Source: Nitrospirota bacterium
Lineage (GTDB): Bacteria > Nitrospirota > UBA9217
Length of the DNA stretch: 64,000 nt
Reading direction: 5' to 3'
Assembly: GCA_963796285.1 (NCBI GenBank)
Contig: CAWCKW010000012.1
Coordinates: forward strand, 64,001-128,000
Shown here: positions 1-64,000 of the stretch, piece after piece
How positions within the stretch are numbered: the stretch's first letter is position 1
Layout: each line of letters begins with the position of its first letter
Notes under the pieces: generated by a model
Told to the model about the DNA's origin: nothing
The model's input: only the letters and a program-made list of their open reading frames with translations
The model's database searches: none
Program-made: the position numbers and the translations under genes

Positions 1-1849
1 AAATGATACGCGGCGTTCAAGCGCGCCTTCTCGAGTCGTTCTCACGCCCATGCTTTCGAGTGCCTGCTCGGGCAGGAAGATGTTCTGCGGCAGACGCTGG
101 GGGAACTTGGCATCAACGAGCCCGCCGAGAAAGATCTCCTTCCACGGATGCCCCATGCTTTCCTCAATGCCCAGGACCTGGACTCCGCCCTCATCTTCGG
201 GGGGCACCTGGAACCGGGTGTGCATGAAGGTCTTTTTGAGCAGGAACAGCCATTCGTTGAACGTGCAGGTATATTCCGGAAAGAGGTCGCCGGCCCGGCG
301 AATGGACGCGAGGGCATCGTTCAATTTCCTGTATGCCTGAAGATTGATATTCAAGGGGCCGTGGATCTTGTCCACCCGCGCCGCGAGCCCTGACCAGGCG
401 ATGAGACCGTCAAGGCGCTCCATCCAGAGGGAAAGAGGAGATGCTTCTTTCGCGGTAAACGGGTCGAGTGCAGCGAAAAGGTCCTTCAACGGTCCCGACA
501 GGAGGTCGCTGCCGTCTTCTCTCCCGGCCTGATGCGCGAGCGCGGAGAGCAGCCTGTCCTTGCCGCCGGTTATCCTCCTGTCACGCATGAGCCTGTCGAG
601 TGCCGGGGCGATTGCCGGCTGCTCGCTGAATTTTATAAAGGGGGAACTGAAAATTCTGAGCAGCGATGGTCCGGAGAAGTCTTCCTGGCATGAGCGGAGG
701 AGCGAGACCACCGCGGTTGACACCGGCGAGGTGCCGAGCTGCCTGCCGAGTGCGCGGTTGTACGGGATGCCGTAATCATTGAAAAGCTCTTCCACGAGCG
801 GACCGTATTCGTCGAGCGAGGGAAAGGCCACGAGAATGGAGTCCGGCACAATGCCGTCCTTCAATGACCGTTTCACCATTCCCGCGATCATCGATACCTC
901 CTCGCGGGTATTGATTGTCGAGAGCAGGTTGATCGTTTTTAAAAAGGTCGATGGGGAGGGGGCATTCAGCGCCGTCACAGCGAACGGTACGTCCGAGAAC
1001 ACGGTTGATGCAAGGAACCGGTCGTCGCTGTTCATGCCGGCACGGTCAGCTACCGGTTTGATCCCGACGGCTGAGATGAAGTCTTTCGTTATCCTGAGAG
1101 GGTGGGACTCCCCAGCAGCCTTCAAGCAGGTCCGGCGATGGCGCATCCACGAGATAGGCGCAGTTGCCGCATGCAACCATCTTTCGCAGAATGTCCGCTT
1201 CAAGCCTGCCCGTGTCCTGGATCCCGTCGATGACGATCCGGGAATAGCGTGCGAGCCATGCGGGGTCGAAGCGGTCGCGCAGGTGGGCGCGCATCCCTGC
1301 CGGGTCCGTCAGGCCGCGCGTCTCCAGGAAGGCCGTATATCTGGTATAAACATCGATAAGCAGGTTGACCTGGGGCTTGTCGAAAAACTCGGCGTCCTTG
1401 ATCTTGAGGGATAGGTCACCGGGCATCACGCCTGCCGCGGATAGTTGTTCGATCATCTTCGCGAGCGCGGCAGAGAGAGATGGAGCGAGCAGGTCCGGAC
1501 TCTGATTGAAAAGAGGACCGTTGATGAGGCGCTCCTTGACCAGGCCCTCGAGCAGGTACAATCTGCTGTTCTCGTCCATGAGCCGCGGGCCATTGAGGCT
1601 GGCGTAGAGCTTCTCGAAGAACTGATGGAGTGTCTGGATCTCGGGCTGAACGAGCGCGGACGAACCTTTGCTCTGAACGAGTTCGAGGAACAGCCTGCCG
1701 TACGTCCGCTTCATGCGGGACGAGGGCACGAGGATAAGAACATCGTTATAGATAAACGGAGGCGCGTTTCTGGATGCAATAAGTTCCTCCAGAATGCGGG
1801 TTTTCCCGGTCCAGCCCGCGTCCCCGTATGGCAGCATGATGCATTTCAT
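1..1849 (-). CDS. AddB/RexB-like (helicase/nuclease subunit B-type) DNA repair protein, 3' end outside window; apparent frameshift near 1125
   Basis: ORF 1046..1849 has a degenerate P-loop (GDAGWTGKT), LILVPS and IVIDG motifs. After an apparent extra base near 1125 another frame continues (EEVSMIAGMVK...YGIPYN...GGVQVLG...IFLGGLVDAKFP) to near position 1. Confidence 0.7.
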
Positions 1850-2022
1850 CGCCTAATGATTATGCCACAAGTCCTGTAAATAGACAATGCTTTCGAAATC
1901 AGTGATAATAGTGATTATATGAACCGCGAGGAATTGATGAAAGATCATGCCGGACTTTTAACCACGAAGTAAAAATTATTGACAATAATTAGTGCATGGT
2001 CTATTATTGAAACAACTGTTAT

Positions 2023-2220
2023 ATGCAGTATCGAATCACGGAAAATAGATGTACCGGATGCGGAACCTGTCTGGATGTGTGTCCTACCGAGGCGATCAAG
2101 ATACAGGACGGGCGTGCGGTCATTACGATGGAATGTATCGACTGCGGCGCCTGTCCGCGAGTCTGCCCCGAAGGCGCGATCAAGAAGTTGCTTCCCGCGT
2201 CTGTCAAAAATTCACGTTAA
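2023..2220 (+). CDS. 2x[4Fe-4S] ferredoxin
   Basis: Two CxxCxxCxxxCP motifs (CTGCGTCLDVCP, CIDCGACPRVCP). Confidence 0.9.
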   Translation: MQYRITENRCTGCGTCLDVCPTEAIKIQDGRAVITMECIDCGACPRVCPEGAIKKLLPASVKNSR

Positions 2221-2241
2221 AACGGTTCTAAGGAGGTTGAG

Positions 2242-2565
2242 ATGGCTGAAGCGGTGACGAGTGCAACATGGGAGCAGGAAGTGCTGAAGGCATCGGAGCT
2301 TGTGCTGGTGGATTTTTGGGCTGTCTGGTGCGGGCCGTGCAGGATGGTTGCGCCGATCGTTGACGAGATCGCGAAGGAATACGAGGGCAAGCTAAAGGTC
2401 AGGAAGCTGAACACGGACGAGAACCCGGACATCGCCGGCAAGTACCGCATCATGGGCATCCCGACCCTCATGTTCTTTAAGGGCGGACAGACCGTGGACC
2501 AGGTGGTCGGCGCTGTGCCCAAAGCCCAGCTCAAAACCAAGGTGGACACACTGCTCGCGAAATAG
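2242..2565 (+). CDS. trxA: thioredoxin
   Basis: WCGPC active site, 107 aa, AGGAGG RBS. Confidence 0.95.
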
Positions 2566-2685
2566 GCGGGGTCTGTGCGTGGCCGGATGCCGCTATGAGC
2601 AAAAGAAAATATATTGTCGTCTGGTCGACTGCCCGTCTTTGGCGGGCAGTTTTTATTTGACCTTCTTTGTGAAAAGGAGCTGTAA

Positions 2686-3177
2686 ATGTTGAAGAGATTC
2701 GTCATTCCAGCCATCGTGGTCATGGCGTTGGCAGCCGGGTGCACTGACAAAGGCGCGCAGCCGGGCTCTCCCGCTGCTCCCGATTTTACTCTCCAGGACA
2801 TGAGCGGGAAAACCGTCAAACTGTCGGACCAAAAAGGCAAGGTAGTGCTGCTTGAGTTCTGGGCCACCTGGTGCCCCCCCTGCCGCGCGGCTGTCCCGGG
2901 TCTTGAACAATTGCACAAGGCGTATAAGGACAAGGGATTAGTGGTGCTCGCCGTGTCAATGGACCAGGGCGGTTGGGACGAGGTCAAGTCGTTTGTCGCT
3001 GAGAAGCATATTACCTACACAGTCCTGAAAGGGACCGATACGATCGGGGAACAATACCAGGTGCGATCGATCCCCATGACGCTGCTACTGAATAAAGAAG
3101 GCAAGGTATTCAGGCGGTATCTGGGCATGGGCAGCGACGAGGAACTGGAAAAGGACGTCAAAGCCGTTTTGCAATGA
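2686..3177 (+). CDS. TlpA/ResA-family thiol-disulfide oxidoreductase lipoprotein
   Basis: Lipobox LAAGC, APDFTL, FWATWCPPC. Confidence 0.9.
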   Translation: MLKRFVIPAIVVMALAAGCTDKGAQPGSPAAPDFTLQDMSGKTVKLSDQKGKVVLLEFWATWCPPCRAAVPGLEQLHKAYKDKGLVVLAVSMDQGGWDEVKSFVAEKHITYTVLKGTDTIGEQYQVRSIPMTLLLNKEGKVFRRYLGMGSDEELEKDVKAVLQ

Positions 3178-3474
3178 AATGAGTGCCATCCGCAACACTC
3201 ACCGGTATATAGTTGATCCTGAACCTTTCACAATTGACAAAGTTGTATAAAGCCCTATCTCACACAGCCAAAGTCACAAAGAGGTAATCCCTTAAGGGAT
3301 CGATTTAAATCTCTTCGTGATCTCTGTGTCTCAGTGTGGCCCTCTTCTTGGCCACCGTGTGAAAATTGTCTTTTTTTGTGTCATTACAGTTGTCTCTCTC
3401 AACAATCAAAGCAATTCGCTGTTTCAATCATAAATATGCCGTTGGCATGATAACGGACATTATTGTTTTCGGGG

Positions 3475-3503
3475 TTGACAACACGCGGGCCCGTCGCTAT
3501 AAT
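3475..3503 (+). promoter_or_regulatory. sigma70 promoter of tRNA-Gly
   Basis: Consensus TTGACA-17 nt-TATAAT ending 14 nt before the tRNA. Confidence 0.9.
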
Positions 3504-3517
3504 GACTTTCAAAAAAA

Positions 3518-3593
3518 GCGGGCGTAGCTCAGTTGGTAGAGTACAAGCTTCCCAAGCTTGGTGTCGCGGGTTCGAATCCCGTCGCCCGCTCCA
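3518..3593 (+). tRNA. tRNA-Gly (CCC)
   Basis: GCGGGCG acceptor stem, D arm, CAAGC-TTCCCAA-GCTTG anticodon arm, GGTTCGAATCC T arm, encoded CCA; 76 nt. Confidence 0.97.
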
Positions 3594-3704
3594 AAAATAA
3601 GACGACAGAGAGCGGAATACAGACAATAGCCGGCAGGCATCATGAGAAAAAATAAATTCCAGTCTGTCGTCTGCGTCAGTGCTCCGCATATTTGAAGAGT
3701 TTGA

Positions 3705-3735
3705 CCCCTCCTGATAAAGCAGGCGGGGCTTTTTT
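3705..3735 (+). terminator. intrinsic terminator downstream of tRNA
   Basis: CCCCTCCTG/CAGGCGGGG hairpin followed by a T run. Confidence 0.7.
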
Positions 3736-3758
3736 GTCCACAGAACCATCGCGCTATC

Positions 3759-4280
3759 ATGTCTAACAAAATATACTTCATCACCGGCGGGGCACGGTCC
3801 GGGAAGTCGGCATTTGCGGAGAAGCTGGCGAACGGCCTGACGGGTCAGCGGGCGTACCTCGCCACGGCGCAGGCGCTCGATCCCGAGATGGCCGCGAGGA
3901 TAGAGAAGCACCGCAAAGACCGCGGCATTGCGTGGGACACCTATGAGGAACCGCTTGCGGTGGCGGAGCTGCTGAAGAAGCTTTCCGGCCGCTATGACGT
4001 GGTGCTTCTCGACTGCCTCACCCTCTGGCTGAGCAACGTCATGGCCCACACGGATGGCGACAGTGCTGTCTCGTCCCGCGCGGATGAACTCGTGACAGCG
4101 CTGCAGGATTTTGGCGGCGCCTGCATCATTGTGTCCAATGAGGTGGGGCTTGGCATCGTGCCGGACAACCCCCTTGCAAGAAAGTTCCGCGACCTTGCGG
4201 GCATGCTGAACCAGAAAGTGGCGCGTTTTGCCGATGAAGTGTATTTTACCGCGTCGGGAATTCCGGTGAAGATTAAATAA
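3759..4280 (+). CDS. cobU: adenosylcobinamide kinase / adenosylcobinamide-phosphate guanylyltransferase
   Basis: ITGGARSGKS, DCLTLWLSN, VSNEVGLGIVP, FRDLAG motifs. Confidence 0.95.
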   Translation: MSNKIYFITGGARSGKSAFAEKLANGLTGQRAYLATAQALDPEMAARIEKHRKDRGIAWDTYEEPLAVAELLKKLSGRYDVVLLDCLTLWLSNVMAHTDGDSAVSSRADELVTALQDFGGACIIVSNEVGLGIVPDNPLARKFRDLAGMLNQKVARFADEVYFTASGIPVKIK

Positions 4281-4308
4281 TGGGTCATGGGTCAGGGGTC
4301 AAGGGTCA
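4281..4308 (+). repeat. heptamer tandem repeat (nGGGTCA)x4
   Basis: TGGGTCA TGGGTCA GGGGTCA AGGGTCA directly before the four-helix-bundle remnant. Confidence 0.85.
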
Positions 4309-4466
4309 TGGAAAAGGAGACAAGAGGATTCAGGCAGTTGACCGTGTGGCAGAAAGCATATGAATTAACCTTAGATGTCTATCGGTTTACGAAGACATTC
4401 CCGAAAGGTGAACCGTATGGTTTGATATCACGAGTACAACGCGCTGTTGTTTCTATCCCGGCCTAA
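4308..4466 (+). pseudogene. truncated four-helix-bundle (23S rRNA intervening-sequence protein family) gene
   Basis: Translates [52 protein letters not shown] and stops where the conserved NIAEG normally follows. Confidence 0.8.
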
Positions 4467-4495
4467 ATATAATTTGCAGAACGAGGAGATTATCA

Positions 4496-5572
4496 ATGAG
4501 CAAACTCAAGGAAATACTGAAACAGATCCAACCTGTCGACACAGCGCGCACTAATGCGGTCCAGGCGCAGCTCGATAACCTTACGAAGCCGCAGGGGAGC
4601 CTCGGCCGGCTCGAAGAACTCGCCAGGAAATACTGTCTTATCACGGGCAGGGACAAGCCGACGATCCGGAACAAGATCATCTTTACTTTTGCCGGCGATC
4701 ATGGAGTGACCGAGGAGGGTGTCAGCGCATTCCCCAAAGAGGTAACGCCCCAGATGGTCCTCAACTTCATCCGCGGCGGCGCCGCGGTGAATGTGCTTGC
4801 AAAGCATGTTGGCGCACGGGTGATCGTGGTGGACATGGGCGTTGATCACGATTTCGAGCCCATGGATGGGCTGGAGATCAGAAAGATCGGGCGCGGCACA
4901 CGGAACATGACCAAGGGCCCGGCCATGACGCGCGACGAAGCGGAGCGGGCAGTGCTTGCCGGCGTCGAACTGGTGGAAAAATATAAAGAAGGCCTCGATC
5001 TGCTCGGGACGGGGGACATGGGCATCGGGAACACGACGCCGTCATCGGCGATCGTCTCCGTGATCACGGGCACGGACGCGGGAAACGTCACGGGCCGCGG
5101 CACGGGCATCGATGACCGCTCTCTCCAGAACAAGGTAGCGATCATCAAGAGAGCGATCGCGATGAACGATCCGGACCCCAAAGACGCACTCGACGTGCTC
5201 GCCAAAGTCGGCGGATACGAGATCGCGGGCATCGCTGGTCTTGTGCTCGGCGCAGCCCTGTACCGGATCCCGGTGGTTATCGACGGGTTCATCTCGACCG
5301 CGGGCGCGCTCATTGCCGCGGAACTGAACCCCCTGGTCAAAGGATACATGATCGCCGCGCACCAGTCCGTGGAGATCGGCCACCGGAAGATGCTTGAACA
5401 TCTGGAACAGGTACCGCTCCTTGATCTGAACCTCAGGCTCGGGGAAGGTACAGGCGCCGCCCTCGGAATGTCGCTCGTTGAAGCAGGCGTGAAGATCCTC
5501 GGCGAGATGGCGACGTTCGCGGATGCGGGCGTAGCGGAGAAGAGCGAAAGTGAGAAGGTGGGAAGCAACTAA
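4496..5572 (+). CDS. cobT: nicotinate-nucleotide:dimethylbenzimidazole phosphoribosyltransferase
   Basis: [37 protein letters not shown]. Confidence 0.95.
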
Positions 5573-5795
5573 GGGCTTCTCTTCTTTTGAAAAAGCAAAA
5601 AAGTAAACTTTTTTGGCATTGATTTACCCCTGAAGAGTTGACAAGCCCGAACGGGGTGAACGCGGATCGAATTATGAAGCGTCATGTCTTTTCATAGGGA
5701 CAATCCGCTGTAATCCGTGTCAAGAACGTTGACCTGGCTTATCCTGGTTCCAGTTTGTCCGGACTTGAAAGGTCCGCAAAGGCGGTTAACGAGCT

Positions 5796-6566
5796 ATGCT
5801 TAAAAATTTCATCACCGCGCTGCAATTTCTTACCATTGTCACCGTGAAGAAGGACCACGACGTCGCGGAAGGGGATCTGGCGAAGTCCATGGTCTATTTC
5901 CCTTTGGTCGGTTTTCTGATCGGATTTCTTCTGGTCAACGCGGACAAGGTGTTCGCCCTGATCGCCCTGCCCCAGCCCATTGCCACGTTCCTGCTTATCA
6001 TTATCTCGGTCATCATCACGCGGGCCATTCATATCGACGGCTTGGCCGATACACTCGACGGATTGATGGGTGGAAGCGATCATTCCTCCCGGCTTGCCAT
6101 CATGAAGGACAGCAGGCTTGGGACTGCCGGGGCTGTCGGAATCGTCTCCATTCTGTTCATGAAATATCTGTGCCTCAACAGCCTCTATGAAAGCGACAGG
6201 ATCGGCGCCCTGCTCGTTGCACCGGTGGTGGCGCGATGGTCGCAGACGCTCATGGTGTTCAACGCTGAATACGGACGCGAGAACGGCATGGGCAAGGTTT
6301 TCGTAGGACATCTCAGGTCAAGCGGCCTGGCCGCCACTTCCGCCCTGGCCATCGGTTTGTCGGCATTCGTGGTCGTGCGGCTGGACGCGCGTTCCATTCT
6401 TCTTTTCTTCATCCTGATCTGCGGCGTTGTGCTGCTTACGTATCTCGGGAAGCGTTACCTTGTCCGAAAACTCGGCGGGGTGACAGGAGACGCGATCGGA
6501 GCGATGAGCGAACTGAACGAGGTGCTTGTGACCCTCCTCTTTGTGATATTCTCGAGCGGAACGTAG
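5796..6566 (+). CDS. cobS: adenosylcobinamide-GDP ribazoletransferase (cobalamin synthase)
   Basis: HIDGLADTLDG, IMKDSRLG, GGVTGD motifs; multi-pass membrane protein. Confidence 0.93.
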   Translation: MLKNFITALQFLTIVTVKKDHDVAEGDLAKSMVYFPLVGFLIGFLLVNADKVFALIALPQPIATFLLIIISVIITRAIHIDGLADTLDGLMGGSDHSSRLAIMKDSRLGTAGAVGIVSILFMKYLCLNSLYESDRIGALLVAPVVARWSQTLMVFNAEYGRENGMGKVFVGHLRSSGLAATSALAIGLSAFVVVRLDARSILLFFILICGVVLLTYLGKRYLVRKLGGVTGDAIGAMSELNEVLVTLLFVIFSSGT

Positions 6567-6570
6567 GATC

Positions 6571-7166
6571 ATGCCGACCACGGTTTATCTGATGCGCCAC
6601 GGCGAGGTAACGAACAACGGCGAGAAGCGCTATAACGGCCACATCGACATCGATATCACGCAGAAGGGCGTCGATCAGATGCACCGGCTCGCGGGGCTGC
6701 TCGAAGGCAAAGGCATCGTCGCGGTCTATTCGAGCGATCTCATACGCTCGCAGAAGGGCGCCGAGATCATCTCACGCCGCGTCGGCATTTCCTCCACCCC
6801 GCTCCGTGAACTCCGGGAGCGGAGCGTGGGCGCGTGGGAAGGGCTGACCGCGGACGAGATCAAGGACCGCTTTCCCGGGCAATACGCGGCATGGCGGGAG
6901 GACCTGCTCAATTACCGCCCGCCCGGAGGAGAGTGTCTCGTCGATGTAAGCGCGCGGATACTGCCGGTGTTCAAACGGCTGGTAGGATCCCATCCGGATC
7001 AGGAGATCGCGATGCTCCTCCATGGCGGCGTTAACCGGGTCATTCTGGCAGACGCCCTCGGTATGGACCTGATGAACCTGTTCCGGATCGACCAAGCCTT
7101 CGGTGCACTCAATATCATCGATTATCATGACGCGGCATGGCCGTGGTCAAACTGCTGAACGGGTAA
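6571..7166 (+). CDS. cobC: alpha-ribazole phosphatase (histidine phosphatase family); probable indel near 7130
   Basis: RHG motif, SSDL, HGG; cob operon context. An alternative frame gives a more typical end GMAVVKLLNG* at 7166. Confidence 0.85.
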
Positions 7167-7192
7167 AGTGCCGCAACGGGCCGCAAAAAATA

Positions 7193-7221
7193 TTGACATT
7201 GGTCCTGTCGTGCAGTATTGT
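7193..7221 (+). promoter_or_regulatory. sigma70 promoter of thi operon
   Basis: TTGACA-17 nt-TATTGT upstream of the riboswitch. Confidence 0.75.
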
Positions 7222-7234
7222 ACCGACACAGAAT

Positions 7235-7316
7235 GCTGGGGGAGCCGATCGGCTGAGAGTCCTTTGAAGGACGACCCTTAGAACCTGATCCGGGTAGTGC
7301 CGGCGTAGGGAAGGCG
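7235..7316 (+). ncRNA. TPP riboswitch aptamer
   Basis: GGGGAGCC...GGCTGAGA...GACCCTTAGAACCTGATCCGGGTAGTGCCGGCGTAGGGAAG consensus upstream of thiS. Confidence 0.95.
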
Positions 7317-7342
7317 AGTATATCACCATCGAAAACCTTTCG

Positions 7343-7369
7343 AGCCGTATCTTCCGGATACGGCTTTTT
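7343..7369 (+). terminator. riboswitch expression-platform terminator
   Basis: AGCCGTATC-TTCCG-GATACGGCT followed by a T run. Confidence 0.85.
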
Positions 7370-7424
7370 GCGTTCTGGAAGGTGTTACCCCTTTTGTCTG
7401 CAGTGACAGCAGGAGGAAGAGAGA

Positions 7425-7673
7425 ATGACCATCACCCTGAATGGCGAAAAAAAACAGATGCCGGACAACATCACGGTCCTTGGTCTGCTGGAGTTCCTGA
7501 AGATCGAGCGCCAGCGCGTGGCCGTGGAACTGAACAGGGAGATCGTGAAGAAGGACGTTTACAATACGACACCTGTCAAGGAAGGCGACAGCCTGGAGGT
7601 CGTAAGCTTTATGGCGGGAGGGTGTGGCGCCATCGGCGCAATTGAAAATTGGAGATTGGAAATTGGAAATTGA
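7425..7673 (+). CDS. thiS: sulfur carrier protein ThiS with a C-terminal extension past GG
   Basis: ITLNGE, VAVELNREIV, EGDSLEVVSFMAGG; thi operon position. Confidence 0.9.
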   Translation: MTITLNGEKKQMPDNITVLGLLEFLKIERQRVAVELNREIVKKDVYNTTPVKEGDSLEVVSFMAGGCGAIGAIENWRLEIGN

Positions 7674-7694
7674 ATAATAAGGATGGGCTTCAGT

Positions 7695-8474
7695 ATGACG
7701 GACGACAAACTGGTAATTGCCGGCATTGAATTCAACTCCCGGCTCTGGGTCGGCACCGGGAAATACAAGGACTTTGCTGAAACGAAAAAGGCCATCGAGG
7801 CCTCGGGCGCGGATGTGGTGACCGTATCGGTCCGGCGGGTGAACATCATCGACAAAGGCAAGGAGAACCTGCTCGATTATATCGACCCGAAGAAGTACAA
7901 GATCCTTCCGAACACCGCGGGCTGCTACACGGCAAAGGACGCGATCCGCACCGCCATGCTCGCTGCCGAGGCGGGCATCTCGAAGCTCGTAAAGCTCGAA
8001 GTGATCGGTGACGAGAAGACCCTGTTCCCGGACAACGAGGCGACGCTCGAGGCAGCGAAGGTGCTGATCAAGGAGGGGCTGATCGTGCTGCCCTATGTGA
8101 GCGATGACCCGATCATGGCCAAGAAGCTCGTTGCTGTCGGCTGCCCCGCGGTCATGCCGCTTGCCGCGCCGATCGGTTCAGGCCTCGGCATCAGGAACCC
8201 CTATAATCTCCGGATCATCATGGAAACCGTGAAGGTCCCGATCATCGTCGACGCGGGAGTGGGTACGGCCTCCGATGTTGCGCTTGCCATGGAGCTGGGG
8301 TGCGACGCGGTGCTGCTGAACACGGCGATCGCCGGGGCAAAGGACCCGGTCTCGATGGCCGAGGCCATGAAGTACGGCGTGTTTGCCGGCCGTCTCGCAT
8401 ACAAGGCGGGGAGGATCCCGAAGAAGCTCTATGCCACGGCCAGCAGCCCGATCGAGGGGATGATAGGAAGTTAA
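7695..8474 (+). CDS. thiG: thiazole synthase
   Basis: [43 protein letters not shown]. Confidence 0.97.
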
Positions 8475-8529
8475 AAGCCGCTAGCGCGGACCAGGAGGCG
8501 CGTGCTTTACCAGATGAAAGGAATTCGTT

Positions 8530-9186
8530 TTGCCCGTTGATTTCAAACTCTATCTCATCACTGACCGGAAACAGGTGAACATGCCCCTGGTCGCCGCAAT
8601 CAGGCTGGCTCTCGAAGGCGGCGTACGGGCAGTCCAACTGAGGGAGAAGGACCTGCCGGTCAGGGAACTGCTCGCCTTGTCACAGGAAATGAGAGCTTTG
8701 ACGAACGAGTTCGGGGCCAGGTTATTCATCAACGACCGCGTTGATGTGGCGGTCGCGGTAAATGCGGACGGTGTACACCTCGGCCATCAGAGTATGCCGG
8801 TTGAGGCGGTCCGGAGGGTAGTTGGCAACAATATGCTTATCGGCGTATCGACCCATGATCTCGCGGAGGCCAAAGCTGCAGAGGCCGGAGGGGCGGATTT
8901 CATAACCTTTGGACCTATATTCGAGACACCCTCAAAGGCTAAACTGGGCAATCCAGTGGGAGTAGAAGTTATTAAAGAGGTTAAATGTGGTATTAATATA
9001 CCATTTTATGCCCTTGGTGGGATAAAAAGTGGGAATATAATGAAAGTCCTCTATGCAGGGGCTAGTGGTGTGGCAATGATATCCACCATTTTGTCCGCAG
9101 AAGATATCAAGAGGGCTGCAAGCAAACTTAGTGAATTAATAACTTTCTGTGACAAGGTCATATGTCAATCTTGTATTGCGCGCTAA
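8530..9186 (+). CDS. thiE: thiamine-phosphate synthase
   Basis: LYLITD, VQLREKD, INDRVD, GVHLG, GVSTH, GPIFETPSK, ALGGI. Confidence 0.93.
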   Translation: MPVDFKLYLITDRKQVNMPLVAAIRLALEGGVRAVQLREKDLPVRELLALSQEMRALTNEFGARLFINDRVDVAVAVNADGVHLGHQSMPVEAVRRVVGNNMLIGVSTHDLAEAKAAEAGGADFITFGPIFETPSKAKLGNPVGVEVIKEVKCGINIPFYALGGIKSGNIMKVLYAGASGVAMISTILSAEDIKRAASKLSELITFCDKVICQSCIAR

Positions 9187-9221
9187 TCACAGCATCAGGC
9201 AGAATTTAGGCGAGGTGTAAA

Positions 9222-10520
9222 ATGACACAAATACTCGAAGCGCGAAAAGGCAACATGACCCCCGAGATGGAGGCAGTGGCCAGGGCCGAAGGTGTGAGTG
9301 CCGGACATATCCTGACGGGCATCGCAAATGGCACCATCGTCATCACCAGGAACAACCGGCATACGTCGATCTCCCCGCTCGGAATCGGCAAGGGGCTCAG
9401 GACCAAGGTCAATGCGAATATCGGCACATCCAAAGACCGGATGTCGATCGATGATGAGATCGCGAAGCTCAAGGTCGCCGTGGCGGCCGGCGCGGACGCG
9501 GTCATGGACCTCTCGACCGGCGGCCCGATCATCGAGATCCGCAAGGAGATCCTGAAGCAGTCCACTGTTGCCATCGGCACCGTGCCGATCTACCAGGCCG
9601 CGGTCGAGACCGTGGCCCAGGGGAAATCCATCGTGCAGATGGACCCGGAACTCCTGTTCCGCGTGATCGAGGAGCAGGCCGAAGAGGGCGTGGACTTCGT
9701 GACCGTGCACTGCGGCGTGACCATCTCGAGCGTGGAGCGGCTGAAGCGCCAGGGCAGGATCATGGACGTAGTGAGCCGCGGGGGCGCGTTCCACCTCGAA
9801 TGGATCGTTGTGAATGGAAAGGAGAACCCGCTCTATACGCAGTACGACCGGTTGATCGAGATCTGCAAGAAGTATGACATGACGCTTTCGCTCGGCGACG
9901 GCATGCGGCCGGGTTGTCTTGCCGATGCCACGGACCGGGCGCAGATCGAAGAGCTGATCACCCTCGGTGAGCTGCGCGACCATGCGCACGATGCAGGCGT
10001 CCAGGTGATGATCGAGGGGCCGGGCCATGTGCCGATCAACCAGGTCGAGACCAACATCAAGATCCAGAAGGAACTGTGCAAGGGCGCCCCGTTCTATGTG
10101 CTCGGGCCGCTCGTGACGGACGTGGCGCCGGGATACGACCACATCACATCGGCCATCGGAGGCGCGATCGCCGGCGCGGCCGGCGCGGACTTCCTCTGTT
10201 ATGTTACCCCGTCCGAACATCTGCGTCTGCCGGACCTCGAGGATGTCCGCGAGGGGGTCATCACATCGCGCATCGCGGCGCACGCGGCCGACATTGCCAA
10301 AGGCGTCAAGGGGGCGATGGACTGGGACAACGAGATGGCGCGACGGCGCAAGGCACTCGACTGGAAAGGCCAGATCGAGCTTTCGATCAACCCGGAACGG
10401 GCCCGCAAGCTGCGCGAGTCAAGCCTGCCGAAAGAATCCGACGTCTGCACCATGTGCGGTGAGTTTTGCTCCATGAAGGGCGTGAGCAAATATCTCAAAA
10501 AAGATGAGGCGAGGCGGTAG
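9222..10520 (+). CDS. thiC: phosphomethylpyrimidine synthase
   Basis: KVNANIGTS, MDLSTGG, SLGDGMRPG, C-terminal CTMCGEFC. Confidence 0.97.
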   Translation: MTQILEARKGNMTPEMEAVARAEGVSAGHILTGIANGTIVITRNNRHTSISPLGIGKGLRTKVNANIGTSKDRMSIDDEIAKLKVAVAAGADAVMDLSTGGPIIEIRKEILKQSTVAIGTVPIYQAAVETVAQGKSIVQMDPELLFRVIEEQAEEGVDFVTVHCGVTISSVERLKRQGRIMDVVSRGGAFHLEWIVVNGKENPLYTQYDRLIEICKKYDMTLSLGDGMRPGCLADATDRAQIEELITLGELRDHAHDAGVQVMIEGPGHVPINQVETNIKIQKELCKGAPFYVLGPLVTDVAPGYDHITSAIGGAIAGAAGADFLCYVTPSEHLRLPDLEDVREGVITSRIAAHAADIAKGVKGAMDWDNEMARRRKALDWKGQIELSINPERARKLRESSLPKESDVCTMCGEFCSMKGVSKYLKKDEARR

Positions 10521-10522
10521 TC

Positions 10523-11374
10523 ATGAAAAAAGTATTTTTCTTGTTCTGTATTGCTCTGACGCTTGCGCTTCCCGTGTCTTCCCATGCAAGTGAATCCGTC
10601 CCCACGCCGAATGTGGCGCTCTCCCCGAAAAAAATAGGACCCGGCGACCTCCTGCTCATTACGGTGAAAAATACCAATGCCCCTGTTGAAGGGACGTTCG
10701 ACAGCAAAAAAATCTACTTCAATTCGTCGCAGAATGGCTACAAAGCGGTTGTTGGCATCGATCTGCTCAGTGAACCGGGAAAATATAAACTCGAGATCAC
10801 CACTAACGGGACGACCATGCATCGCATCGTAACGGTATCAAAAAAGAAATACCCTGTCCAGCAGCTCACTCTTCCCAAGGGCATGGTAGAACTATCTCCG
10901 GAGAACGAGGCTCGCGCCGAACGGGAACAGAACAAGGTGGCCTCGATCTGGCCGAACCAGTCGGACCGGATCTGGTCGGGCAATTTTACGAACCCCCGCG
11001 AAGGAGAGATCGTTACAAAGTTCGGCGTCAAGCGGTTCTTGAACCATATCCCCAAGAGCCCCCACACCGGTGTTGATGTCGCTGCCAAGGAAGGCGACGA
11101 CGTGATCGCTCCGAACAGCGGTATCGTGGTCCTGGTCGATGACCTTTTCTTTACCGGGAACTCGATCGTTCTTGATCACGGCCAGGGAATTTTCACGATG
11201 TTTTTCCATCTCTCGAAAGTTCTCGTCCAACCAGGCCAGCAGGTCAAGAAGGGCGATGTGATCGGCCTCGTCGGCTCGACCGGCCGCTCAACGGGCGCCC
11301 ATTTGCACTGGGGTGCGCGCGTCCAGGGCGCAAGGGTGGATCCGTTGGAATTGATACATCTGAAACTGCAATAG
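10523..11374 (+). CDS. M23 family metallopeptidase
   Basis: Signal peptide; HTGVD, HLS, STGAHLH motifs. Confidence 0.9.
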   Translation: MKKVFFLFCIALTLALPVSSHASESVPTPNVALSPKKIGPGDLLLITVKNTNAPVEGTFDSKKIYFNSSQNGYKAVVGIDLLSEPGKYKLEITTNGTTMHRIVTVSKKKYPVQQLTLPKGMVELSPENEARAEREQNKVASIWPNQSDRIWSGNFTNPREGEIVTKFGVKRFLNHIPKSPHTGVDVAAKEGDDVIAPNSGIVVLVDDLFFTGNSIVLDHGQGIFTMFFHLSKVLVQPGQQVKKGDVIGLVGSTGRSTGAHLHWGARVQGARVDPLELIHLKLQ

Positions 11375-11456
11375 CAAAGAACAGGGAGTAGGGGGCTGCG
11401 GGAAAGAAGAGGAACAGTTAATTTTCATGCCGCGATTCGAATTCCGCAATAAGAAT

Positions 11457-12224
11457 ATGATCAAAGTCCTCTCCATAGCAGGCTCCGATCCGTCGTCCGG
11501 CGCCGGGATCCAGGTCGACCTCAAGACCTTTCAGCGGCTGGGCGCTTTCGGCATGGCCCTGCCGGCTGCGCTCACGGTACAGAACAGCCTGGGTGTCTCG
11601 GCAGTCGAACCGATCTCATCAGCGCTGCTTTCAAAGCAGCTTGACGTTCTGCTTTCGGACATCACGCCTGATGCGATCAAGACCGGCATGCTCATGACGA
11701 AGCAGAACATTGGGGCCGTGGTAAAGGCAATGACCAGGCATTCGATCACGAACCTTGTCATCGACCCCGTACTCCGGTCCAGTTCCGGGAAACTCCTGCT
11801 CGAACAAGATGCTGTTGCGGTCCTGAAGAAAAAGCTTTTTCCCCGGGCGCTCATAATTACACCGAACATTCCTGAGGCTGAAGCGCTGACCGACATGGCG
11901 ATAGGTTCTGATTCGGACATGGATTTTGCGGCAGGCAAACTGCTTGATATGGGGCCGGCGTATGTGCTCATCAAAGGCGGACATCGCCTTGGACCGGCTG
12001 TGGACACCCTGTATGGAGGAAAGACCGTGCTCAGCTTCTCCACACCACGGCGAAAAGGGGAGTTTCATGGCACCGGGTGCGTACTTTCCTCGGCAATAAC
12101 CGTGTTCATAGCCCGGGGATTACCTGTGCATAAGGCTGTGGAAAAGGCAAAACAATTTGTGGATATGATGTTGAAACGTGCGAAGCGGGTGGGGAAGGGC
12201 AGGACGAACTATTTCCAATTCTGA
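11457..12224 (+). CDS. thiD: hydroxymethylpyrimidine/phosphomethylpyrimidine kinase
   Basis: IAGSDPSSGAGIQVDLK, IKTGM, TPNIPEA, HGTGC. Confidence 0.95.
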   Translation: MIKVLSIAGSDPSSGAGIQVDLKTFQRLGAFGMALPAALTVQNSLGVSAVEPISSALLSKQLDVLLSDITPDAIKTGMLMTKQNIGAVVKAMTRHSITNLVIDPVLRSSSGKLLLEQDAVAVLKKKLFPRALIITPNIPEAEALTDMAIGSDSDMDFAAGKLLDMGPAYVLIKGGHRLGPAVDTLYGGKTVLSFSTPRRKGEFHGTGCVLSSAITVFIARGLPVHKAVEKAKQFVDMMLKRAKRVGKGRTNYFQF

Positions 12225-12242
12225 GACGACGGAGAGAGGGAG

Positions 12243-12297
12243 GGGGAACACGGCCGTTAAGCCACCGCGTTGCGGTTCGGCTTGACCTCCGTTCTCC
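12243..12297 (-). repeat. degenerate attC-like site
   Basis: Minus strand GGAGAAC...TCAAGCC.AACCGC-AAC-GCGGT-GGCTTAA...GTTCCCC, downstream of aroK. Confidence 0.45.
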
Positions 12298-12334
12298 CGG
12301 AGCGCGGGTTTAGACCGTCGCTTTCAGCATCTAA

Positions 12335-12850
12335 TTAGCTTTTCTCTCTCGCTCGGCTAATGATTCTTGCACAGATTTCCTCTTGAGTCAGACCAGCGCA
12401 TTTGATAGTGAGGTCTGCGTACTTTGAGTAAAGAGTTAAGCGCTCGTGAAACAAACTGGCTAAGTCCTGCTCCGGCCTTTTTGCAAGACCTCTCGTAAGA
12501 AAGTTATTAATCCTTGCTTCCAGTGCGGGCAACTCCACATCGAGAAAGATGACAAGGCCGTCTGACTTGAGGTGAGCCATTGCACGGTCACTGTAAACGG
12601 CGCTGCCACCCGTGGCAATGACGCAGTTTTGGACGGAAAGCCCAAGCAGAACATCTTCCTCTATCTTCCGGAGGACAGCGTATCCGTTTGTATCTACAAT
12701 ATTCTGCAATGTTCGTCCTTGTGACGTCTGAATGAGCACGTCTGTATCCACGAAGTCACGTGACATCTGCTTCGCCAGGATGACGCCGACGGTGCTCTTA
12801 CCTGCGCCTGGCATTCCTATTAAAATAAGATTTGAACGCGCTGTTGACAT
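12335..12850 (-). CDS. aroK: shikimate kinase
   Basis: LIGMPGAGKSTVG, FVDTD, VIATGGS, ER..LY. Confidence 0.9.
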   Translation of the reverse strand: MSTARSNLILIGMPGAGKSTVGVILAKQMSRDFVDTDVLIQTSQGRTLQNIVDTNGYAVLRKIEEDVLLGLSVQNCVIATGGSAVYSDRAMAHLKSDGLVIFLDVELPALEARINNFLTRGLAKRPEQDLASLFHERLTLYSKYADLTIKCAGLTQEEICARIISRAREKS

Positions 12851-12860
12851 GATTCTCGAA

Positions 12861-12908
12861 AACCAACGATGAGCTGGCCCGCTTGACGCGTTGAGCGTTT
12901 GGTCAGCC
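12861..12908 (-). repeat. degenerate attC-like site
   Basis: Minus strand GGCTGAC-CAAACGCTCAAC...GCGGGCCAGCTCATC-GTTGGTT, just upstream of the aroK start. Confidence 0.5.
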
Positions 12909-13013
12909 CGATATCCCTTTGACTGTGATAGTCAACGTCGGCCACTATGTCCACGACGTTTCAAATAACTCACTGATCCGAAATTGACGACAGTGCTTCC
13001 GTCAACGTGGCCT

Positions 13014-13641
13014 TTAAAGTGATGGAGCTTGGCTGTTCTTTTCCATGAGGTCGGCCAGTTTCGACCAGTCGAAGGAGAGGAGGTTCATGATCTGCGATCG
13101 GATTTTTCGTATTGCCGCGGATGCGTCACCCTCCTTTTTCATATTATAAAACGGAAGGACCGCGCCAAACGTACGCTCGATGTAAACTGGGATCGGCGGC
13201 AGAACGTCACCGCGTCTCGTAAAATAGGGATCTTCTCCGGGCGCGCAGGGGACCGTGAACACATTGAACATTCTGCACCCCACCGGCCGGACAGGGTGAA
13301 TGGAGCAGAAATTATCGATAAGAAACGGGCACCCCGATGCGGCCGTATGGGCCGCAAGCCGGCTCCTCAGGACGTCCCTGACGGGCGATGTAATTTTCTC
13401 CGTGGCATACCAGTAGATGCCGACAAGTTCGTGCGGGTACAGGGGAAGGTCCTTTTGATCAACGCAGCAGGTGCCGCATCCTTTTCCGCAGGCGAGAGTT
13501 TTCTTCTGCTTTTTCTCCATATCCCGTGATCGCGATCGCCACTCCGGTATCGGCGATCGAGTACGCGTCAAGAAGCAGGGAAAGCCAGGGAAGGCGTTGC
13601 TCGTCAGATGGGAAAGTGAAGGCGCCGCGAAAGACCGGCAT
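13014..13641 (-). CDS. YkgJ-family CxxxCxxCC (zinc/Fe-S) protein; frameshift near 13525
   Basis: CGKGCGTCC, CPFL...CSIHPVRPVGCRMF; N-terminus is in ORF 13459..13641 in another frame. Confidence 0.8.
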
Positions 13642-13832
13642 TCATCTGTCCCCGGTTTTTTTTCATATTGTCATTTTGCTCATTGTTTTTTCCAGGCAAG
13701 TGCGGACCATGATGGTGAATCACATTAACAATCAGCGAAAGGAATGTCAACAGGAAACCTGACAGCGGGCTGGGACAGCGGCAAGAACGAAAAATCGTCG
13801 AACGTGAGCCGCTCCGGGTGACTCGAACGGGA

Positions 13833-13899
13833 AATGAACGGCCGGTGTCAGCTGCTCACAAAGCGCAGCGGATCGTGCCGGCTGCACGCAGTGTGAGGC
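13833..13899 (-). repeat. degenerate attC site
   Basis: Minus strand GCCTCAC-ACTGCGTGCAGCCGGC...CCGCTGCGCTTTG...GCAGCTGACACCGGCC-GTTCATT. Confidence 0.6.
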
Positions 13900-13936
13900 G
13901 GTCACGATGTGCCGAAGATGTGTGTGTCGAAGTGGC

Positions 13937-14905
13937 TTACCACAGGTGATGCACTTGCGAGCGAATGTGGCGGTCGTAGATCGCCTGAATCTTCTCCATG
14001 GTGGAGCCGGAAAGCGAGGGCAGGTCGGCGGCACGGATATTGTCTTCGGCCTGCGCGGGGCGCTTGGCCCCTGGGACGGTACAGGTCACGGCATCGGACA
14101 TCAGTATCCAACGCAGGGCCATTTGCGCCATCGTCGCGTTTGATGGAACCAGCGGACGCAATTCCTCCACAGCCTTAAGTCCGATCTCGAAATCCACGCC
14201 TGAGAACGTCTCGCCCCGGTCGAACGCCTGGCCTTTACGATTGAAGTTGCGGTGGTCATCGCGCGAGAACGTGCTGGCAGGCGTCATCTTGCCGGTAAGC
14301 ATGCCGGAGGCGAGGGGTACGCGGGCGATGATCCCCACACCGCTGCGTTTGGCCTCCTCAAAAAAGCTTTCGGCCGGTCGCTGCCGGAAGATGTTGTAGA
14401 TGATCATGACGGATTGGACGTTGGGATATGTGATGGCCTTTTCAGCCTCCACGATGCGCTCCACGCTGACGCCGTAATGACGGATCTTGCCCTGCGTCAC
14501 CAGACCGTCCAGGATGCCGAAGACGTCGGGGTTATAGGCCTCGATGGGCGGGCAGTGCAGCTGCATGAGATCTAAAACCTCGACGCCCAGGTTCCGCAGA
14601 CTATTTTCGACAAAGGCTGTCATATTCTCGCGATTGTAGCCTTGGGCGTCGGGATTGATCTGCATGCCCATTTTGGTTGCGATATAAAACGGCTCACGGC
14701 GTTGCCGCCGCAGACGGCCCAGCAATGGCTCGCTGCCATATACGTCGGCGGTGTCGAAGAAGTTGACGCCCAGATCCAGAGCGCGGTTAAGGGTGGCGAG
14801 CGATTCGCGGTCATCCACCGGTCCCCATAAACTGCCCATTGCCCACGTACCGAGGCCTATGGCTGATACCTTCCAACCTGTGCGTCCGAGGTCACGATAT
14901 TCCAT
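13937..14905 (-). CDS. aldo/keto reductase
   Basis: GRTGWKVSAIGLGTW, FFDTADVYG, IATK, LHCP, PLASG; AGGAGG RBS before the ATG at 14905. Confidence 0.93.
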   Translation of the reverse strand: MEYRDLGRTGWKVSAIGLGTWAMGSLWGPVDDRESLATLNRALDLGVNFFDTADVYGSEPLLGRLRRQRREPFYIATKMGMQINPDAQGYNRENMTAFVENSLRNLGVEVLDLMQLHCPPIEAYNPDVFGILDGLVTQGKIRHYGVSVERIVEAEKAITYPNVQSVMIIYNIFRQRPAESFFEEAKRSGVGIIARVPLASGMLTGKMTPASTFSRDDHRNFNRKGQAFDRGETFSGVDFEIGLKAVEELRPLVPSNATMAQMALRWILMSDAVTCTVPGAKRPAQAEDNIRAADLPSLSGSTMEKIQAIYDRHIRSQVHHLW

Positions 14906-15003
14906 TTTTCCCGCCTCCTTTGGCTCCTGGCCGTGTTCACCGAACACCGCATTGGGCCGCGTCATGAGTATGATCTCAGTCTTTCAAAACCTGATTAGTT
15001 ATA

Positions 15004-15068
15004 TGCTAATGACAGTGAGATACCCGCACCCAGTGCCAACAGCATCAGATCTCAAAATGACGTTAGAG
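15004..15068 (-). repeat. highly degenerate attC-like site
   Basis: Minus strand CTCTAAC...TGAGAT...ATCTCA...ATTAGCA. Confidence 0.4.
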
Positions 15069-15102
15069 CCAGAAAGGATAAATTAGATAGATGTTGTGCG
15101 AT

Positions 15103-15564
15103 CTATTTTTTAATGGAAGACTTCAGCCAGTTCGCATCGGCCTTTTTGATGTTACCGGGAATATCCCTGCTCCATTTTTCATATGCTGTCGCGCTGCAAT
15201 TCAGGTATAGCTTCCCGTCAACGATCTTCCACACTTCAGGATCGGTTTTGGCTATTCGTGCTTCTGTCAGGGCCCAGGCGCAATAACCGTCATATTGCGG
15301 AGCGTATTTCTCCGGACTGGCCGCAAACAGGTCCCTGTTCTCTTTGGTCGAGAAATACCAGGTCATGTCATGCCACTTGAAGGTAAATGACTCGTTGCCT
15401 TTTAGTGCTTTGCCGGCCGTGAAATATGCGACGGTATCGTACCCCTTTATTGCCAAATCATCTGCCGGTGGATTTCCGGCAGCTATGCCGCCGAACCCGG
15501 TCAATAGCAGCAATACAAAGGATAAACTCATGAGAATCCCAGCTGATGCGTTCTGAAGTTTCAT
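15103..15564 (-). CDS. exported YHS-domain protein
   Basis: AIKGYDTVAYF, FAASPEKYAPQYDGYCAW, IVDGKLYLN, IKKADANW. Confidence 0.88.
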   Translation of the reverse strand: MKLQNASAGILMSLSFVLLLLTGFGGIAAGNPPADDLAIKGYDTVAYFTAGKALKGNESFTFKWHDMTWYFSTKENRDLFAASPEKYAPQYDGYCAWALTEARIAKTDPEVWKIVDGKLYLNCSATAYEKWSRDIPGNIKKADANWLKSSIKK

Positions 15565-15666
15565 ATCCGATTGCCTCCCTGTTTATGATTAGTTAATATG
15601 TGCAAATCGATCCTTGGTGTCATTTTATATAATACCTCTTTGAGAAAAGTTAAAATATGATGAGAA

Positions 15667-16074
15667 TCAAACCATAGCCTCCTTGGACCCTATCCATTCA
15701 AGGCAATCCTGGTAATTCTTGAAAACATGCAATTCCTTAGAACCACTCGGCAAAAGACTCCGATATATCTGATACATGCGTGCCAGCCCATACGCTATGG
15801 GTTTGTTTACAACAATTGCAAGTTTGGTCTTTACTCCTTGCGGATCATTCATGGAGGCCATATGCGCAAGCTTTTTTATACCTTCAGAGCTCAATAAAAA
15901 ATTACTTGCGGCGCTGAAGTCTACAATTTCGTTGTATGAGGCATAACGGGGCAGGCTTTTTATGTTTTGTTGATATTTAGCGAGGGCATCAGAAAGTTCA
16001 CTGTCAACGGCATCTCCAGACCAGATTGTAGTAATAAGTTTAGCGTCATCATCGATTTTATGCAGTACTGGCAT
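15667..16074 (-). CDS. hypothetical protein (SpoIIAA/STAS-like fold)
   Basis: EIVDFS...KLAIVV...AYGLARMY...VFK...LEWI pattern; starts just after an attC. Confidence 0.65.
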   Translation of the reverse strand: MPVLHKIDDDAKLITTIWSGDAVDSELSDALAKYQQNIKSLPRYASYNEIVDFSAASNFLLSSEGIKKLAHMASMNDPQGVKTKLAIVVNKPIAYGLARMYQIYRSLLPSGSKELHVFKNYQDCLEWIGSKEAMV

Positions 16075-16087
16075 AGTCCACCATAAG

Positions 16088-16155
16088 TGCTAACATGCGA
16101 GTTCAGCGGTACGTGCGGCGTTTTATAGCGTACCGCCGGGGATGAATTGTCAGGC
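16088..16155 (-). repeat. attC site
   Basis: Minus strand GCCTGAC-AATTCATC...GCGGTACG...CGTACCGCTGAACTCGCAT-GTTAGCA. Confidence 0.7.
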
Positions 16156-16175
16156 GCTGGCGGTGCCCGGCAGCC

Positions 16176-16460
16176 TCAATACGCGACCGTAAAGCGCCGG
16201 CGGATGTGAGTGGGTCGCTCCAGTTCGTCGAGAAGAGCGACTGCGTAGTCCTCGACCGAAATGCGGCTCACGCCGGCTGAGGAAGCTCCAGTCCACGTTG
16301 CTCGTGCTCGCACGGAAGAGCTCCAGGGCCTGGACTTGGGCAGGCCTCCGCTTTCCATTCTGCAGGGAATTGGGGCGTGTCGATTTAAACGCACTCCAAG
16401 CGCGACCAGAAGGCTGCCGCCTCCGCCCCACACCAGGCGCTTCACACCCGCCCAGGGGAG
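16176..16460 (-). pseudogene. decayed NAD(P)-binding oxidoreductase (YwnB-like) remnant
   Basis: Fragments AGVKRL..GGGGSL and SRISVEDYAVALLDELERPTHIRRRFTVAY; N-terminal Rossmann motif and middle missing. Confidence 0.7.
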
Positions 16461-16626
16461 AGGTAGTGCCATAAATTGAGGATAGCAGTGACGGTGAGAC
16501 TTGTCAATGACAGCACCTAAGCCCATTGGCTAAGGCCTACACCAGATGATCCAAGGTTAATTTGCTTGCGAAAGTGGAAAGCGCGGGTTATTATGACACT
16601 TCGGTTAAGGTCACGGGATATATATC

Positions 16627-17157
16627 ATGCACCGCTTATTCGACAAATCTTCTATTTTATTTATAAAAATAGCCATTCTATCTCTTCTGACCGTCGTTCC
16701 TTTTTCTTATGCGGCCTCAAACCCTATACGGGAATCGGCACCGGACTTTACGTTATCCGACATGCAGGGCATCGCGCACAAGCTCGCTGATTATCGCGGC
16801 AGCGTAGTGGTTTTGAATTTCTGGGCCTCATGGTGTCCGGAATGCGTGATCGAGATGCCTTCTCTCGATAGCCTCTACAACCGGCTGAAAAAGGACGGTC
16901 TGATGGTGATCGGGGTCTCCGTCGACAGGACCCGCGGAGACATCGCTCAGTTGGCCGGCAAAGTGTCGTATCCAATACTGCTTGACGAAAAAGGAGACGT
17001 GTTCGTAAAAAAATACACGATTACCCGGCTGCCGGCCACGATCATCATCGATCGCGATGGGGCCATCGTTAAGAAGATCTTCGGTGGACGGGATTTCAGC
17101 TCCGGGGCCTTTATCGGGGAAATGACCGGTCTCTTGCAGGAGAAAAAGGCGCAATGA
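16627..17157 (+). CDS. TlpA-family thiol-disulfide oxidoreductase
   Basis: APDFTL, LNFWASWCPEC, LPATIIID. Confidence 0.9.
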   Translation: MHRLFDKSSILFIKIAILSLLTVVPFSYAASNPIRESAPDFTLSDMQGIAHKLADYRGSVVVLNFWASWCPECVIEMPSLDSLYNRLKKDGLMVIGVSVDRTRGDIAQLAGKVSYPILLDEKGDVFVKKYTITRLPATIIIDRDGAIVKKIFGGRDFSSGAFIGEMTGLLQEKKAQ

Positions 17158-17507
17158 AACGCTTTTACGGGCATATCGGGGCGGCACTCTGCGTGGTCCT
17201 CCTGGCAGGCTGCGGTCCCTCGACATTCTTAATAGACAAGGCGGGCACCTCCGCGTACTTCGGTCGTAACAATCAGTATCTTAACAAGAAGCTGTGCACC
17301 AGTGGCGAATTGAGGCTGATACTCGCGGACGCGGACCTTCCCCGGGAGATAGAAAGCGATTTCTATCGCTATACCTGCTCGGAGGAGAGGTCCTACGATA
17401 AAGTCATTTCCCTCTATCTTGTTCTGACGCCGGTGGAAAAGATGCAATTAAAGCGGGCGTTCGAAAAACACGGGTACGAAGTGAATCGCCTGCACTGCTG
17501 AGGCTGA
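17154..17507 (+). CDS. lipoprotein of unknown function; possibly ends Cys-Sec-Gly by UGA recoding (otherwise ends at 17501)
   Basis: Lipobox LLAGC; ATGA overlap with the tlpA-like gene; ends TGC TGA GGC TGA followed by a hairpin. Confidence 0.7.
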
Positions 17508-17670
17508 CGCACTGCCCCGGTCGGGGCACAAAAACCTGCATGGATGGAGCGGAAAACGTTGGCTGACAAACGGTGCTGAACCAGTGCCGTGAGCGGCCCG
17601 GGTAGCCGTAGTTCGCATATCATTCGCACGTTGTGGCTGTCTGCATGTGAGGCGCCACGGAGCATTCACC

Positions 17671-18639
17671 ATGGCTAATATCATCCCTTTCCTCATACAG
17701 CACGGATACTCCGTAGTGTTTATCTGGGTCTTTGCAGAAACAATGGGGCTTCCCATACCGAGCGCTCCTCTGCTTATCACGGTCGGGACCATGGCCGGTG
17801 TCGGACAGTTGAACCTGTTCCTCTGCATAGGATCAGGCGTCTGTGCAGCGCTGGTGAGCGACCTGTTTTGGTTCGCTATGGGAAGGCGACGCGGAGGCAA
17901 GGTGCTATCCGTGCTTTGCCGCATATCTCTCGAGCCTGACTCCTGCGTCCGGAGGACGGAAAGTATCTTTACCCGGTACGGCGGCCGCTCCCTTCTGGTA
18001 ACTAAATTTTTCCCCGGATTTGGCGCTGTGTCGACTCCGATGGCGGGCATGATCGGCATGCGTCTGTGGCGTTTTTTACTTTTCGACGGTATGGGCATCA
18101 TCGTCTGGGTCGGCGCCTATACACTTCTCGGGTATATATTCAGTAGAAAACTCGATCGTGCGTTGGATTATGCCGCGGGAATGGGCAAAACGCTCTCGGT
18201 GTTGGTGGCCGGCGGGCTGGCGCTGTATATCCTCCGGAAGTATGCCTTGCGCCGGCGCATTTTGCGCGAGCTCTACACCGCGCGCATCACCCCGGAAGAG
18301 CTGAAGCAGAGGCTGGACGCGGGCGAAGATGTCGTTATCATCGATCTGCGCCACGAACTTGACTTTGAACATGATCCCTATATCATACCCGGCGCTTTGC
18401 GGATCCCCCTGGATGAGGTAGCGCGCCATCCGATCGTTTCGAGCGATCGCGAGATCGTAGCCTATTGTACGTGCCCCAACGAAGCCTCCAGCGCCCAGGT
18501 GGTGCTGCGGCTATCCCAGCAGGGGATTACGCGCATTCGGCCGCTTGCCGGCGGTTTTCACGCCTGGCGCGACCGCGATTATCCCGTAGTACTGGCGGAA
18601 GGCAGAAATCATAAAGATCCAAAGTCCAGAATATTTTAA
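17671..18639 (+). CDS. DedA/VTT membrane protein fused to a rhodanese domain
   Basis: ETMGLPIP, GRRRG, KFFPGF DedA motifs; C-terminal IIDLR, IPGA, YCTCPNE, LAGGFHAW. Confidence 0.9.
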   Translation: MANIIPFLIQHGYSVVFIWVFAETMGLPIPSAPLLITVGTMAGVGQLNLFLCIGSGVCAALVSDLFWFAMGRRRGGKVLSVLCRISLEPDSCVRRTESIFTRYGGRSLLVTKFFPGFGAVSTPMAGMIGMRLWRFLLFDGMGIIVWVGAYTLLGYIFSRKLDRALDYAAGMGKTLSVLVAGGLALYILRKYALRRRILRELYTARITPEELKQRLDAGEDVVIIDLRHELDFEHDPYIIPGALRIPLDEVARHPIVSSDREIVAYCTCPNEASSAQVVLRLSQQGITRIRPLAGGFHAWRDRDYPVVLAEGRNHKDPKSRIF

Positions 18640-18663
18640 GCGTTACGAATGAAGTATATAAAC

Positions 18664-18698
18664 AAAAAAGTGCCGCCTTAAGCTTGAAGGCGGCACTT
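18664..18698. terminator. hairpin terminator between convergent genes
   Basis: AAGTGCCGCCTT/AAGGCGGCACTT perfect inverted repeat with an A run. Confidence 0.75.
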
Positions 18699-18777
18699 GT
18701 ATGTTAGGCTCAGAGACGGCGGCCATAGACAATGCGGCGATGCACCACCACCCGCTTCCTGCAGTTTACTGCTTCAC

Positions 18778-19974
18778 TCAGAGTCTGGAAGCGGGAATCC
18801 GTCCATAATAGCATTGCAGCTGGTTTGCGGTCACCCCGATCAGGCAGTACCCGCAGTTAATGCACCGCGAGCTTTCCTGCCCCTGCTGGAATCTGTTCAC
18901 AATATCAGGTTCGATGACGAACGGCCGCGACAGGGACACAAAGTCAATTCCCTTATCCGAGATGATCGTTTTTATGTCCTGTAAATTTCTGATTCCGCCC
19001 ACTGCTATGACTGGTATGCCGACATTACGCTTGATATGTTCTGCAAGGGGAACATTATAATTGTGGAGGGGCATTCGGACCTTTGCCAGGAAGGGGGCCA
19101 TGATCCTGAAAAGTCCTTTTTGATAACCGGGCATATCGCGATACTTCGGCATGAGCCCAAGGACGGCGTCCACGGGAACCTTGGGCATGCGGACAGCGTA
19201 CATAAAGTCTCCATAACCGCAGGAGACTTCGATGGCATCGCAGGAGGCTGCCTCCAGTATCCGGGCGATCTTCACCGCCTCGGTTTCGGCCAGTCCCCGT
19301 CTGAATTCATCATGGCCGCTCATCTTTACGAGGATCGGAAAATCACCGACTTCCGTTCGTGCGGAGGAGATAATCCCGGTCACGATCCGCAACCGATTTT
19401 CTGTTGATCCGCCCCACTGGTCCCTGCGTTTGTTCAATACCGGGGAAACGAATTCGGAAAGAAGATAGCCATGTGCAGCATGGAGCTCTACTCCGTCAAA
19501 ACCCGCTGTCTTCGCACGCACGATAGCAGCCACGAATGCCCCGACGATCGACCGGATCTCCGCCTCGCTCGCTTCTTTTACCACGTCTCCGTAATCGTTC
19601 TTTTTTCGTCCGCTCGCGCTGATAACGTCCTGGCCCGTGACTTTCGACATTGACCTGCTGCCGCCGTGGGCGATTTGCAGGATGATCGGAGTTTTGAACT
19701 GCTGCAGCTGGTCGGTGATGGATTTGTATACGGGAATATAGGTGTCGCTATCAAACATGCGCATGTTCGGGAACGTCTTGCCGTTCTGTTTCACGCCAAC
19801 GTACCCGGTGATGATCGCCCCTGCACCGCCTGTTGCCAGATCTTGATACGTCCGCAGAAGATCGTCCGTCGGCATACCGTCGCGATGGGCCATACCTTCA
19901 TGTGTTGCGGCACGGATGATCCTGTTTTTTAACGTGAGATTTCCTATTGAACAGGGTTCAAATACGTGCTTCAT
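18778..19974 (-). CDS. NADH:flavin oxidoreductase (old yellow enzyme family)
   Basis: LKNRIIRAAT, QIAHGG, AGFDGVELHAAHGYLLSEF, C-terminal CINCGYC. Confidence 0.92.
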   Translation of the reverse strand: MKHVFEPCSIGNLTLKNRIIRAATHEGMAHRDGMPTDDLLRTYQDLATGGAGAIITGYVGVKQNGKTFPNMRMFDSDTYIPVYKSITDQLQQFKTPIILQIAHGGSRSMSKVTGQDVISASGRKKNDYGDVVKEASEAEIRSIVGAFVAAIVRAKTAGFDGVELHAAHGYLLSEFVSPVLNKRRDQWGGSTENRLRIVTGIISSARTEVGDFPILVKMSGHDEFRRGLAETEAVKIARILEAASCDAIEVSCGYGDFMYAVRMPKVPVDAVLGLMPKYRDMPGYQKGLFRIMAPFLAKVRMPLHNYNVPLAEHIKRNVGIPVIAVGGIRNLQDIKTIISDKGIDFVSLSRPFVIEPDIVNRFQQGQESSRCINCGYCLIGVTANQLQCYYGRIPASRL

Positions 19975-20022
19975 CAGATGCTCCTCTTATTTTGAAGTTT
20001 AGTGAGCTTATATGGTAGTGAT

Positions 20023-20117
20023 AATGAACGAAGTGAATTTACCGGCGCGACGGCCACTTGATTAGTAAACACGGCTGCCTGCCGCAGAGGTGCGTCCGGT
20101 GCAATGATCTGTCAGGC
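20023..20117 (-). repeat. attC site (partly degenerate)
   Basis: Minus strand GCCTGAC-AGATCATTGCACCGGACGC...GCGCCGGTAAATTCACTTC-GTTCATT, starting right after the stop of the preceding gene. Confidence 0.7.
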
Positions 20118-20118
20118 G

Positions 20119-20577
20119 TCAAGCTGCCGACGTTGTTGCCGCCTGAACAGCACGTCGAAGTTCGAGCGGTGATGCGACCGCTTTAAACTCTTCTCGCGTG
20201 CCGCCGGTGCCGGTAACAACGATGTCGCCGTAACCGAGCATTTTCCCCAACAGCCCCTGATTCACGCTGATGGCTTCGACTTTCGTGTGCAGCAGCTCCA
20301 CGGTGCGAGTAGTAAAGACCCCTAGTTTGACAATAATGCGCTTATTCGTAACCGCGAATTCTGAATTAGCCCGTTTGATGAACGGAACAAGGATCAAGAG
20401 TCCAGCCAAAATTAATAAGATCAGTCCAGTTCCTTTTGCCCCACTGCCGAATAAGCCTATCGACGCAAGGAGCAGGATGCCGGCGAAGAATCCGGGAACC
20501 AGAAAGACTTGCCAATGAAGTTTTGATCGGTACATAACGTTTTCGCCGGGGAGAAGCTGTGAGTCTACGTAGCTCAT
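20119..20577 (-). CDS. bacterial PH-domain (bPH) membrane protein
   Basis: MSYVDSQLLPGE, two TM helices, EFAVTNKRIIVKLG, QGLLGKMLGYG. Confidence 0.85.
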   Translation of the reverse strand: MSYVDSQLLPGENVMYRSKLHWQVFLVPGFFAGILLLASIGLFGSGAKGTGLILLILAGLLILVPFIKRANSEFAVTNKRIIVKLGVFTTRTVELLHTKVEAISVNQGLLGKMLGYGDIVVTGTGGTREEFKAVASPLELRRAVQAATTSAA

Positions 20578-20612
20578 GAATGCCTCCTTGGATTCTTAAT
20601 GAGAGTATGGTT

Positions 20613-20882
20613 GGGGACATCGGCTCTTATGATGCATAATTGTCACCGCTACTTTTCCCCAATTTTGCAATCGTTCGGGTGATGCTCGACGTGTTCACAC
20701 CCAATTGCCATGCCATCTCCGCCATGGACAGCCCAAACTCATCCAAACTTCTCCTCGCTTGTCGCGGTATGCGTTCATTCTCTATGATGAAAAGCAAAGG
20801 CCTTACTTCCAAATATGGTATGCACCGTAAGAACCAATGTCCCCAAAGTGTCAATGTTGAAAGTCAAACAATATGGACCTGA
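20613..20882 (-). pseudogene. remnant C-terminal HTH of a REP-associated/IS200-like transposase
   Basis: DEFGLSMAEMAWQLGVNTSSITRTI resembles the C-terminal HTH of such transposases; ATGTCCCC motifs flank it in inverted orientation. Confidence 0.45.
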
Positions 20883-20933
20883 CGATAAGGGGGTTCCTAA
20901 GAGATTTCGAATCTGCGCATCCTTTCGTACGTC

Positions 20934-21323
20934 CTAAGCAGAGTTCCTGAGTACTGCTGCCAGGGCCGCAGGCTCAGCCACGCTCACCATGAGTTGCCGC
21001 AAGCGGACCGGGAAGCCCATGACGTACCCGCGCTGGCTCGGTGTCAGGTCGATCGTCAGGATTCCCTGTCCCGATCCGTTCACCAGCCATCGACCCGCGA
21101 ATCCATGCACCCCACGACTGAGCGGGCGCTCATGCGTTTCCGACGCTGAGGCGACGGCTGCTCTCGGGAAGCGAGATCGAAATGCCCAACCCATTCGGAC
21201 GCTGACCTGCTCGCTGTCTACCTCGACGTAGGAACTCGAAGGGGGCAGAAACAACGCACTCGACAGAATTCCGTACCACACGTCGAACCGAATGGGAAAT
21301 CGCTGAGGTCTACCGTTGTTCAT
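20934..21323 (-). CDS. hypothetical protein
   Basis: VRMGWAFR, GVHG..GRWLVNGS..G pattern; AAGGA RBS before the ATG at 21323. Confidence 0.65.
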   Translation of the reverse strand: MNNGRPQRFPIRFDVWYGILSSALFLPPSSSYVEVDSEQVSVRMGWAFRSRFPRAAVASASETHERPLSRGVHGFAGRWLVNGSGQGILTIDLTPSQRGYVMGFPVRLRQLMVSVAEPAALAAVLRNSA

Positions 21324-21472
21324 AATTCCTTTCATCGAAGCGCCGCCAGGTGCGGCGGGTGTCGCCACTCTCTCGAGCCGAATGGTTGGAATCATCGTCA
21401 GGTTTCACTCCGTTCTATCCGACCTGCCATCTTGGCGCAAGGAACCGCTTGGTTAGGCCTTGAGCCCTGACG

Positions 21473-22342
21473 TTAAGGAGCTGACGGGTTAGCAAGATTG
21501 AATTCAGATTCAGCACGCTCGTTCCATAGAACTACTCCACGCATCGTATCATCGTACGAGGAGGTGAAATCGAAGCTGAGCACGATAAGGCCTCCAACGC
21601 CGGCAGCAACATCTAATGAAGAAGTATGGTGGCCATGGGCAGCAGCATAAACAGGTGCAGCCACCGCCAGGAGTGCCGCAACTGCAATACCCAGCCGAAC
21701 TAAACCATTGCGCGTTTCACCGAGATACATTTGCCCGAATCCGGGGATAAGAGATCGGACAGCGGCAGTTTCTTTTGACTTCCACGGAATTGTTTTTGCT
21801 TCTTTGGCAAATGCCGCCAATGATGAATTCGGCTGCTCTTTGATGAGCTCGTCAAATGCTTCAGGTGAAGTACGCGGCAATCCTTGAGCACCCACAGATC
21901 GATAAGCCCAGCCTAGCCGATAAAGTGTGAGGGGCCTCAGTTTTGTTTGCGGATGCAGTTCAAGAAGTGTTTCCCAAATTTGAACCGCACTGTCCGGCGC
22001 TCGAAAGCGTAAATCTTCCAAATCCAATGATCCGGCCAGGCTTTGGAATCCAGGGAAGTCGGTGATGGCAGCAGCGGCCTCAGCCAGATATTTTCCAGTG
22101 CTTCGTTCAGGGGGTAAGAACCTGTATCGATAAAAACCTTCTGCCTGCAGAAAAAGACTGCGTTCGGATGGCTCTGGCTTATATTCATCTACGGTCTTTT
22201 CGGTGCGTTGAAGCTGCTGCTGTGCTGTGGAAAATGTCTGATCATCTTGACGAATCAGCACTGAGTTAGCGGAACATGCATTTAGCAAACCACCGATCAG
22301 CATCATACCGATGTATTTTACGGCATGCGGAAATTTATCCAT
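21473..22342 (-). CDS. hypothetical lipoprotein with a TPR-like segment (gene cassette)
   Basis: Lipobox-like LNAC, LYRLGWAY, SLIPGFGQMYLG; bounded by GTTAGAC (22374-22368) and GCCTAAC (21458-21452). Confidence 0.75.
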   Translation of the reverse strand: MDKFPHAVKYIGMMLIGGLLNACSANSVLIRQDDQTFSTAQQQLQRTEKTVDEYKPEPSERSLFLQAEGFYRYRFLPPERSTGKYLAEAAAAITDFPGFQSLAGSLDLEDLRFRAPDSAVQIWETLLELHPQTKLRPLTLYRLGWAYRSVGAQGLPRTSPEAFDELIKEQPNSSLAAFAKEAKTIPWKSKETAAVRSLIPGFGQMYLGETRNGLVRLGIAVAALLAVAAPVYAAAHGHHTSSLDVAAGVGGLIVLSFDFTSSYDDTMRGVVLWNERAESEFNLANPSAP

Positions 22343-22367
22343 ATTGTGATGGCTCCGTGTTTTTACG

Positions 22368-22426
22368 GTCTAACGCGGCGCTGACGCGCCGACTTTGGCG
22401 CGTCGCTGTCGAGCGCCAGGTTATTT
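22368..22426 (-). repeat. intact 59-bp attC site
   Basis: Minus strand AAATAAC-CTGGCGCTCGACAGCGACGCGCC-AAAGTC-GGCGCGTCAGCGCCGC-GTTAGAC; R'' overlaps the TAA stop of the upstream gene. Confidence 0.88.
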
Positions 22427-23386
22427 CACATATAGAGGGACGGCAGCGTCCATGACAACATCTTCCGTCTTGTTGGTTTTGATATTATGTGACCTAATCA
22501 ACCCACCATCAGGACCTTCCGCTGTTTCGTAGTACACGATTTCATTGTTCACACCACCCAGCGTAAATAATGCCGGTGAAAAACCCGGCTGAATCATCGT
22601 CGAAGGTTTTAGTGTTTTTGTTTTAATATCGTAAATGGACAATACGTTTGCAGCAACACCATCAGAAACGACAACTTGATCGCTGCTGAGCCAAACGGAA
22701 CTCATACCACTGCTAATTTCAGTCGTCTTGTGTCTAGAGTTGCTCAGGTCCATGAGGTAAACACCCCATTTCTTGGCCGAAAAGGGATATAGTTTATCGA
22801 AAAAACCAAATCTGAACGAAGCAAAGGATAACCATTTGCCATCAGGTGACCACTTTACCTGGCTATGTGGAAAAGGCACGTCCTGTGTTACGTCGTCTAT
22901 TTTCTTAGACTTTATATCGATTATGATAATGTGTCTCACCCGCTCCTTTACCGGTTTAAAGAAATAACTTAATCTGACATCCATTTGCTCTTTCGTGTGG
23001 CTTATTAAAGCAATCTTGTCGCCAAGGGGTGAAAATGAAGGCTGGCTTGCATCGGTTGTTACTTCCGCAATAAAGGTTTCAGTTCCTGATTCCGTATCAT
23101 ATACATAAAGCTTTTTCAATGCTCTTATGTATGCGATTTTTCTCGCATCGGTGGATACAGTGTAATTGCGAATGTCTCGACTGGAAGTTAATCGTTTTTC
23201 TGATTTGTTCTCGATGTTATACGCCCAGATATCGTCATTACGCAAAAAAAGTAGTTTATTTTGTATGTCCGATTTATTAATCTTTGTCGCGTCACTGGCA
23301 AGGCTAACACCACTGACACCAAAGGCAACAATGATTATAGATACAAGTACCGCAGTTATTAGCTGCAATTTGTAGCATATTTGCAT
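22421..23386 (-). CDS. exported TolB-like/PD40 beta-propeller protein (first gene cassette)
   Basis: Signal peptide; STDARKIAY, PSFSPLGDKIA, WSPDGKWLSF repeats; AT-rich. Confidence 0.8.
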   Translation of the reverse strand: MQICYKLQLITAVLVSIIIVAFGVSGVSLASDATKINKSDIQNKLLFLRNDDIWAYNIENKSEKRLTSSRDIRNYTVSTDARKIAYIRALKKLYVYDTESGTETFIAEVTTDASQPSFSPLGDKIALISHTKEQMDVRLSYFFKPVKERVRHIIIIDIKSKKIDDVTQDVPFPHSQVKWSPDGKWLSFASFRFGFFDKLYPFSAKKWGVYLMDLSNSRHKTTEISSGMSSVWLSSDQVVVSDGVAANVLSIYDIKTKTLKPSTMIQPGFSPALFTLGGVNNEIVYYETAEGPDGGLIRSHNIKTNKTEDVVMDAAVPLYVK

Positions 23387-23398
23387 GTGCGTTTCTCC

Positions 23399-23417
23399 AT
23401 ATAACCAGTAATTAGCG
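23399..23417 (-). other. attI-like integron recombination site
   Basis: Minus strand CGCTAAT-TACTG-GTTATAT: 7-bp L box, 5-bp spacer, GTT R box, the same layout as attI1 (CCCTAAA-ACAAA-GTTRRRY); no attC hairpin upstream. Confidence 0.75.
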
Positions 23418-23426
23418 GTACGGAAT

Positions 23427-23456
23427 ACACTAGCATGGAACCGATTTGTGAGTCAA
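23427..23456 (-). promoter_or_regulatory. Pc-like cassette promoter
   Basis: Minus strand TTGACT-18 nt-TAGTGT with an extended TGn motif, pointing into attI. Confidence 0.6.
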
Positions 23457-23473
23457 TGAATTTGAGAAAAAAC

Positions 23474-23502
23474 TTGACGTATCTTGCGGATTTAATTAAA
23501 CT
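23474..23502 (+). promoter_or_regulatory. divergent sigma70 promoter (Pint-like position, now upstream of rph)
   Basis: TTGACG-17 nt-TAAACT. Confidence 0.65.
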
Positions 23503-23639
23503 TCGAGCAAATGACTAATATGCATATAGTGATATTAAAAAATTATTGAGACTAATATGCAATTTCGGTATTAGCTAATTCCAGGAGGAGAAGGAATTCG
23601 CCGGCCCGCTGGATTTTTAAAGCTGAGAGGAGACATTTA

Positions 23640-24352
23640 ATGCGTAGTGACGGAAGAAAGGCGGACGAACTCCGCAAGATAAAGATAACCAGGAACTACA
23701 TCAAGACAGCTGAGGGTTCGGTGCTGATCGAGATGGGCGACACCAGGGTCATCTGCACGGCCACGGTCGAAAATCCGTCCCTCCTTTTTTGCGCGGCAAA
23801 GGAACGGGCTGGGTCACGGCTGAATACGCCATGCTTCCACGTTCCTCGGGTCAGAGGATCCAGCGCGAGCGGAGCAAGGTGGGCGGCCGTACGCACGAGA
23901 TCCAGCGGCTCATCGGCAGGTCCCTTCGCTCGGTTGTCGATATGAAGGCGCTCGGCGAACGGTCCGTGCTGATCGATTGCGACGTGATCCAGGCGGACGG
24001 CGGCACGCGCACCGCATCGATCACCGGGGCGTACATCGCGCTCGTCGATGCGCTCCGCCATATTGAAAAGCAGGGGCTGATCAAGTCTGTGCCGGTCACG
24101 GACTACCTTGCCGCGATCAGCGTCGGCATCGTAGACAACAAACCCATGCTCGACCTGTGCTATGTCGAGGATTCGACAGCGGAAGTGGACATGAACCTGG
24201 TGATGACGGGCAAGGGAAAGATCGTTGAGGTGCAGGGCACTGCCGAGGGCGAACCCTTCTCCAGGGCCGAGCTCGGCAAGCTGCTCGGGCTCGGCGAAAA
24301 GGGCATCAAGATGCTGGTCAAGAGACAACGGGCGCTCTTGAACAAGTCTTAG
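23640..24352 (+). CDS. rph: ribonuclease PH; one-base frameshift near 23770
   Basis: [57 protein letters not shown] split over two frames. Confidence 0.93.
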
Positions 24353-24394
24353 ATGCAAGAAAGCGGGTAAATTTAAGGATAGAAAAAATGCTGA

Positions 24395-24556
24395 ACCGCC
24401 GAGACGCGGAGACGCAGAGGTCTCTTGAAATTGATGAACTAGATGGTTTGTTCAGGTCGGGAACATTAAAATTCATCAACTTACCTGACGGTCGATTCTA
24501 AAAACCCAGGGCCTTTTCAGCAATTGGTTTTCTCTGCGTCTCCGCGTCTCCGCGGT
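24395..24556. repeat. inverted repeat element with 9-nt periodic arms
   Basis: ACCGCCGAGACGCGGAGACGCAGAG ... CTCTGCGTCTCCGCGTCTCCGCGGT (24/25 complementary). Confidence 0.85.
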
Positions 24557-24652
24557 GAATGATGGAAGTTAAGGAAGCTCAATAACTCCATCGATGTTAT
24601 TTTCATACGTGTCTCATCCGTCTGAATCCGCTCCGAAAAAGTCGAGGTTCTC

Positions 24653-25222
24653 TTGTCCCTCTTGACGATCTTCTTTATCACCTTCGGCCTCATCTTCACC
24701 GCTGAACTCGGCGACAAGACGCAGCTCATGGTCTTTACCCTTGCGCTTCGCTACGGAGGACGGCCGGTCCTTGCCGGGGCGTTCCTTGCCTTCGCGATGC
24801 TGTCGGGAAGCGCCGCGATCGTGGGGAGGGGAGTGGGTGAGCTGTTGTCGCCCGTCCTGATCACGCGCATCTCTGCCTGGGTGTTCATCCTCTTTGGCCT
24901 GTACATGTTGCTGCGCAAGACTGAGGAAGAATCGCCGGAGCAAATCAAACCGTCTGCACGGGCCGGGTTCATCGCGGCCTTCAGTCTGATCGCCATCTCT
25001 GAGATGGGGGACAAGACGCAGATCGCGACGCTGCTCCTGTCCGTAAAATATCAGAGCTTCCTCGCGGTATTCCTCGGCAGTCTTGCCGCCCTCAGCTTCG
25101 CCACGCTGATCGGGATCCTCGTTGCCGGCAGGCTCCATACGTTCATCCCGGCCAGATACATCCGTCCGGCATCCGGCATTCTCTTCGTTCTTCTCGGCAT
25201 CGGCACTCTTGTACTTGCGTGA
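24653..25222 (+). CDS. TMEM165/GDT1 (UPF0016) Mn2+/Ca2+ transporter
   Basis: Two E-x-G-D-K-T-Q motifs (ELGDKTQ, EMGDKTQ). Confidence 0.92.
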   Translation: MSLLTIFFITFGLIFTAELGDKTQLMVFTLALRYGGRPVLAGAFLAFAMLSGSAAIVGRGVGELLSPVLITRISAWVFILFGLYMLLRKTEEESPEQIKPSARAGFIAAFSLIAISEMGDKTQIATLLLSVKYQSFLAVFLGSLAALSFATLIGILVAGRLHTFIPARYIRPASGILFVLLGIGTLVLA

Positions 25223-25341
25223 CCAGCATTTTCCGAACTGATAGTTGTTGAAAATTCAGTTGCCCTTCGCTATACTTTCTTTCAGTCCTTCGGGACAGCG
25301 GGAGCAGATCCCGACCTACGTGAGAATTCTTCGAGGTCATC

Positions 25342-26196
25342 GTGAATTTATCCACACTATTTCAAAAAGCACCTGAAATGAGCGCAGAAGCTGTGAAGGA
25401 GCTGATGAAACAGAAAAAGCCGGGCGAGTATAACCTGATCGATGTTCGCCAGCCGGGCGAATACGAGCAGGGACATATCCCGGGCGCGAAGCTCATCCCC
25501 ATTGCAGAACTGGCGTCACGGGTGGGCGAGATCGATCCTGCAAAACCGACCATCCTGTATTGACAAGCGGGTAATCGCAGCCGGGCTGCTGCGGGAATGC
25601 TCAGGAACGCAGGTCTCACGAACATGTTCAGCATGCACGGCGGCATGAAGGCATGGAAGGGGTTCGTCGCAAGCGGTCCGCCCGATGCCGGCATGGCTTA
25701 TTTCCCCTCTGACTCCAGGCCGGAAGAGCTTATCGCCCTGGCGTGGTCGCTGGAAGAAGGTTCGCGCCGCTTCTATGGCGCTCTGGCCGGATCGCTCCAG
25801 GACCAGGAGGCCATGGCGTTTTTTCAGGGATTAGCAGGCGCCGAAGCAGGTCACGAGGCCATGCTGCTTGCCCTGTATCAGGAGGTAACCAATGACCGCC
25901 GTGTTGCAAAGATTCCCGACTCGCTTTTTTCCGGCATTGTTCCCGGCGAGGTGATGGAGGGGGGGATGAGCGTGGAGCAGGCCCTGGAGTGGACCACGGG
26001 CAAAGGCATCAGCGACATCCTCGATCTTTCCATGGCCCTTGAATCGTATTCCTACGACCTGTATCTCAAGATGGAGCGCGCCCTCACCGATGGAAATGCA
26101 CGGCGCGTGTTCCTAGTCCTGGCCGGGGAGGAGGAAAAACATCTGGAAAGAATGGCCGCGCTTATCGAGAACAGACGATCTCCGGATGCACAGTAA
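25342..26196 (+). CDS. probable selenoprotein: rhodanese (Sec at the catalytic position) fused to a ferritin/rubrerythrin-like domain, 284 aa
   Basis: ORFs 25342..25563 and 25597..26196 are in frame across TGA 25561-25563 and read ILY-U-QAGNRSRAAAGML...HGGMKAW; C-terminal ExxH pairs (EAGH, EEKH). Confidence 0.88.
25576..25593 (+). promoter_or_regulatory. SECIS-like hairpin
   Basis: CGCAGC-CGGGCT-GCTGCG starting 12 nt after the in-frame UGA. Confidence 0.65.
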
Positions 26197-26314
26197 TGTA
26201 AGCCCACTCTTTGCCTCATCCCGTTGGATCCGACAAAGCCTTTCCTCTTGACAAAAACCGCCGCACGACTTAATATTAAACACTTGTTTTAAAGCTAAAG
26301 GATCAAATCCATTT

Positions 26315-26734
26315 ATGGAAAAAACACGTTCCTTCCTGTTTTTGTTCAGCTTTCTGCTCCTGTCTTCCACGTCAGTCATGGCGCAATATCCGGTCATCGA
26401 CGCGGAACAACTGCGGTCATATGTAACCGGAAACAAGAAAGTAATGCTTGTAGACTCGAGGACATCCGAGGAATATCAGCAGGCGCACATCCCCGGCGCC
26501 ATCAATATCATGCCGGACGAGATGAAGACCAAGGCCGCACGTTTGCTGAAGGATAAAACAGCTTCGGTCATTTTTTATTGCAGAGGCATGGGCTGAGGAC
26601 TCAGCCGCATGGCCGCAGGTGCGGCCATTGAGATGGGATACACCTCTATCATGATATATCAGGCAGGCATGCCTGATTGGTTATTGAAAGGTTACCCCGT
26701 GCAAAAGGGCAAGAAGCCGGGGAAATTAAAGTAG
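26315..26734 (+). CDS. probable exported selenoprotein rhodanese (CxxxxU), 139 aa
   Basis: Signal peptide, VDSR..EEY..AHIPGA, FYCRGMG-U-GLSRMAAGAAIEMGYTSIMIYQAGMPDWLLKGYPV; the domain is completed only by reading through TGA 26594-26596 to TAG at 26734. Confidence 0.88.
26600..26632 (+). promoter_or_regulatory. SECIS-like hairpin
   Basis: Lower stem CTCA/TGAG; upper stem ATGGCCGC-AGGT-GCGGCCAT starting 12 nt after the UGA. Confidence 0.8.
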
Positions 26735-26766
26735 TATCAGTTCAATTTTCAGGGGAGCGTCGTTCT

Positions 26767-27585
26767 ATGGCCATCAAAAGGGAAAAATCAAATTATACGA
26801 TCCAGTCAGTTTCGCATGCGCTCGACATTCTGGAATCATTCACCAGGACCGAGGACGAACTCGGCGTGACGGAATTGTCGAAGAGGCTGGGACTGCACAA
26901 GAACAACGTGTTCCGGCTGCTTGCCACGCTTGAGCACCGCGGCTACATCGAACAGAACAGCTCGAGCGAGAACTACCGCCTCGGCCCCAAGACACTCCAG
27001 ATCGGGGCGATCTTCATCGACCAGCGCGAGTGCCGCCGGCAGGCGAGGCCGATCCTCGAGAACCTTATGGCGGCATCGGGAGAGACGGCGGTTGTGGCCG
27101 TCCTGCGCGGGAACAAAGTGATCTATATGGACAGCGTGGAGACGTCCAGGACGGTCCGCGCGACCTCGCGCATCGGCGCCATGCACCCTGCACACTGCAC
27201 CGCAGTCGGCAAAGTGCAGCTTGCGGCCCTGCCGGCTGGTGAGATCGAGCGGTTGTACCCGGAAATGAATTTGACACCGCTTACCGACAAGAGCATCAAG
27301 ACACGAGATGTTCTGCTCAATGAACTGAAAAAGATCACTGAGAAAGGGTATGCGTTCGAGACCGAGGAGGCCGATCTTGACGTGCGGAGCATTGCTGTTC
27401 CGGTCAGGGACTTCTCCCGCAAAGTGATCGGCGCAGTAGGTATTGTCGCGCCGTCGCACCGGCTGACGGAAGAGCTGCTGGAAAAGGGCGATCTGCTATC
27501 CTTGGTGCAGGACGCAGGCAAGGCCATCTCAGTGAAGATGGGATTCATCGCACAAGCGCGGGAACAAGTGATACATTGTACCTGA
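26767..27585 (+). CDS. IclR-family transcriptional regulator
   Basis: IQSVSHALDILE, HTH LGVTELSKRLGLHKNNVFRLLATL, HCTAVGK. Confidence 0.93.
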   Translation: MAIKREKSNYTIQSVSHALDILESFTRTEDELGVTELSKRLGLHKNNVFRLLATLEHRGYIEQNSSSENYRLGPKTLQIGAIFIDQRECRRQARPILENLMAASGETAVVAVLRGNKVIYMDSVETSRTVRATSRIGAMHPAHCTAVGKVQLAALPAGEIERLYPEMNLTPLTDKSIKTRDVLLNELKKITEKGYAFETEEADLDVRSIAVPVRDFSRKVIGAVGIVAPSHRLTEELLEKGDLLSLVQDAGKAISVKMGFIAQAREQVIHCT

Positions 27586-27654
27586 CCTTGAGCGTATTGG
27601 CCAGGTGCAGGACTTTATTGACACTCCCGTTCAAGCTGTGTTATTATCGCGCAG

Positions 27655-28500
27655 ATGGTGATTGAACGAAAATGGGAACACCTCAAGACCCTGCTTCATG
27701 AGATGAGACGGGCCGTTCTCGCCTATTCCGGCGGCGTGGACAGCTCGCTTCTGCTCAGGGCCGCATCCGAGGTCATGGGTCCGCGCCTCATCGCGGTTAC
27801 GGCTGTTTCCGAGACCTATCCTGCCGGTGAACTGCAAGCGGCGAAGGACTTTGCCCGATCGCTGGGCGTCACGCACCGCATCCTCCACACGGAAGAACTC
27901 ACCTCGGAATCCTTTGTCCAGAACCCCCCTGACCGCTGCTATTATTGCAAAAAGGAGCTGTTTGACAAGCTGAGGCGGATTGCCGAAGCAGAAGGGATCT
28001 CCGCTGTCATCGAAGGGTCGAACACCGACGACCTGAAGGACCATCGTCCGGGTCGAACGGCTGCGGAGGAATATGCCGTCCGAAGCCCGCTCGTTGAGGC
28101 CGGACTTTCGAAGTCCGAGGTCCGCGAACTCGCACGCAGCCTGCACCTGTCTGTCTGGGACAAACCGTCGCTTGCCTGCCTTTCCTCCCGCATTCCCTAT
28201 GGCACACGGATCACGCCTGCGATCCTCCAGGCCGTTCAGACGGCTGAGGACCACCTGCGCGCTCACGGGTTCCGGCAGGTGCGCGTGCGTCACCACGGAA
28301 ACACCGCGAGGATCGAGGTTGACCGGTCCGACTTTCCGAAGTTGCTTTCGGACGGTGTCGCGGACCAGATCACAGCGGCGCTGAAGGAGATCGGCTATAC
28401 CTACGTCTGCCTGGACCTCGCGGGATACAGGACAGGAAGTATGAATGAGGGAATGAAACTCAGGAGTCAGGTATCGGAAGTCAGGAGTCAGGAGAAATGA
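27655..28500 (+). CDS. larE: ATP-dependent sacrificial sulfur transferase LarE family
   Basis: AYSGGVDS PP-loop, RCYYCK, RPG, ACLSSRIPYG, RVRHHG, GYRTGSMN. Confidence 0.9.
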   Translation: MVIERKWEHLKTLLHEMRRAVLAYSGGVDSSLLLRAASEVMGPRLIAVTAVSETYPAGELQAAKDFARSLGVTHRILHTEELTSESFVQNPPDRCYYCKKELFDKLRRIAEAEGISAVIEGSNTDDLKDHRPGRTAAEEYAVRSPLVEAGLSKSEVRELARSLHLSVWDKPSLACLSSRIPYGTRITPAILQAVQTAEDHLRAHGFRQVRVRHHGNTARIEVDRSDFPKLLSDGVADQITAALKEIGYTYVCLDLAGYRTGSMNEGMKLRSQVSEVRSQEK

Positions 28501-28574
28501 AACAAAACACGATGGATCCTGCTTCTGAATTCTGGCTCCTCGGCTTCTGACGTCTCTTATTTAGGAGTTAACGA

Positions 28575-29852
28575 ATGAAGGTATTCGTTGTCGGCGGCGG
28601 CGGCAGGGAACACGCGCTCGTCTGGAAGCTTTCGCAGAGCCCGAAGGTCACAAAGATCTATGCAGCGCCGGGCAACGCAGGCATCGCGGGGCTCGCTGAA
28701 TGCGCGCCGATCAAGGCCGAGGATGTTCCCGGCCTGCTGGCGTTCGCCAAAGCCAAAGCGATCGATCTTACCATCGTCGGTCCTGAAGGACCGCTTTCGA
28801 TGGGCATCGTGGACGAATTCACCAAAGCCGGACTTCGCATCTTCGGGCCGAGCGGAAAGGCCGCCGAGATCGAGGCGAGCAAACGCTTTTCCAAGGACCT
28901 GATGAAGAAGTATCACATTCCCACTGCGGAGTATGGTGTATTCACCGACAAGACCGCGGCAGCGGCGTACGTGCGCGAAAAGGGCGCGCCCATTGTGGTA
29001 AAGGCCGACGGACTGGCGGCAGGCAAGGGTGTTGTCGTTGCCGAGACCGTGGAAGAGGCGCTCAAGGCCCTCGACGTCATCATGACCGAGAAGGCCTACG
29101 GCACGGCCGGTGAACGGGTGGTCATCGAGGAGTGCCTCAGAGGTGAAGAGGCGTCGTTCATGGCCTTTTCCGACGGCAGGACCGTTGTGCCCATGGCGTC
29201 GTCGCAGGACCATAAGCGCGTGTTCGACGCCGACAAAGGGCCGAACACCGGCGGCATGGGCGCCTATTCGCCGGCGCCGGTCGTGACGAAGCAGCTCGAG
29301 CGCAAGGTCATGGACACGATCATGATCCCCACGGTGCGGGCCATGGAAAAAGAGGGCCGTCTGTTCAAGGGCGTCCTGTACGCCGGGCTCATGATCCGGA
29401 ACAATGAGGCCAGGGTGCTCGAGTTCAATGCGCGGTTCGGCGATCCCGAGACGCAGCCGGTCATGGCGCGGCTCGATACGGACCTGATCGAGATCATCGA
29501 GGCCATTCTCGATGGACGATTGTCGACGCTGGAGATCAAGTGGAAGCCGGAATCCGCCGTCTGTATCGTCATGGCATCGGGCGGGTATCCCGGGAATTAC
29601 GAGAAAGGCAAGAAGATTACCGGGCTCGACAAGGCTGCGGGACTGAAGGGCGTGATGGTATTTCATTCCGGGACGGCCCTGAAGAACGGCAACATCGTGA
29701 CTGACGGCGGCAGGGTGCTCGGTGTCACGGGCCTCGGCCCGTCCGTGGCCGCTGCCATCGACAGTGCTTATAAAGGCGCGCGGGAGATCAGCTTTGACGG
29801 CGCGCACTATCGCAGGGACATCGGTGCGCGGGCGCTCGAGACGGTGAATTAA
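28575..29852 (+). CDS. purD: phosphoribosylamine--glycine ligase
   Basis: GGGGREHAL, KADGLAAGKGV, GPNTGGMGAYSP, EFNARFGDPE. Confidence 0.97.
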   Translation: MKVFVVGGGGREHALVWKLSQSPKVTKIYAAPGNAGIAGLAECAPIKAEDVPGLLAFAKAKAIDLTIVGPEGPLSMGIVDEFTKAGLRIFGPSGKAAEIEASKRFSKDLMKKYHIPTAEYGVFTDKTAAAAYVREKGAPIVVKADGLAAGKGVVVAETVEEALKALDVIMTEKAYGTAGERVVIEECLRGEEASFMAFSDGRTVVPMASSQDHKRVFDADKGPNTGGMGAYSPAPVVTKQLERKVMDTIMIPTVRAMEKEGRLFKGVLYAGLMIRNNEARVLEFNARFGDPETQPVMARLDTDLIEIIEAILDGRLSTLEIKWKPESAVCIVMASGGYPGNYEKGKKITGLDKAAGLKGVMVFHSGTALKNGNIVTDGGRVLGVTGLGPSVAAAIDSAYKGAREISFDGAHYRRDIGARALETVN

Positions 29853-29858
29853 GATCCA

Positions 29859-30650
29859 ATGAGATCGCAGAACGCAAAGAGTGACCTGCACCATGCGACG
29901 ATCAGGAACATCGCGGGTTTTCTGAACAAGACGCTGCGGGTCAGGAACATAAAGGACTCGTCCCTGAACGGATTGCAGGTGAGATCCGGCAAGACTGGGG
30001 CGGTCCGAAAGGTCGGTTTTGCCGTCGATGCCTGCATTTCTACCTTTGAGAAGGCAAAAAAACTCGGTGTCGATCTCCTCGTGGTCCACCATGGAATCAA
30101 GTGGAGGCCGCAAAAGGACAGGGAACTGGAGACCAGGAGGGCAACGTACCTGAAGAGAAGCAATATCGCGCTGTATGCCGCGCATCTGCCGCTTGATCTC
30201 CATGAGGAATATGGGAACAATATGCAGTTGTGCCGCTTGCTGGACGTCCGGAAGCCGCGGAAATTCGGGAAATATCACGGCATCAAGATCGGCTATGCGG
30301 GGAACTTCGGAAAGGCGACCAGCCTGGACGCCGCGGCATCGGTCTTGAGCGAAGCATTGAATGTTGATTGCCGCGTATTTCAATTCGGCAACGATCGCAT
30401 CCGTTCGATCGGCATCATATCCGGCGGCGGCGGGAGCATGCTGAAAGATGCGGTCACCGAAAAGCTCGACTGTTTTCTCGTCGGAGAGATCGACCTTGCC
30501 GTATACAATGCGGCAAAGGAATACGGAATGAATGTTCTTGTCGCCGGCCACTATGCCACTGAAACCGTCGGCGTCAGGGCGTTGATGCCGCTTGTCAGCG
30601 ACGTATTCGGCGTTGAGACGGTCTTTATAGAAGATCCGAAGGACCTGTAA
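29859..30650 (+). CDS. Nif3-like dinuclear metal centre protein
   Basis: NGLQV, VHHG, HLPLD.H, AGHYATE. Confidence 0.92.
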   Translation: MRSQNAKSDLHHATIRNIAGFLNKTLRVRNIKDSSLNGLQVRSGKTGAVRKVGFAVDACISTFEKAKKLGVDLLVVHHGIKWRPQKDRELETRRATYLKRSNIALYAAHLPLDLHEEYGNNMQLCRLLDVRKPRKFGKYHGIKIGYAGNFGKATSLDAAASVLSEALNVDCRVFQFGNDRIRSIGIISGGGGSMLKDAVTEKLDCFLVGEIDLAVYNAAKEYGMNVLVAGHYATETVGVRALMPLVSDVFGVETVFIEDPKDL

Positions 30651-30806
30651 ATGCAAAGAAAGGCCGAATCATTGGTTTTAAATCAAGTATTAAGGTTCCT
30701 TTGCGTCCTTTGCGGCTTTGCGCGAGACGCCTTTTGACTGATGTTTTTAGTTCCGGTTTATCCGGATCAGGCTATATAACATAAAAATAAATTCGAAGGG
30801 AGTCAT

Positions 30807-31487
30807 ATGGCTAAACCAGTCGTGGGGATATTGATGGGGAGTGATTCCGATCTGCCGGTGATGCAGGAGGCGGCGGCCATGCTTCAGGAATTCGGCATCG
30901 ATTACGAGATGACGATAGCGTCGGCGCACCGCACGCCGAAGAAGGTGCTTGAATACAGCGAGAGCGCGGAAAAGCGCGGGCTCAAGGTGATCATTGCCGG
31001 AGCGGGTTGGGCGGCGCACCTTGCGGGTGTGGTTGCATCGCAGACCACGCTGCCGGTGATCGGCGTGCCGATCGATTCGTCCCCCCTCAAGGGACTCGAT
31101 GCGATCCTTGCCACGGTGCAGATGCCGGGAGGCGTGCCGGTAGCGACCATGTCGCTCGGCAAGGCAGGCGCCAAGAACGCCGGTGTGTTCGCGGCGCAGA
31201 TCATCGCCGTGAGCGACGTGAAAGTGGCGAACCGCCTCAAGGTCTTCAAGGTCGAGATGGAACGAGAGGTGGAGGAAAAGGCCAAGCGGCTCATCGCGAT
31301 CATCTCGATCTCCGCACCCATCAAGGCGTCAGCACCTGCCAAGGTTCCGGCATCCGCCAAGATGGCCCCCCATACCGTGGAAGCGGAGCCCCTTGTTGAG
31401 GGCGCCCCGGTCAAAAAGAAAGCAAGGCGCAGACGATGGAAGAAAAAACCAGGCGGGGCCCCCCCGGCGCAGGGACCGGCAGCGTGA
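30807..31487 (+). CDS. purE: N5-CAIR mutase with a basic C-terminal extension
   Basis: MGSDSDL, SAHRTP, AAHLAG, VQMPGGVPVAT. Confidence 0.95.
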   Translation: MAKPVVGILMGSDSDLPVMQEAAAMLQEFGIDYEMTIASAHRTPKKVLEYSESAEKRGLKVIIAGAGWAAHLAGVVASQTTLPVIGVPIDSSPLKGLDAILATVQMPGGVPVATMSLGKAGAKNAGVFAAQIIAVSDVKVANRLKVFKVEMEREVEEKAKRLIAIISISAPIKASAPAKVPASAKMAPHTVEAEPLVEGAPVKKKARRRRWKKKPGGAPPAQGPAA

Positions 31488-31575
31488 ACCCCGAACGAGA
31501 CGGCGCGCTGTTCCATGAAAAAAATCTCATTCTTCGACGCGTGACGAGGTGGGCCGATCCGCGTCTCTTTTCGGT

Positions 31576-32432
31576 TTGAAGACCGAGCTCGAGTGTCTGC
31601 CCTGCTTCTTCGGGCAGATAACCCGCACGCTGGGCTATGCAGGGGTGAACGGCGACCGAGGCCGCGGCATCCGTCGCATGGCGGAAACGGTGATCGAAAA
31701 CGCTTCCCTTGAGGAGGTTCCGGCCAGGACGACAACGCTCATTCACCGGATCCTGCGCAGCCAGACCGGCGTTGATCCTTATCAACAGGTCAAGGAAATG
31801 TATAACCGGATCGCACTCGACCGGCTTCCCGCGCTCAGGCGCATGGCTGCAGGAGCAGCCGATCGTCTTGAAGGCGGCGTGCGGATCGCGATCGCCGGCA
31901 ACGTGATCGATTTCGGCATCTACGACAGCGTTGACCTGGACCGCTCGCTTGAAGAGTCATTTCGCCTGCCCGTTGTCCGAAGCCGATTTTCGCGATTTTT
32001 CCCAGGCAGTCCGACTCTGCCCGCCGCATCCTCTACCTTTGCGATAATGCCGGAGAGATCGTATTCGACCGGGTCCTGATCGAGGTCCTGCGGGACATGG
32101 GCAAGGACGTGACGGCCGTGGTCAAAGGCTCTCCCGTGATCAACGATGCCACGCTCGACGACGCGCATGCCGCCGGCCTCCGCGAATGCGCCACGGTGAT
32201 CGACAACGGAAATGACGGCATCGGTACGCTGCTGGAGGCGTGTTCAGCGCAATTCACGGATGCGTACCGATCGGCTGATCTGATCATCAGTAAGGGGCAG
32301 GCCAATTACGAAACACTCGTACAGGAAATGGATGGGCGTATCTTTTTTCTCTTTAAAGTCAAGTGCCCGGTCGTGGCCTCATACCTGAAAAGGGAGAACG
32401 GGGACATTGTGGTGACGGGCGGGGGGAATTAG
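31576..32432 (+). CDS. DUF89/ARMT1-like damage-control phosphatase; apparent frameshifts near 31970-32015
   Basis: ECLPC, AIAGNVIDFG, then in a shifted frame ILYLCDNAGEI, PVINDAT, ISKGQANYE. Confidence 0.85.
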
Positions 32433-32516
32433 TGCGGAGCGCGGAATGTGGAGTTCGGAGTGGTCGTCTTAAGAAATCCGTATTCCGCGCTCTGCAATCC
32501 ACAGTGAGCATGCCGT

Positions 32517-33140
32517 ATGCGGACACCGATAGTTGAGATCGACCCCGCCCATCGCGAAAAAGCGTTTTCCTTGTGCAGGGACGTGATCCGCGCAGGCGGA
32601 GTTATTGCGTATCCGACCGATACGGTTTACGGCCTCGGCGCGGACCCGAAGAACGCCGGTGCGGTCAGAAAACTGTTCAGCATCAAAGGCAGGCAGGCTG
32701 ACCAGCCTATTCTGCTGCTGATCAAGGATGCAAGCGAAGTGAGGGACTGGGCATCGGAGGTCAATCCCGCGGCCGAGAGGCTCATGAAAAAATTCTGGCC
32801 AGGACCGCTCACGCTGGTGTTCAAGGCAAAGCCGAACGTGATGGCGGAGCTGACCGGCGGCACCGGGACGATCGGGCTCAGGGTTCCCGGAAATGCGCTG
32901 ACGCGGCAGTTGCTTGCAGCTCTCGGCACCGCGCTTACCGGTACGAGCGCGAATATCTCAGGCAGGCCGAGTCTCTGCACGGCGCGGGAAGCTTCTGAAG
33001 TGATCGGTGGGATGGTTGATCTGGTACTCGACGGAGGAAGGGCTGAAGGCGGCAACCCTTCGACGGTCGTGGATGTGAGTACTGAGAGACCGAAGGTGAT
33101 AAGGGAGGGGGCGATCCCTTCACCGGAGATTTTGGGTTAG
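32517..33140 (+). CDS. tsaC: L-threonylcarbamoyladenylate synthase (Sua5/YrdC family)
   Basis: YPTDTVYGL, KGR, FWPGPLT, TSANISG, PSTVVD. Confidence 0.93.
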   Translation: MRTPIVEIDPAHREKAFSLCRDVIRAGGVIAYPTDTVYGLGADPKNAGAVRKLFSIKGRQADQPILLLIKDASEVRDWASEVNPAAERLMKKFWPGPLTLVFKAKPNVMAELTGGTGTIGLRVPGNALTRQLLAALGTALTGTSANISGRPSLCTAREASEVIGGMVDLVLDGGRAEGGNPSTVVDVSTERPKVIREGAIPSPEILG

Positions 33141-33352
33141 TTGCAAATAACATTCTCACGATTGGGGAAAAATATTTCGCAGAGAAAAACGTAAAAAAAT
33201 ATGCCGGGTTAAAACCAGGATTTAAGAATTTAAATTAAACTCTGTGTTCTCCTTTTCTCCCTGCGCTATGGCGACAGCAGGGTACGAGAGATGCCCTTTT
33301 GGTTCAGGCTTGTTCGTGTTAGGGCGTCAAATACTCATTAAAGGATCATTGA

Positions 33353-34669
33353 ATGAAAAAAATATTTGTACTGGATACCAACGTGCTGCTCCACGATCCG
33401 CGGGCGATCTTTTCGTTCGAGGAAAATGATGTAGTGATCCCGATCGTCGTGATCGAGGAACTCGACAAGTTCAAGAAAGGCGTCGATGAGATCGGCAGGA
33501 ACGCCCGTCAGGTCTCGCGGATCCTCGATGAGCATCGGCTCAAGGGAAAGCTTTCCCTGGGCGTGAAGCTTGAGGGCGGCGGCAACCTGCGGGTGGAGCT
33601 CAATCACCAGTCTCCGGACAGCCTGCCAAGCGAGCTGATCGCGACCAAGGCGGACAACCGGATCCTTGCCACGGCGCTGAACCTGAATAATGACGGCCTG
33701 CCGGTGATCCTCGTGACCAAAGACACGAATCTCCGTATCAAGGCCGATGCGCTCGGCATGACCGCCGAAGACTATGAGTCGGACACGATCACGCTCGATG
33801 AGTTGTACTCCGGAGAGGCCGAACTGCTGGTCGCACCGGGGGCGATAGACGATTTCTATGCCAGGGGAGAACTGCTGCCTGCGGACCCGAAGCCGTTCCC
33901 GAACCAGTACGCGCTTCTCAAGAACAGCGCGAACGAGTCGCAGACGGCGCTGGCCCGGTACAGCAAGCAGAAGGGCGTCTTCGTGCCGATCACGACCGCG
34001 AAGCACGGCGTTTGGGGGATCATGGCAAAGAACAAACAGCAGCAGTTCGCGCTCGATCTGCTCTTGAACGATGATATCCGGCTCGTCACGCTCGTGGGGA
34101 AGGCCGGAACGGGCAAGACGCTCCTGGCGCTGGCCGCGGGACTGGAGAAGACGATTGAGGCGCGGACGTTCCAGCGGCTCGTCGTGTCCCGCCCCGTGTT
34201 TCCCATGGGCAAGGACATCGGGTTCCTGCCCGGCGACGTCGAGGAGAAGCTCAGACCCTGGATGCAGCCGATCCGCGATAACCTCGACTTCCTCGTGGGC
34301 TCCTCGGGAGGGCCCGGCCGGGTCAAGGGAAAGAAGGACCTCCAAAGCCTTTTCGATCTCGGGATGATCGAAGTGGAGCCGCTTACCTACATCCGCGGCC
34401 GCAGCATGCCGAACCAGTACCTGATCGTGGACGAGGCCCAGAACCTCACGCCCCACGAGATCAAGACCATTATTACCCGTGCTGGCGAAGGGACCAAGGT
34501 CGTACTGACCGGCGATCCGTACCAGATCGACAACCCCTACATCGACTCATCGAGCAACGGCCTTACGTTCGTGGTTGATCGGTTCAAGGAAGAGCCCATT
34601 GCCGGACACATTACGCTGGTGAAGGGCGAACGCTCCGATCTCGCGGAGCTTGCGGCAACGCTGCTGTAA
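33353..34669 (+). CDS. PIN-PhoH family protein
   Basis: VLDTNVLLHD PIN domain, GKAGTGKT, YIRGRS, DEAQN, GDPYQID. Confidence 0.93.
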   Translation: MKKIFVLDTNVLLHDPRAIFSFEENDVVIPIVVIEELDKFKKGVDEIGRNARQVSRILDEHRLKGKLSLGVKLEGGGNLRVELNHQSPDSLPSELIATKADNRILATALNLNNDGLPVILVTKDTNLRIKADALGMTAEDYESDTITLDELYSGEAELLVAPGAIDDFYARGELLPADPKPFPNQYALLKNSANESQTALARYSKQKGVFVPITTAKHGVWGIMAKNKQQQFALDLLLNDDIRLVTLVGKAGTGKTLLALAAGLEKTIEARTFQRLVVSRPVFPMGKDIGFLPGDVEEKLRPWMQPIRDNLDFLVGSSGGPGRVKGKKDLQSLFDLGMIEVEPLTYIRGRSMPNQYLIVDEAQNLTPHEIKTIITRAGEGTKVVLTGDPYQIDNPYIDSSSNGLTFVVDRFKEEPIAGHITLVKGERSDLAELAATLL

Positions 34670-34710
34670 CGGTGCAAAAAAGGAACTATTCAGGACCCTA
34701 AAAACAGATG

Positions 34711-34817
34711 CTCACATGAAGACACGAAGCACACAGAGAAAAGCAAAGGACAAATACACCTTTTATTTAAACCGGGGATGGTAAGCCTTTCTTTGTGCCT
34801 TTGTGTCTTTGTGTGAG
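34711..34817. repeat. inverted repeat element with 9-nt periodic arms
   Basis: CTCACATGAAGACACGAAGCACACAGAG ... CTTTGTGCCTTTGTGTCTTTGTGTGAG. Confidence 0.7.
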
Positions 34818-34870
34818 TAAGCCTGAGCAGTTGCAAAAAACATTCAATTCTAAAAACAGGAGGATACTCA

Positions 34871-35329
34871 ATGGCCAAACAGACATGTCCAACACCGGGA
34901 TTCGAGAAATTGCTGGTTGCCACTGACGGGTCGGAGTTCAGCAAGGCCGCGGTTCACGAGGCGATCATGATAGCCAGTGCCTGTTCGAGCACCTTGTACG
35001 TTCTGCTGGTGATCGAGATAAACGCCGAGGTCGAACTCTGGGATGCGCAGTCCGCGGACAAACTCGAAAAGGACATGAGAAAATACCTTGATGGGATAAA
35101 AGCGAAGGCCGCCAAGGAGGGCGTCGCCTGCGAGGTCCTTCTGCACCTGGGTGACGAGCCGTACAGAGATATCGTCGATGAGGCGAAAAAAAAGAAGGTC
35201 AGTACGATCATCATGGGCAGCCACGGCCGCACCGGGCTCACCCGACTCATGATGGGCAGTGTTGTTTCGAGGGTCATCGGCCACGCACCCTGCAAGGTGC
35301 TGGTGGTGCCTGTAAAGGCGAAAAAATAG
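34871..35329 (+). CDS. universal stress protein
   Basis: LLVATDGSE, IIMGSHGRTGL..MGSV..VIGHAPCKVLVV. Confidence 0.93.
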   Translation: MAKQTCPTPGFEKLLVATDGSEFSKAAVHEAIMIASACSSTLYVLLVIEINAEVELWDAQSADKLEKDMRKYLDGIKAKAAKEGVACEVLLHLGDEPYRDIVDEAKKKKVSTIIMGSHGRTGLTRLMMGSVVSRVIGHAPCKVLVVPVKAKK

Positions 35330-35444
35330 ACCATCGGACGCTGTCCCTTCTTCTCCCGGACAACGGAGGGGGTTGAAGTCGTGCCGTAAAAAAATGTCCA
35401 TTGCGTCGTATTTATTTTCCATCCCGGGGGGTTGAACAAGCGAA

Positions 35445-36200
35445 ATGCAGGCGTCGAAACAAGCATATCATAAAATATTTTTTGCAATGAGCTCGCTGGC
35501 GACGATCTTCGTCCTGACGGAGATCATCATGCAATTTTTCGGCAAGAGCATTTGCCAGACCGAGGGATGCAAGGCCGTGGCGCAGCACGTGAGATACGGA
35601 GATCTCTCGATCCTGTTCATCGGCATCGTGACCTTTTCCCTTCTGGCGCTGTTATCGTTTCTGAACCGTTCTGTGAATAAAAAAGGCCTCGATCAGCTCA
35701 TCAACCTGATCCTGATCGTTTCTTTGTCATGCGAAGGATTCTTTACCGGATATCAGGCCTTCGGCATTCACATCCCCTGCGTCCTCTGCTTGATCATCCT
35801 GGCGATCATGGTCATGCTCGGCATTCTCAGACTCCTCGCTGGAGAAACAGCGCTGATAGCAGGATTCGTGTCCCTGGCAGCGGTCTTCAGCATGTTCTAC
35901 CTGGTGCTGCCGGCCACGACGACGGTGGTCTTGCCTGGAAATGACCGGCTTGTCCTGTTCTACAGCAAAGAGTGCAAGCATTGCGCTGAGATCATGAAGG
36001 AATTCGAAGCGAACAAAATGCCGGTGAAGCATGTGGAAGTGAACGGGTATGCCGCGTACCTCAAGGGTATGGGTATTGAGTATGTACCCACGCTCTTCGT
36101 GAACAGCCAATATCAAAAAATATTTATTACCGGTACGGATGCGATCAGGCGCTATCTGTTCACCTGTTCGGCAGCTTCAAAGGCCGCGGAGAAGAGGTAA
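35445..36200 (+). CDS. VKOR-like membrane domain plus glutaredoxin-like CxxC domain; true C-terminus may extend to 36358
   Basis: CQTEGC loop, CVLC in a TM region, FYSKECKHC...VPTL. Confidence 0.7.
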   Translation: MQASKQAYHKIFFAMSSLATIFVLTEIIMQFFGKSICQTEGCKAVAQHVRYGDLSILFIGIVTFSLLALLSFLNRSVNKKGLDQLINLILIVSLSCEGFFTGYQAFGIHIPCVLCLIILAIMVMLGILRLLAGETALIAGFVSLAAVFSMFYLVLPATTTVVLPGNDRLVLFYSKECKHCAEIMKEFEANKMPVKHVEVNGYAAYLKGMGIEYVPTLFVNSQYQKIFITGTDAIRRYLFTCSAASKAAEKR

Positions 36201-36354
36201 CCAGAAGGTGAGGTCCGGAACTGACGAAGAAACCCCGGCAGACGGATGACGCGGGCATGGCGCCGGACATCTTCAGTCCGCAGGGGATCCTCACCCAGCC
36301 CGTCGCGACGGCGCCTGCTGAGGGGATGTGCAAGGAAGACGAGGTCTGCAAGGA

Positions 36355-36582
36355 ATGAGCAGAAGGTGAACGCGCATTATTGAAAAGCGCTTGTGCGCGG
36401 ATTGCTCACTCGCGCTTCGCAGGTCCATTGGGAACAGGGATGGCAGAGCGTTCATCGATAGGGACAGCGGCGGGATCACGATCGATTTCGATGGATCGAA
36501 AACGACCGCCAACAGGGTGTACGCAGATTCAACGGACAGCGTTGAAATGCTTGGCCATCAACTGATCGATGCGATCCAATAG
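36355..36582 (+). pseudogene. small heavy-metal-associated-like CxxC protein with an early in-frame stop
   Basis: ATG 36355 is in frame with LCADCSLALRR...ITIDFD...SVEMLGH; TGA at 36367-36369. Confidence 0.5.
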
Positions 36583-36689
36583 CGGCTCGAATAACCTCTC
36601 AGCGGCCTCATCCGCCGGTCTCCCCGGAAGCCGACCCCGGCAATTTAATAGTGGAAAAAATCCTTTTTAGTATGGTACTATAGCCTGCT

Positions 36690-37556
36690 ATGGCAAAAAT
36701 CCTTGAGAAAAGACTTATCCGAACGCCGGATGTTTATTATTATAAAATTGCCGCTCCGCTGATCTCCAGAAAAGCGCTGCCGGGACAGTTCGTCATCATC
36801 CGTCTTCATGATAAGGGAGAGCGGATACCCCTGTCCCTTGCCGATATCAACCCCGCTGAAGGGACCATCAGCCTGATCGTGATGGCCGTCGGCAAGACCA
36901 CGACCGAGTTGTCGGGGTGTCAGGCAGGTGACGAGATCCTCGACCTTTGCGGCCCCCTCGGTATGCCGACCCATATCGAGAATGTCGGGAACGTTGTCCT
37001 GGTGGGCGGAGGGTTCGGCGTAGCGCCGCTTTACCCCATCGCGCGGGCCTTTAAGGCCGCGGGGAATGCGGTGACGGTCATCATGGGGGCGCGGAGCAAG
37101 GACCTGCTGATCTATGAGCAGGAGATGCAGCAGGTCTGCGACAAGGTGATGGTCACCACCGATGACGGCAGCAAAGGAATGAAAGGTGTCGTGACCACGG
37201 CGTTGCAGCAAGAATTGGAAACGAGCGGCGCCGGCCTGGTCATGACCGTGGGACCGGCCATTATGATGAAATTTGTGTGCGAGGCCACGAAGCCGTTCAA
37301 TATCAAGACGACCGTAAGCCTGAACCCCATCATGATCGACGGTACGGGGATGTGCGGAGGCTGCCGCGTGTCCGTGGGCGGTGAGACGAAGTTCGCCTGT
37401 ACCGACGGCCCCGAGTTCGACGGCCACCTGGTGGACTGGGATGTGCTTATGAACCGCCAGAAGGCTTATAAGAGCGAAGAGCAGGAGTCCTTCGAAGCAT
37501 GGAAACTGCGCCATGCCCGGATGCTGGGCAGAGAGAGGCAACCTGTCTGTGAGTAA
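36690..37556 (+). CDS. nfnA: NfnA/SudB-like FAD/NAD-binding [2Fe-2S] subunit
   Basis: PGQFVIIR, GERIPL, GPLG, GGGFG, DGTGMCGGCRV...ACTDGPEFD. Confidence 0.88.
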   Translation: MAKILEKRLIRTPDVYYYKIAAPLISRKALPGQFVIIRLHDKGERIPLSLADINPAEGTISLIVMAVGKTTTELSGCQAGDEILDLCGPLGMPTHIENVGNVVLVGGGFGVAPLYPIARAFKAAGNAVTVIMGARSKDLLIYEQEMQQVCDKVMVTTDDGSKGMKGVVTTALQQELETSGAGLVMTVGPAIMMKFVCEATKPFNIKTTVSLNPIMIDGTGMCGGCRVSVGGETKFACTDGPEFDGHLVDWDVLMNRQKAYKSEEQESFEAWKLRHARMLGRERQPVCE

Positions 37557-38994
37557 TCAAGACCACCGCAACATGATCAGCGCGGGAGGGAAAAAGAAGG
37601 GACCCGCAAAGATCCTGCCGCATAAGACACCTATTCCTGAACAAGACCCCCGGCAACGACGCACGAACTTTGACGAGGTTTCGCTCGGCTATACGCCGGA
37701 GCTGGCGCTCACGGAAGCCGGACGATGCATGAACTGCAAAGACCCGAAATGCGTCACCGGTTGCCCGGTAAGCGTGCCCATCCCCCGATTCATCCAGGCG
37801 ATCAAGGCGGGCGAGTTCGACCAGGCGCTCGAGATCATCCGGAGCGCAAACCTCCTGCCCGCAGTCTGCGGCCGCGTTTGTCCCCAGGAGAGCCAGTGCG
37901 AGCAGCGCTGCACCCTTGGCAGGAAATTCGAACCCGTGGCCATCGGCCGCCTGGAGCGGTTTGCCGCTGACCGGGCGGCGGAGCAGGGACCGGGTGAAGT
38001 TCCTGTGGCAGCGGCATTGACGGGAAAGAAGGTCGCGATCGTCGGCAGCGGACCCGCGGGACTTGCCTGCGCCTTCGATCTCGCCAAGCTCGGCCATCGG
38101 GTTACCATCCACGAAGCCCTGCATGAAGCGGGCGGGGTCCTGGTCTACGGGATCCCCGAGTTCCGCCTCCCGAAGCAGATCGTGGCGCGTGAGATAGCTG
38201 TCCTGAAAAGAATGGGTGTCGAGATCATCACGAACGCCGTGGTGGGCAAACTCATCAGCGTGGACGAACTTATGGAGGATTTTGATGCCTGCTTCATCGG
38301 CACGGGCGCGGGGCTGCCGAAGTTCATGGGCATCGAAGGGGAGCACCTCGCAGGGGTATATTCGGCCAACGAATTTCTGACACGGATCAACCTGATGCGG
38401 GCGTATTCGACGCCGGAATACGATACTCCGATCAGGAGAGGAGAGCGGGTTGCCGTCGTGGGTGGCGGGAATGTGGCCATCGATGCCGCGAGAACAGCGC
38501 TTCGCCTGGGGGCGCGGGAAACGGTCGTCATTTACCGCCGCTCGGAAGCCGAGATGCCGGCGCGGCGGGAAGAAATCCACCACGCGCGGGAAGAGGGTCT
38601 CATTCTCGAACTCCTGACGAGTCCGGAAAGGATCATCGGCGAGAACGGCCATGCCGTCGCGGTCGCATGCGTGCGCATGGAGCAGGGAGAACCCGATGCA
38701 TCGGGACGCCGACGTTCGCACCCAAAGAAGGGATCGGAGTTTCTGGTCCATGCCGATACGGTGATCATGGCCGTAGGCACGAACACCAATCCGCTCGTAT
38801 CGCGGAGCACCAGGGACCTGGCCGTCAACCAAGGCGGGTACATCATCGCCGACGAAAAAACAGGCCATACCAGCCGGGCGGGGGTGTACGCGGGCGGCGA
38901 CATCGTGACCGGCTCCGCCACCGTCATTTCGGCGCTCGGCGCCGGCAGAAAAGCTGCTCAGGCGATACATGCATATTTATTAAAGGCTTCATGA
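37549..38994 (+). CDS. nfnB: NfnB/SudA-like (GltD-like) NADPH oxidoreductase subunit
   Basis: RCMNC...CVTGCP, VCGRVCPQESQCE, GSGPAGL, YGIPEFRLP, GGGNVAID, AGGD; overlaps nfnA. Confidence 0.88.
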   Translation: MSNQDHRNMISAGGKKKGPAKILPHKTPIPEQDPRQRRTNFDEVSLGYTPELALTEAGRCMNCKDPKCVTGCPVSVPIPRFIQAIKAGEFDQALEIIRSANLLPAVCGRVCPQESQCEQRCTLGRKFEPVAIGRLERFAADRAAEQGPGEVPVAAALTGKKVAIVGSGPAGLACAFDLAKLGHRVTIHEALHEAGGVLVYGIPEFRLPKQIVAREIAVLKRMGVEIITNAVVGKLISVDELMEDFDACFIGTGAGLPKFMGIEGEHLAGVYSANEFLTRINLMRAYSTPEYDTPIRRGERVAVVGGGNVAIDAARTALRLGARETVVIYRRSEAEMPARREEIHHAREEGLILELLTSPERIIGENGHAVAVACVRMEQGEPDASGRRRSHPKKGSEFLVHADTVIMAVGTNTNPLVSRSTRDLAVNQGGYIIADEKTGHTSRAGVYAGGDIVTGSATVISALGAGRKAAQAIHAYLLKAS

Positions 38995-39122
38995 TGGTAA
39001 CGACGTGTTTATGGAATCCTTTTTCATAAGGACCCATACTATCGTGAAGAACGGCAAACATCTTGACACGTTGGTGGCCAATATGTTAACGTGTCGCCAC
39101 TGTTTTCACGCGGGAGGTTGTA

Positions 39123-40631
39123 TTGGAAAATAAAAAAGGGATCGTTGAAATTGCAGCGGACAAGGTCTGGAAATTTTTCTCTTCCGTAAAGCTCGCGGTC
39201 GTGCTGCTGATCATTCTGGCGATCGTCTCGGTCATCGGAACGGTGATCCAGCAGAACGAATCGCCGGAGAAATACCTTCAGGAGTACAGCCAGTCCACGG
39301 TCCAGCTGTTCGATATGCTCGGCTTCTTCGATATGTATCATACGTGGTGGTTTGTGCTTCTCCTGTTCCTCCTTACGGCGAACCTGACGGTATGCACCCT
39401 TGACCGACTCCCTCATACATTGCGGATCATCACGGCGCCGCTCAAACCCATTGAAGAAGACAGCCTGAAAGCCGTTCAATTCAAAAAAGAGATAGTGATC
39501 AAGGACGGCATGGACAAGGCAGAGGAGCGAGCGGTCAAGGTCCTGAATGCTCACCGATACCGCTTTGTTGAATCAAGAGTCAACGGCATGACCCAATTCA
39601 TGACCCAGAAAGGCGTCTATAGCCGTCTGGGCGTGTACGTTACCCATACCAGCATTATCCTCATTTTTGTCGGAGCGCTGATCGGCTCGTTCTTCGGATT
39701 CAAGGCTTTTTTGAACCTGCCCGAGGGTTCTGCCTCCAAAGTCGTCTATCTCAGGAATGTGCCAATGTGGGACAAGCTCATGGACGCCCTCGGGATCGCC
39801 GGGAGCCCGGTGATCCTCAATCCGGAGGGAGGCGTGCCCTCCATGCCTCTCGGTTATTTTGTCCGGTGCGACAGCTTCGACGTGGATTATTACATCAATC
39901 CTTTAGGACAGCCGACCGGGATGCCGTCGGAATATCACAGTACGCTCTCCGTTTTCAATCTGGAGGGCCGGAAGATCCTGGATAAGCACATTCGGGTGAA
40001 CGGTCCCCTTACCTATCACGGCATCACCTTCTATCAGTCCAGCTACGGAACGGTCCCGGAGGCCCGCGGAAAGATACTCTTGAACGTCCGTCAGAAAAAC
40101 AGTCCCGTGTCCATGGGAGAGGTGGTGGCCATTGATCCGGGAGGTTCAGCGTATGTTGCATCGATCGACAGGACGATCAAGGTGGTTGGCTTCTCCCCCT
40201 ATGGTGTGAGGGACCCGGCGTCGGGTCAGGTGATGTCCTATCAATCACCGAATGATGAGTATATCAACCCGACGGTGGAGATCGAGGTATATAACGGCAA
40301 GAACCTCGCTTACAAAGCTTATGTGATGAAGACGGATCCGGCCCAGCCCTCGTTGCCTGAAGGTTACACGATCAGCTACAGCGGCTACTGGGGTACGAGG
40401 TATACGGGACTCCAGGTCACCAAGGACCCGGGCGTCTTGGTTGTTTATACCGGGTTCATTTTGCTCTGCATCGGCCCGCTGATCGCGTTCTTCGGTTCCC
40501 ACAGAAAGTTGTGGGTAAGGATCCAGGACCGAAAAGGCCACGTGGTGGTCACGGTAGCGGGCACTGCCAACAGGAACCGGATGGGGTTCGAGCGTGGATT
40601 TAATGTGATTGTTGACGAGATTGCCAAGTAA
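39123..40631 (+). CDS. resB: cytochrome c biogenesis protein ResB (system II)
   Basis: FFSSVKLAV, IGTVIQQ, YVTHTS, VNGPLTYHGITFYQSSY, TGLQVTKDPG. Confidence 0.92.
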   Translation: MENKKGIVEIAADKVWKFFSSVKLAVVLLIILAIVSVIGTVIQQNESPEKYLQEYSQSTVQLFDMLGFFDMYHTWWFVLLLFLLTANLTVCTLDRLPHTLRIITAPLKPIEEDSLKAVQFKKEIVIKDGMDKAEERAVKVLNAHRYRFVESRVNGMTQFMTQKGVYSRLGVYVTHTSIILIFVGALIGSFFGFKAFLNLPEGSASKVVYLRNVPMWDKLMDALGIAGSPVILNPEGGVPSMPLGYFVRCDSFDVDYYINPLGQPTGMPSEYHSTLSVFNLEGRKILDKHIRVNGPLTYHGITFYQSSYGTVPEARGKILLNVRQKNSPVSMGEVVAIDPGGSAYVASIDRTIKVVGFSPYGVRDPASGQVMSYQSPNDEYINPTVEIEVYNGKNLAYKAYVMKTDPAQPSLPEGYTISYSGYWGTRYTGLQVTKDPGVLVVYTGFILLCIGPLIAFFGSHRKLWVRIQDRKGHVVVTVAGTANRNRMGFERGFNVIVDEIAK

Positions 40632-40655
40632 CAGCGTGTCTTTCAGGAGGGGTAG

Positions 40656-41897
40656 ATGGAAAGTTCCTTGTTGTTCAACATAGCGACATTGGCGTATCTG
40701 GTGGCGATGGTGCTCTATATCAGCTATCTGGCATTTCGAAAAGAGTCGATCGGCAAGATCGCGTCGATCGTGGCCTCATCCGGGTTAGTGGTCCAGACGA
40801 TCGCCCTTTTCCTCCGATGGAGGGAATCCTACCAGATGGATATCGGCAGGGTGCCGCTGTCCAATCTGTACGAATCCCTGGTCTTCTTCACCTGGAGCAC
40901 CGTACTCATCTATCTCATTGTCGAGTACAAATATAAGACCAGGGCCTTCGGCGCATTCGTGCTGCCGGTCGCCTTTCTGGCGCTGGCATTTATCAATGTG
41001 GCGGGTATCAGCAAGGACATAACGCCTCTCGTACCAGCGCTCAAGAGCAACTGGCTGTTCTACCATGTGCTCATCAGCTTTCTTGGGTACGCGGCCTTCG
41101 GAGTTGCCTTTGCCATCAGCATGATCTATCTGCTCATGGACACGGAAGACCGGGGCCCGGCGAGAAACCTCTACTCTGGGATCGCGGCGATCGTTGTTCT
41201 TGCATTGCTCGGAAATTATATGGCGAGCATGGGAAAAGACATGAAGACGGTGTTCTGGATGGGGCTCGGCGCGCTCATCCTCGCCTGGTTCATCTACCTG
41301 GTCTCATCAGGGGCAAAGCACAAGTCCCAGGTATTTCTCTTCTGGTCGCTCTGCGTGACCATGACGATCAGTCTGCTTGTGGGCATGGGAATCGACTCCA
41401 TATCCCTTGTTTACCACCCCCTTGCCGAGGGCGAGTCATTCAAGGATCACCTTTTTGAAGCAACGTTCCTCAGTCACTCTGTTCCCATGGCACTTGTGAG
41501 TTGGGCTGTCGTGCTTGTCCTGTTCTGGCTGATCTGGTCAAAGGGAATGGGGCTGAAAAAGCTGCTCAAACAGTACATGCCTGCCATGGACATTCTCGAT
41601 GACGTGACCTACCGCATGATCGCCATTGGCTGGCCGCTCCTGACCGGCGGCATCATCACCGGCGCGGTCTGGGCGAACAGCGCCTGGGGCACCTACTGGA
41701 GCTGGGACCCGAAAGAAACGTGGTCCCTCATTACCTGGTTCGTATATGCCATCTACCTCCATGCCCGCTATGTGCGTGGCTGGAAGGGGACACAGATGGC
41801 GGTCATCTCCGCCGTCGGGTTCCTCGCGGTGATCTTCACGTATCTGGGGGTCAATCTGGTGCTCTCGGGGCTCCATTCGTATGGGGGACTGAATTAA
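40656..41897 (+). CDS. ccsA: cytochrome c biogenesis protein CcsA/ResC (system II)
   Basis: PLSNLYES, PALKSNWL..HV, WWD motif WANSAWGTYWSWDPKETW, GLHSYG. Confidence 0.93.
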   Translation: MESSLLFNIATLAYLVAMVLYISYLAFRKESIGKIASIVASSGLVVQTIALFLRWRESYQMDIGRVPLSNLYESLVFFTWSTVLIYLIVEYKYKTRAFGAFVLPVAFLALAFINVAGISKDITPLVPALKSNWLFYHVLISFLGYAAFGVAFAISMIYLLMDTEDRGPARNLYSGIAAIVVLALLGNYMASMGKDMKTVFWMGLGALILAWFIYLVSSGAKHKSQVFLFWSLCVTMTISLLVGMGIDSISLVYHPLAEGESFKDHLFEATFLSHSVPMALVSWAVVLVLFWLIWSKGMGLKKLLKQYMPAMDILDDVTYRMIAIGWPLLTGGIITGAVWANSAWGTYWSWDPKETWSLITWFVYAIYLHARYVRGWKGTQMAVISAVGFLAVIFTYLGVNLVLSGLHSYGGLN

Positions 41898-41957
41898 AGG
41901 CTAACGGCCGCTGAAACCCATCGTTTTACGGGTTGGCACATTCAATCAGTCACAGGT

Positions 41958-41991
41958 ACCGCCGGATATGATCCTTTCCGGCGGTTTTTTT
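41958..41991 (+). terminator. intrinsic terminator
   Basis: ACCGCCGGA...TCCGGCGGT followed by a T run. Confidence 0.8.
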
Positions 41992-42158
41992 ATTTTAATC
42001 GGATTTTTTATTATATAAGAACTCCCCATTCCCTCTGACCATAGTATCACGTCCTGGGGTTTTTTATAGCCCGAAAACCGGCGCTGACCTGTGCTATACT
42101 TCAAGTAGGATGTATACTATCTTATTTCATTACCGTAAACCGGTAGAGGAGGGGAGTT

Positions 42159-42545
42159 ATGAGAGAGTTTAAATGCGCAAGCCTCGGTAATAAGTGTAAT
42201 TGGAAGTATATTGCCAAAACAGAAGAGCGGCTCGCCGATGTCGCGGCTGTTCATCTGCGCGATGTCCACGGGATAACGGCTCTGAGCTCGGAAATGGTGA
42301 TAAAAATAAAAAATTCCTTCAGTAATCCCACACCGATCGAGGCAAAACAGGCTGAGAATCTGGTGATGAAAGAGATTTCCTGCAAGGACCTGGGATTTAC
42401 CTGTGGCTGGAAGTATATTGCACAGACAGAGGAACTGCTCGTCGACGGCGTTGCTGTACATGCCCGCGAGGCGCACGGCATAAAGGAATTTACCTCTGAA
42501 ATGGCCACCAAGGTGAAAAAACTTGCCCATGAGTGGAAAGGGTAG
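42159..42545 (+). CDS. tandem DUF1059-like small metal-binding protein
   Basis: Two repeats of C..LG..C.WKYIA.TEE.L.D..AVH.R..HG. Confidence 0.82.
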   Translation: MREFKCASLGNKCNWKYIAKTEERLADVAAVHLRDVHGITALSSEMVIKIKNSFSNPTPIEAKQAENLVMKEISCKDLGFTCGWKYIAQTEELLVDGVAVHAREAHGIKEFTSEMATKVKKLAHEWKG

Positions 42546-42692
42546 GTTCAGAGAACAGAAGTCAAATGAGGATGGTTACTGCTGAATGCAGTGTCGTGAA
42601 GGCTGTCAGTTTGGTCTGTCAGCAAATTCGCAGGCAACAAGAGGGGTAAGAGGCCTCTGGCGCACCCTGCTCTTGCGATAACGCGGGCACAA

Positions 42693-42765
42693 GCAAAGCC
42701 GCTAAGACCGCAAAGAAAAGTGTTTGTTCTCCAGAATCCTTTGCGTTCTTTGCGGCTTTGCGCGA
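42693..42765. repeat. inverted repeat element with 9-nt periodic arms
   Basis: GCAAAGCCGCTAAGACCGCAAAG ... CTTTGCGTTCTTTGCGGCTTTGCGCGA; near-identical right arm at 30699-30725. Confidence 0.8.
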
Positions 42766-42832
42766 AAGTAGTCCTGTTTTATGGTTTTTCTTCCGATCCT
42801 AAACAGCTGCCGTTGTCCTGGTTGTTGAATCC

Positions 42833-44491
42833 TTACCTCTTCACCGTAACATCCACGCGTTTGTCAATGGAGTAGATGGGATAGATCTTGAAGTCCTGGA
42901 CCCAGGGCTGGATCACAAAATAATCAGCCTTGTGCCACATGAAGAGCCAGGGAGCATCCTTGATGACCCGGTCCTCGGCCTGGCGGTAGAGACGGTAGCG
43001 CAGTTTATCATCCATGGTCTGCTGGGCAACCTCTATCAGCCGGTCAAGTTCCGGATCGACGCATCGTGTTCGGTTCCCGGCTGAGCCAACGCTCGCTGAA
43101 TGGAAGAGCGGAAAGAGAAAGTTTTCCGGGTCAGGATAGTCGGCCCACCAGGACAGCCAGAACGCGTCCGGTTCCCCTTCATTCACCGCTTGCTTGAAGG
43201 CGCTCCAGTCAAGTTGTATGATCTCTGATTTGAGCCCCGCCCGGGCAAGATAGCTCTGGACGACCTCGATGATGTCCAGGACCTCAGGGTCCGCATTGAT
43301 GTAGATCTTTATTGTCATCCCTTCAACCCCTGCCTCGCGGATCAGGTTCTTAGCCTTGTCCGGGTTAAAATTGTATCCTTCCCGGTTCTGCAGCAACACC
43401 CTGCTCTTCCAGAGTCCCGGCGGGATCGGTCCACTGGCCGGAACACCGCGTTTTTCAAAGACCGTATTTAATATGTGTTTCCGGTCAACAGCCATATTCA
43501 CCGCTTGTCGTACCCGGATATCATTGAACGGAGGACGCGTGCAGTTGAGGCCGAGAAAATAGCTGTTCAATCCGGGCCTGCCGTATACCTGGTCGCGCCA
43601 AACAGGGTCGGTCGTGTAACGCTTGTATTCCGAGGAGGGGATCTGGAGCACATCGAGATGTCCGGTCTCGAATTCCATTACAGCGGTAAGGTCCTCGGGG
43701 ATGACACGGTAGTAGATGCCGGTCAGCTTCGGTTTGCCTTCGAAGTAGTCCTCCCGCGCCGTGAGCACGATGTGTTGACCGTGTTTCCATTCAGTGAGCA
43801 CATACGGGCCGCTGCCGGCGGGATGGGTGCCGAAGTCCTGTCCAAGACGCTCCACCTCTTCGCGGGGGACTACATACGCCGTGGTCATGGCAAGGAGCGA
43901 GAGGAAGGGACCGAACGGTCTTTGCAGTTTGATCACGAGGGTATGGTCGTTCATGACGCGGATGCCCGGGACGCCTCGGGTCTTGCCTGCCATAAAGTCG
44001 TTGGCGCCTTCGATCCTGTCGAGGACCCAGGTGAGAGGGGCTTTTGTTGCGGGTGCGAGCACGCGTTCGAAGGAATACTTGAAGTCCTGAGCCGTGATCT
44101 TCCTGCCGTTGCTGAACCGGGCGTCGGACCTGAGCCGAAAGGTATAGGTCACATGGTCATCTGACAGTTTCCATGAACGGGCGATATCGGGGACAAGATC
44201 GAGGTTCTCGTTGAAGCGGACGAGGCCATTGAAGAGCTTTGCGGCTATTCCCCCGCCTTGGACATCGGTGATCAAGGCGGGATCGAGGGTTGTCGGGTTG
44301 TTGTTCAGCCGGAGATACAGATGGCCCGGGAGGCGTCCATCATCGGACTTGTGGCAACCGGCGACAGGAGCGATCAGCAGTGTCAAGAGGAGAAGGCCCA
44401 GGAGTACCGGACACCTTCCGGATTTACCCGGAGGATCCTTTTTGAGACGCGTTGACGAGCGCTTTGAAAAGTTTCTTGGTGTATCGGTCAT
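42833..44491 (-). CDS. ABC transporter substrate-binding protein (peptide/nickel family 5)
   Basis: TLDPA, LFNGLV, YTFRLR..ARFSNG, GSGPY, RVRQAVNMAVDR, W.ADYPDP; lipobox-like VAGC; start uncertain. Confidence 0.9.
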   Translation of the reverse strand: MTDTPRNFSKRSSTRLKKDPPGKSGRCPVLLGLLLLTLLIAPVAGCHKSDDGRLPGHLYLRLNNNPTTLDPALITDVQGGGIAAKLFNGLVRFNENLDLVPDIARSWKLSDDHVTYTFRLRSDARFSNGRKITAQDFKYSFERVLAPATKAPLTWVLDRIEGANDFMAGKTRGVPGIRVMNDHTLVIKLQRPFGPFLSLLAMTTAYVVPREEVERLGQDFGTHPAGSGPYVLTEWKHGQHIVLTAREDYFEGKPKLTGIYYRVIPEDLTAVMEFETGHLDVLQIPSSEYKRYTTDPVWRDQVYGRPGLNSYFLGLNCTRPPFNDIRVRQAVNMAVDRKHILNTVFEKRGVPASGPIPPGLWKSRVLLQNREGYNFNPDKAKNLIREAGVEGMTIKIYINADPEVLDIIEVVQSYLARAGLKSEIIQLDWSAFKQAVNEGEPDAFWLSWWADYPDPENFLFPLFHSASVGSAGNRTRCVDPELDRLIEVAQQTMDDKLRYRLYRQAEDRVIKDAPWLFMWHKADYFVIQPWVQDFKIYPIYSIDKRVDVTVKR

Positions 44492-45143
44492 TGGGTGTTT
44501 TTTCCGGGTGCCACTGAATTGCCAAGAGAAAATTTTTTGTACGTGGCTCAAGGGCCTCGATCACCCGGTCGTGTGCCACGGCAGAGAGGTGGAGCCCCCT
44601 GCCGGGGTTTTTCACGCTCTGATGGTGAGCGCTGCGAACGCGGATCCGGGGAGTGCCCATGATATGCGAGAGCAGCGTTCCTTCGAAGATATCAACGTCA
44701 TGAAAGACCTTTTCTCCGGGCCGTGCCGCGCCATGCTGAATTGGATTGGGGACCTGAAGTCCGATGTCCTGATACAGCCTGCCGCCCAACGCGATGTTCA
44801 CGAGCTGCGCGCCGTAGCAAATCGCCAGCACGGGTTTTTTTGCCTTTGCCGCCGCATTGAAGAGCTCGATCTCGAACCGCGTGCGCGCATCGGGTGAGAT
44901 CCGCATGCGAGCGCCGGACAAGGGCTTCTCTTTATAAAAACGCGGATGAATATCATCTCCCCCGGTGAAGACAAAACCGTCCAGACGTTTGACCAGATCG
45001 GGAATGGACTTTTCTATCCCGAGGAGTGGGACGGGAAACCCGCCCGCAAGAAACACCGCCTTGCCGTAATCCTGGTCAAGGATGTTCAGGTTCCTGGCGG
45101 GTTGCTCCTCAAGGTTCATGGTGATGCCGATCAATGGCTTCAT
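44424..45143 (-). CDS. peptidase C26 / gamma-glutamyl-gamma-aminobutyrate hydrolase family (class I GATase)
   Basis: KPLIGIT, FTGGDDI, AICYGAQLVN, HHQSV, QWHPE. Confidence 0.9.
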   Translation of the reverse strand: MKPLIGITMNLEEQPARNLNILDQDYGKAVFLAGGFPVPLLGIEKSIPDLVKRLDGFVFTGGDDIHPRFYKEKPLSGARMRISPDARTRFEIELFNAAAKAKKPVLAICYGAQLVNIALGGRLYQDIGLQVPNPIQHGAARPGEKVFHDVDIFEGTLLSHIMGTPRIRVRSAHHQSVKNPGRGLHLSAVAHDRVIEALEPRTKNFLLAIQWHPEKTPNDRYTKKLFKALVNASQKGSSG

Positions 45144-45473
45144 GCACATACCTCCATACATAGCGATGACGATCAATGAAGATAGTTATAGCATATTTCA
45201 GGAGGCATGTCAGTGTGAGATTATAATTTGAGACTTATTGTTGCCAAGCTGTGGTTGTGCATCAGCTATTCTTATAATTTTAAACAAGGATTAATTCTAT
45301 TTTACGTCACCTGACATAACCAGGACAGGCCGGAAACAGATAATTTTTTTCAGGATAACGCGATACGCCGGATTATAATTCAGGGACATTGCCTCCTGTA
45401 GATCCTTTCCTCTTGTCAGAGACCATTTCCGATGTATACATTCCCCTTTTCAGAAGAATACGTTTCTGATAAA

Positions 45474-46396
45474 CTAACCCAGGAGCGTATCGAGCACTGC
45501 TTTTTGTACGTGCAGACGGTTCTCGGCCTGGTCGAAGATCACGGACTGCGGACCGTCGATCACCTCGGCGGTGATCTCCTCGCCCCGGTGCGCGGGCAAG
45601 CAGTGCATCACGAGCGCGCCTTTATTGGCCGCCTTCATGAGTTTCCCGTCGACCTGGTACCATCCGGAACGCCTTAAGTCGCTTGGCGTGTTCAGCTTCC
45701 TGTCCCATGCTCGCCCAGACATCGGTGTACACGACGTCGGCGTTCCTTACGGCGCGAGAAGGATCATCGGTGACCATCACGCTCGCGCCGGTTTTCCTTC
45801 CTTCTGATTTTCGCCGCGCCCAGGATTGCGGCATCAAGCTCGTATCCACGGGGACAGGCGATGGCGAAATGCATGCCGACTTTCACGCAGGCCTGGATCA
45901 GCGAGTTGGCGACGTTGTTCCCGTCTCCCACGTACGCAAGGGTGAGTCCCTTCAGCTTTTTCTTCTTTTCCTGTATCGTGAGGAGGTCCGCAAGGGCCTG
46001 GCACGGGTGATGAAGATCGGTAAGACCGTTGATCACCGGGATCGAGGCAGAGCGGGCAAGCTTCTCGACTGTTGCCTGGGCAAAGGTGCGTATCATGATG
46101 CCATCGAGGTAGCGCGAGAGCGTGCGTGCCGTGTCCGCGATGGTTTCGCCGCGGCCGATCTGGAGGTCGTCCGGCGACAGGAACAGCGCCTGGCCGCCGA
46201 GCTGGAACATGCCGACCTCGAAGGACACCCGCGTCCGTGTCGAGGATTTTTCGAAGATCATGCCGAGTGACTTTCCCTTGAGCGTCTGATGGTCTTTGCC
46301 CCGTTTCTGCATTTTCTTCAGGACCGCTGAGCGCTTGAGTATCTTCGCAATGTCCTTCGGGGCAAGGTCGGTAATGGCAAGCAGATCTTTTTTCAT
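45474..46396 (-). CDS. argF: ornithine carbamoyltransferase; apparent frameshifts near 45815 and 45665
   Basis: [19 protein letters not shown], then [10 protein letters not shown] and [11 protein letters not shown]...QAENRLH in other frames. Confidence 0.92.
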
Positions 46397-46456
46397 GTGT
46401 TCTCCAGAAGCGGTTGATAGCTTGCAGCATGTCGTCTCGTGCTGCGAGCTGCTGTC

Positions 46457-47650
46457 TCAGCGTTTCGCGAAGATCCGGTCGAGCGCCTCGATGAGCAGGT
46501 CGATCTCTTCCTCGCTGATGATGAGCGGCGGCATGAACCGCAGGACGGTGTCCATGGTGCAGTTGATCAGCAGGCCTTCCCTCAGGCAGGCAGAGACGAT
46601 GTCTTTGCAGGGGACGTCCAGTTCCAGGCCGATCAGGAGCCCTTGTCCCCGCACGTCCCTCACAAAGGAATATTTTTGTTTCAGTTTTCCAAGACCCTGC
46701 AGGAAGTAGGCGCCGAGCTGCGCTACATTCGGAATGATGATGTTGTCCTCGAGCAGGGCTTCGACCGATGCAATTGCCGCGGCACAGGCCAGCGGGTTGC
46801 CGCCAAAGGTCGAGCCGTGGGTCCCGGGCGTAAATGCCTGAGAGATCTTGTCCGTCGCAAGGAGCGCGCCGATCGGCATGCCTCCGCCGAGTCCTTTGGC
46901 GAGCATCATAACATCGGGTAGTATGCCGGCATGTTCATAGCCGTAGAGTTTGCCCGTCCGGCCCAAGCCGGTCTGGATCTCGTCAAGCATGAGCAGGATA
47001 TTGTTTTTGTCGCAGAGCGCCCGGAGTTCCTTCAGGTACGACGGCGCCGGCACGATCACCCCGCCCTCGCCCTGGATCGGTTCCACGAGCACGGCACAGG
47101 TATGTCCATTCAGCGCCCCTTCGATGGCCCCGATATCATTGAACGGGACGTACCGGAACCCCGGAACGATAGGCTCAAACCCCTTGTGGAACTTTTCCTG
47201 GGCCGTGGCGGAGAGGGAGCCGTAGGTCCTTCCGTGGAAGGCGCCGCGCATGGTGATGATCTCGAACCGGTCCTGTTTCAGGACCTCCCGGGCATACCGC
47301 CGCGCGAGCTTGATGGCGGCCTCGACTGCCTCGGTGCCGGAGTTGCAGAAGAACACCTTGTCGGCAAAGGAATTGGCGACGAGGGCTTTCGCCAGATTGA
47401 TCTGCGGTTCGTTGTGGAAGTGGTTCGATACATGCATCAGCCGCTGCGCCTGTTTCTGGAGCGCCACGACCACCCGCGGATGGCAGTGACCAAGGTTGCA
47501 CACCGCCACGCCGGACACGAAGTCGATGTACTCCCGTCCATCGGAATCGTAGACCTTCGTGCCCCGTCCCTTGACGAGCACGATCGGCTGCCGGCCGTAG
47601 GTGTTCATGATGTATTTATGGGAATCCGCTAGGATGTCGTTGGTGATCAT
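46457..47650 (-). CDS. argD: acetylornithine aminotransferase
   Basis: NSGTEAVEAAIK, FHGRT, EPIQGEGG, DEIQTG, AKGLGGG, HGSTFGGN; next to argF. Confidence 0.95.
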   Translation of the reverse strand: MITNDILADSHKYIMNTYGRQPIVLVKGRGTKVYDSDGREYIDFVSGVAVCNLGHCHPRVVVALQKQAQRLMHVSNHFHNEPQINLAKALVANSFADKVFFCNSGTEAVEAAIKLARRYAREVLKQDRFEIITMRGAFHGRTYGSLSATAQEKFHKGFEPIVPGFRYVPFNDIGAIEGALNGHTCAVLVEPIQGEGGVIVPAPSYLKELRALCDKNNILLMLDEIQTGLGRTGKLYGYEHAGILPDVMMLAKGLGGGMPIGALLATDKISQAFTPGTHGSTFGGNPLACAAAIASVEALLEDNIIIPNVAQLGAYFLQGLGKLKQKYSFVRDVRGQGLLIGLELDVPCKDIVSACLREGLLINCTMDTVLRFMPPLIISEEEIDLLIEALDRIFAKR

Positions 47651-47765
47651 TGGTCGAAAGTAACATAACTGCCTTGAAAAATCAAACAGAAAGTGCTCTT
47701 AATAACCCCTTGTCTTTACACCGGAGTGATGATATTCTATGCCAATTATCATAGCGTAATAATCG

Positions 47766-47788
47766 GTAGCCGCAGGCTTTAGCCTGCG
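47766..47788 (+). repeat. GTAG-type REP-like palindrome
   Basis: GTAGC-CGCAGGCT-TT-AGCCTGCG. Confidence 0.7.
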
Positions 47789-47807
47789 CCGTCAAGGGGG
47801 CTGAATT

Positions 47808-48080
47808 GTGGCTGATCTTCGATCATTCAAGCAAGACATTCAGTCCCTGGTCAGTAAGTTCGGGCAGGACAAAAACCACTACCTCCAGAAGGGCTATCCC
47901 GAGGCCCAGGTGCGGATCGACTTCCTGAATCCTTTCTTCGATGCCCTCGGCTGGGACATCGAGAACAAGGCCCACAAGCCGCCCCATGAACGCGACGTGA
48001 TCGTCGAGCTTTCCCCTGAAACATCCCTTTGGCCTGATTACAACTTCCGCATTAACGGCAATACCAAATTCTTCGTCGAA
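47808..48080 (+). pseudogene. N-terminal fragment of a restriction-modification endonuclease (HsdR-N / type IIG-like)
   Basis: EAQVRIDFLNPFFDALGWD...PDY.F...KFFVE; similarity breaks where the PD-(D/E)xK EAK motif is expected. Confidence 0.7.
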
Positions 48081-48455
48081 AGAGGTTCCAATACGGAATT
48101 CATCCAATTTCTTTTTAGCCAAAGGCTCATGTGGAGAAGTAAGAACACAGCTTTATGCAGCGTTGGACCGGGCATACGTTACGCCGGAGGAATTTCGAGC
48201 GGGAAAAGAACTTTGCGTGGACGTATCAGGCCAAATTTGAGGTTTGATCCAGTATCTGAAAGGTTCGCGACTCAAGGGTGAAAAATTCAAAACCGGATAT
48301 AAAAGCTTCCGTGACGAGGAGCAGGAGGCTGTGCAGTCATTTTATGATCAAAAACAGCCTTAGATTTCTTTGAACCTTAAATCTTGAATCTTGAATTCGC
48401 TGTATAATTGAATTTTGAATATTGAATTTTAAATATGGTTTAAGGAAGGCGTATC

Positions 48456-49064
48456 ATGGGCGAAAGTTTACTTGCTAAAGCCGATTTCCTTCGGGAGATA
48501 TTCGATGCGATACCCGCCATGCTGCTGATCGTCGATAACGATGTGCGCATACTCCATGTCAACGCTACGGCCGCGAGCGGTCTCGGCCTCGATATCAGTA
48601 AAGTCCATCGTAAACGGGGAGGCGAGGCGCTGCACTGTGTTCATTCGACGGACGTCCCTGAAGGATGCGGCAGGGCCCCGGCCTGCTCGGACTGCGTGAT
48701 CAGGAATTCCGTCGGGATGGCCCTCCGGGGAGGGAAAACATACCGCAAGAGCGCCATGATGGAGCTTGGAACCGGCGAGATGAAGAAGGAACTGCATCTC
48801 CTGGTCACGGCCGCGCCGTTTCTTCACGACGAAAAGACCTATGTTCTTCTGACCATCGAGAACGTAAGCGAGCTGATACAGCTGAAAAGCCTCTTGCCGA
48901 TCTGCATGCACTGCAAAAAGATCAGGAATGATGAAGGGTACTGGAAGGATGTCGCGGAATACTTCAATGCTCGCCTGGATGTCGATTTTTCCCACGGACT
49001 CTGCAATGAGTGCTTTGAGAAGTACTATCCCGATCTGGCGAAGGGGGTAGGAGGGGGACGTTGA
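48456..49064 (+). CDS. PAS-domain protein with a C-terminal Cys motif
   Basis: IFDAIP..LLIVD, GEALHC...CG...CSDC.IR, LLPICMHCKKIR...SHGLCNEC. Confidence 0.85.
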   Translation: MGESLLAKADFLREIFDAIPAMLLIVDNDVRILHVNATAASGLGLDISKVHRKRGGEALHCVHSTDVPEGCGRAPACSDCVIRNSVGMALRGGKTYRKSAMMELGTGEMKKELHLLVTAAPFLHDEKTYVLLTIENVSELIQLKSLLPICMHCKKIRNDEGYWKDVAEYFNARLDVDFSHGLCNECFEKYYPDLAKGVGGGR

Positions 49065-49258
49065 TGCGCCCGTTGCATTGCGATTAATGATTCCATAGTT
49101 CCAGGTTTGCTATGCCTGACTTTTGAAATATGTTGCAAGGATAGACGAAGGATGCGAAAAAACCGCGACAGTAAGAAGAGTTGATTGTTTTGTTTTCAAC
49201 GCCCTATATTGTTGGATTGCAGTGAACCTTTTTTGTTCGAAATTTCGGGGGCAGTCCT

Positions 49259-51010
49259 ATGACAAGTGACTTGAGAAAAACGCGCAAAAACTGGAAGCCG
49301 TTCCTGCTGAAATTAACACCCGCCCGGATCGCGCTGCTCTATGCCGTGGCAGGTTGTCTGTGGATCGCGTTTTCAGACATAGCGCTCACTGCGCGTGTCC
49401 ATGACGTGTATATGATCACCCTGATCGCTTTGACGAAAGGCTGGTTGTACGTTGCCGTTACCGCGATCATTCTCTATCTGCTCATCCGGCGAGGCGAGGC
49501 GACCCTGCGCGAGAGCGAGATGAAGTTCCGCATGCTGGCGGATACGGCGGCCGCGGCGATCTTCATTTATCGGGACGCGACATTTCTCTCTGTCAACGCA
49601 ACGTCGCAGAAAATGACCGGATACTCGCAGGAGGAGCTGTTACGCATGAATTTCTGGGACGTGGTCCATCCTGATCATCGGGCCATGGTGCGGCAACGCG
49701 CTGTCGCCCGCTTGAGCGGCGACGACGTTGTTATGCGGTTTGAATTCAAAATTGTCACCAAACTCGGTGAGGAACGCTGGGTGGATTTCACGTCGGGCAT
49801 CATCGAGTTTGAGGGAAGACGAGCGGTGCTCGGTACGGCATATGACGTGACCGAGCGCAAAAAGCTTGAAGATCAGCTCCGACAGTCCCAAAAGATCGAG
49901 GCCGTCGGACAGCTCGCCGGCGGGGTGGCCCACGATTTTAATAATATCCTTACCGCGATCATAGGGTATGGACACATCATAAAAATGAAACTGCCGGAAC
50001 ACGATCCTCTCCGCTCCTATGTTGATCAGATATTGACGTCCGCGGAACGGGCGGCGAATCTCACCAGCGGGCTCCTTGCTTTCAGCAGAAAACAAGTCAT
50101 TCAGCCGCATCCGGTGAATATAGATGAAATTATCACACGTGTGGGCCGCCTTCTCACGCGACTTATTGGAGAGGACATCGAGTTGAACATGAAACTGGGC
50201 TGCGGGGAGACTGCGATCCTTGCGGACCCGGGTCAGATAGAACTGGTGCTTATGAACCTGGCGACCAATGCGCGGGACGCCATGCCGGACGGCGGGGCGC
50301 TGACCATTACAACGGGCCGAGTGGAACTGGATCGGGACTTTATCGATACCTACGGTTTCGGCGTTGCCGGGTCCTATGCGCTGATATCCGCGACGGATAC
50401 GGGTGTCGGTATGGACCAGAAGACGCAGGACCGCATCTTCGAGCCTTTTTTCACGACCAAGGAGGTCGGCAAGGGTACCGGACTCGGCATGGCCGTCGTC
50501 TACGGGATCATCAAACAGCACGAAGGTTATATCACCGTTTACAGCGAACCGGGCAAAGGCACAACATATAAAATATACCTGCCTATGACCCAGGCGACGA
50601 TCGAGCAAAAGAGAACGTTGAAAACGGCCGACGCGTCGGGCGGCTCTGAAACGATTCTCGTGGCCGAGGATGACGATGCGGTCAGGGGCCTCACCGTGAA
50701 GCTGTTGACGGAGGCGGGTTATCGGGTGATTGAAGCTTCGAATGGTGAGGAGGCGGTCCGAAAATATAAGGAACAAAAAGACGCGATACAACTCCTGGTG
50801 CTCGATGTGGTCATGCCGCGGAAAAACGGGAAAGAGGCATATGATGAGATATGTGGAATCCGGCCCGATATTAAGACGATCTTCATGAGCGGCTATGCGG
50901 GAGATGTTTTCGAAAGAAAGCATATTATCGGGGAGCGTTTCAACATCATCAGGAAGCCCGTGTCACCGTTGTCCTTGCTGCGTAAAGTGCGGAAAATCCT
51001 CGATGCCTGA
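49259..51010 (+). CDS. PAS hybrid sensor histidine kinase / response regulator
   Basis: Two TM helices, [35 protein letters not shown], receiver LDVVMP. Confidence 0.93.
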
Positions 51011-51051
51011 CCGGCGCGTAAAAAAACTTCATTGAACCGAAGGGAGAAGCC

Positions 51052-51450
51052 ATGAATTTCTTTACCTGGAAAGACAGCTTTGCCATCGGCATCGAAAAGA
51101 TCGACCAGCAACACAAGTTATTCCTCGAGTACTTGAACGAGTGCCACCAGCAGGCATCCCGCAACAGCAGCGCGGGGATTGATCCCCACCTTCATGATAA
51201 ACTCAAGGAATATGCAACCACGCACTTTCGTTTTGAAGAATCTTTGCTCCAGGCAAGGGGCTATCCCGATTTGGAATCCCATATGAAGCAGCACAAGTAC
51301 TTTGAATCGCAAATAGCGGAATTAGATGCCAAGCAATCCGGAGAGCGGGCGAGGACTTCCGAAAGCCTTTTTGTGTTTCTCAGGGACTGGTTCTTGCGTC
51401 ACATTTTGGAGGATGACAAGAAATTCGTACCCTTTATAAGTCAGGCATAA
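51052..51450 (+). CDS. bacteriohemerythrin
   Basis: W...F.IG...ID.QH, HF..EE, YP...H..QH, W...HI...D. Confidence 0.92.
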   Translation: MNFFTWKDSFAIGIEKIDQQHKLFLEYLNECHQQASRNSSAGIDPHLHDKLKEYATTHFRFEESLLQARGYPDLESHMKQHKYFESQIAELDAKQSGERARTSESLFVFLRDWFLRHILEDDKKFVPFISQA

Positions 51451-51602
51451 TGTCCATCAGAAGGCCACGAGCTGATCGTATGGCCTGTTCGGAATAATCG
51501 GCAAGCGAATTTTCGGGATGTTGTCGTACAAGTTGGGTTGCGAGGGCCCAAGCAGGATTTGTTTTATCGGGTAGCAGACAAAGAATTTTTCCAAAGAGAA
51601 TA

Positions 51603-51643
51603 AACAAACCGCCGGGGGCATGGTCCTCGGCGGTTTGTTATTT
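51603..51643. terminator. bidirectional terminator
   Basis: AACAAACCGCCG...CGGCGGTTTGTT between convergent genes. Confidence 0.75.
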
Positions 51644-51768
51644 CAGAAAGACATCCAACATTGCCTCTGGATTGATAGTATGTTCCGGAAGGCTCCGCTA
51701 CTTCTGTTCACGTCTGATCCCGGCTGTATAAGCCGTCATATCCACAGGCCCGGTTTCTTATCAGGCCT

Positions 51769-52968
51769 TCATCCGAACATGAACCTGACCAACCCCACGA
51801 TAAACACCAGCAGCACCGGTACATACATCAAGCGGTAGGTACCGGCCATGTCGGCCTTGAAATACTGGATCGTCAGCAGCAGGCAGAGGTGGGTGGGGGA
51901 GAGCATCACGCCGGCGAAGCCGCTTGCGAAGGCGAAGGTGACCGTGGTTGGGTCCGGGTGGCCGCCCATCATGGCCGTGATGATCGGGAAGGTGGCGCCG
52001 ACGAAACCGACGGTGAGGCCCGTCAACAGTCCGACGATGAAGGGAAGAGCGAACAGGACAACACCGGTCGGCAGACCGCTCTGTTTGAAGAACAACGGCA
52101 ACGCTTCGATAGCGCCGGATGCGTCGAGCATGCCCTTGAACACCAGGATGCCGACGACCATCAGCATGACATTGAACGAAACGCTTTCGCGGAGCGTGGT
52201 CCAAAGCTCGCTGATGGTGTACCGGAAGAACAGGAACATGGCGATCACGATCGATGCCATGGCAATGGCCAGCGGCAGTTTGAACACGACAACAAGGACA
52301 ATCGAGACAGTGATCGGCAGCAGGGACACGAAGAGCGCCTTGAACTCGTTCCAGTCCCGTTTTCCCGCAATGGTCCTGGCCGCTGTTCCCCGAAATCCGA
52401 GCAGCGCCCCGACGGCGATGACCGCGATCGGCAGCGGGAGCTGGGAAAGAAGCAGCTTGTTGACGGGGGTTTTCGTTATTGCGGCGGCAAGCACGATGCC
52501 GGGGTAGAGCGGCGAGATATATTCCCAGATGTGCCGGAACCAGTAATTGACGAAGGCCTTGTGTTCCGGTCTCATGTCCGCGTCAGCAGCCGCCTCCTGC
52601 ACCATGGGTGCGGAGAAGGCCGCTCCGCCTGCCGAGGGCAGGAGGCCGATCACGCCGGGCAGCACGGCCATGGCGATGCGGCGGTCCCTGGACACGTTCA
52701 CGACGGCCTCCATCAAGCGTTTGAGCACACCCCGCTTCCTGATGATGTTCTCGAGCACCATGATGAGAACGAGACCGGTCACGAGGTTGATCGTCACCAT
52801 ATCAATGCTGGAGGCGAAGATGACCTGCGCCTGTTTCATTGGTCCGATGAGATAGAGCGAACCGAGGAAGACGGCTCCCAACAACATCACGAGCCCGAGG
52901 TTCCAGCGGAGGCGGAGGAGGAGTACGATGAGCGCGAAGGAAGCGCCTATCTTTATCAGGTCCGTCAT
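51769..52968 (-). CDS. DUF401-family membrane protein
   Basis: IGLLPSAGGA.FSAP, NYWFRHIWE...PLYPG, SPTHLC; ATGA overlap with the TonB-like gene. Confidence 0.85.
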   Translation of the reverse strand: MTDLIKIGASFALIVLLLRLRWNLGLVMLLGAVFLGSLYLIGPMKQAQVIFASSIDMVTINLVTGLVLIMVLENIIRKRGVLKRLMEAVVNVSRDRRIAMAVLPGVIGLLPSAGGAAFSAPMVQEAAADADMRPEHKAFVNYWFRHIWEYISPLYPGIVLAAAITKTPVNKLLLSQLPLPIAVIAVGALLGFRGTAARTIAGKRDWNEFKALFVSLLPITVSIVLVVVFKLPLAIAMASIVIAMFLFFRYTISELWTTLRESVSFNVMLMVVGILVFKGMLDASGAIEALPLFFKQSGLPTGVVLFALPFIVGLLTGLTVGFVGATFPIITAMMGGHPDPTTVTFAFASGFAGVMLSPTHLCLLLTIQYFKADMAGTYRLMYVPVLLVFIVGLVRFMFG

Positions 52969-53786
52969 CTGATGTAGGTTGCGTTGAGGTAGAACAGCAC
53001 CGCCGCGCGGATGGAGTATTGCTTCATGTTCCACTCATCGGGGAGCGGTTGGAACGGCGCGGAGTCGCGGATCGAGCGGAGCGCCTCGTCGTCCAGGATC
53101 TTGTACCCCGACGATTTCAATACCTCCAGCCTGCCGAGGGAGCCGTCCTTCATAATGTCGAACAGGATGTAAAGCGTTCCCTGGTATCCGGATATTGCCG
53201 CAAGCTCGGGATAGTGGAGCACGCTCTCGACCTTGACCTTGAGCCAGCGGTTGTAGGACATGAATTTGAATTCGTCCGTATCGAGGGTGACGGAATCGTC
53301 ACCCGGTCTTTTTTCGGGCATGCCCTTGCGCGCGAGTTCATCGATGTCATTCTGGCTTAGGAAGGGGAGCGGACCGGTCCCTAGATGCTGCTGTTCCCCT
53401 GACTTGCCTGTGTCCTTGCCAGTTTCCTTGCCCTGCTCCGCTCCCCCGGGCACACCGGTTCGCGGGACAGTCTTCGGAAGCTTGACCTCCTCGCTGGTGC
53501 CGAATTTTTTTGGCATGGGCACGGCGCTGGGAGGCAGGGGTTTCTCAGGAATAAACCGTTCCGGAACAGGCGGCGCGGGAGGAACCGGTACGGGAGGAAC
53601 CGGTGTCGGCCGATTCAGCTGCGGCAACTGCTTCACCGCCTGCGGCGGCAGGTTCACGATTTGGATCGGCGTGATCAGGGGCCTCTCCGGTAGTGCCGGT
53701 TTTATCATGAACACGAGCGCGATGACCAGCGCATGAAGTGCGAGGGAGGCGGTGAGAAATAACGTGAGGTGTAAACGAGGGTGCAT
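52965..53786 (-). CDS. TonB-family energy transducer
   Basis: N-terminal TM with SLALH, Pro-rich linker, YP..A...G.QG, SSGYKILDDEAL..IR..APF. Confidence 0.88.
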   Translation of the reverse strand: MHPRLHLTLFLTASLALHALVIALVFMIKPALPERPLITPIQIVNLPPQAVKQLPQLNRPTPVPPVPVPPAPPVPERFIPEKPLPPSAVPMPKKFGTSEEVKLPKTVPRTGVPGGAEQGKETGKDTGKSGEQQHLGTGPLPFLSQNDIDELARKGMPEKRPGDDSVTLDTDEFKFMSYNRWLKVKVESVLHYPELAAISGYQGTLYILFDIMKDGSLGRLEVLKSSGYKILDDEALRSIRDSAPFQPLPDEWNMKQYSIRAAVLFYLNATYIR

Positions 53787-53824
53787 GAGATGTAATTAGA
53801 GATCGTCCATAGAACTCCTATGCC

Positions 53825-53897
53825 GTCATGCCGGACTTGATCCGGCATCCAGAGATCTTATTGCAATACGCTGGATTCCTGCTTCCGCAGGAATGAC
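53825..53897. repeat. REP/RPE-like double-hairpin palindromic element
   Basis: GTCATGCCGGACTTGATCCGGCATCCAG ... CTGGATTCCTGCTTCCGCAGGAATGAC. Confidence 0.8.
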
Positions 53898-53925
53898 GAA
53901 CTAAGAGTTTTTTCTGCTGAACTTT

Positions 53926-54972
53926 TCAGGAAGCAGCCTTTTGCATTCTCTTCGATACTTCACTGAGCAGCTTCAGGATCGCCTCTGCTTTTTCAGGCGT
54001 CAGGCTGCCCATGCCGCAGGAGGGGGTGATGAGACATTGCCGAAGGATCGTTGCACGCTCTACACCTTCTTTTTCCAGCCGCTTCATACCCGCTTCGAGC
54101 TTGTTCATCAGCTGGTCCGCGGTCTCGCTTCCCGTAAACGCGCCCGTGGGCACCACACCCCAGGCGAGCGCACCGCCCCGGGTGAAGAATTTCTTGATGT
54201 CACCGGGGTAGAGCATCACCTTTTCCATATATCCAAAGGCGTCAAAGTTCACGATGTCCACCCTGGTATTGAATATCATGGGCCAGTCCGCGTTGCCGCA
54301 GCAGTGAATGCCGGCGATGCCGCCGAGTTCGTGGATCGTGTCGATGATCTCGTTCAGTTTTTCCGCCACGACTTCGGACGATACGGCTGAAAAGGCGGAG
54401 CCGAGCGACTCCATGGCAGGCTCGTCGATGAAGATGATGATCGGCTTGCCGAACTGCTTCAGCTCCTGGATCTGCCACGCCGCCTTCATGGCGAGCCCCT
54501 TGACCACGGCGTCGAAGAGCAGCTCATTATGAATGATGTCTTTGCCGGTCTCATCCTTGAAGGAGATCCCGGCAGTGAGGGGCCCGGTGATGTGGCCTTT
54601 AAGATACCGCGTTTCCGGGGGAAGTCCATTTTTCAGCGCGCGGACAAAGGCAGTGAACCCGGGAGCATACTCCTCGGTCATCCTGAAGAACCCATAATCC
54701 TTCTCCAGGTACCTCTCGAAGAATTTTTCAAGGGCAGGGGTCAGGTCCCGTGACGTGTCGAAATAAACCCGTTTTTTCACGTCGTCTATAATGAGCCCCG
54801 GCAGGGTCTCGCTGAACTGTGCGTCCATGTGCTCGCGGAAATCCCGCTGGGGGAGCTGGGGCCAGATCGGCGCTTCAGGAAGGTACTGAAGCGACAGGGC
54901 CGCGGCCTGGTCAGCGTCCGTGATCGGCAGGCTGCCGATGCCGGTGGCGATGCAGTTAAAACAGGGGTTCAT
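53926..54972 (-). CDS. single-domain (core) MetE-like methionine synthase family protein
   Basis: TGIGSLP, WPQLP, KGHITGPLT, FIDEP, Zn-ligand motifs GIHCC and TPSCG; no folate-binding N-terminal half. Confidence 0.75.
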   Translation of the reverse strand: MNPCFNCIATGIGSLPITDADQAAALSLQYLPEAPIWPQLPQRDFREHMDAQFSETLPGLIIDDVKKRVYFDTSRDLTPALEKFFERYLEKDYGFFRMTEEYAPGFTAFVRALKNGLPPETRYLKGHITGPLTAGISFKDETGKDIIHNELLFDAVVKGLAMKAAWQIQELKQFGKPIIIFIDEPAMESLGSAFSAVSSEVVAEKLNEIIDTIHELGGIAGIHCCGNADWPMIFNTRVDIVNFDAFGYMEKVMLYPGDIKKFFTRGGALAWGVVPTGAFTGSETADQLMNKLEAGMKRLEKEGVERATILRQCLITPSCGMGSLTPEKAEAILKLLSEVSKRMQKAAS

Positions 54973-55177
54973 TCCAATCCTTTCCGTTTCCTTGAATGAT
55001 GCGGTATCGGTAATTATATATTCTCAGCCGGGGAAAAAGCAACTTAAAATAATCATCCTGCCGCTTCGCTGAATGGTTGCCTCCGGTAACTCGATCGTGA
55101 ACAGACCTCAAGTAATGATAAGAGTGTCTTAAACAAGGGCAACTTTCATCTTTACAGAAAATAGGAAACTCTGTAGA

Positions 55178-55546
55178 ATGCAGTCCATGAAATACGGGAC
55201 CAAGGCGATCAAACACGCCAAACTCGAGCTGTGGCCCAATCCCAGCCCTGACCGGGACTATTGCATAGACATCTCTTTCCCTGAATTCACCTGTCTCTGC
55301 CCGCGCTCGGGATATCCTGACTTTGCCTTGATCAGGATCTCCTATACGCCGGACGAAAAAGTCGTGGAACTGAAAGCCCTGAAGCTCTACCTGAACAGCT
55401 TCCGTGACCAGAGCATCTCTCACGAGGCCGTGACAAACCTGATCTTCGACGTGCTCAAGAAGAACCTTAAACCGCGCGCCCTGGAAGTGATCGGCGATTT
55501 CAACGCGCGGGGCAATGTGAAGACCGTGATCCGGGTCGCGATGTAG
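55178..55546 (+). CDS. queF: NADPH-dependent preQ0 reductase
   Basis: [37 protein letters not shown]. Confidence 0.95.
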
Positions 55547-55801
55547 CTCCTGTGAGAAAAACGCGCTATGGATTGAACCGCAGAGACCACGGAGGAATGC
55601 CCTGTGTTCTCAACGGACTCAACAATAAGAAGACTATTCTTGAAGATGTGAAGAATGCAGAAAACAAAATAGATGCTGGTGTAAGAGGACACAGAGGGAG
55701 AGGCGAGTAAAAAGCCTTAACCATGGCAAGATTTAAAGATTTCTCTGTGTGCCCTGTGGTTAATTCTTGATATTACGAAATCAGAAACAGAGGAGAATGT
55801 T

Positions 55802-56152
55802 ATGTTTGGCCTTGGATTGCCGGAACTCATTGTTATCTTCGTCATCGCCCTCGTGGTCTTCGGACCCAAGAAACTGCCTGACCTCGGCAAATCTATCGGA
55901 CGCGCCATGGCCGAGTTTAAAAAGGCGCAGCAGGAATTCCAGGACTCCGTGCAGGCCGAGATGAAAGAGGTGGAGAAGACCACCAATCTGGAAGAGCTTA
56001 AAAAGCTCGGTACGCTCGATGGTCTGTCAGCGTACAAAGGGGCTGATGAGTCAAAGCCCGTTGAAGCGCAGGGGGCCGAGAAAAAGACCGACCAGGCGCC
56101 TGAAGAAAAGCCGGAGCAGAAAAATGGCGGGGGGGCGACCGGGAATGGCTGA
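55802..56152 (+). CDS. tatA: twin-arginine translocase TatA/TatB subunit
   Basis: MFGLGLPELIVI..IALVVFGPKKLPDLGKSIGRAMAEFKKA. Confidence 0.88.
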   Translation: MFGLGLPELIVIFVIALVVFGPKKLPDLGKSIGRAMAEFKKAQQEFQDSVQAEMKEVEKTTNLEELKKLGTLDGLSAYKGADESKPVEAQGAEKKTDQAPEEKPEQKNGGGATGNG

Positions 56153-56945
56153 GGACGAGTTGCGGATGTCGTTCTGGAGCCATTTGACGGAACTCCGGAA
56201 AAGGATCGTTTATGCTGCAATCGCCATCGGAATAGGCTTCATCGTCTGCTTCAACTATTCAGAGAATATCCTCGGACTCTTGTTGTTGCCGATGAACTCA
56301 ACGATGACGTACCACGCATCGTTTCCCTTCCTGCATTTTGAACCCAACAAAACAAATCAGGACCTTTATTTTACCACGCTCATCGAGCCCATCATGTCGC
56401 ACCTGAAGATCGGGTTCATTGCCGGTATTATGCTCATGGTACCCGTTATTCTCTTCCAGGTGTGGAAGTTCATCTCGCCCGGTCTTTTGCCGCGAGAGCG
56501 GAAATATGCCGGCCAGTTCGTCTTCTTTGCGACGTTTTTTTTCTATGTCGGGGTCGTGTTCTGCTTCTTCCTGCTGCTGCCCTTCGCTGTCCCGTTCCTC
56601 ATCACCTATAAGACCGAGCACCTGAAAGCGATCATCAAGCTTGCGGACTACATCGACTTTACCCTGAAGTTCATGCTCGCCTCGGGTGCGGTGTTCGAGC
56701 TCCCCCTGGTCATGATCATCCTCGGCCGCATGGGCATCATCAATACGGATATCCTCACCAAATTCCGGAAGTATGCTTTCCTGGTTTCCTTCGTCATCGG
56801 CGGTATTGTTACACCTACACCCGATGTGTTCAATATGACGCTCATGTCCCTGCCTATATACCTTCTCTATGAGATCGGCATCCTTGGTGTGCGTTTCTTC
56901 GGCAGAAAAAAGAAGCCGGAGTCCAAGGACCTGACAGAGACATAG
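56145..56945 (+). CDS. tatC: twin-arginine translocase subunit TatC
   Basis: HLTELRKR, QVWKFISPGL..RE, FELP, TPTPD, LYE. Confidence 0.95.
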   Translation: MAEDELRMSFWSHLTELRKRIVYAAIAIGIGFIVCFNYSENILGLLLLPMNSTMTYHASFPFLHFEPNKTNQDLYFTTLIEPIMSHLKIGFIAGIMLMVPVILFQVWKFISPGLLPRERKYAGQFVFFATFFFYVGVVFCFFLLLPFAVPFLITYKTEHLKAIIKLADYIDFTLKFMLASGAVFELPLVMIILGRMGIINTDILTKFRKYAFLVSFVIGGIVTPTPDVFNMTLMSLPIYLLYEIGILGVRFFGRKKKPESKDLTET

Positions 56946-57068
56946 CAGGAACGCGGGTCTTCGGGATTGGAAATATAAGTGCATTTGTATCTATCCATGC
57001 TCATCCGCGTGAACCTCGTCGGGGATAGTCACCGCTAATGGGGTGACCCGGGGCAATCTTTTGAAGGG

Positions 57069-57566
57069 ATGTTCATGATCGTCGTATCATTCGTCGCCGC
57101 ATCATCGAACAGCGGCAAGACCACGCTCATCGAGAAGATCGTTCCCATTATCAAAGCACGCGGTCTGCGGGTGGCGGTGATCAAACATGCCTCGGGCGGG
57201 TTCGACCTCGACAAACCCGGCAAGGACTCGTGGCGGTTTCAGCAGGCCGGAGCGGACTCCGTCATTCTTGTGGGGCCAGACAGAGTGGCGCTGATGAAGA
57301 AGATCGAGCATGCGCCGTCCCCTGAAGAACTTGAACTGCTTGCCGGGGATGTTGATATCGCGTTGTATGAGGGATTCAAAGAGAGCGCGAAGAATAAAAT
57401 CGAGGTATTTCGCCATGGCGTCTCCGGAGAATACCCGCTTTCTCTGAAAGATCCTTCCTATCTTGCGTTGGTGAGCGACAAGCCGTTCAGGATTGCCACC
57501 CGGCAATTCGATATAAACGATCCGGAAGGTGTGGTGGAATTCATGTTGAGCAGTGCGGCGCATTGA
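57069..57566 (+). CDS. mobB: molybdopterin-guanine dinucleotide biosynthesis protein B
   Basis: SNSGKTTLIEK, VIKH, D.PGKDSWRF..AGA, EGFK. Confidence 0.92.
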   Translation: MFMIVVSFVAASSNSGKTTLIEKIVPIIKARGLRVAVIKHASGGFDLDKPGKDSWRFQQAGADSVILVGPDRVALMKKIEHAPSPEELELLAGDVDIALYEGFKESAKNKIEVFRHGVSGEYPLSLKDPSYLALVSDKPFRIATRQFDINDPEGVVEFMLSSAAH

Positions 57567-57731
57567 GCGAACTACTCACGCAAATTCCAGTTATCATATA
57601 ATGTTCACTTCTAATTTATCTCCCTGTGTAAACGTTTTCCATTGACTTTCAGCGTGGTTTTGCATATTTTAGGGGGTGCATTTTATGTTTAGAAATCTTT
57701 CCGTGTAATTCTTATATCGAAAGGATTAGGC

Positions 57732-59015
57732 ATGTCAGGAGCGAGATCCAGAAAACTGTTCGAAGAGGCGAAGAAGCATATTCCCGGCGGTGTGAACAGC
57801 CCGGTGCGGGCATTCCGCTCCGTGGGCGGCGAGCCGCTCTTTATCAAAAAAGCAAAAGGATCGAAGATCTACGACGCCGACAATAAGGAATACATCGATT
57901 ACGTTCTGTCCTGGGGTCCGATGATATTGGGGCATACGCATCCGAAGGTGACCGCGGCGCTCAAAAAAGCTGTGGCCAATGGCACGAGCTTCGGCGCGCC
58001 CACGGAACTTGAGATCACCCTCGCGAAGATGGTCAAAAAGGCCGTCCCCTCCATCGAGATGGTGCGCATGGTGAGTTCCGGTACCGAGGCCACGATGAGC
58101 GCGATCCGTGCAGCGCGGGGCTTTACCGGCCGCGACAAGATACTCAAGTTCGACGGCTGCTATCACGGTCATGCCGACAGCCTGCTCGTGAAGGCAGGGA
58201 GCGGCGTGGCGACCTTTGGTCTTCCCGACAGTCCTGGTGTTCCCGCTGACCTCGCAAGACTTACGCTAACTGTGGCGTACAACGACCTTGCCGCGGTCAA
58301 GGATATGGCGGTCCGCGAGGGCCAGCGGATAGCCTGCATCATCGTTGAACCCGTCGCGGGCAACATGGGCTGTGTGCCGCCGGAGCCGGGGTTCCTGCAG
58401 GGCCTGCGCGAGATCTGCGACAAGTACGGCATCGTGCTTATTTTTGACGAAGTGATGACCGGCTTCCGTGTTGCCTACGGCGGCGCACAGCAGCTCTACA
58501 AGATTAAACCCGATATGACCTGCCTCGGCAAGGTGATCGGCGGCGGACTTCCAGTCGGAGCTTTTGGCGGCAAGCGCGAGATCATGGAGAAGCTCGCGCC
58601 AGTGGGCCCCATTTACCAAGCCGGAACGCTTTCCGGCAATCCCCTTGCCATGACGGCCGGTATCGAGACCCTGAAACTGCTTTCAAAGCCAGGGATCTAC
58701 AAGACACTCGAAAAGAATGCGGCGGACCTCGAAAAGGGACTTAGCACCGCGGCAGCGGAGGCAGGGGTGTCGACAACGTTCAACAGGGTCGGCTCGATGT
58801 TCACTTGTTTCTTTACCGACAGGAAGGTAAAGGACTTTGAGAGCGCCAAGACCTCGGACACTACGCGGTTCGGCAAGTACTTCCTGTCCATGCTCAAGAA
58901 TGGCGTCAACCTTGCCCCTTCTCAGTTCGAGGCCGCCTTCCTGTCCCTGGCCCATACGAAAGCGGACATCAACAAGACGATCGAAGCAGCGAGGAAAAGC
59001 CTGAAAGGTCCGTAA
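57732..59015 (+). CDS. hemL: glutamate-1-semialdehyde 2,1-aminomutase
   Basis: [52 protein letters not shown]. Confidence 0.97.
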
Positions 59016-59130
59016 GTTTTTTTATTTCTACGGAGGGCGCGGAGGAAGCCGGAATTTAAGATTTAAAATTCCCACTTCAAGCTTTTATCACTCTGCGTTG
59101 TCTTCGAAGTTTGCGGATGCGTAATTCGTC

Positions 59131-59385
59131 ATGGAAGAAAAGGACCGTAAGCTTATCCGTATGATCGGTGTGCTGAGCACCGTGGGGCTGACACTCGTGT
59201 TCGCCACGGTGATAGGCCTCTACCTGGGGATCAAGCTGGATGCATGGCTTGGTACGTCTCCCTGGTTCACCGCGGTATTCCTCTTTCTCGGGATCGCAGC
59301 AGGATTCAGAAATCTGTTCGTCTATTCCAAACGAAGCCAGGAAACGCTCAATGAGAACGACAAGGACAAGAAGGACAATACATGA
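59131..59385 (+). CDS. AtpZ/AtpI-family small membrane protein
   Basis: G..LD.WLGTSPW...FL.LGIAAGFRN. Confidence 0.85.
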   Translation: MEEKDRKLIRMIGVLSTVGLTLVFATVIGLYLGIKLDAWLGTSPWFTAVFLFLGIAAGFRNLFVYSKRSQETLNENDKDKKDNT

Positions 59386-59852
59386 CCGCTGATGAAACGC
59401 AGATCCGACAACAGGCCGTGGATGCCATCCTCAAAGGCGTGGCCAAAAAAACCGCGATCATCGTTTCTTTTGGTTCAGCGTGCACCGTGGTCTTCGCGTT
59501 GGTCCAGAAGACCGCGCAGCCCTGGTGGCTCCTTCCCGCGAGCGTTCTCTTCGGCGGTATGCTCGGGCTGTTGAACTTCCGATGGATCGCCATCGCCGTG
59601 CAGCGGGTTTATCTGCGGCAAGGCGCAACGCCGGTGAGTTCGAACCTTGCGGCGGTCATTATCAGTATGCTGAAACTTTCTCTTATCTTCATTATTCTCT
59701 TCATTGTTATTAAATGGCAGTTGCTCCAGGTCTTCGGACTGGTAGGCGGCCTTTCGCTCAGTTTTCTTGCAATCCTTTGGGAAGGCGCAACGATGATGAA
59801 AAAGACGCTCAACACCGGTGAAAAGTCCGAGTACCAGGCAATGAAAAAATAG
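59382..59852 (+). CDS. atpI: ATP synthase protein I-like membrane protein
   Basis: Four TM helices, GG.LGLLNF.W motif; translationally coupled to the upstream gene. Confidence 0.75.
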   Translation: MTADETQIRQQAVDAILKGVAKKTAIIVSFGSACTVVFALVQKTAQPWWLLPASVLFGGMLGLLNFRWIAIAVQRVYLRQGATPVSSNLAAVIISMLKLSLIFIILFIVIKWQLLQVFGLVGGLSLSFLAILWEGATMMKKTLNTGEKSEYQAMKK

Positions 59853-59882
59853 CAGGAAAAAATTCAGGGGAGGAGAGTGTGT

Positions 59883-60353
59883 ATGAAGAATCATGTTTTG
59901 AGACCGCTTTTTGCGGTCATCGGTATCGTCATACTGATACTGCTGGCCCGAATGGTACTGGTCCCAAAAGATTTCGGCGTGCATGAGCGCGGTTACATGT
60001 ACGGCTGGCACCGGCGGGGGAACGAACAAGACTGGAAAAATTTCAAGGTAAAATACCAGGGCAAGGAATACTGCAAGGACTGTCATCCCGACAAGTATGA
60101 CAGCATAAACAAAACTCCGCACAGGATCATTCAGTGTGAGAACTGCCACGGTCCCGCGATCGACCATCCGTCGGACCCGCCCAAGCTCACGATCGACAAA
60201 AGCAGGGCACTCTGCCTGCGGTGCCATTTTCCGCTGGCTTATCCTTCAAGCGGACGGTCGAAGATCAGGGGGATCGATCCGGACAAGCATAATCCTGATA
60301 TTGAATGTTCGACCTGTCACAACCCGCATAATCCGATGGAGGGCCTGAGATGA
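59883..60353 (+). CDS. membrane-anchored tetraheme cytochrome c
   Basis: CKDCH, CENCH, CLRCH, CSTCH. Confidence 0.9.
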   Translation: MKNHVLRPLFAVIGIVILILLARMVLVPKDFGVHERGYMYGWHRRGNEQDWKNFKVKYQGKEYCKDCHPDKYDSINKTPHRIIQCENCHGPAIDHPSDPPKLTIDKSRALCLRCHFPLAYPSSGRSKIRGIDPDKHNPDIECSTCHNPHNPMEGLR

Positions 60354-61138
60354 TAACGCGAAGGAACTTTCTAAAAAATGCGGCGCTGGGGATCGCCGGA
60401 GCGGCAATCCCCCTTACCGCCCTGGAGATCGTTGACCCTAAAAAGCTATTTGCCCAGGTAGCAGCTGAGACCACATCGGTGCGATGGGTGTTCCTGGTCG
60501 ACACCTACAAATGCGTAGGATGCGGACTGTGTGTCAAGGCATGCAAGCTGGAAAACGAGGTACCGTATAACGCTAACGCTACGAGGACGTGGGTCGAGCG
60601 ATATGTGCTGACCAAAAAAGGCAAAATGTACGCCGATAACCCCATGGGAGCGCGCGACGGATTTACGACAGCGAAGATAGACCAGAACGCCGACGGGATC
60701 AAGGATATCAGCAGCGAGGGAATCGAAAAGGCATTCTTTGTTCCGAAGCTCTGCAACCAGTGCGAAAATCCTCCCTGCGTTCAGGTATGTCCCGTAGGGG
60801 CCACGTACCAGACTCCGGATGGCGTCGTGTTGGTTGACCGGACCTGGTGCATAGGCTGCGGTTACTGTATCATGGGCTGTCCGTACGGTGTCCGCTTCTT
60901 CCACCCGGTATATCACACAGCGGAGAAATGCACGTTCTGCTACCACCGGATCACCAAGGGCATGAAGACCGCATGTGTTCAGGCCTGTCCCTTCGGTGCG
61001 CGGCAGATCGGCAATATCAAGGACCCCAACGACCCGGTGACCCAGGTCATCAGGACGCAGCGAGTGGGGGTCCTGAAGAGCGAATTCGGCACAAAACCGC
61101 AGGTCTATTACATCGGCCTGGATGAGGAGGTCAGATAA
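60350..61138 (+). CDS. Tat-exported NrfC/DmsB-like 4Fe-4S protein
   Basis: TRRNFLK signal; CVGCGLCVKAC, CNQCENPPCVQVCP, CIGCGYCIMGCP, CTFC...CVQACP. Confidence 0.92.
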   Translation: MITRRNFLKNAALGIAGAAIPLTALEIVDPKKLFAQVAAETTSVRWVFLVDTYKCVGCGLCVKACKLENEVPYNANATRTWVERYVLTKKGKMYADNPMGARDGFTTAKIDQNADGIKDISSEGIEKAFFVPKLCNQCENPPCVQVCPVGATYQTPDGVVLVDRTWCIGCGYCIMGCPYGVRFFHPVYHTAEKCTFCYHRITKGMKTACVQACPFGARQIGNIKDPNDPVTQVIRTQRVGVLKSEFGTKPQVYYIGLDEEVR

Positions 61139-61140
61139 CC

Positions 61141-62397
61141 ATGGTACATGGAGAGCTTTGGACCGTTAAGGAATTGTTCGTTATGCCCAATGAGTATATT
61201 TATTGGAGCATCCAGATCGTGATGTATCCCTTTATGACAGGGCTTGTCGCCGGGGCCTTTGTTCTGTCGTCGCTCTACCACGTGTTCGGCATAAAAAAAC
61301 TCAAGGAGATCGCACGGTTCGCGCTCGTGTTCTCCTTTGCCCTGCTCTTTATAGCGCCGTTACCCATCATGCTCCACCTGCAGTTCCCGTTCCGTGGTGT
61401 TGAGATATTCATGACGCCCCACTTCACCTCGGCCATTGCCGCCTTTGGCATCGTGTTCTTTACGTATGGGGCCATTGTGGCTTCGGAGCTTTGGTTCCTC
61501 TACCGGAAGCATTTTGTCGAGACGGCCCTCCGCTTGCGTGAGAAGCAGGACAAGACGCTGGTTGAATTGGTTCTGGTATCTTGTTTTCTGCTCTCTGACG
61601 CTCGGCGAGTACGATATCAGCGAAGAGTCGCTTGCACAAGGACGAAAAGGCGATCAAGTTTCTCGCCGGTCTCGGCATTCCGGTCGCTTGCTTTCTCCAC
61701 GGATACGCAGGATTCATCTTCGGTTCGGTCAAGGCCAATGCGCTATGGATGACCCCGCTCATGCCGGTCATCTTCATCATGTCGGCAATCGTGTCCGGCA
61801 TCGCGCTTTGCTTGCTCACCTATATTGTGACCATGGAGATACGGAAACTCATTTCTAAGCGCAAGAGGGCTTCCCACGTCCGCTACCAGTCGCAGGAAGA
61901 ACTCAAGAGCGTTGAGACGAGCGTCATGCAAATGACGGCGAAATACCTGCTTGCATTCATGGTGGCGGCGATCAGCCTCGAACTCCTGGACATTATTTTC
62001 CGGGGCTATACCGCGGTGAAGTCCTGGGACATTCTGAGAAGCGTCATCTATGAACGCGATTTCGCCGATATCTTTATCTTTCAGTACGGCATTGGGAATG
62101 CTCTGCCGCTCATTCTGTTCCTCATCCCCGGACTGACGATCCGGAGAGCCATAATCGCCAGCGCTCTGGTGCTTTTCGGTGTCTTCATGATGCGGTGGAA
62201 CGTCGTGATCGGCGGCCAGGCCTTTTCCCTGACCTTTGCCGGATACATGCACTATCATATGCCGATCATCCCGCATGATTGGGAGACCTTTAAGGAAGGG
62301 GCCGCCGGGGCGACTCACCCTCTTTATCATGCCCTTTGTGCTGTTCTGGGCCATCAGCTATATCTTCCCCGTCTTCGAACAGGAGGAAGCGCACTAA
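61141..62397 (+). CDS. NrfD/PsrC-family membrane anchor; apparent frameshifts near 61575 and 62310
   Basis: W...IVMYPFMTGLVAGAF, HGYAGFIFG, SAIVSG, MRWNVVIGGQ across frames; ends FEQEEAH* at 62397. Confidence 0.85.
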
Positions 62398-62548
62398 TTC
62401 AGCAAGAGCGATCTCTCCCGGAGGAACAGCTTCCGGGAGGGGACGCTCAAATTTTAATTTTATGTTGCATTCTCTTCGAAGGTATCTTACAATCACACCA
62501 TATTTTGGTTGATGAACACCGATCCCAAATCTGACCAGCGGAGATGAT

Positions 62549-63064
62549 ATGGAAGAAGAAAACAAAGCAGCCTGGCTTCTTTGTTTCATTGCAGTTTTGA
62601 CATTGGTTTTCTCCTCTACGTATATTCATGCTGAAGAACAGGACATACCGGGAAAGTTTGTCGTCACGCCGCCTCCGTTCAGTCCCGGCATCTTTCCTTG
62701 CTCACAGTGCCATCAAGGCATGCCTGCCAACAAAAAGCCGAGAAAGCTCACATACCATGAGAACATTGTTCTGAAGCACATGCCCGACGGCTGGTGCTTC
62801 GACTGCCATAATCCCGACAACCGGGACAAATTGCGGCTCGCGAACGGCAAGCTGGTCAGATTTGAAGAATCATACAATCTCTGCGGCCAGTGTCACGGAA
62901 CGATACTGCGAGAATGGAAGGCCGGCCTGCACGGGAAGAGGACCGGCATGTGGAATGGCGATAAGCAGTACTATCTTTGCGTAAGCTGCCATTGGCCGCA
63001 TGAACCGCGGTTCAAGCCGATCAAACCGCTTCCGCCGCCGGTGAGACCGGCGGACATCAAGTAA
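62549..63064 (+). CDS. periplasmic tetraheme cytochrome c
   Basis: Signal peptide; CSQCH, CFDCH, CGQCH, CVSCH. Confidence 0.9.
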   Translation: MEEENKAAWLLCFIAVLTLVFSSTYIHAEEQDIPGKFVVTPPPFSPGIFPCSQCHQGMPANKKPRKLTYHENIVLKHMPDGWCFDCHNPDNRDKLRLANGKLVRFEESYNLCGQCHGTILREWKAGLHGKRTGMWNGDKQYYLCVSCHWPHEPRFKPIKPLPPPVRPADIK

Positions 63065-63088
63065 ACAATAACGGGGATGAGGAGACCG

Positions 63089-64000
63089 ATGGGAAAAATC
63101 GTGAAGAAAAAAGACGGAATCCATCTGGACCGGAGGAACTTTCTCAAAGGAGCTGCCCTCGGACTTGCAGGAACTGCGCTCCCTCTGAAGAATGCCGATG
63201 CGTCATTCTGGGAATCGTTCTTTCAGAAGCACTTTAAGGAAATGAACGATGCCGAGATCAAACAGGTTCTCAGCCGTCTCGAACAGGAATATGAGGAGAA
63301 ATACAAGAAAGCGATCAAGGTAGGCAATGAAAAGGCGATGCCGGGGGTCCTGTTCGGATACGGTCTCGATCTTTCCCGCTGCATCGGCTGCAGAAGATGC
63401 GAGTATGCCTGCGTTGACGAGAACAACCAGTCCAAAGACCCGCAGATCCACTGGATTCAAGTCCTGCGATTCAAGAAGGGCGAAAAGTGGGTTGACCTCG
63501 AGGACTCGGAGAAATACTACAACCCGGAACTCGTGCCGGAACAGGAATATTTTTATATGCCGGTCCAGTGCCAGCAGTGCGAGAACCCGCCCTGCGTGCG
63601 CGCCTGTCCGACGCAGGCCACCTGGAAAGAGCCGGATGGTATTGTGGTCGTGGATTATAACTGGTGCATCGGGTGCCGTTACTGCATGGCGGCCTGTCCT
63701 TACGGAGCGCGCCATTTCAACTGGACCGAGCCAGGCCGGAAACCGGAGGAGATCAATCCGCAGACGCACTACCTCGGTAACCGCCCGCGATACAAGGGCG
63801 TTGTTGAGAAGTGCACGTTCTGCATTCAGCGGACGCGAAACGGGCGTTACCCGGCGTGCGTCGAGGCCTGTCCCGTGGGCGCGCGGAAATTTGGCAACCT
63901 CCTTGACCCGAACAGCGAGATCCGGTATGCCATCGAGCACAAGAGAGTGTTCCGGCTAAAAGAAAACCTGAATACAAATCCCAAGTTCTACTATTTCTTC
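63089..64000 (+). CDS. Tat-exported 4Fe-4S dicluster protein (NrfC-like), runs off the window end; absent from the ORF track
   Basis: Manual translation: DRRNFLKG, CIGCRRCEYAC, CQQCENPPCVRACP, CIGCRYCMAACP, KCTFC...CVEACP. Confidence 0.9.
   Translation, partial: MGKIVKKKDGIHLDRRNFLKGAALGLAGTALPLKNADASFWESFFQKHFKEMNDAEIKQVLSRLEQEYEEKYKKAIKVGNEKAMPGVLFGYGLDLSRCIGCRRCEYACVDENNQSKDPQIHWIQVLRFKKGEKWVDLEDSEKYYNPELVPEQEYFYMPVQCQQCENPPCVRACPTQATWKEPDGIVVVDYNWCIGCRYCMAACPYGARHFNWTEPGRKPEEINPQTHYLGNRPRYKGVVEKCTFCIQRTRNGRYPACVEACPVGARKFGNLLDPNSEIRYAIEHKRVFRLKENLNTNPKFYYFF

Follow-up and report, generated by a model that had tools for sequence, protein, structure and literature searches.

Sedentary chromosomal integrons, of which those with the Vibrio repeats are an example, carry homogeneous, lineage-specific attC sites. 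In PMC4889954, an In0 is an intI gene (with attI) that lacks cassettes, and a CALIN is strictly defined by at least two attC sites. Loss of intI is proposed there as one origin of CALIN, and a recognizable intI pseudogene, for which the criterion is 50% coverage, was found within 10 kb of only 15 of 279 CALIN. Colombi et al. 2025 (PMC12444791) describe lineage-specific inactivation of intI in Xanthomonas chromosomal integrons located downstream of ilvD.

We analysed a 64,000-nucleotide stretch (the window) of a metagenome bin (96% complete, 5% contamination) belonging to an uncultured Nitrospirota genus. Positions 12225 to 23620 very likely represent a sedentary chromosomal integron in decay, acquired between thiD and rph by a sub-lineage of this genus. 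The flanks are as follows.

11427-12224, plus strand: thiD (phosphomethylpyrimidine kinase; Pfam PF08543, E 1.9e-79), conserved left flank of the insertion site
23640-24352, plus strand: rph (RNase PH; PF01138 and PF03725, split over two ORFs), conserved right flank

The split of rph is due to a 1-nt gap near 23773; alignment with congener G004 shows one base missing beside an A-run, which suggests small indel errors in the assembly. Analysis of ORFs and Pfam domains confirmed that the thiD-rph gap, predicted to hold some 11 kb of unrelated, mostly minus-strand genes, contains about 11.4 kb of genes without functional kinship and mainly of that orientation. Of 35 related loci, 20 have the two flanking genes adjacent, with at most 375 bp between them; the genes are separated by 1.1 to 1.3 kb in two loci and by 5.8 to 6.4 kb in two others, and rph was not found in the remaining 11, six of which stop short of 10 kb downstream. 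Members of the genus have intervals of 47 bp (G008), 5.8, 6.3, 8.1, 11, and 11.4 kb. Distant relatives, in which thiD and rph are neighbours, thus do not share the gene order of the window, and the observation named in advance as evidence against an integron was not made. The interval is an insertion of variable content. In G006, a complete intI (contig C11, 113477-114418; 383 bits for a cut-off of 265; 513-aa open frame) lies between rph (111781-112447) and thiD (120556-121332), in the orientation expected for the window array. The G004 array ends with an attC of the same family that abuts thiD (50 bits), and the shikimate-kinase and ORF2 cassettes of the window also occur in other attC-bearing arrays of congeners.

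The recombination site of the first cassette was investigated with two family-specific covariance models. R1 was trained solely on the 11 attC sites of the G008 array, whose neighbour is a complete intI frame of 493 aa (96.8% of the cells of the training alignment paired, compensatory changes in 10 of 17 pairs), and was run on the whole window with filters off and E <= 10. The broader model R2 was run on positions 12000 to 23700 (11.7 kb).

22368-22426, minus strand: intact attC of cassette 1, R'' = AAATAAC and R' = GTTAGAC (R1, R2, and fold)

This canonical 59-bp site, which overlaps the stop codon of the first ORF as had been noted, was matched by R1 with 77 bits (E 2.9e-22; 15.7 bits on the opposite strand) and by R2 with 72.3 bits, so that the covariance-model check that could have overturned the prediction upheld it. 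Its DNA fold has a z-score of -3.45, with none of 200 shuffles as good, and its three single-base bulges all lie on the R''/L'' arm. It is 98% identical to one attC of the complete G008 integron, and the family has 15 matches in the genome of the window. The ends of the first two cassettes nearly pair, as had been noted: read from the sequence, GTTATAT/AAATAAC and GTTAGAC/GCCTAAC each agree at six of seven positions.

It is the only full-length attC of the array to pass the two models, both of which are specific for this family, and the claim of seven or more sites was overstated. The stretches 20023-20117, 16088-16155, 15004-15068, 13833-13899, 12861-12908, and 12243-12297 had been proposed as further attC sites; none was matched by R1 or R2, and their folds were no better than shuffles (z -1.89 to +0.65). 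Four of the six lack the AAC core, reading GAC or CAC instead, and one lacks GTT (ATT). The z-score was 0.14 for the stretch upstream of the flavin oxidoreductase ORF (20023-20117) and -0.12 and +0.65 for those flanking the aldo/keto reductase ORF (13833-13899 and 15004-15068). Site 16088-16155 (z -0.70) is also present in G004, where its stem is not conserved and its GTT reads GTC, indicating neutral decay. Lone GCCTAAC ends are present near 21452 and 18703 as described, but the stretches around them (21400-21460, z +0.51; 18690-18760, z +1.95) show no folding advantage over shuffles. A match at 18665-18701 was rejected as an attC; by eye it resembles a terminator, with a short hairpin rich in G+C and then a T run. 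One of the proposed sites nevertheless marks a cassette junction, and a partial relic adjoins another.

12861-12908, minus strand: degenerate attC of the CxxCxxCC cassette, junction GTT at 12867-12865
12299-12325, minus strand: partial attC relic (local R2 match, model positions 17-44, 13 bits, E 0.022 in the 11.7-kb search)

At the former (z 0.01), the homology between window positions 12865-13815 and G004 stops exactly at ...CATCGTT and the following gene differs between the two genomes, showing that this GTT is a real cassette junction. The latter lies beside the proposed site at 12243-12297 (z -1.89), directly after the shikimate-kinase ORF; it retains only the central part of the family consensus, its 3' half and GTT being gone.

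The genes of the array are the following.

12335-12850, minus strand: shikimate-kinase cassette ORF, 171 aa, last gene of the array (PF01202, E 7.5e-35)
13014-13571, minus strand: CxxCxxCC-domain ORF, 185 aa (PF03692, E 1.9e-6), 91% identical to its counterpart in the G004 array
13937-14965, minus strand: aldo/keto reductase ORF, 342 aa (PF00248, E 8.7e-67)
15103-15564, minus strand: YHS-domain ORF, 153 aa (PF04945, E 7.3e-7, below the family cut-off)
15667-16526, minus strand: 135-aa ORF (15667-16074), eroded attC-like site (16088-16155), and gene fragment (16176-16526)
16459-18705, plus strand: three genes of opposite orientation, AhpC/TSA-like redoxin, 115-aa ORF, and VTT(DedA)-rhodanese (PF00578, PF09335, PF00581)
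18778-19974, minus strand: old-yellow-enzyme-type flavin oxidoreductase ORF, 398 aa (PF00724, E 7.7e-59)
20119-21395, minus strand: three small ORFs, bPH_2-domain (152 aa), 75 aa, and 153 aa (ORFs and Pfam)
21452-22373, minus strand: cassette 2, 289-aa ORF (21473-22342), ending in a lone R''-like GCCTAAC (21458-21452), rest of its attC lost
22374-23404, minus strand: cassette 1, 1031 bp, 321-aa ORF (22421-23386) with weak beta-propeller matches

Several of these genes have copies elsewhere. That of the shikimate-kinase ORF in G004, 90% identical, is on another contig, about 5 kb from an attI/Pint-type segment, and is preceded by an attC-like site (GCCTAAC...GTTAGCT) that was seen by eye and not matched by R1. 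The YHS-domain ORF has an 86% identical copy on contig C11 of the same genome, after ...CATCGTTAGCG, and another in the thiD-rph interval of G001. Cassette 2 is found at a different locus in G005 (87% identity), after an attC of the family (R1, 29 bits), and in either genome the R'' box is where the similarity stops. The blocks 15607-16271 and 16459-18705 match the G004 array with 87% and 91% identity, the second of them at the same position. As this second block is inverted and devoid of attC, it is not a canonical cassette, and some of the interval may have arrived otherwise than in cassettes. R1 and R2 recognized no attC between the three small ORFs of 20119-21395. The G+C content of cassette 1 is 0.38 to 0.42, versus 0.48 to 0.61 over the rest of the array.

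The region between cassette 1 and rph retains the control elements of an integron platform.

23402-23417, minus strand: attI core CGCTAATTACTGGTTA, crossover GTT at 23405-23403
23427-23456, minus strand: candidate cassette promoter Pc, TTGACT, 18 nt, TG-n-TAGTGT (by alignment)
23474-23502, plus strand: candidate intI promoter Pint, TTGACG-17-TAAACT (consensus scan, 9 of 12 matches)
23513-23524 and 23550-23561, plus strand: candidate operator, GACTAATATGCA present twice as a direct repeat, located after Pint and before the ribosome-binding site of intI

The attI-shaped site described at the start of the array, CGCTAATTACTG-GTTATAT (23417-23399, minus strand), is real at the sequence level, since its core matches the attI of G006 and G008. 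The block TAAT-N-ACT-N-GT is invariant in seven attI regions, including those of these two congeners with complete intI, and the regions diverge after it. Contig C11 of the window's genome carries a 95% identical copy of the region that diverges right after GTTA, and exact or near copies of the core occur at four more places in the genome. Regarding the retained Pc behind which the array was said to lie, the candidate aligns with the strong promoter of G006 (TTGATA-17-TATAGT) and with TTGAC(T/C)...TACTGT of two other copies; however, it was not called by a consensus promoter scan of 23300-23700. The scan reported one promoter-like site, 1.2 being expected by chance, which faces intI/rph and away from the cassettes. 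The locus was found in no RNA run. In the Pint region, TTGACGTA is conserved at the same locus in G004 and G001. Nine matches to GACTAATATGCA with at most one mismatch are found genome-wide, and all six exact ones are within the promoter regions of four integron relics; the stretch between the two repeats is missing from some copies and metagenome contigs.

Downstream of the candidate operator, what is left of intI was identified.

23581-23620, plus strand: intI deletion scar, ribosome-binding site CCAGGAGGAGA (23581-23591) fused to the last nine intI codons and stop (23591-23620)

In contig C11 of the window's genome and in G004 (contig C1), the same ribosome-binding site is followed by the start codon and N-terminal sequence of intI, and the 3' piece of the scar matches the end of intI in G006, G004, and G008. 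The fusion of the ribosome-binding site with the final nine codons and stop shows that intI was deleted in situ, and that, as predicted, no intI gene remains beside attI. A deletion of about 1.5 kb would have removed the sequence from approximately 2 nt before the start codon to nine codons before the stop, perhaps by way of microhomology that the purine-rich ribosome-binding site shares with an AAGGAA close to the 3' end of intI. Three congeners carry different deletions at the thiD-rph locus, which are independent of that of the window: G004 still has some 42 codons of the N-terminus, one internal piece, and the C-terminal end, and G001 has 19 N-terminal and the last few codons. In G005, no intI remnant was visible by eye upstream of rph, and tblastn found no intI in locus L054 with its 10-kb flanks, whose 5.8-kb interval resembles that of G005. 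The integron frozen by integrase loss that had been proposed is thus supported by the deletion scar, the attI match, and the intI gene of G006 at the same locus.

Elsewhere in the assembly, the best TIGR02249 score, 225 bits, belongs to a 203-aa C-terminal fragment, and tblastn also found fragments only. Four remnants are detectable, two shorter ones were seen by eye, and the genome contains at least seven other integron relics. Provision of the integrase in trans, offered as an alternative in the original prediction, is therefore not supported for this assembly, although unassembled sequence could hold an intact intI. A platform still active, with an integrase from the unassembled ~4%, co-resident strains, or incoming elements, and with cassette 1 as a recent capture, is unlikely. 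It would fit the structural integrity of attI and of the first attC, as well as the foreign composition of cassette 1 (G+C ~0.40), of which positions 22675-23141 have almost no depth in all four metagenome runs in which other parts of the array are present. Moreover, G001 and G005 have no intI at the locus yet possess intact genes elsewhere (373 and 361 bits), and one contig of run X1 shows the shikimate-kinase cassette beside a different upstream neighbour. However, the intI sequences detected in this 96%-complete assembly are all fragments, and in G004 (89% complete), the genome nearest to it, no IntI exceeds the cut-off either. Erosion of the downstream attC sites implies that at most one cassette could move, and the sole metagenome joint that lacks ORF1 (22422->23403) is off the canonical G|TT crossover.

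Less probable still is an assembly artefact, in which the contig collapsed or was mis-joined across repeated attI/Pint sequence. The junction lies outside the repeats, the ribosome-binding site being joined to the intI 3' end and then directly to unique rph sequence; three congeners have different intI deletions at the same locus; and the G004 alignment spans the junction region from 23591 onward with 94% identity. These observations outweigh the repetition of the attI/Pint segment on C11 (95% identity) and at other loci, the 5% contamination of the bin, and the probable 1-nt error in rph. Finally, an ordinary hypervariable island with one chance attC-like hairpin, suggested by the lack of recognizable attC in most of the 11 kb, the inverted three-gene block, and housekeeping-looking genes (shikimate kinase, aldo/keto reductase), is extremely improbable, given an attC to which a model derived from the integron of another genome assigns 77 bits, an attI core common to complete integrons, an intI remnant placed and oriented as expected, the complete intI that G006 has at this site, and a cassette junction at GTT.

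The locus is thus a decayed chromosomal integron of the CALIN-like kind. By analogy with G006, its ancestor would have had intI read towards rph, attI, Pc, and Pint upstream of it, and cassettes read in the opposite direction, towards thiD. The survivors are the attI core, the candidate promoters Pc and Pint, the repeated candidate operator, and one structurally intact cassette adjoining attI, followed by older cassettes that span some 10 kb and in which most attC sites no longer have their AAC/GTT cores or stems. As the assembly holds no intact intI, the array is presumably static. Its cassette genes may now behave like any other fixed genes, with Pc possibly driving transcription of the first ones, and with intI lost the candidate Pint would face rph. 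The locus represents a clear though ordinary case of the death of a gene-capture platform.

Like sedentary chromosomal integrons, those of this Nitrospirota genus share very similar attC sites of ~58 to 60 bp. They differ in having short arrays, dispersed across many loci, in place of a single very large one, and in that the genome studied here, as assembled, is left without an integrase. The parallel with Xanthomonas (PMC12444791) is a fixed site in one genus, with intI lost independently in some species and kept in others, and stabler arrays; the differences are the phylum, Nitrospirota, the thiD-rph rather than ilvD site, the near-complete deletion of intI, and the presence of at least seven further integron relics in the genome. 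With In0, as defined in PMC4889954, the locus shares the state of an incomplete platform, but it keeps attI and cassettes without intI, whereas In0 keeps intI and lacks cassettes. The locus is like a CALIN of that paper in being a cassette array without a nearby intI, although a single attC passes our two family-specific models where at least two are needed, and its intI remnant is far too short for the 50%-coverage pseudogene criterion. Unlike the CALIN described there, it retains attI, the promoter region, and a 30-nt remnant of the intI 3' end, and a congener retains intI at the same site, so that its origin by in situ deletion can be demonstrated directly.

The window covers positions 64001-128000 of contig C12 of the source genome. 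In it, the ~11.4 kb between thiD (11427-12224, plus strand) and rph (from 23640, plus strand) carry twelve ORFs on the minus strand and a single three-gene block on the plus strand. Pfam identified a shikimate kinase, a CxxCxxCC protein, an aldo/keto reductase, a YHS-domain protein, an AhpC/TSA redoxin, a VTT-rhodanese protein, an old-yellow-enzyme-type oxidoreductase and a bPH_2 protein, which have no relation to one another; several further ORFs had no Pfam match. The G+C content is 0.38-0.42 over 22500-23499, compared with 0.48-0.61 elsewhere in the array.

The interval was compared in relatives, as the original prediction had called for, and the gene order is not conserved. The gap between thiD and rph is 47-370 bp in genomes G008, G012, G013, G014, G015 and G018, and measures 5.8 kb in G005, 6.3 kb in G004, 8.1 kb in G006 and 11 kb in G001. 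Among 35 loci with at least 63% ThiD identity, a set that was not de-duplicated and may overlap with these genomes, rph starts at most 375 bp after thiD in 20, after 1.07-1.28 kb in two and after 5.8-6.4 kb in two; it was not found in the other 11, in five of which the full 10 kb downstream is present and in six of which the contig ends earlier. The array of congener G004 has only three blocks in common with that of the window and ends with an attC of the same family abutting thiD (50 bits). Elsewhere in G004 and G005, arrays that bear attCs also contain the shikimate-kinase cassette and ORF2, the ORF of cassette 2. The interval is an insertion of variable content. At a locus of a related named metagenome-assembled genome (L067:12352-14208), thiD and rph are adjacent, but immediately past rph come two family attCs (59 and 35.6 bits); around rph, integron-type arrays of the family therefore occupy more than one site.

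Cassette 1, next to attI, holds ORF1 and was proposed to end in an intact attC at 22368-22426. For a test independent of the window, the NCBIfam profile TIGR02249 (cut-off 265 bits) was used to look for integron integrases in the genome and in its relatives, and attCs were taken from congener G008, whose complete intI (493-aa open frame, 353 bits) is followed by an array of sites 55-61 bp long. Eleven aligned sites of this array seeded the covariance model R1; an earlier seed of six genome-wide sites was dropped because of a MAFFT misalignment. The eleven sites form a hairpin whose R''/L'' arm carries three single-base bulges. In their alignment 96.8% of cells are paired, with changes on both sides in 10 of 17 pairs; none of 500 shuffles reached its score, and in slid controls pairing falls to 30-48%. 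In an unfiltered search of the full window, R1 matched 22368-22426 on the minus strand with 77 bits (E = 2.9e-22; 15.7 bits on the plus strand), and the broader model R2, built from 31 sites at 14 loci that all lie outside the window, gave it 72.3 bits. As single-stranded DNA the site has a fold z of -3.45 relative to shuffles, and it is 98% identical to one G008 attC. Its boxes are R'' AAATAAC and R' GTTAGAC, and its bulged positions are the three unpaired columns of the model; it thus combines R''/R' boxes, an imperfect hairpin, extrahelical bases and strand asymmetry. A fold scan anchored on AAC and GTT, which finds attCs elsewhere and is too strict where cores are mutated, detected only this site within the array. 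By sequence and predicted fold, the attC at 22368-22426 is real.

Six other attC-like sites had been proposed. Neither R1 (E ≤ 10, all 64 kb) nor R2 (E ≤ 10, 12000-23700) matched any of them, and their fold z values were as follows.

Claimed attC-like sites without a match to R1 or R2
20023-20117, claimed attC, fold z 0.14
16088-16155, claimed attC, fold z -0.70
15004-15068, claimed attC, fold z 0.65
13833-13899, claimed attC, fold z -0.12
12861-12908, claimed attC, fold z 0.01
12243-12297, claimed attC, fold z -1.89

Four of the six have GAC or CAC in place of AAC in the core, and one has ATT in place of GTT. The models are specific to this ~60-bp attC family and also missed a site of 80 nt in G004 that precedes the shikimate-kinase gene and has plausible R boxes, so attCs of other types can escape them. 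As model-supported attCs the six did not stand; as relics they did in part. Block 12865-13815 is common to G004, and homology stops exactly at ...CATCGTT|, beyond which each genome has a different gene; an edge at GTT is the behaviour that would be expected of a cassette junction and coincides with the claimed site at 12861-12908. A partial attC at 12299-12325 directly follows the shikimate-kinase ORF (R2 model positions 17-44, E = 0.022). Site 16088-16155 is also present in G004, where its stem is not kept and GTT has become GTC, which marks it as decaying. The family-specific models thus recognize one full attC and one partial relic in the array, with one further junction seen by comparison only; the definition of a CALIN (attC cluster without integrase) asks for at least two attCs clustered on one strand. 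The only other low-E match, 18665-18701, was rejected: by eye it looks like a terminator, a short G+C-rich hairpin with a T run after it. In an Rfam scan of 11000-25000 (E ≤ 1), the sole match was to an sRNA, below threshold, at the terminator; to our knowledge, Rfam has no attC family. Elsewhere in the window, a 45-nt palindromic hairpin with AAC/GTT-like ends (51599-51643) had weak scores of 14.4 and 13 bits with the attC model on the two strands (E 0.1-0.3); most likely it is a palindrome of another kind or a terminator.

The attI-shaped site at the start of the array held up. In cassette orientation it reads ...CGCTAATTACTG|GTTATAT, with GTT at 23405-23403. A copy of 23402-23527 on contig C11 of the same genome is 95% identical and splits from the window copy right after GTTA. 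The complete integron of G008 carries CGATAATCACTG|GTTAATG where its first cassette starts, and that of G006 carries TATAATAACTG|GTTCATT. In seven aligned attI regions, two of which adjoin a complete intI, TAAT-N-ACT-N-GT is invariant and everything beyond it differs. The crossover GTT of the window site is accordingly the edge between the conserved platform and variable cassette sequence.

No intI had been seen beside this attI, and the comparison with congeners points to its removal. Genome G006 has a complete intI between rph and thiD, read towards rph (383 bits, model positions 1-313, 513-aa frame), which is the arrangement predicted by the window array. On C11 and in G004 (contig C1), the segment common with window positions 23432-23591 ends CCAG(A/G)AGGAGACC and is followed by the intI start codon and the conserved N terminus. 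In the window, the intI ribosome-binding site (23581-23591) runs instead into AAG GAA TTC GCC GGC CCG CTG GAT TTT TAA (23591-23620), the last codons of intI in G006, G004 and G008 (...K-E-x-x-S-P-L-D-F-stop), so that only nine codons are left; the rph ribosome-binding site and the rph ATG at 23640 follow. Hence ~1.5 kb is gone, with the left edge of the loss just ahead of the start codon and the right edge nine codons short of the stop: intI was deleted in place. The rph gene itself (23640-24352) reads as two ORFs (23640-23945 and 23789-24352), with one base missing near 23773, beside an A-run, relative to the intact G004 gene; this gap could reflect either an error in the assembly or a genuine frameshift.

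At the same locus, what is left of intI in G004 is ~42 codons of the N terminus, a piece from the interior and the C-terminal end, and in G001 19 N-terminal codons are joined to the last few. No intI remnant was seen by eye upstream of rph in G005, and none was detected by tblastn in L054, one of the 35 loci, with a 5.8-kb interval like that of G005. Since the congeners differ in their deletions at the same locus, these deletions are independent. The purine-rich AAGGAA at the common right end suggests deletion via microhomology. The TIGR02249 profile found no match in the window, and its best match elsewhere in the genome reached 225 bits against the cut-off of 265. Of the two parts that IntegronFinder asks of a complete integron, the array has at least one attC but lacks an integrase gene (a tyrosine recombinase with the IntI-specific insertion) beside it; having no intI nearby is a feature of CALIN. 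The original observation stands in part, and its reading as an integron frozen by integrase loss is supported and sharpened by the scar at 23581-23620 and the complete intI at the same site in G006.

The promoter predicted behind attI found partial support. In 23300-23700, a consensus scan called a single site (1.2 expected by chance), TTGACG-17-TAAACT at 23474-23502, a candidate for the intI promoter Pint that shares its strand with intI and rph; the scan did not call a cassette promoter, Pc. The cassette-strand candidate for Pc, TTGACT-18-TAGTGT with an upstream TG (23456-23427), aligns to TTGATA-17-TATAGT in G006 and to TACTGT in other copies, so that retention of Pc would rest on homology.

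Upstream of intI lies a 12-mer, GACTAATATGCA, with six exact matches in the genome (nine including three one-mismatch sites), all six in four intI-upstream regions of integron relics.

Exact matches to the 12-mer
window 23513-23524
window 23550-23561
C11:8554
C12:978073
C12:978110
C13:357801

Two of the four regions hold two copies 37 nt apart, and the equivalent sequence in G001 is a near-perfect palindrome. The repeats are a candidate operator for a regulator of intI. Reading them as SOS boxes found no support: they occur only at integron relics and the three one-mismatch sites, and none of the nine matches lies in a setting seen to point to SOS control, with gene context taken for the six exact ones.

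R1 identified 15 family attCs in the source genome, whose assembly (96% complete, 5% contamination) contains at least eight integron platforms or intI remnants.

Further integron relics in the source genome
C11:8661, attI core
C12:978217, attI core
C12:1656819, attI core just upstream of an attC cluster (array C12:1656819-1660440, three family attCs, without integrase)
C6:137654, attI core just upstream of an attC cluster (array C6:137654-139151, two family attCs, without integrase)
C12:1310519-1311094, intI fragment, C-terminal 193-203 aa, then an antitoxin/ParE cassette and an attC
C12:425705-425851, intI fragment, C-terminal 49 aa
C12:977894-978043, intI fragment, ~48 N-terminal codons fused to the last nine
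C12:1544442-1544686, intI fragment, ~80 N-terminal aa
C11, intI fragment, ~20 N-terminal aa

Upstream of the C12:1656819 core is a match to the end of an element, possibly transposable, that is also present in the thiD-rph interval of G001. At L001:1495-2763 (C12:1310516-1311784), the C-terminal 203 aa of IntI abut a cassette for an antitoxin (PF09720) and a ParE toxin (PF05016), followed by a family attC (62.9 bits).

The genome-wide search for IntI-type recombinases that had been proposed as a check, by TIGR02249 and tblastn, found no intact intI in this assembly. Intact genes, above the cut-off and free of stops, are present in five of the nine genus genomes (G001, G005, G006, G007 and G008) and absent from the source genome, G002 (only 68% complete), G003 and G004. 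In the family, 18 of 41 genomes have a TIGR02249 match over the cut-off, most of these matches lying in open frames of ~450-560 aa, against a 315-position model. The ~170-200 residues before the SAM-like domain have no Pfam match in the IntI of G006 (L039:3471-5012) or of G008 (L046:6803-8284). The start of the G006 extension weakly resembles the SAM-like domain (29% over 56 aa, E = 0.046), a possible sign that the N-terminal domain was duplicated.

It is conceivable, if on the whole unlikely, that this lineage runs many small platforms per genome and has repeatedly lost intI by deletions that spare attI, the candidate promoters Pc and Pint and the shared 12-nt repeated candidate operator. The regulatory region could have been kept because it now drives host genes, the cassettes from Pc and rph from Pint, and the attI sites may still be usable at the population level as docking points for an integrase acting in trans.

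Parts of the array are present in four DNA metagenome runs, and all four have almost no depth over 22675-23141, in cassette 1. In run X1, one contig (depth 6.65) joins 23403 to 22422, so that the GTT of attI meets the attC's AAC; missing are precisely the 980 nt holding ORF1, which would leave an ORF-less, attC-only cassette. This joint is not the canonical G|TT excision product and could come from a 2-nt TA microhomology. Given its non-canonical crossover, and its occurrence in just one contig, whose shorter side has 31 letters, we did not count it as evidence of excision. A second X1 contig departs from the window at 12895 and gives the shikimate-kinase cassette a different upstream neighbour.

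The locus and its congeners make up a natural series: intI is complete at one end, three different partial deletions follow, and at the other end is a remnant of 30 nt. The series shows that intI can be removed beyond the sight of profile searches while attI and the candidate promoters stay, and that attCs erode after its removal. The finding also adds uncultured Nitrospirota of soil and peat to the bacteria with integrons that have a genus-specific attC family; no new mechanism is revealed. Bacterial genomes often contain cassette arrays that lack an integrase, and the origin of such arrays is still debated. Cury et al. 2016 (PMC4889954), who defined CALIN, name loss of intI as one possible origin and report recognizable intI pseudogenes near only 15 of 279 CALIN. 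Neron et al. 2022 surveyed complete genomes and list only two CALIN for the phylum Nitrospira. The locus conforms to what is known of chromosomal integrons that lose their integrase. Colombi et al. 2025 (PMC12444791) describe integrons of Xanthomonas at a fixed site with repeated, lineage-specific inactivation of intI, the same pattern as at the thiD-rph locus.

Follow-up and report, generated by a model that had tools for sequence, protein, structure and literature searches.

A predicted selenocysteine rhodanese fused to a ferritin-like di-iron domain in a Nitrospirota bacterium

Positions 25342–26196 (+ strand) of the window, the whole 64,000-nucleotide stretch of DNA that we analyzed, very probably constitute one gene for a 284-residue selenoprotein in which a rhodanese domain with a selenocysteine (Sec) nucleophile is joined to a di-iron domain. 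The region is a single reading frame, interrupted internally only by the TGA at 25561–25563 and closed by the TAA at 26194–26196. Two open reading frames are annotated in it, at 25342–25563 (GTG start, 73 aa) and 25597–26196 (199 aa), and they are in phase, their starts being offset by 255 nucleotides (25597 minus 25342), or 85 codons. The original prediction had described the pair as one frame broken by this TGA alone, and the sequence confirms it. Translation across the TGA reads ...PTILY-U-QAGNRS... and yields 284 residues with a rhodanese domain and a rubrerythrin/ferritin-like domain, in agreement with the read-through product proposed earlier.

As delimited here, the coding sequence (25342–26196, +) comprises 284 residues plus a stop, with a GTG start, a TAA stop and one UGA read through. 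The GTG start is consistent with the N-termini of full-length homologues, and GAGG lies 8–11 nt 5′ of it. A sigma-70-like promoter match (25248–25276, +; TTGAAA, 17 nt, TATACT), 66 nt 5′ of the start codon, shares 10 of its 12 positions with the consensus, a resemblance that by itself is no evidence of function. Assembled contigs from four metagenome runs cover the bin that contains the UGA, and none of the 40 variant rows listed, beyond which there are 212 more, falls on 25561–25563, a subset that carries no weight as proof. Two assembled contigs of an RNA-library run cover 25542–25680; they are not evidence of transcription, still less of read-through.

The rhodanese homology domain spans residues 15–106 (25384–25659, +) and is recognized by PF00581 in a single match that continues through the TGA of residue 74 (E 1.6e-22; 80.3 bits, cut-off 22.2). 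Its fold matches those of 5ve5, 3tp9 and 3nt6 (Z 16.6, rmsd 1.9, 95 aligned), with an rmsd of 1.2–1.9 over 95–98 residues to solved rhodanese structures. The UGA, codon 74 (25561–25563, +), falls at the catalytic-cysteine position in the loop Y-U-Q-A-G-N-R-S, so that the pattern C-x-x-G-x-R-(S/T) of the six-residue rhodanese active-site loop appears as U-Q-A-G-N-R-S; Y73, G77, R79 and S80 are invariant in all 79 aligned genes. Cysteine occupies the UGA column in 21 of 21 full-length database homologues, which bears out the earlier assignment of the UGA to the catalytic cysteine. Selenocysteine at the rhodanese active site is the most likely reading of the internal UGA, and the nucleophile of the loop would then be Sec instead of Cys.

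We then considered the codon across species. A survey of a one-genome-per-species collection, for which the inter-domain linker served as one search pattern, returned 333 relatives, and the codon was read in the best 80 of these, each from the genome of a different species (Nitrospirota, Thermodesulfobacteriota, Acidobacteriota and others). The codon aligned to the UGA was TGA in 64 of these 80, Cys (TGC or TGT) in 15 and Gly in one. Thus, the original proposal that homologues should carry cysteine or UGA at this column is upheld in the database proteins and in the species loci. Every one of the 65 Sec forms has a further 199–214 open codons past the TGA, and their median identity to the window gene is 52% on the 5′ side of the TGA and 47% on the 3′ side. 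The in-frame UGA is therefore flanked on both sides by conserved coding sequence. No copy of the gene was found at E≤1e-30 in any of four other genomes of the same genus.

Bacterial SECIS elements consist of a stem-loop just past the UGA with a G in the apical loop. A SECIS-like hairpin, TCGCAGCCGGGCTGCTGCGG, lies at 25575–25594 (+), with seven pairs here between arms at 25575–25581 and 25588–25594 and a loop at 25582–25587; it begins 11–13 nt past the UGA, and its conserved 5-bp core (25577–25581 with 25588–25592) begins 13 nt past it. The prediction had placed a GC hairpin 12 nt downstream, and a C-G pair does begin at that spacing. The core (alignment columns 17–21 and 28–32) is intact in 64 of 65 Sec forms compared with 2 of 14 Cys forms. 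The hairpin is thus kept at the expected distance where the codon is TGA and has decayed in most genes with cysteine. The loop consensus is CGKGCN, and its third base is G or T in 65 of 65 Sec forms, so the element agrees with the generally described geometry, an agreement of position and loop base and not of covariation.

Synonymous sites in the hairpin tell the same story at codon level. Only in Sec forms do the Arg codon at +5, the Ser codon at +6 and the Ala codon at +9 come close to fixation at their synonymous sites. Among Sec forms, Arg +5 has a synonymous entropy of 0.11 bits where Arg −14 has 2.27, Ser +6 has 0.20 bits, and Ala +9 has 0.0 bits between flanking Ala codons at 1.76 and 1.83; because test and control sites have an identical phylogeny, this comparison carries its own internal control.

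Other measures of the hairpin were null. The window sequence was no more stable than its shuffles (z = −1.32; 28 of 200 folded equally well), and a 71-nt piece folded alone had no excess stability (z = +0.24). Since the single-sequence fold is no better than chance, the significance of the hairpin derives solely from the comparison across species. Covariation, by RNAalifold and by pair counts, was absent because the stem is invariant (compensatory change in 0 of 5 pairs; observed scores reached by 193 of 500 shuffles). An Rfam scan of 25300–26800 at E≤10 returned no SECIS or other credible family, as expected given that the Rfam SECIS models are family-specific. The association between Sec and the hairpin is also inflated by kinship: the tree provides three independent Sec/Cys contrasts on well-supported branches and eight on all branches, and a phylogeny-aware sign test of the association was not significant, having no power with only three contrasts on supported branches. 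One sister pair runs against the trend, L029 (Sec) having one mismatch and L065 (Cys) retaining the hairpin. The genome's own selD has two hairpins past its UGA at spacings of 8 and 26 nt, different from that seen here, and cannot therefore serve as a control for SECIS geometry.

The genome encodes the Sec pathway that the prediction called for, each of selA, selB, selC and selD scoring above its curated cut-off. One selB (369.6 bits, cut-off 242), the only one above cut-off, and selA (595 bits, cut-off 268) adjoin a tRNA-Sec gene (selC, anticodon TCA) 6.7 kb past the end of the window, and the selD gene contains a TGA in frame. The presence of selB does not separate the two forms of the gene, as it was found in 4 of 5 TGA-form genomes and 5 of 5 Cys-form genomes; co-occurrence is uninformative because the Cys-form genomes carry selB too. 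One TGA-form genome (G111, 96% complete) has no selA or selB match, yet has a selD with an in-frame TGA.

The following decoding scheme is established bacterial Sec biology, and its components are encoded here. At the UGA (25561–25563), the mRNA hairpin at 25575–25594 would recruit SelB carrying Sec-tRNA(Sec), Sec would enter as residue 74, and translation would run on as far as the TAA at 26194. In the absence of Sec-tRNA, the ribosome would terminate at the UGA and leave a useless 73-residue fragment.

A second tRNA gene in the genome introduces the alternative that the UGA is recoded, wholly or partly, as cysteine. This tRNA (G000:C12:1201224–1201314) scores 53.3 bits on the Rfam tRNA-Sec model, above the gathering score of 47, and is called tRNA-SeC with anticodon TCA by ARAGORN. 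Its 8–9-bp acceptor stem is followed by U as the discriminator and then CCA, whereas the copy beside selB and selA has G at that position. Judged by these features, such a Sec-like tRNA(UCA) could perhaps supply Cys to UGAs of this kind: CysRS would charge it as a selC*-type tRNA-Cys, SelB would bring it to the UGA and hairpin, and the product would be a Cys-rhodanese in some conditions, for example under selenium shortage. Section 6 of a review (PMC7609411) describes tRNAs with a Sec-like fold, U73 and anticodon GCA or UCA from Nitrospirae and relatives. We consider this reading unlikely. The charging identity of the tRNA is only predicted; its neighbors are genes for an HflX-like GTPase, a zinc-ribbon protein and PmbA/TldD, with no additional selB or cysS beside it, in a genome with one selB above cut-off. 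The Sec pathway is complete, with the in-frame TGA in selD, and if cysteine served equally well, there would be little reason for 64 species to have kept TGA and hairpin over the long term.

That the annotated state is real, as either a nonsense-disrupted gene or a 73-aa fragment next to an independent 199-aa ferritin-like protein starting at ATG 25597, is very improbable. Gene callers do produce just this split, as had been predicted: 54 of the 120 best database matches are pieces of 161–205 aa with the rubrerythrin/ferritin domain alone, and one NCBI record names such a ferritin-only piece 'ferritin family protein'. Yet 64 of 80 species have TGA at the identical codon, between flanks that are both conserved and in frame, and synonymous sites of the hairpin are frozen only in the TGA forms. 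The 73-aa product would have half a rhodanese fold and no catalytic loop, the short pieces are called from differing starts, as their lengths of 161–205 aa show, and the Met86 column is not conserved among full-length homologues. Finally, a sequencing or assembly error for TGC or TGT, or a genetic code with TGA as a standard amino acid, can be practically dismissed: although one base change from TGC or TGT gives TGA, nothing specific speaks for either, the TGA recurs in a 90%-identical relative (L026) and 63 further species, the homologue column holds Cys and not Trp or Gly, and TGA is an ordinary stop in the window, where it terminates 11 of the 32 longest non-overlapping ORFs.

We return to the preferred reading, a Sec-containing fusion, and its second half. 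A conserved linker, GPPDAGMAYF (residues 112–121; 25675–25704, +; consensus GPPxAGMAYF), whose G112, G117 and F121 never vary and whose P114 is almost as constant, leads into a ferritin-like, rubrerythrin-type four-helix-bundle domain (residues 122–282; 25705–26187, +) supported by PF02915 (45.3 bits, cut-off 22.8), an AF2 model and fold matches. The model (pLDDT 87.6) has long helices at residues 127–151, 155–183, 223–247 and 251–278. Where the prediction had noted an ExxH di-iron domain, the complete E/ExxH/E/ExxH ligand set is found: E138, E168-x-x-H171, E234 and E264-x-x-H267. Among Sec forms, E138 is kept in 64 of 65 and each of E168, H171, E234, E264 and H267 in 65 of 65; position 168 is Lys in 4 of 14 Cys forms. 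The bundle matches the structure 2fzf (Z 17.3, 152 aligned), which is weak by itself because helical bundles have a high background Z, and it matches by sequence 1vjx (E 1.6e-10), 2fzf (E 2.9e-9) and symerythrin (E 1.6e-4).

A rubredoxin-like FeCys4 domain is absent, the 284 residues holding no other domain and no CxxC pairs, so the protein is not a canonical rubrerythrin; by its sequence, the C-terminal part is classed as an erythrin-type domain and not a true rubrerythrin. The best 150 library representatives of this domain include 44 full-length proteins with a Cys loop and 45 that start within the rhodanese domain, which indicates that the domain is essentially dedicated to the rhodanese fusion. 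TM1526 (1vjx), the Pyrococcus furiosus protein 2fzf and symerythrin (3sid) are likewise rubrerythrin-type proteins with a four-helix bundle and the E/ExxH/E/ExxH ligands, with no assigned function; unlike in these, the bundle here follows a rhodanese domain.

What the fusion does can be proposed tentatively from analogy. The selenolate would form a Se-S or Se-Se adduct with incoming sulfane sulfur or selenium, much as a rhodanese Cys forms a persulfide, and the di-iron center would give or take redox equivalents for the adduct or shield it from peroxide or O2. In about 30% of the other species, an NDH-2-like flavoprotein encoded upstream could feed in electrons from NAD(P)H. In 24 of 81 loci this neighbor, a Pyr_redox_2 gene of about 376 aa, lies immediately 5′ in the same orientation, within −13 to +30 nt in 13 of the 24. 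The closest curated family is a domain fused to the N-terminus of the selenophosphate synthetase SelD. The flavoprotein has no conserved redox-active Cys pair of its own. It is missing from the window's own locus, and the best family match in the genome reaches only 117 bits. A complex prediction that paired the two proteins of the Cys-form locus L041, flavoprotein and rhodanese/di-iron protein, scored 0.00, which is evidence neither way.

The proposed function parallels that of rhodanese domains fused to persulfide dioxygenase (5ve3–5ve5) or to flavoproteins, as in CoA-disulfide reductase-rhodanese and NADH persulfide reductase (3ict, 3nt6), where a rhodanese is joined to an iron or flavin redox domain. 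These persulfide-processing fusions are the best structure and sequence matches for residues 9–110, and the frequent flavoprotein neighbor would make a split version of the 3nt6 arrangement. They differ in using Cys, and in place of a four-helix di-iron bundle they have a flavoprotein or a mononuclear-iron domain of the metallo-beta-lactamase fold. A more ambitious model, which we regard as a long shot, makes the rhodanese-Sec/di-iron protein the so far unrecognized acceptor of a module for reduction and delivery of selenium or sulfane sulfur, with the flavoprotein coupled translationally in about 30% of species and, for want of its own Cys pair, using the rhodanese Sec as redox partner, NAD(P)H driving selenide or sulfide off a Se-Se or Se-S adduct and the di-iron center acting as relay or guard. 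If true, the module would be a missing step in the feeding of SelD by anaerobes.

Rhodaneses with Sec are already known as a class, as the original prediction had assumed. The accessible text of the 2026 review PMC13188914 and of PMC9312934 describes rhodanese-related sulfurtransferase selenoproteins (COG0607/PF00581) of forms 2 and 4 with the motif UxxG, which likewise have one rhodanese domain with Sec in place of the catalytic Cys; Cys homologues exist there too, and the hosts are Sec-rich anaerobes such as Deltaproteobacteria. The U-Q-A-G of the PF00581 domain here fits this motif. As compared by table description and not by sequence, forms 2 and 4 (MBM9537886.1, MCY3690685.1) are tabulated with PF00581 only, and in the accessible text of PMC13188914 the words ferritin and rubrerythrin occur zero times. 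NCBI also has models for the rhodanese selenoproteins NF041203 (rhodanese_LYCAU, CxU) and NF045694 (TsoB, rhodanese/DsbD fusion-like, UxxxxU). TsoB is a fusion, as is the present protein, but in both models the Sec position and the partner domain differ, and their cut-offs are not reached (28.5 bits against 115 for NF041203; 17.1 against 805 for NF045694). The di-iron fusion reaches the cut-off of no NCBIfam model. A text search of the literature found no paper joining rhodanese, selenoprotein and rubrerythrin, and of the papers listed for rhodanese plus rubrerythrin fusions none concerned the present protein by title or abstract. The di-iron fusion is found in no searchable paper.

The family is widespread in sulfate-reducing and syntrophic anaerobes. 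Most copies at the examined loci appear to use Sec, and databases therefore store them as two meaningless pieces, with no curated model to rescue the family. A selenolate nucleophile hard-wired to a di-iron center would be an architecture without a characterized example, and the 'N-terminal-to-SelD' type of flavoprotein so often coupled to it would tie rhodanese chemistry, testably, to selenium or persulfide trafficking. The at least three and up to eight Sec/Cys switches also amount to a natural experiment, presenting a minimal 5-bp SECIS within Arg-Ser-Arg-Ala-Ala-Ala codons and its decay once Cys replaces Sec.

A naive scan of the whole window for further TGA-bridged frames gave 53 candidates, mostly spurious, among which only the one at 26594 stood out. 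The next gene (26315–26734) appears to encode a second Sec-rhodanese, with a like signature and a hairpin at the matching 12-nt spacing.

The open reading frames (ORFs) at window positions 25342–25563 (+ strand; GTG start, 73 aa) and 25597–26196 (+ strand; 199 aa) share one frame, as the original prediction had stated, and the only stop codon between 25342 and the TAA at 26194–26196 is the TGA at 25561–25563, with which the first of them ends. Reading through this TGA yields a product of 284 residues. Pfam Rhodanese matches this product once, over residues 15–106 (E = 1.6e-22), spanning the TGA at residue 74, and Pfam Rubrerythrin matches its C-terminal half (45.3 bits; cut-off 22.8). The residues around the UGA, Y-U-Q-A-G-N-R-S, correspond to the C-x-x-G-x-R-S loop of rhodaneses, the UGA taking the place of the nucleophile codon. 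TGA also has its normal role as a stop in the window, where it terminates 11 of the 32 longest non-overlapping ORFs, including the gene directly upstream.

We searched for proteins related to the read-through product and obtained 454 relatives, the best 120 of which comprised 65 proteins of at least 246 aa carrying both rhodanese and rubrerythrin domains, 54 pieces of 161–205 aa carrying only the rubrerythrin/ferritin domain (≤70% query coverage) and one 218-aa piece carrying only the rhodanese domain. The 54 ferritin-only pieces, one of which is named ‘ferritin family protein’ in an NCBI record, bear out the expectation that annotation pipelines split this gene, which is mis-annotated throughout public data. 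Comparison with homologs likewise favored the assignment of the UGA to the catalytic Cys position, already indicated by the Pfam match across it: column 74 is Cys in 21 of 21 aligned full-length proteins, with Y73, G77, R79 and S80 invariant. A scan of one genome per species revealed 333 stretches encoding a relative. Among the best 80 of these loci, the aligned codon is TGA in 64 (Sec forms), TGC or TGT in 15 (Cys forms, including locus L031) and Gly in one (L088); L101 also carries a second paralog, with TGA. In all 65 Sec forms, that is, the window and the 64 TGA loci, the frame remains open for 199–214 further codons, and the sequences share with the window a median identity of 52% before the TGA and 47% after it. 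Since the TGA is shared at the same codon in 64 loci, the frame is open in every Sec form and both flanks are conserved, the arrangement cannot be put down to a pseudogene, a sequencing error or two unrelated genes. We conclude that the original prediction is right in its core interpretation: the gene is genuine, conserved and UGA-recoded, and its predicted product is a Sec-rhodanese fused to a di-iron domain. Its distribution is patchy: at E ≤ 1e-30 it was not found in four other genomes of the same genus, and 13 of 151 genomes sampled from the phylum have a homolog, six with one TGA and seven without. Family members devoid of a Cys or Sec nucleophile also occur, with Gly at the catalytic column in L088 (3001–3831) and Ser in the loop of the database protein P0385; P0341 is also listed among them.

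The hairpin predicted downstream of the UGA is present on the + strand (arms 25575–25581 and 25588–25594, loop 25582–25587), and its folding in the window sequence alone is not remarkable for the G+C-rich composition (z = −1.32; z = +0.24 on 71 nt). We aligned, without gaps, the 45 nt from the UGA in the 65 Sec forms. Columns 17–21 (GCAGC) and 28–32 (GCTGC) are essentially invariant and complementary, and they enclose a six-base loop, C-G-K-G-C-N, with G or T at its third position in all 65. Being invariant, the stem gives no covariation signal: none of the five pairs had a compensatory change, and the observed scores were equaled by 193 of 500 shuffles. Evidence that selection acts on the hairpin RNA comes instead from synonymous sites within the codons that write the stem (Arg-Ser-Arg-Ala-Ala-Ala). 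Codon entropy at Arg +5 is 0.11 bits in the Sec forms, against 2.27 at Arg −14 of the same forms and 1.41 at +5 of the Cys forms; at Ser +6 it is 0.20 against 0.75 in the Cys forms; at Ala +9 it is 0.0 (GCT in 65 of 65), against 1.76 and 1.83 at the flanking Ala codons of the Sec forms and 1.87 at +9 of the Cys forms. Of the 65 Sec forms, 64 have all five core pairs intact, against 2 of the 14 Cys forms (Fisher p = 2e-11, a value that takes no account of relatedness). On a tree of the 79 proteins, eight Sec/Cys changes are required, at least three of them forced by well-supported branches; a sign test of Sec/Cys state against the hairpin on this tree had too few independent contrasts, and therefore the neighboring-codon comparison within the Sec forms is the sounder argument. 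L065, one of two Cys forms in which the hairpin survives, is the close sister of the Sec form L029 in the tree, a pattern that fits a recent Sec-to-Cys switch. The spacing of 11–13 nt and the G-containing loop would fit the minimal E. coli SECIS. An Rfam scan of 25300–26800 (E ≤ 10) gave neither a SECIS nor any other credible family.

The selA, selB, selC and selD genes, for which the original prediction had suggested a search, are all found in the window’s own genome, G000, in which the window occupies C12:64001-128000. Those for tRNA-Sec (selC; G000:C12:134660-134754, 64 bits, anticodon TCA), SelB (G000:C12:140804-142690, 369.6 bits, cut-off 242) and SelA (G000:C12:143175-144557, 595 bits, cut-off 268) are clustered on the window’s contig, 6.7–16.6 kb past the window end (134660–144557). 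The selD gene lies on other contigs and contains one in-frame TGA, so that SelD is itself a selenoprotein. Contigs C1 and C8 each carry a selD copy, with identical scores, and C9 carries pieces of it, a pattern suggesting that some contigs of the assembly (contamination 5.04%) are duplicated or redundant. In the phylum sample, selB scored above the cut-off in four of five TGA-form genomes and five of five Cys-form genomes, so its co-occurrence does not discriminate between the two forms. The TGA-form genome G111 (96% complete, 220 contigs) gave no match to selA or selB; it does have selD with an in-frame TGA.

A second Sec-like tRNA is encoded at G000:C12:1201224-1201314 (− strand; also at 1497–1591 of locus L019), with an Rfam tRNA-Sec score of 53.3 bits and the anticodon UCA. 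In this tRNA, U-CCA comes after the long acceptor stem, where the canonical copy has G-CCA, and neither a selB nor a cysS copy lies beside it. The UCA anticodon and U discriminator are what section 6 of PMC7609411 describes for the selC*-type tRNA-Cys of Nitrospirae and relatives. There is thus a possibility that UGA 25561 could also be read as Cys through this tRNA.

For the predicted Sec-rhodanese fusion, an AlphaFold2 model of the read-through protein (22 sequences) had a pLDDT of 87.6 and a pTM of 0.84. Residues 9–110 superpose on rhodanese domains, the best matches being domains fused to persulfide-handling enzymes: persulfide dioxygenase–rhodanese (5ve3-5ve5), a beta-lactamase-fold/rhodanese protein (3tp9), NADH persulfide reductase (3nt6; Z 16.6, rmsd 1.9, 95 aligned) and CoA-disulfide reductase–rhodanese (3ict). 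Residues 116–282 form a four-helix bundle that matches a Pyrococcus ferritin-like protein (2fzf; Z 17.3, 152 aligned, 24% identity), mini-bacterioferritin, Dps-like proteins and symerythrin. A high score is usual for helical bundles, which makes this fold match weak when taken alone; sequence matches were to TM1526 (1vjx; E = 1.6e-10) and 2fzf (E = 2.9e-9). The proposed di-iron ExxH domain is supported by the Rubrerythrin match and by the ligand set E138, E168-x-x-H171, E234 and E264-x-x-H267, which is kept in 64–65 of the 65 Sec forms. As the 284-residue protein has no rubredoxin domain, this is an erythrin-type domain, not a canonical rubrerythrin. The linker between the domains, GPPxAGMAYF, is also conserved among aligned homologs. 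A search of the full library with the C-terminal domain alone gave 602 representatives at E ≤ 0.001. Among the top 150, 44 were full-length proteins with a Cys loop, 45 were split Sec forms that start inside the rhodanese domain, 23 were fragments of <150 aa and 38 were other forms of ≥150 aa, many of them full-length with variant loops or pieces from the linker on. The first two classes thus point to a ferritin-like subfamily essentially dedicated to the rhodanese fusion.

Sec-rhodaneses figure in catalogs from the first prokaryotic selenoproteome surveys onward, and reviews list five rhodanese selenoprotein forms, UxxS, UxxG, CxU, UxxG and UxxxxU (PMC13188914, PMC9312934; see also PMC1976440, PMC1088965, PMC2398784). 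Compared by motif, U-Q-A-G fits the published UxxG; the passages compared mention no ferritin or rubrerythrin partner. We found no paper combining rhodanese, selenoprotein and rubrerythrin in the literature searched, and no NCBIfam model matched the protein at cut-off (LYCAU, 28.5 against 115; TsoB, 17.1 against 805). Set against the published forms by their descriptions, the protein is an extension of a known selenoprotein class, not the first of a new one.

The gene has a promoter-like site of its own by consensus match. A GDT1-family transporter gene lies upstream, and genes for a second rhodanese, an IclR regulator and a LarE-type PP-loop enzyme lie downstream, a neighborhood found, among the loci compared, only in the 90%-identical relative L026. 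The sole recurrent neighbor across 81 loci is a Pyr_redox_2 flavoprotein of ~376 aa, whose gene immediately precedes the rhodanese/di-iron gene, on the same strand, in 24 of them (21 Sec and 3 Cys forms), with a gap of −13 to +30 nt in 13 of the 24. Its best NCBIfam match, TIGR03169 (‘Nterm_to_SelD’), scores 275 bits, below the 310-bit cut-off, and the flavoprotein is therefore a relative of that family, not a member; only one Cys is conserved, within a GGGDC motif. Section 9 of PMC2398784 reports the TIGR03169 domain as an Ndh-like module fused to SelD, its role there being unclear. The window’s own genome has no close flavoprotein copy (best TIGR03169 match, 117 bits). It does have a Pyr_redox-type gene (G000:C8:17639-18556, 67 bits to TIGR03169) that precedes selD (C8:19066-19986) by ~500 nt, a layout that recalls the Ndh-SelD fusions in split form. 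In L101, a deltaproteobacterial MAG, two rhodanese/di-iron paralogs (1083 and 3214) flank the flavoprotein gene, the upstream one with TGA and the downstream one with Cys. We infer a chemistry in which the Sec selenolate would hold sulfane sulfur or selenium as an Se-S or Se-Se adduct, whose redox chemistry would be handled by the di-iron domain, plus the flavoprotein where present. Known parallels are the fusions in which a rhodanese is joined to persulfide dioxygenase or to persulfide reductase.

The second rhodanese gene (26315–26734, + strand), which encodes a signal peptide and starts 118 nt past the rhodanese/di-iron gene, has a promoter-like site at 26248–26276 and an in-frame TGA at 26594–26596 within the motif C-R-G-M-G-U-G-L-S (C-x4-U, FYCRGMG-U-GLS). 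The TGA column is Cys in 14 and Trp in one of 15 aligned full-length homologs; the Trp codon of the latter (P0126), TGG, is one base from TGA. Pieces of 86–97 aa, the length of the ORF ending at the TGA, make up 85 of the best 120 matches, and the four that were aligned end just ahead of the TGA column. Of the 25 genomic matches from the phylum sample, 15 carry a TGA. A hairpin of 8 bp, with the loop AGGT (26609–26628, + strand), begins 12 nt past the UGA; it is kept in five of five Sec forms and lost in two of two Cys forms. By these features, 26315–26734 is a second predicted hidden selenoprotein gene. Its product looks like the published UxxS form; among NCBIfam models it scores best against TsoB, in the rhodanese part (70.6 bits, far under the cut-off). 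Both rhodanese genes are followed on the + strand by genes for the IclR-family regulator (26677–27585) and the LarE-type ATP-dependent sacrificial sulfur transferase (27655–28500; TIGR00268, 331 bits). In its longest ORF, the IclR gene shares 58 nt with the end of the second rhodanese gene, and so its true start is probably later. In a genome of another genus, a homolog of the second rhodanese (G123:C58:11978-12364) carries two in-frame TGAs and may be a double-Sec form like the UxxxxU of TsoB.

Follow-up and report, generated by a model that had tools for sequence, protein, structure and literature searches.

A rhodanese gene with a predicted selenocysteine codon five residues after the conserved catalytic cysteine

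Within the 64,000-nucleotide stretch of DNA analysed here (the window; C12:64001-128000), a rhodanese gene (C12:90315-90734) carries an in-frame UGA that, on comparison with related sequences, is almost certainly a selenocysteine (Sec) codon. The best explanation of the locus, in which we have high confidence, is that it encodes one selenoprotein of 139 residues, here termed the Sec-rhodanese, and not a fragment of 93 residues. The gene is nevertheless recorded nearly everywhere as such a fragment, in at least 82 clusters at 90% identity, and re-annotation would restore a complete, predicted-exported enzyme in many anaerobes. It also provides a clear case of a rhodanese in which Sec occupies a neighbouring position and the catalytic Cys is not replaced. 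Current understanding is not overturned by this finding, since predictions of rhodanese selenoproteins go back to 2005. The features of the locus are listed in Table 1.

Table 1 Features of the Sec-rhodanese locus (window coordinates)
Feature	Position	Strand	Remarks
Upstream selenoprotein candidate	25342..26196	+	TGA 25561-25563; rhodanese + rubrerythrin/ferritin-like domain
Promoter-like TTGACA-17-TAATAT	26248..26276	+	10/12 consensus matches; consensus match only; in 118-nt upstream gap
Shine-Dalgarno-like AAGGA	26298..26302	+	12 nt before ATG; inferred from sequence
Predicted selenoprotein ORF	26315..26734	+	139 codons + TAG; single-domain rhodanese
Predicted Sec-type signal peptide	26315..26383	+	Residues 1-23; predicted cleavage after VMA
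TGC codon, Cys89	26579..26581	+	Canonical rhodanese catalytic cysteine, active-site loop start
In-frame TGA, predicted to be read as Sec94	26594..26596	+	5 residues after Cys89
Putative bacterial SECIS hairpin	26609..26628	+	Stem 26609-26616/26621-26628, AGGU loop 26617-26620; over codons M-A-A-G-A-A-I
IclR-family regulator	26767..27585	+	Pfam IclR_C 2.6e-44, HTH_IclR; 32 nt downstream

Reading frame and homologues

From the ATG at 26315, 93 codons lead up to the TGA, which directly follows ...VIFYCRGMG, and beyond it the frame continues for 45 further codons, GLSRMAAGAAIEMGYTSIMIYQAGMPDWLLKGYPVQKGKKPGKLK, to a TAG at 26732-26734. The original prediction had placed the halt of the ORF at this CRGMG-TGA and had taken the sequence behind it, as far as the TAG, for the remainder of a rhodanese. 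Both statements hold: the frame is open, and Pfam Rhodanese (PF00581) covers residues 30-123 of the read-through protein (65.6 bits, cut-off 22.2), a match that spans the TGA and thereby places it inside the rhodanese domain. A terminator-like hairpin inside the ORF (26658-26677) was judged a chance match.

A protein search returned 152 matches at E <= 1e-5, and the following counts are taken from the best 120 of these. Among the matches listed, 33 homologues are full length (32 of 139-156 aa, and one 121-aa form without the N-terminus); 32 of them carry Cys at position 94 (FYCRGxGC) and one carries Trp. The original prediction, that Sec stands at the second and not the first Cys of a CxGxxC loop, agrees with this alignment, in which the UGA falls on the second Cys of C-R-G-x-G-C. 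A further 82 homologues in the same set are short (86-97 aa), and 81 stop exactly at [FI]YCRGxx; these are uncalled Sec forms. The remaining short homologue, P0073, ends in FYYRGME with Tyr in place of Cys89, and the Cys-Sec pair would therefore not be obligatory if this sequence is real. Cys89 is invariant in alignment A1 of the full-length homologues; it also occurs in every short form but one (81 of 82) and in all 45 TGA-form DNAs described below. In the metagenomic homologue P0004, TGG (Trp) is found where others have Sec or Cys; this Trp and the Tyr of P0073 may be sequencing errors or real variants.

DNA of relatives was collected from named genomes, three metagenome contigs, a 401-genome sample of the window's phylum and 18 further regions. 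A metagenome scan with an alignment of the truncated form used generic patterns, so that only three of its 80 loci were close relatives (L098-L100). The nearest named relatives are Nitrospirota MAGs. Across the best 49 rows from the own-phylum sample (E <= 3.3e-28), a TGA lies within the match in 41 and none does in eight, one of the eight being a 252-aa frame. Removal of identical 87-nt stretches left 45 distinct TGA forms and nine Cys forms. The Cys form L033 is frameshifted and was excluded, leaving eight Cys forms in the contrasts below, and the TGA-form locus L028 (probably the same as L214) was filtered out by extra upstream TGAs that break its frame. Apart from the window's phylum, the sources of the 45 DNAs are the isolate Anaeromyxobacter terrae SG22 (L029), one MAG with the label delta proteobacterium and the three metagenome contigs.

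Whether the sequence downstream of the TGA is coding in relatives had been named as decisive by the original prediction, and in all 45 distinct TGA-form DNAs the frame is open and conserved as coding. Over the 24 codons past the TGA, mean column entropy across these DNAs is 0.71 at the first codon position, 0.64 at the second and 1.37 at the third, a pattern that we read as the signature of purifying selection on coding sequence. A second phylum was sampled with 401 genomes around G401, to which a locus titled Desulfobacterales belongs, and there FYC-x4-U was found in 12 of 12 small TGA-bearing homologues.

Hairpin and selenocysteine machinery

An 8-bp stem with an AGGU loop had been predicted 12 nt after the UGA, and the hairpin AUGGCCGC-AGGU-GCGGCCAU was found at that distance. 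As a single-sequence fold it is only mildly unusual (76-nt stretch, -31 kcal/mol, z = -2.44; 5 of 200 shuffles equally stable), so its support comes from conservation. The prediction had further called for covariation of the hairpin among relatives and for its presence wherever the UGA is kept. A hairpin with a 4-nt loop lies in the same register in 45 of 45 Sec forms, none of which keeps the UGA without it. It overlies the codons x-Ala-Ala-(Gly/Val)-Ala-Ala-x; the conserved Ala-Ala-x-Ala-Ala peptide by itself dictates four of the eight pairs, which leaves the wobble and outer pairs as the informative ones. In alignment A3, 85% of the cells of the in-register 8-bp helix are paired, whereas shuffles reach 76.3% and slid partners 27-59%. 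The covariation score of the helix is 0.255, versus 0.109 in shuffles, and none of 500 shuffles reached the score of the helix.

The covariation lies at two synonymous sites of the hairpin. The pair formed by two third codon positions (26614 and 26623) is C-G in 36 Sec forms, U-A in six and U-G in one, with two unpaired; this wobble pair is formed in 43 of 45 Sec forms versus two of eight Cys-form genes (Fisher p = 3e-5, ignoring kinship). The adjacent outer pair is G-C in 24, C-G in nine, G-U in three, U-A in two, U-G in two and A-U in one, and is unpaired in four. As no more than 24-25 of the 45 form the two outermost pairs, the conserved core of the stem amounts to 5-6 bp. In the loop, 44 of 45 Sec forms have G as the second base (26618 in the window), and the loop codon encodes Gly or Val in 42 of 45, whereas the Cys forms have G, N, T, R, Y or A there. 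Judged from eight Cys-form DNAs of related sequence, the hairpin appears to be largely lost in Cys forms and kept together with the UGA. The RNA signal would be carried by two synonymous sites and the choice of one loop residue, on an Ala-Ala-Gly/Val-Ala-Ala peptide, and the Sec and Cys forms offer a clean natural contrast for studying SECIS constraint on coding sequence.

The predicted fold in the second phylum has a hairpin at the corresponding place in 11 of 12 TGA-bearing homologues; in L251, from the same phylum, the hairpin lies one codon further downstream, along with a one-codon insertion. An Rfam search of 25000-27200 at E <= 10 returned no SECIS family and chance matches only, and none of the Rfam families matched the hairpin.

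All of selA, selB, selC and selD, the genes by which membership of the Sec system was judged, were found in the genome. On the same contig as the Sec-rhodanese gene, and some 45-55 kb downstream of it, lie selB (369.6 bits, cut-off 242.25; C12:140804-142690), selA (595.4 bits; C12:143175-144557) and a tRNA-SeC called by ARAGORN at C12:134656-134754, the expected place near selAB. SelB with Sec-tRNA(Sec) would bind the hairpin past the UGA and so allow Sec to be inserted at codon 94. The selD of this genome carries an in-frame TGA of its own. It was found twice with equal scores (C1:101902-102822 and C8:19066-19986, one in-frame TGA each), and a third, fragmented copy lies at C9:16273-17201; the multiple copies may reflect assembly redundancy, the contamination estimate of the genome being 5%. 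ARAGORN called tRNA-SeC three times in all, the other two calls (C3:325141-325234 and C12:1201220-1201310) lying away from selAB and being possibly false.

Two readings without selenocysteine must be weighed against this evidence. The UGA could be a true stop, the product then being a 93-residue truncated rhodanese or the gene a pseudogene with a relic frame downstream, and gene callers do annotate it so in the database clusters mentioned above. However, truncation would leave the AlphaFold2 model without its last strand and without the helix that follows the active-site loop, the 45 downstream codons are open and bear the marks of purifying selection in the 45 distinct DNAs and likewise in the 12 loci of the second phylum, and the stop codon at this site is always TGA, never TAA or TAG. 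We regard a true stop as very unlikely. Alternatively, decoding of the UGA could be independent of selenium, with near-cognate tRNAs or a reassigned code supplying Trp or Cys, a reading to which the TGG of P0004 lends some colour. Against it stand the complete Sec system of the genome and a SelB-type hairpin that has been selectively retained only alongside the TGA; reassignment, moreover, does not explain the UGA, because TGA is otherwise the commonest ordinary stop of the genome, closing 762 of 1777 stop-to-stop frames of >=300 codons. Selenium-free decoding is therefore very improbable, and decoding as Sec is the reading adopted here.

Fold, export and relation to known rhodanese selenoproteins

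The AlphaFold2 model of the read-through protein shows one rhodanese domain behind an N-terminal helix (mean pLDDT 86.9). Its fold matches to rhodaneses have a probability of 1.00; the top structural matches are the single-domain rhodaneses 6mxv, 3ilm and 3nhv, and 1yt8, PspE, YgaP and Sud were also matched. In the loop FYC-RGMG-U, Cys89 directly follows the central strand (84-88), and Sec94 is placed where the next helix (H92-106) starts. Profile searches align Cys89 with the active-site Cys of solved rhodaneses, including 1yt8 domain 2 and BH2092, and in the profile alignment to a canonical rhodanese two loop residues, position 94 among them, appear as an insertion. A C-x5-R loop of the arsenate-reductase/Cdc25 type was considered and rejected by eye: Gly95 occupies the sixth place behind Cys89, and no Arg comes after the loop until Arg98.

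The N-terminus, MEKTRSFLFLFSFLLLSSTSVMA followed by QY after the predicted cleavage site, has a basic start, a hydrophobic core and a V-M-A site on a rule-of-thumb reading, with a 10-residue Kyte-Doolittle mean of up to 2.94 in the core. This layout fits the signal peptide of the original prediction by hydropathy and the -3/-1 rule, and a small-x-small site was found by regular expression at the matching place in 111 of 115 homologues among the matches listed. Neither a twin-arginine motif nor a lipobox was seen in the N-terminus by eye. We infer export via the Sec pathway, by which the signal peptide would direct the chain, still unfolded, through the cytoplasmic membrane; once mature, the protein would have ~116 residues and consist of a single rhodanese domain with Cys89 and Sec94 (C-R-G-M-G-U). 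In the second phylum, six of 12 orthologues (L235, L239, L240, L247, L251 and L252) look lipoprotein-like, in that their N-terminal hydrophobic stretch closes with a Cys; a strict lipobox was seen by eye in L239 and L251 only.

Rhodanese-type selenoproteins of five forms are distinguished in a 2026 review, cited here in excerpt (PMC13188914): form 1 is UxxS (WP_010941598.1), forms 2 and 4 are UxxG, form 3 is CxU ('LYCAU', NF041203) and form 5 is UxxxxU (TsoB, NF045694), a rhodanese/DsbD fusion. Excerpts from older publications refer to 'rhodanese-related sulfurtransferase' selenoproteins and give no motifs there (PMC1088965, PMC1976440, PMC2398784, PMC9312934). Among NCBIfam models, the Sec-rhodanese matches TsoB best (70.6 bits over profile positions 41-160, cut-off 805), followed by LYCAU (55.5 bits, cut-off 115). 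As both scores fall below cut-off, it belongs to neither model, and the stand-alone, Cys-first form is absent from the NCBIfam models. The Sec-rhodanese is nonetheless of a known kind, sharing the position of its Sec with TsoB. The primary paper on TsoB is reportedly that of Haft and Tolstoy from 2025.

A bona fide TsoB was found in G401 (L254:3141-4868; 575 aa, two TGAs, 1014 bits against the cut-off of 805), with the layout rhodanese, DsbD membrane domain and thioredoxin-like CAPC. It is 35% identical to the Sec-rhodanese over 115 residues (E = 3e-17), with FYU-AGLA-U standing opposite FYC-RGMG-U; this stretch is gap-free, and a hairpin also follows the second UGA. The rhodanese domains are thus homologous and equally spaced, and the second Sec of TsoB aligns exactly with Sec94; because this alignment is gap-free, the Sec position is common to the published family. 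The two nevertheless differ in architecture and in the number of Sec residues. TsoB is a protein of 572-575 residues that includes a DsbD membrane domain, ends in a thioredoxin-like CxxC domain and has Sec at both positions (U-x4-U), whereas the Sec-rhodanese stands alone with its 139 residues and has only the second Sec (C-x4-U). The rhodanese domain of TsoB is preceded by an N-terminal hydrophobic segment and is therefore probably extracytoplasmic too. In the window's own genome, no match to TsoB exceeded the cut-off. Roughly 1.6 kb upstream of the TsoB gene of G401 (L254:642-1520) lies a membrane-anchored Cys-type rhodanese with a C-x-G-x-x-C loop, YCSGRTCED.

LYCAU is likewise a small rhodanese that keeps the canonical Cys and has Sec a few residues on, but there Sec stands at +2 (C-x-U) and not at +5 (C-x4-U). 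Form 1 is a small rhodanese-domain selenoprotein as well, and its UxxS motif is fitted by the U-G-L-S of the Sec-rhodanese; x-L-S follows Sec in 44 of 45 Sec forms. Compared by motif only, the Sec-rhodanese family is a reasonable candidate for form 1, and we consider this identity rather likely because the family is so widespread. In reviews, where it appears as a table entry, form 1 is credited with neither a C-x4-U pair nor export, and no description of an exported rhodanese selenoprotein was found in the literature searched. With Cys instead of Sec, the fold and loop recur in Cys-type CxGxxC rhodaneses such as BH2092 from Bacillus halodurans (PDB 3nhv, 3o3w), whose C-x-G-x-x-C sequence, YCWGPAC, aligns gap-free in the profile alignment, the fold match having 26% identity. 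These structures come from structural genomics, and we know of no functional study of BH2092.

Proposed chemistry and genomic neighbourhood

By analogy with TsoB, Cys89 and Sec94 may form a redox-active selenenylsulfide, a proposal that we put forward tentatively, giving it slightly less than an even chance. Cys89 would take up sulfane sulfur as a persulfide, which Sec94 would resolve, or else the pair would act as a thiol/selenol oxidoreductase. Electrons from the cytoplasm would reduce the oxidised Se-S bond again, through a membrane system of the CcdA/DsbD type together with a periplasmic thioredoxin-like protein. The Sec-rhodanese would in this respect amount to the N-terminal U-x4-U domain of TsoB detached from the DsbD module to which it is fused there, and it is because that homologous domain precedes DsbD and thioredoxin modules that the Cys/Sec pair is suggested to cycle with transmembrane electrons. 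Through TsoB, a stand-alone and predicted periplasmic rhodanese would thus be linked to a DsbD-type electron supply. Frames in the genome match the DsbD-membrane and thioredoxin parts of the TsoB profile (candidates by profile match only), and these are possible reductants of the Sec-rhodanese.

The evidence also bears on a different role for Sec94 within a genuine selenoprotein, in which it would not be a redox partner of Cys89. Sec94 would itself hold or pass on the transferred atom, as a perselenide or selenenyl-persulfide, or would tune the loop, and the protein would be a periplasmic carrier of sulfane sulfur or selenium, of the PspE/Sud type, and no oxidoreductase. Position +5 of the rhodanese loop sits in the cradle around the persulfide, which suits such a role, as do the periplasmic single-Cys rhodaneses PspE (2jtq) and Sud (1qxn) among the sequence and fold matches and the LYCAU family, which also has Sec within the loop beside a retained Cys. 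On the other hand, Cys89 is invariant in alignment A1 and position 94 is Cys or Sec except for one Trp among the matches listed, and TsoB joins the homologous two-Sec domain to an electron-transfer module of the DsbD type, which points to redox cycling. We consider a carrier role for Sec94 the main rival reading, though a less likely one. Returning to the selenenylsulfide, a more specific and in our judgement unlikely version is that the periplasmic C-x4-Sec rhodanese serves as a trans-acting counterpart of the TsoB N-terminal domain, with a resolving selenol, and is a persulfide/polysulfide reductase. Sulfane sulfur would pass from polysulfide or thiosulfate to Cys89, Sec94 would expel sulfide by forming the Se-S bond, and a CcdA/DsbD-thioredoxin relay would recycle the enzyme. 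If true, this would be a small, cofactor-free periplasmic reductase, widespread in anaerobic Nitrospirota and the other sampled phylum and hidden by mis-annotation.

The neighbourhoods in both phyla give no clue to a pathway in sulfur or selenium chemistry. In the window's family the order of the block is rph (RNase PH), a GDT1-type transporter, sometimes a gene for a second rhodanese selenoprotein fused to a rubrerythrin-like domain, the Sec-rhodanese, IclR, a PP-loop ATPase and purD. An IclR gene adjoins the Sec-rhodanese orthologue in 11 of 20 annotated loci and is possibly co-transcribed with it; at L187:261-1394, a gene for an IS605 OrfB / Cas12f-like TnpB is inserted at the usual place of IclR. 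In the second phylum, threonine synthase precedes the Sec-rhodanese in seven of 12 loci, and Fur/ZnuA genes lie nearby in three. For multihaem cytochromes, no frame with >=2 CxxCH motifs was found in the 1.5-3 kb flanks of 44 loci.

The upstream selenoprotein candidate differs from the Sec-rhodanese in that Sec would replace the catalytic Cys itself (PTILY-U-QAGNRS, 'UxxG', as in forms 2/4), and in that its product is predicted to be cytoplasmic, having no signal peptide and being fused to its rubrerythrin/ferritin-like domain. A hairpin starts ~11 nt past the UGA of this gene, and a rubrerythrin part also lies upstream in L179, a relative at the level of the same genus. Elsewhere on the contig, two more rhodanese-like frames with one in-frame TGA each (C12:1284841-1285266 and C12:1422368-1422646) may be further Sec-rhodanese paralogues. 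Across the phylum, the rhodanese query matched dozens of open frames of 420-510 aa that contain a single TGA, for example G289:C1:1145521-1145832 and G200:C15:452321-452629; these are probably larger, multi-domain Sec-containing rhodanese fusions.
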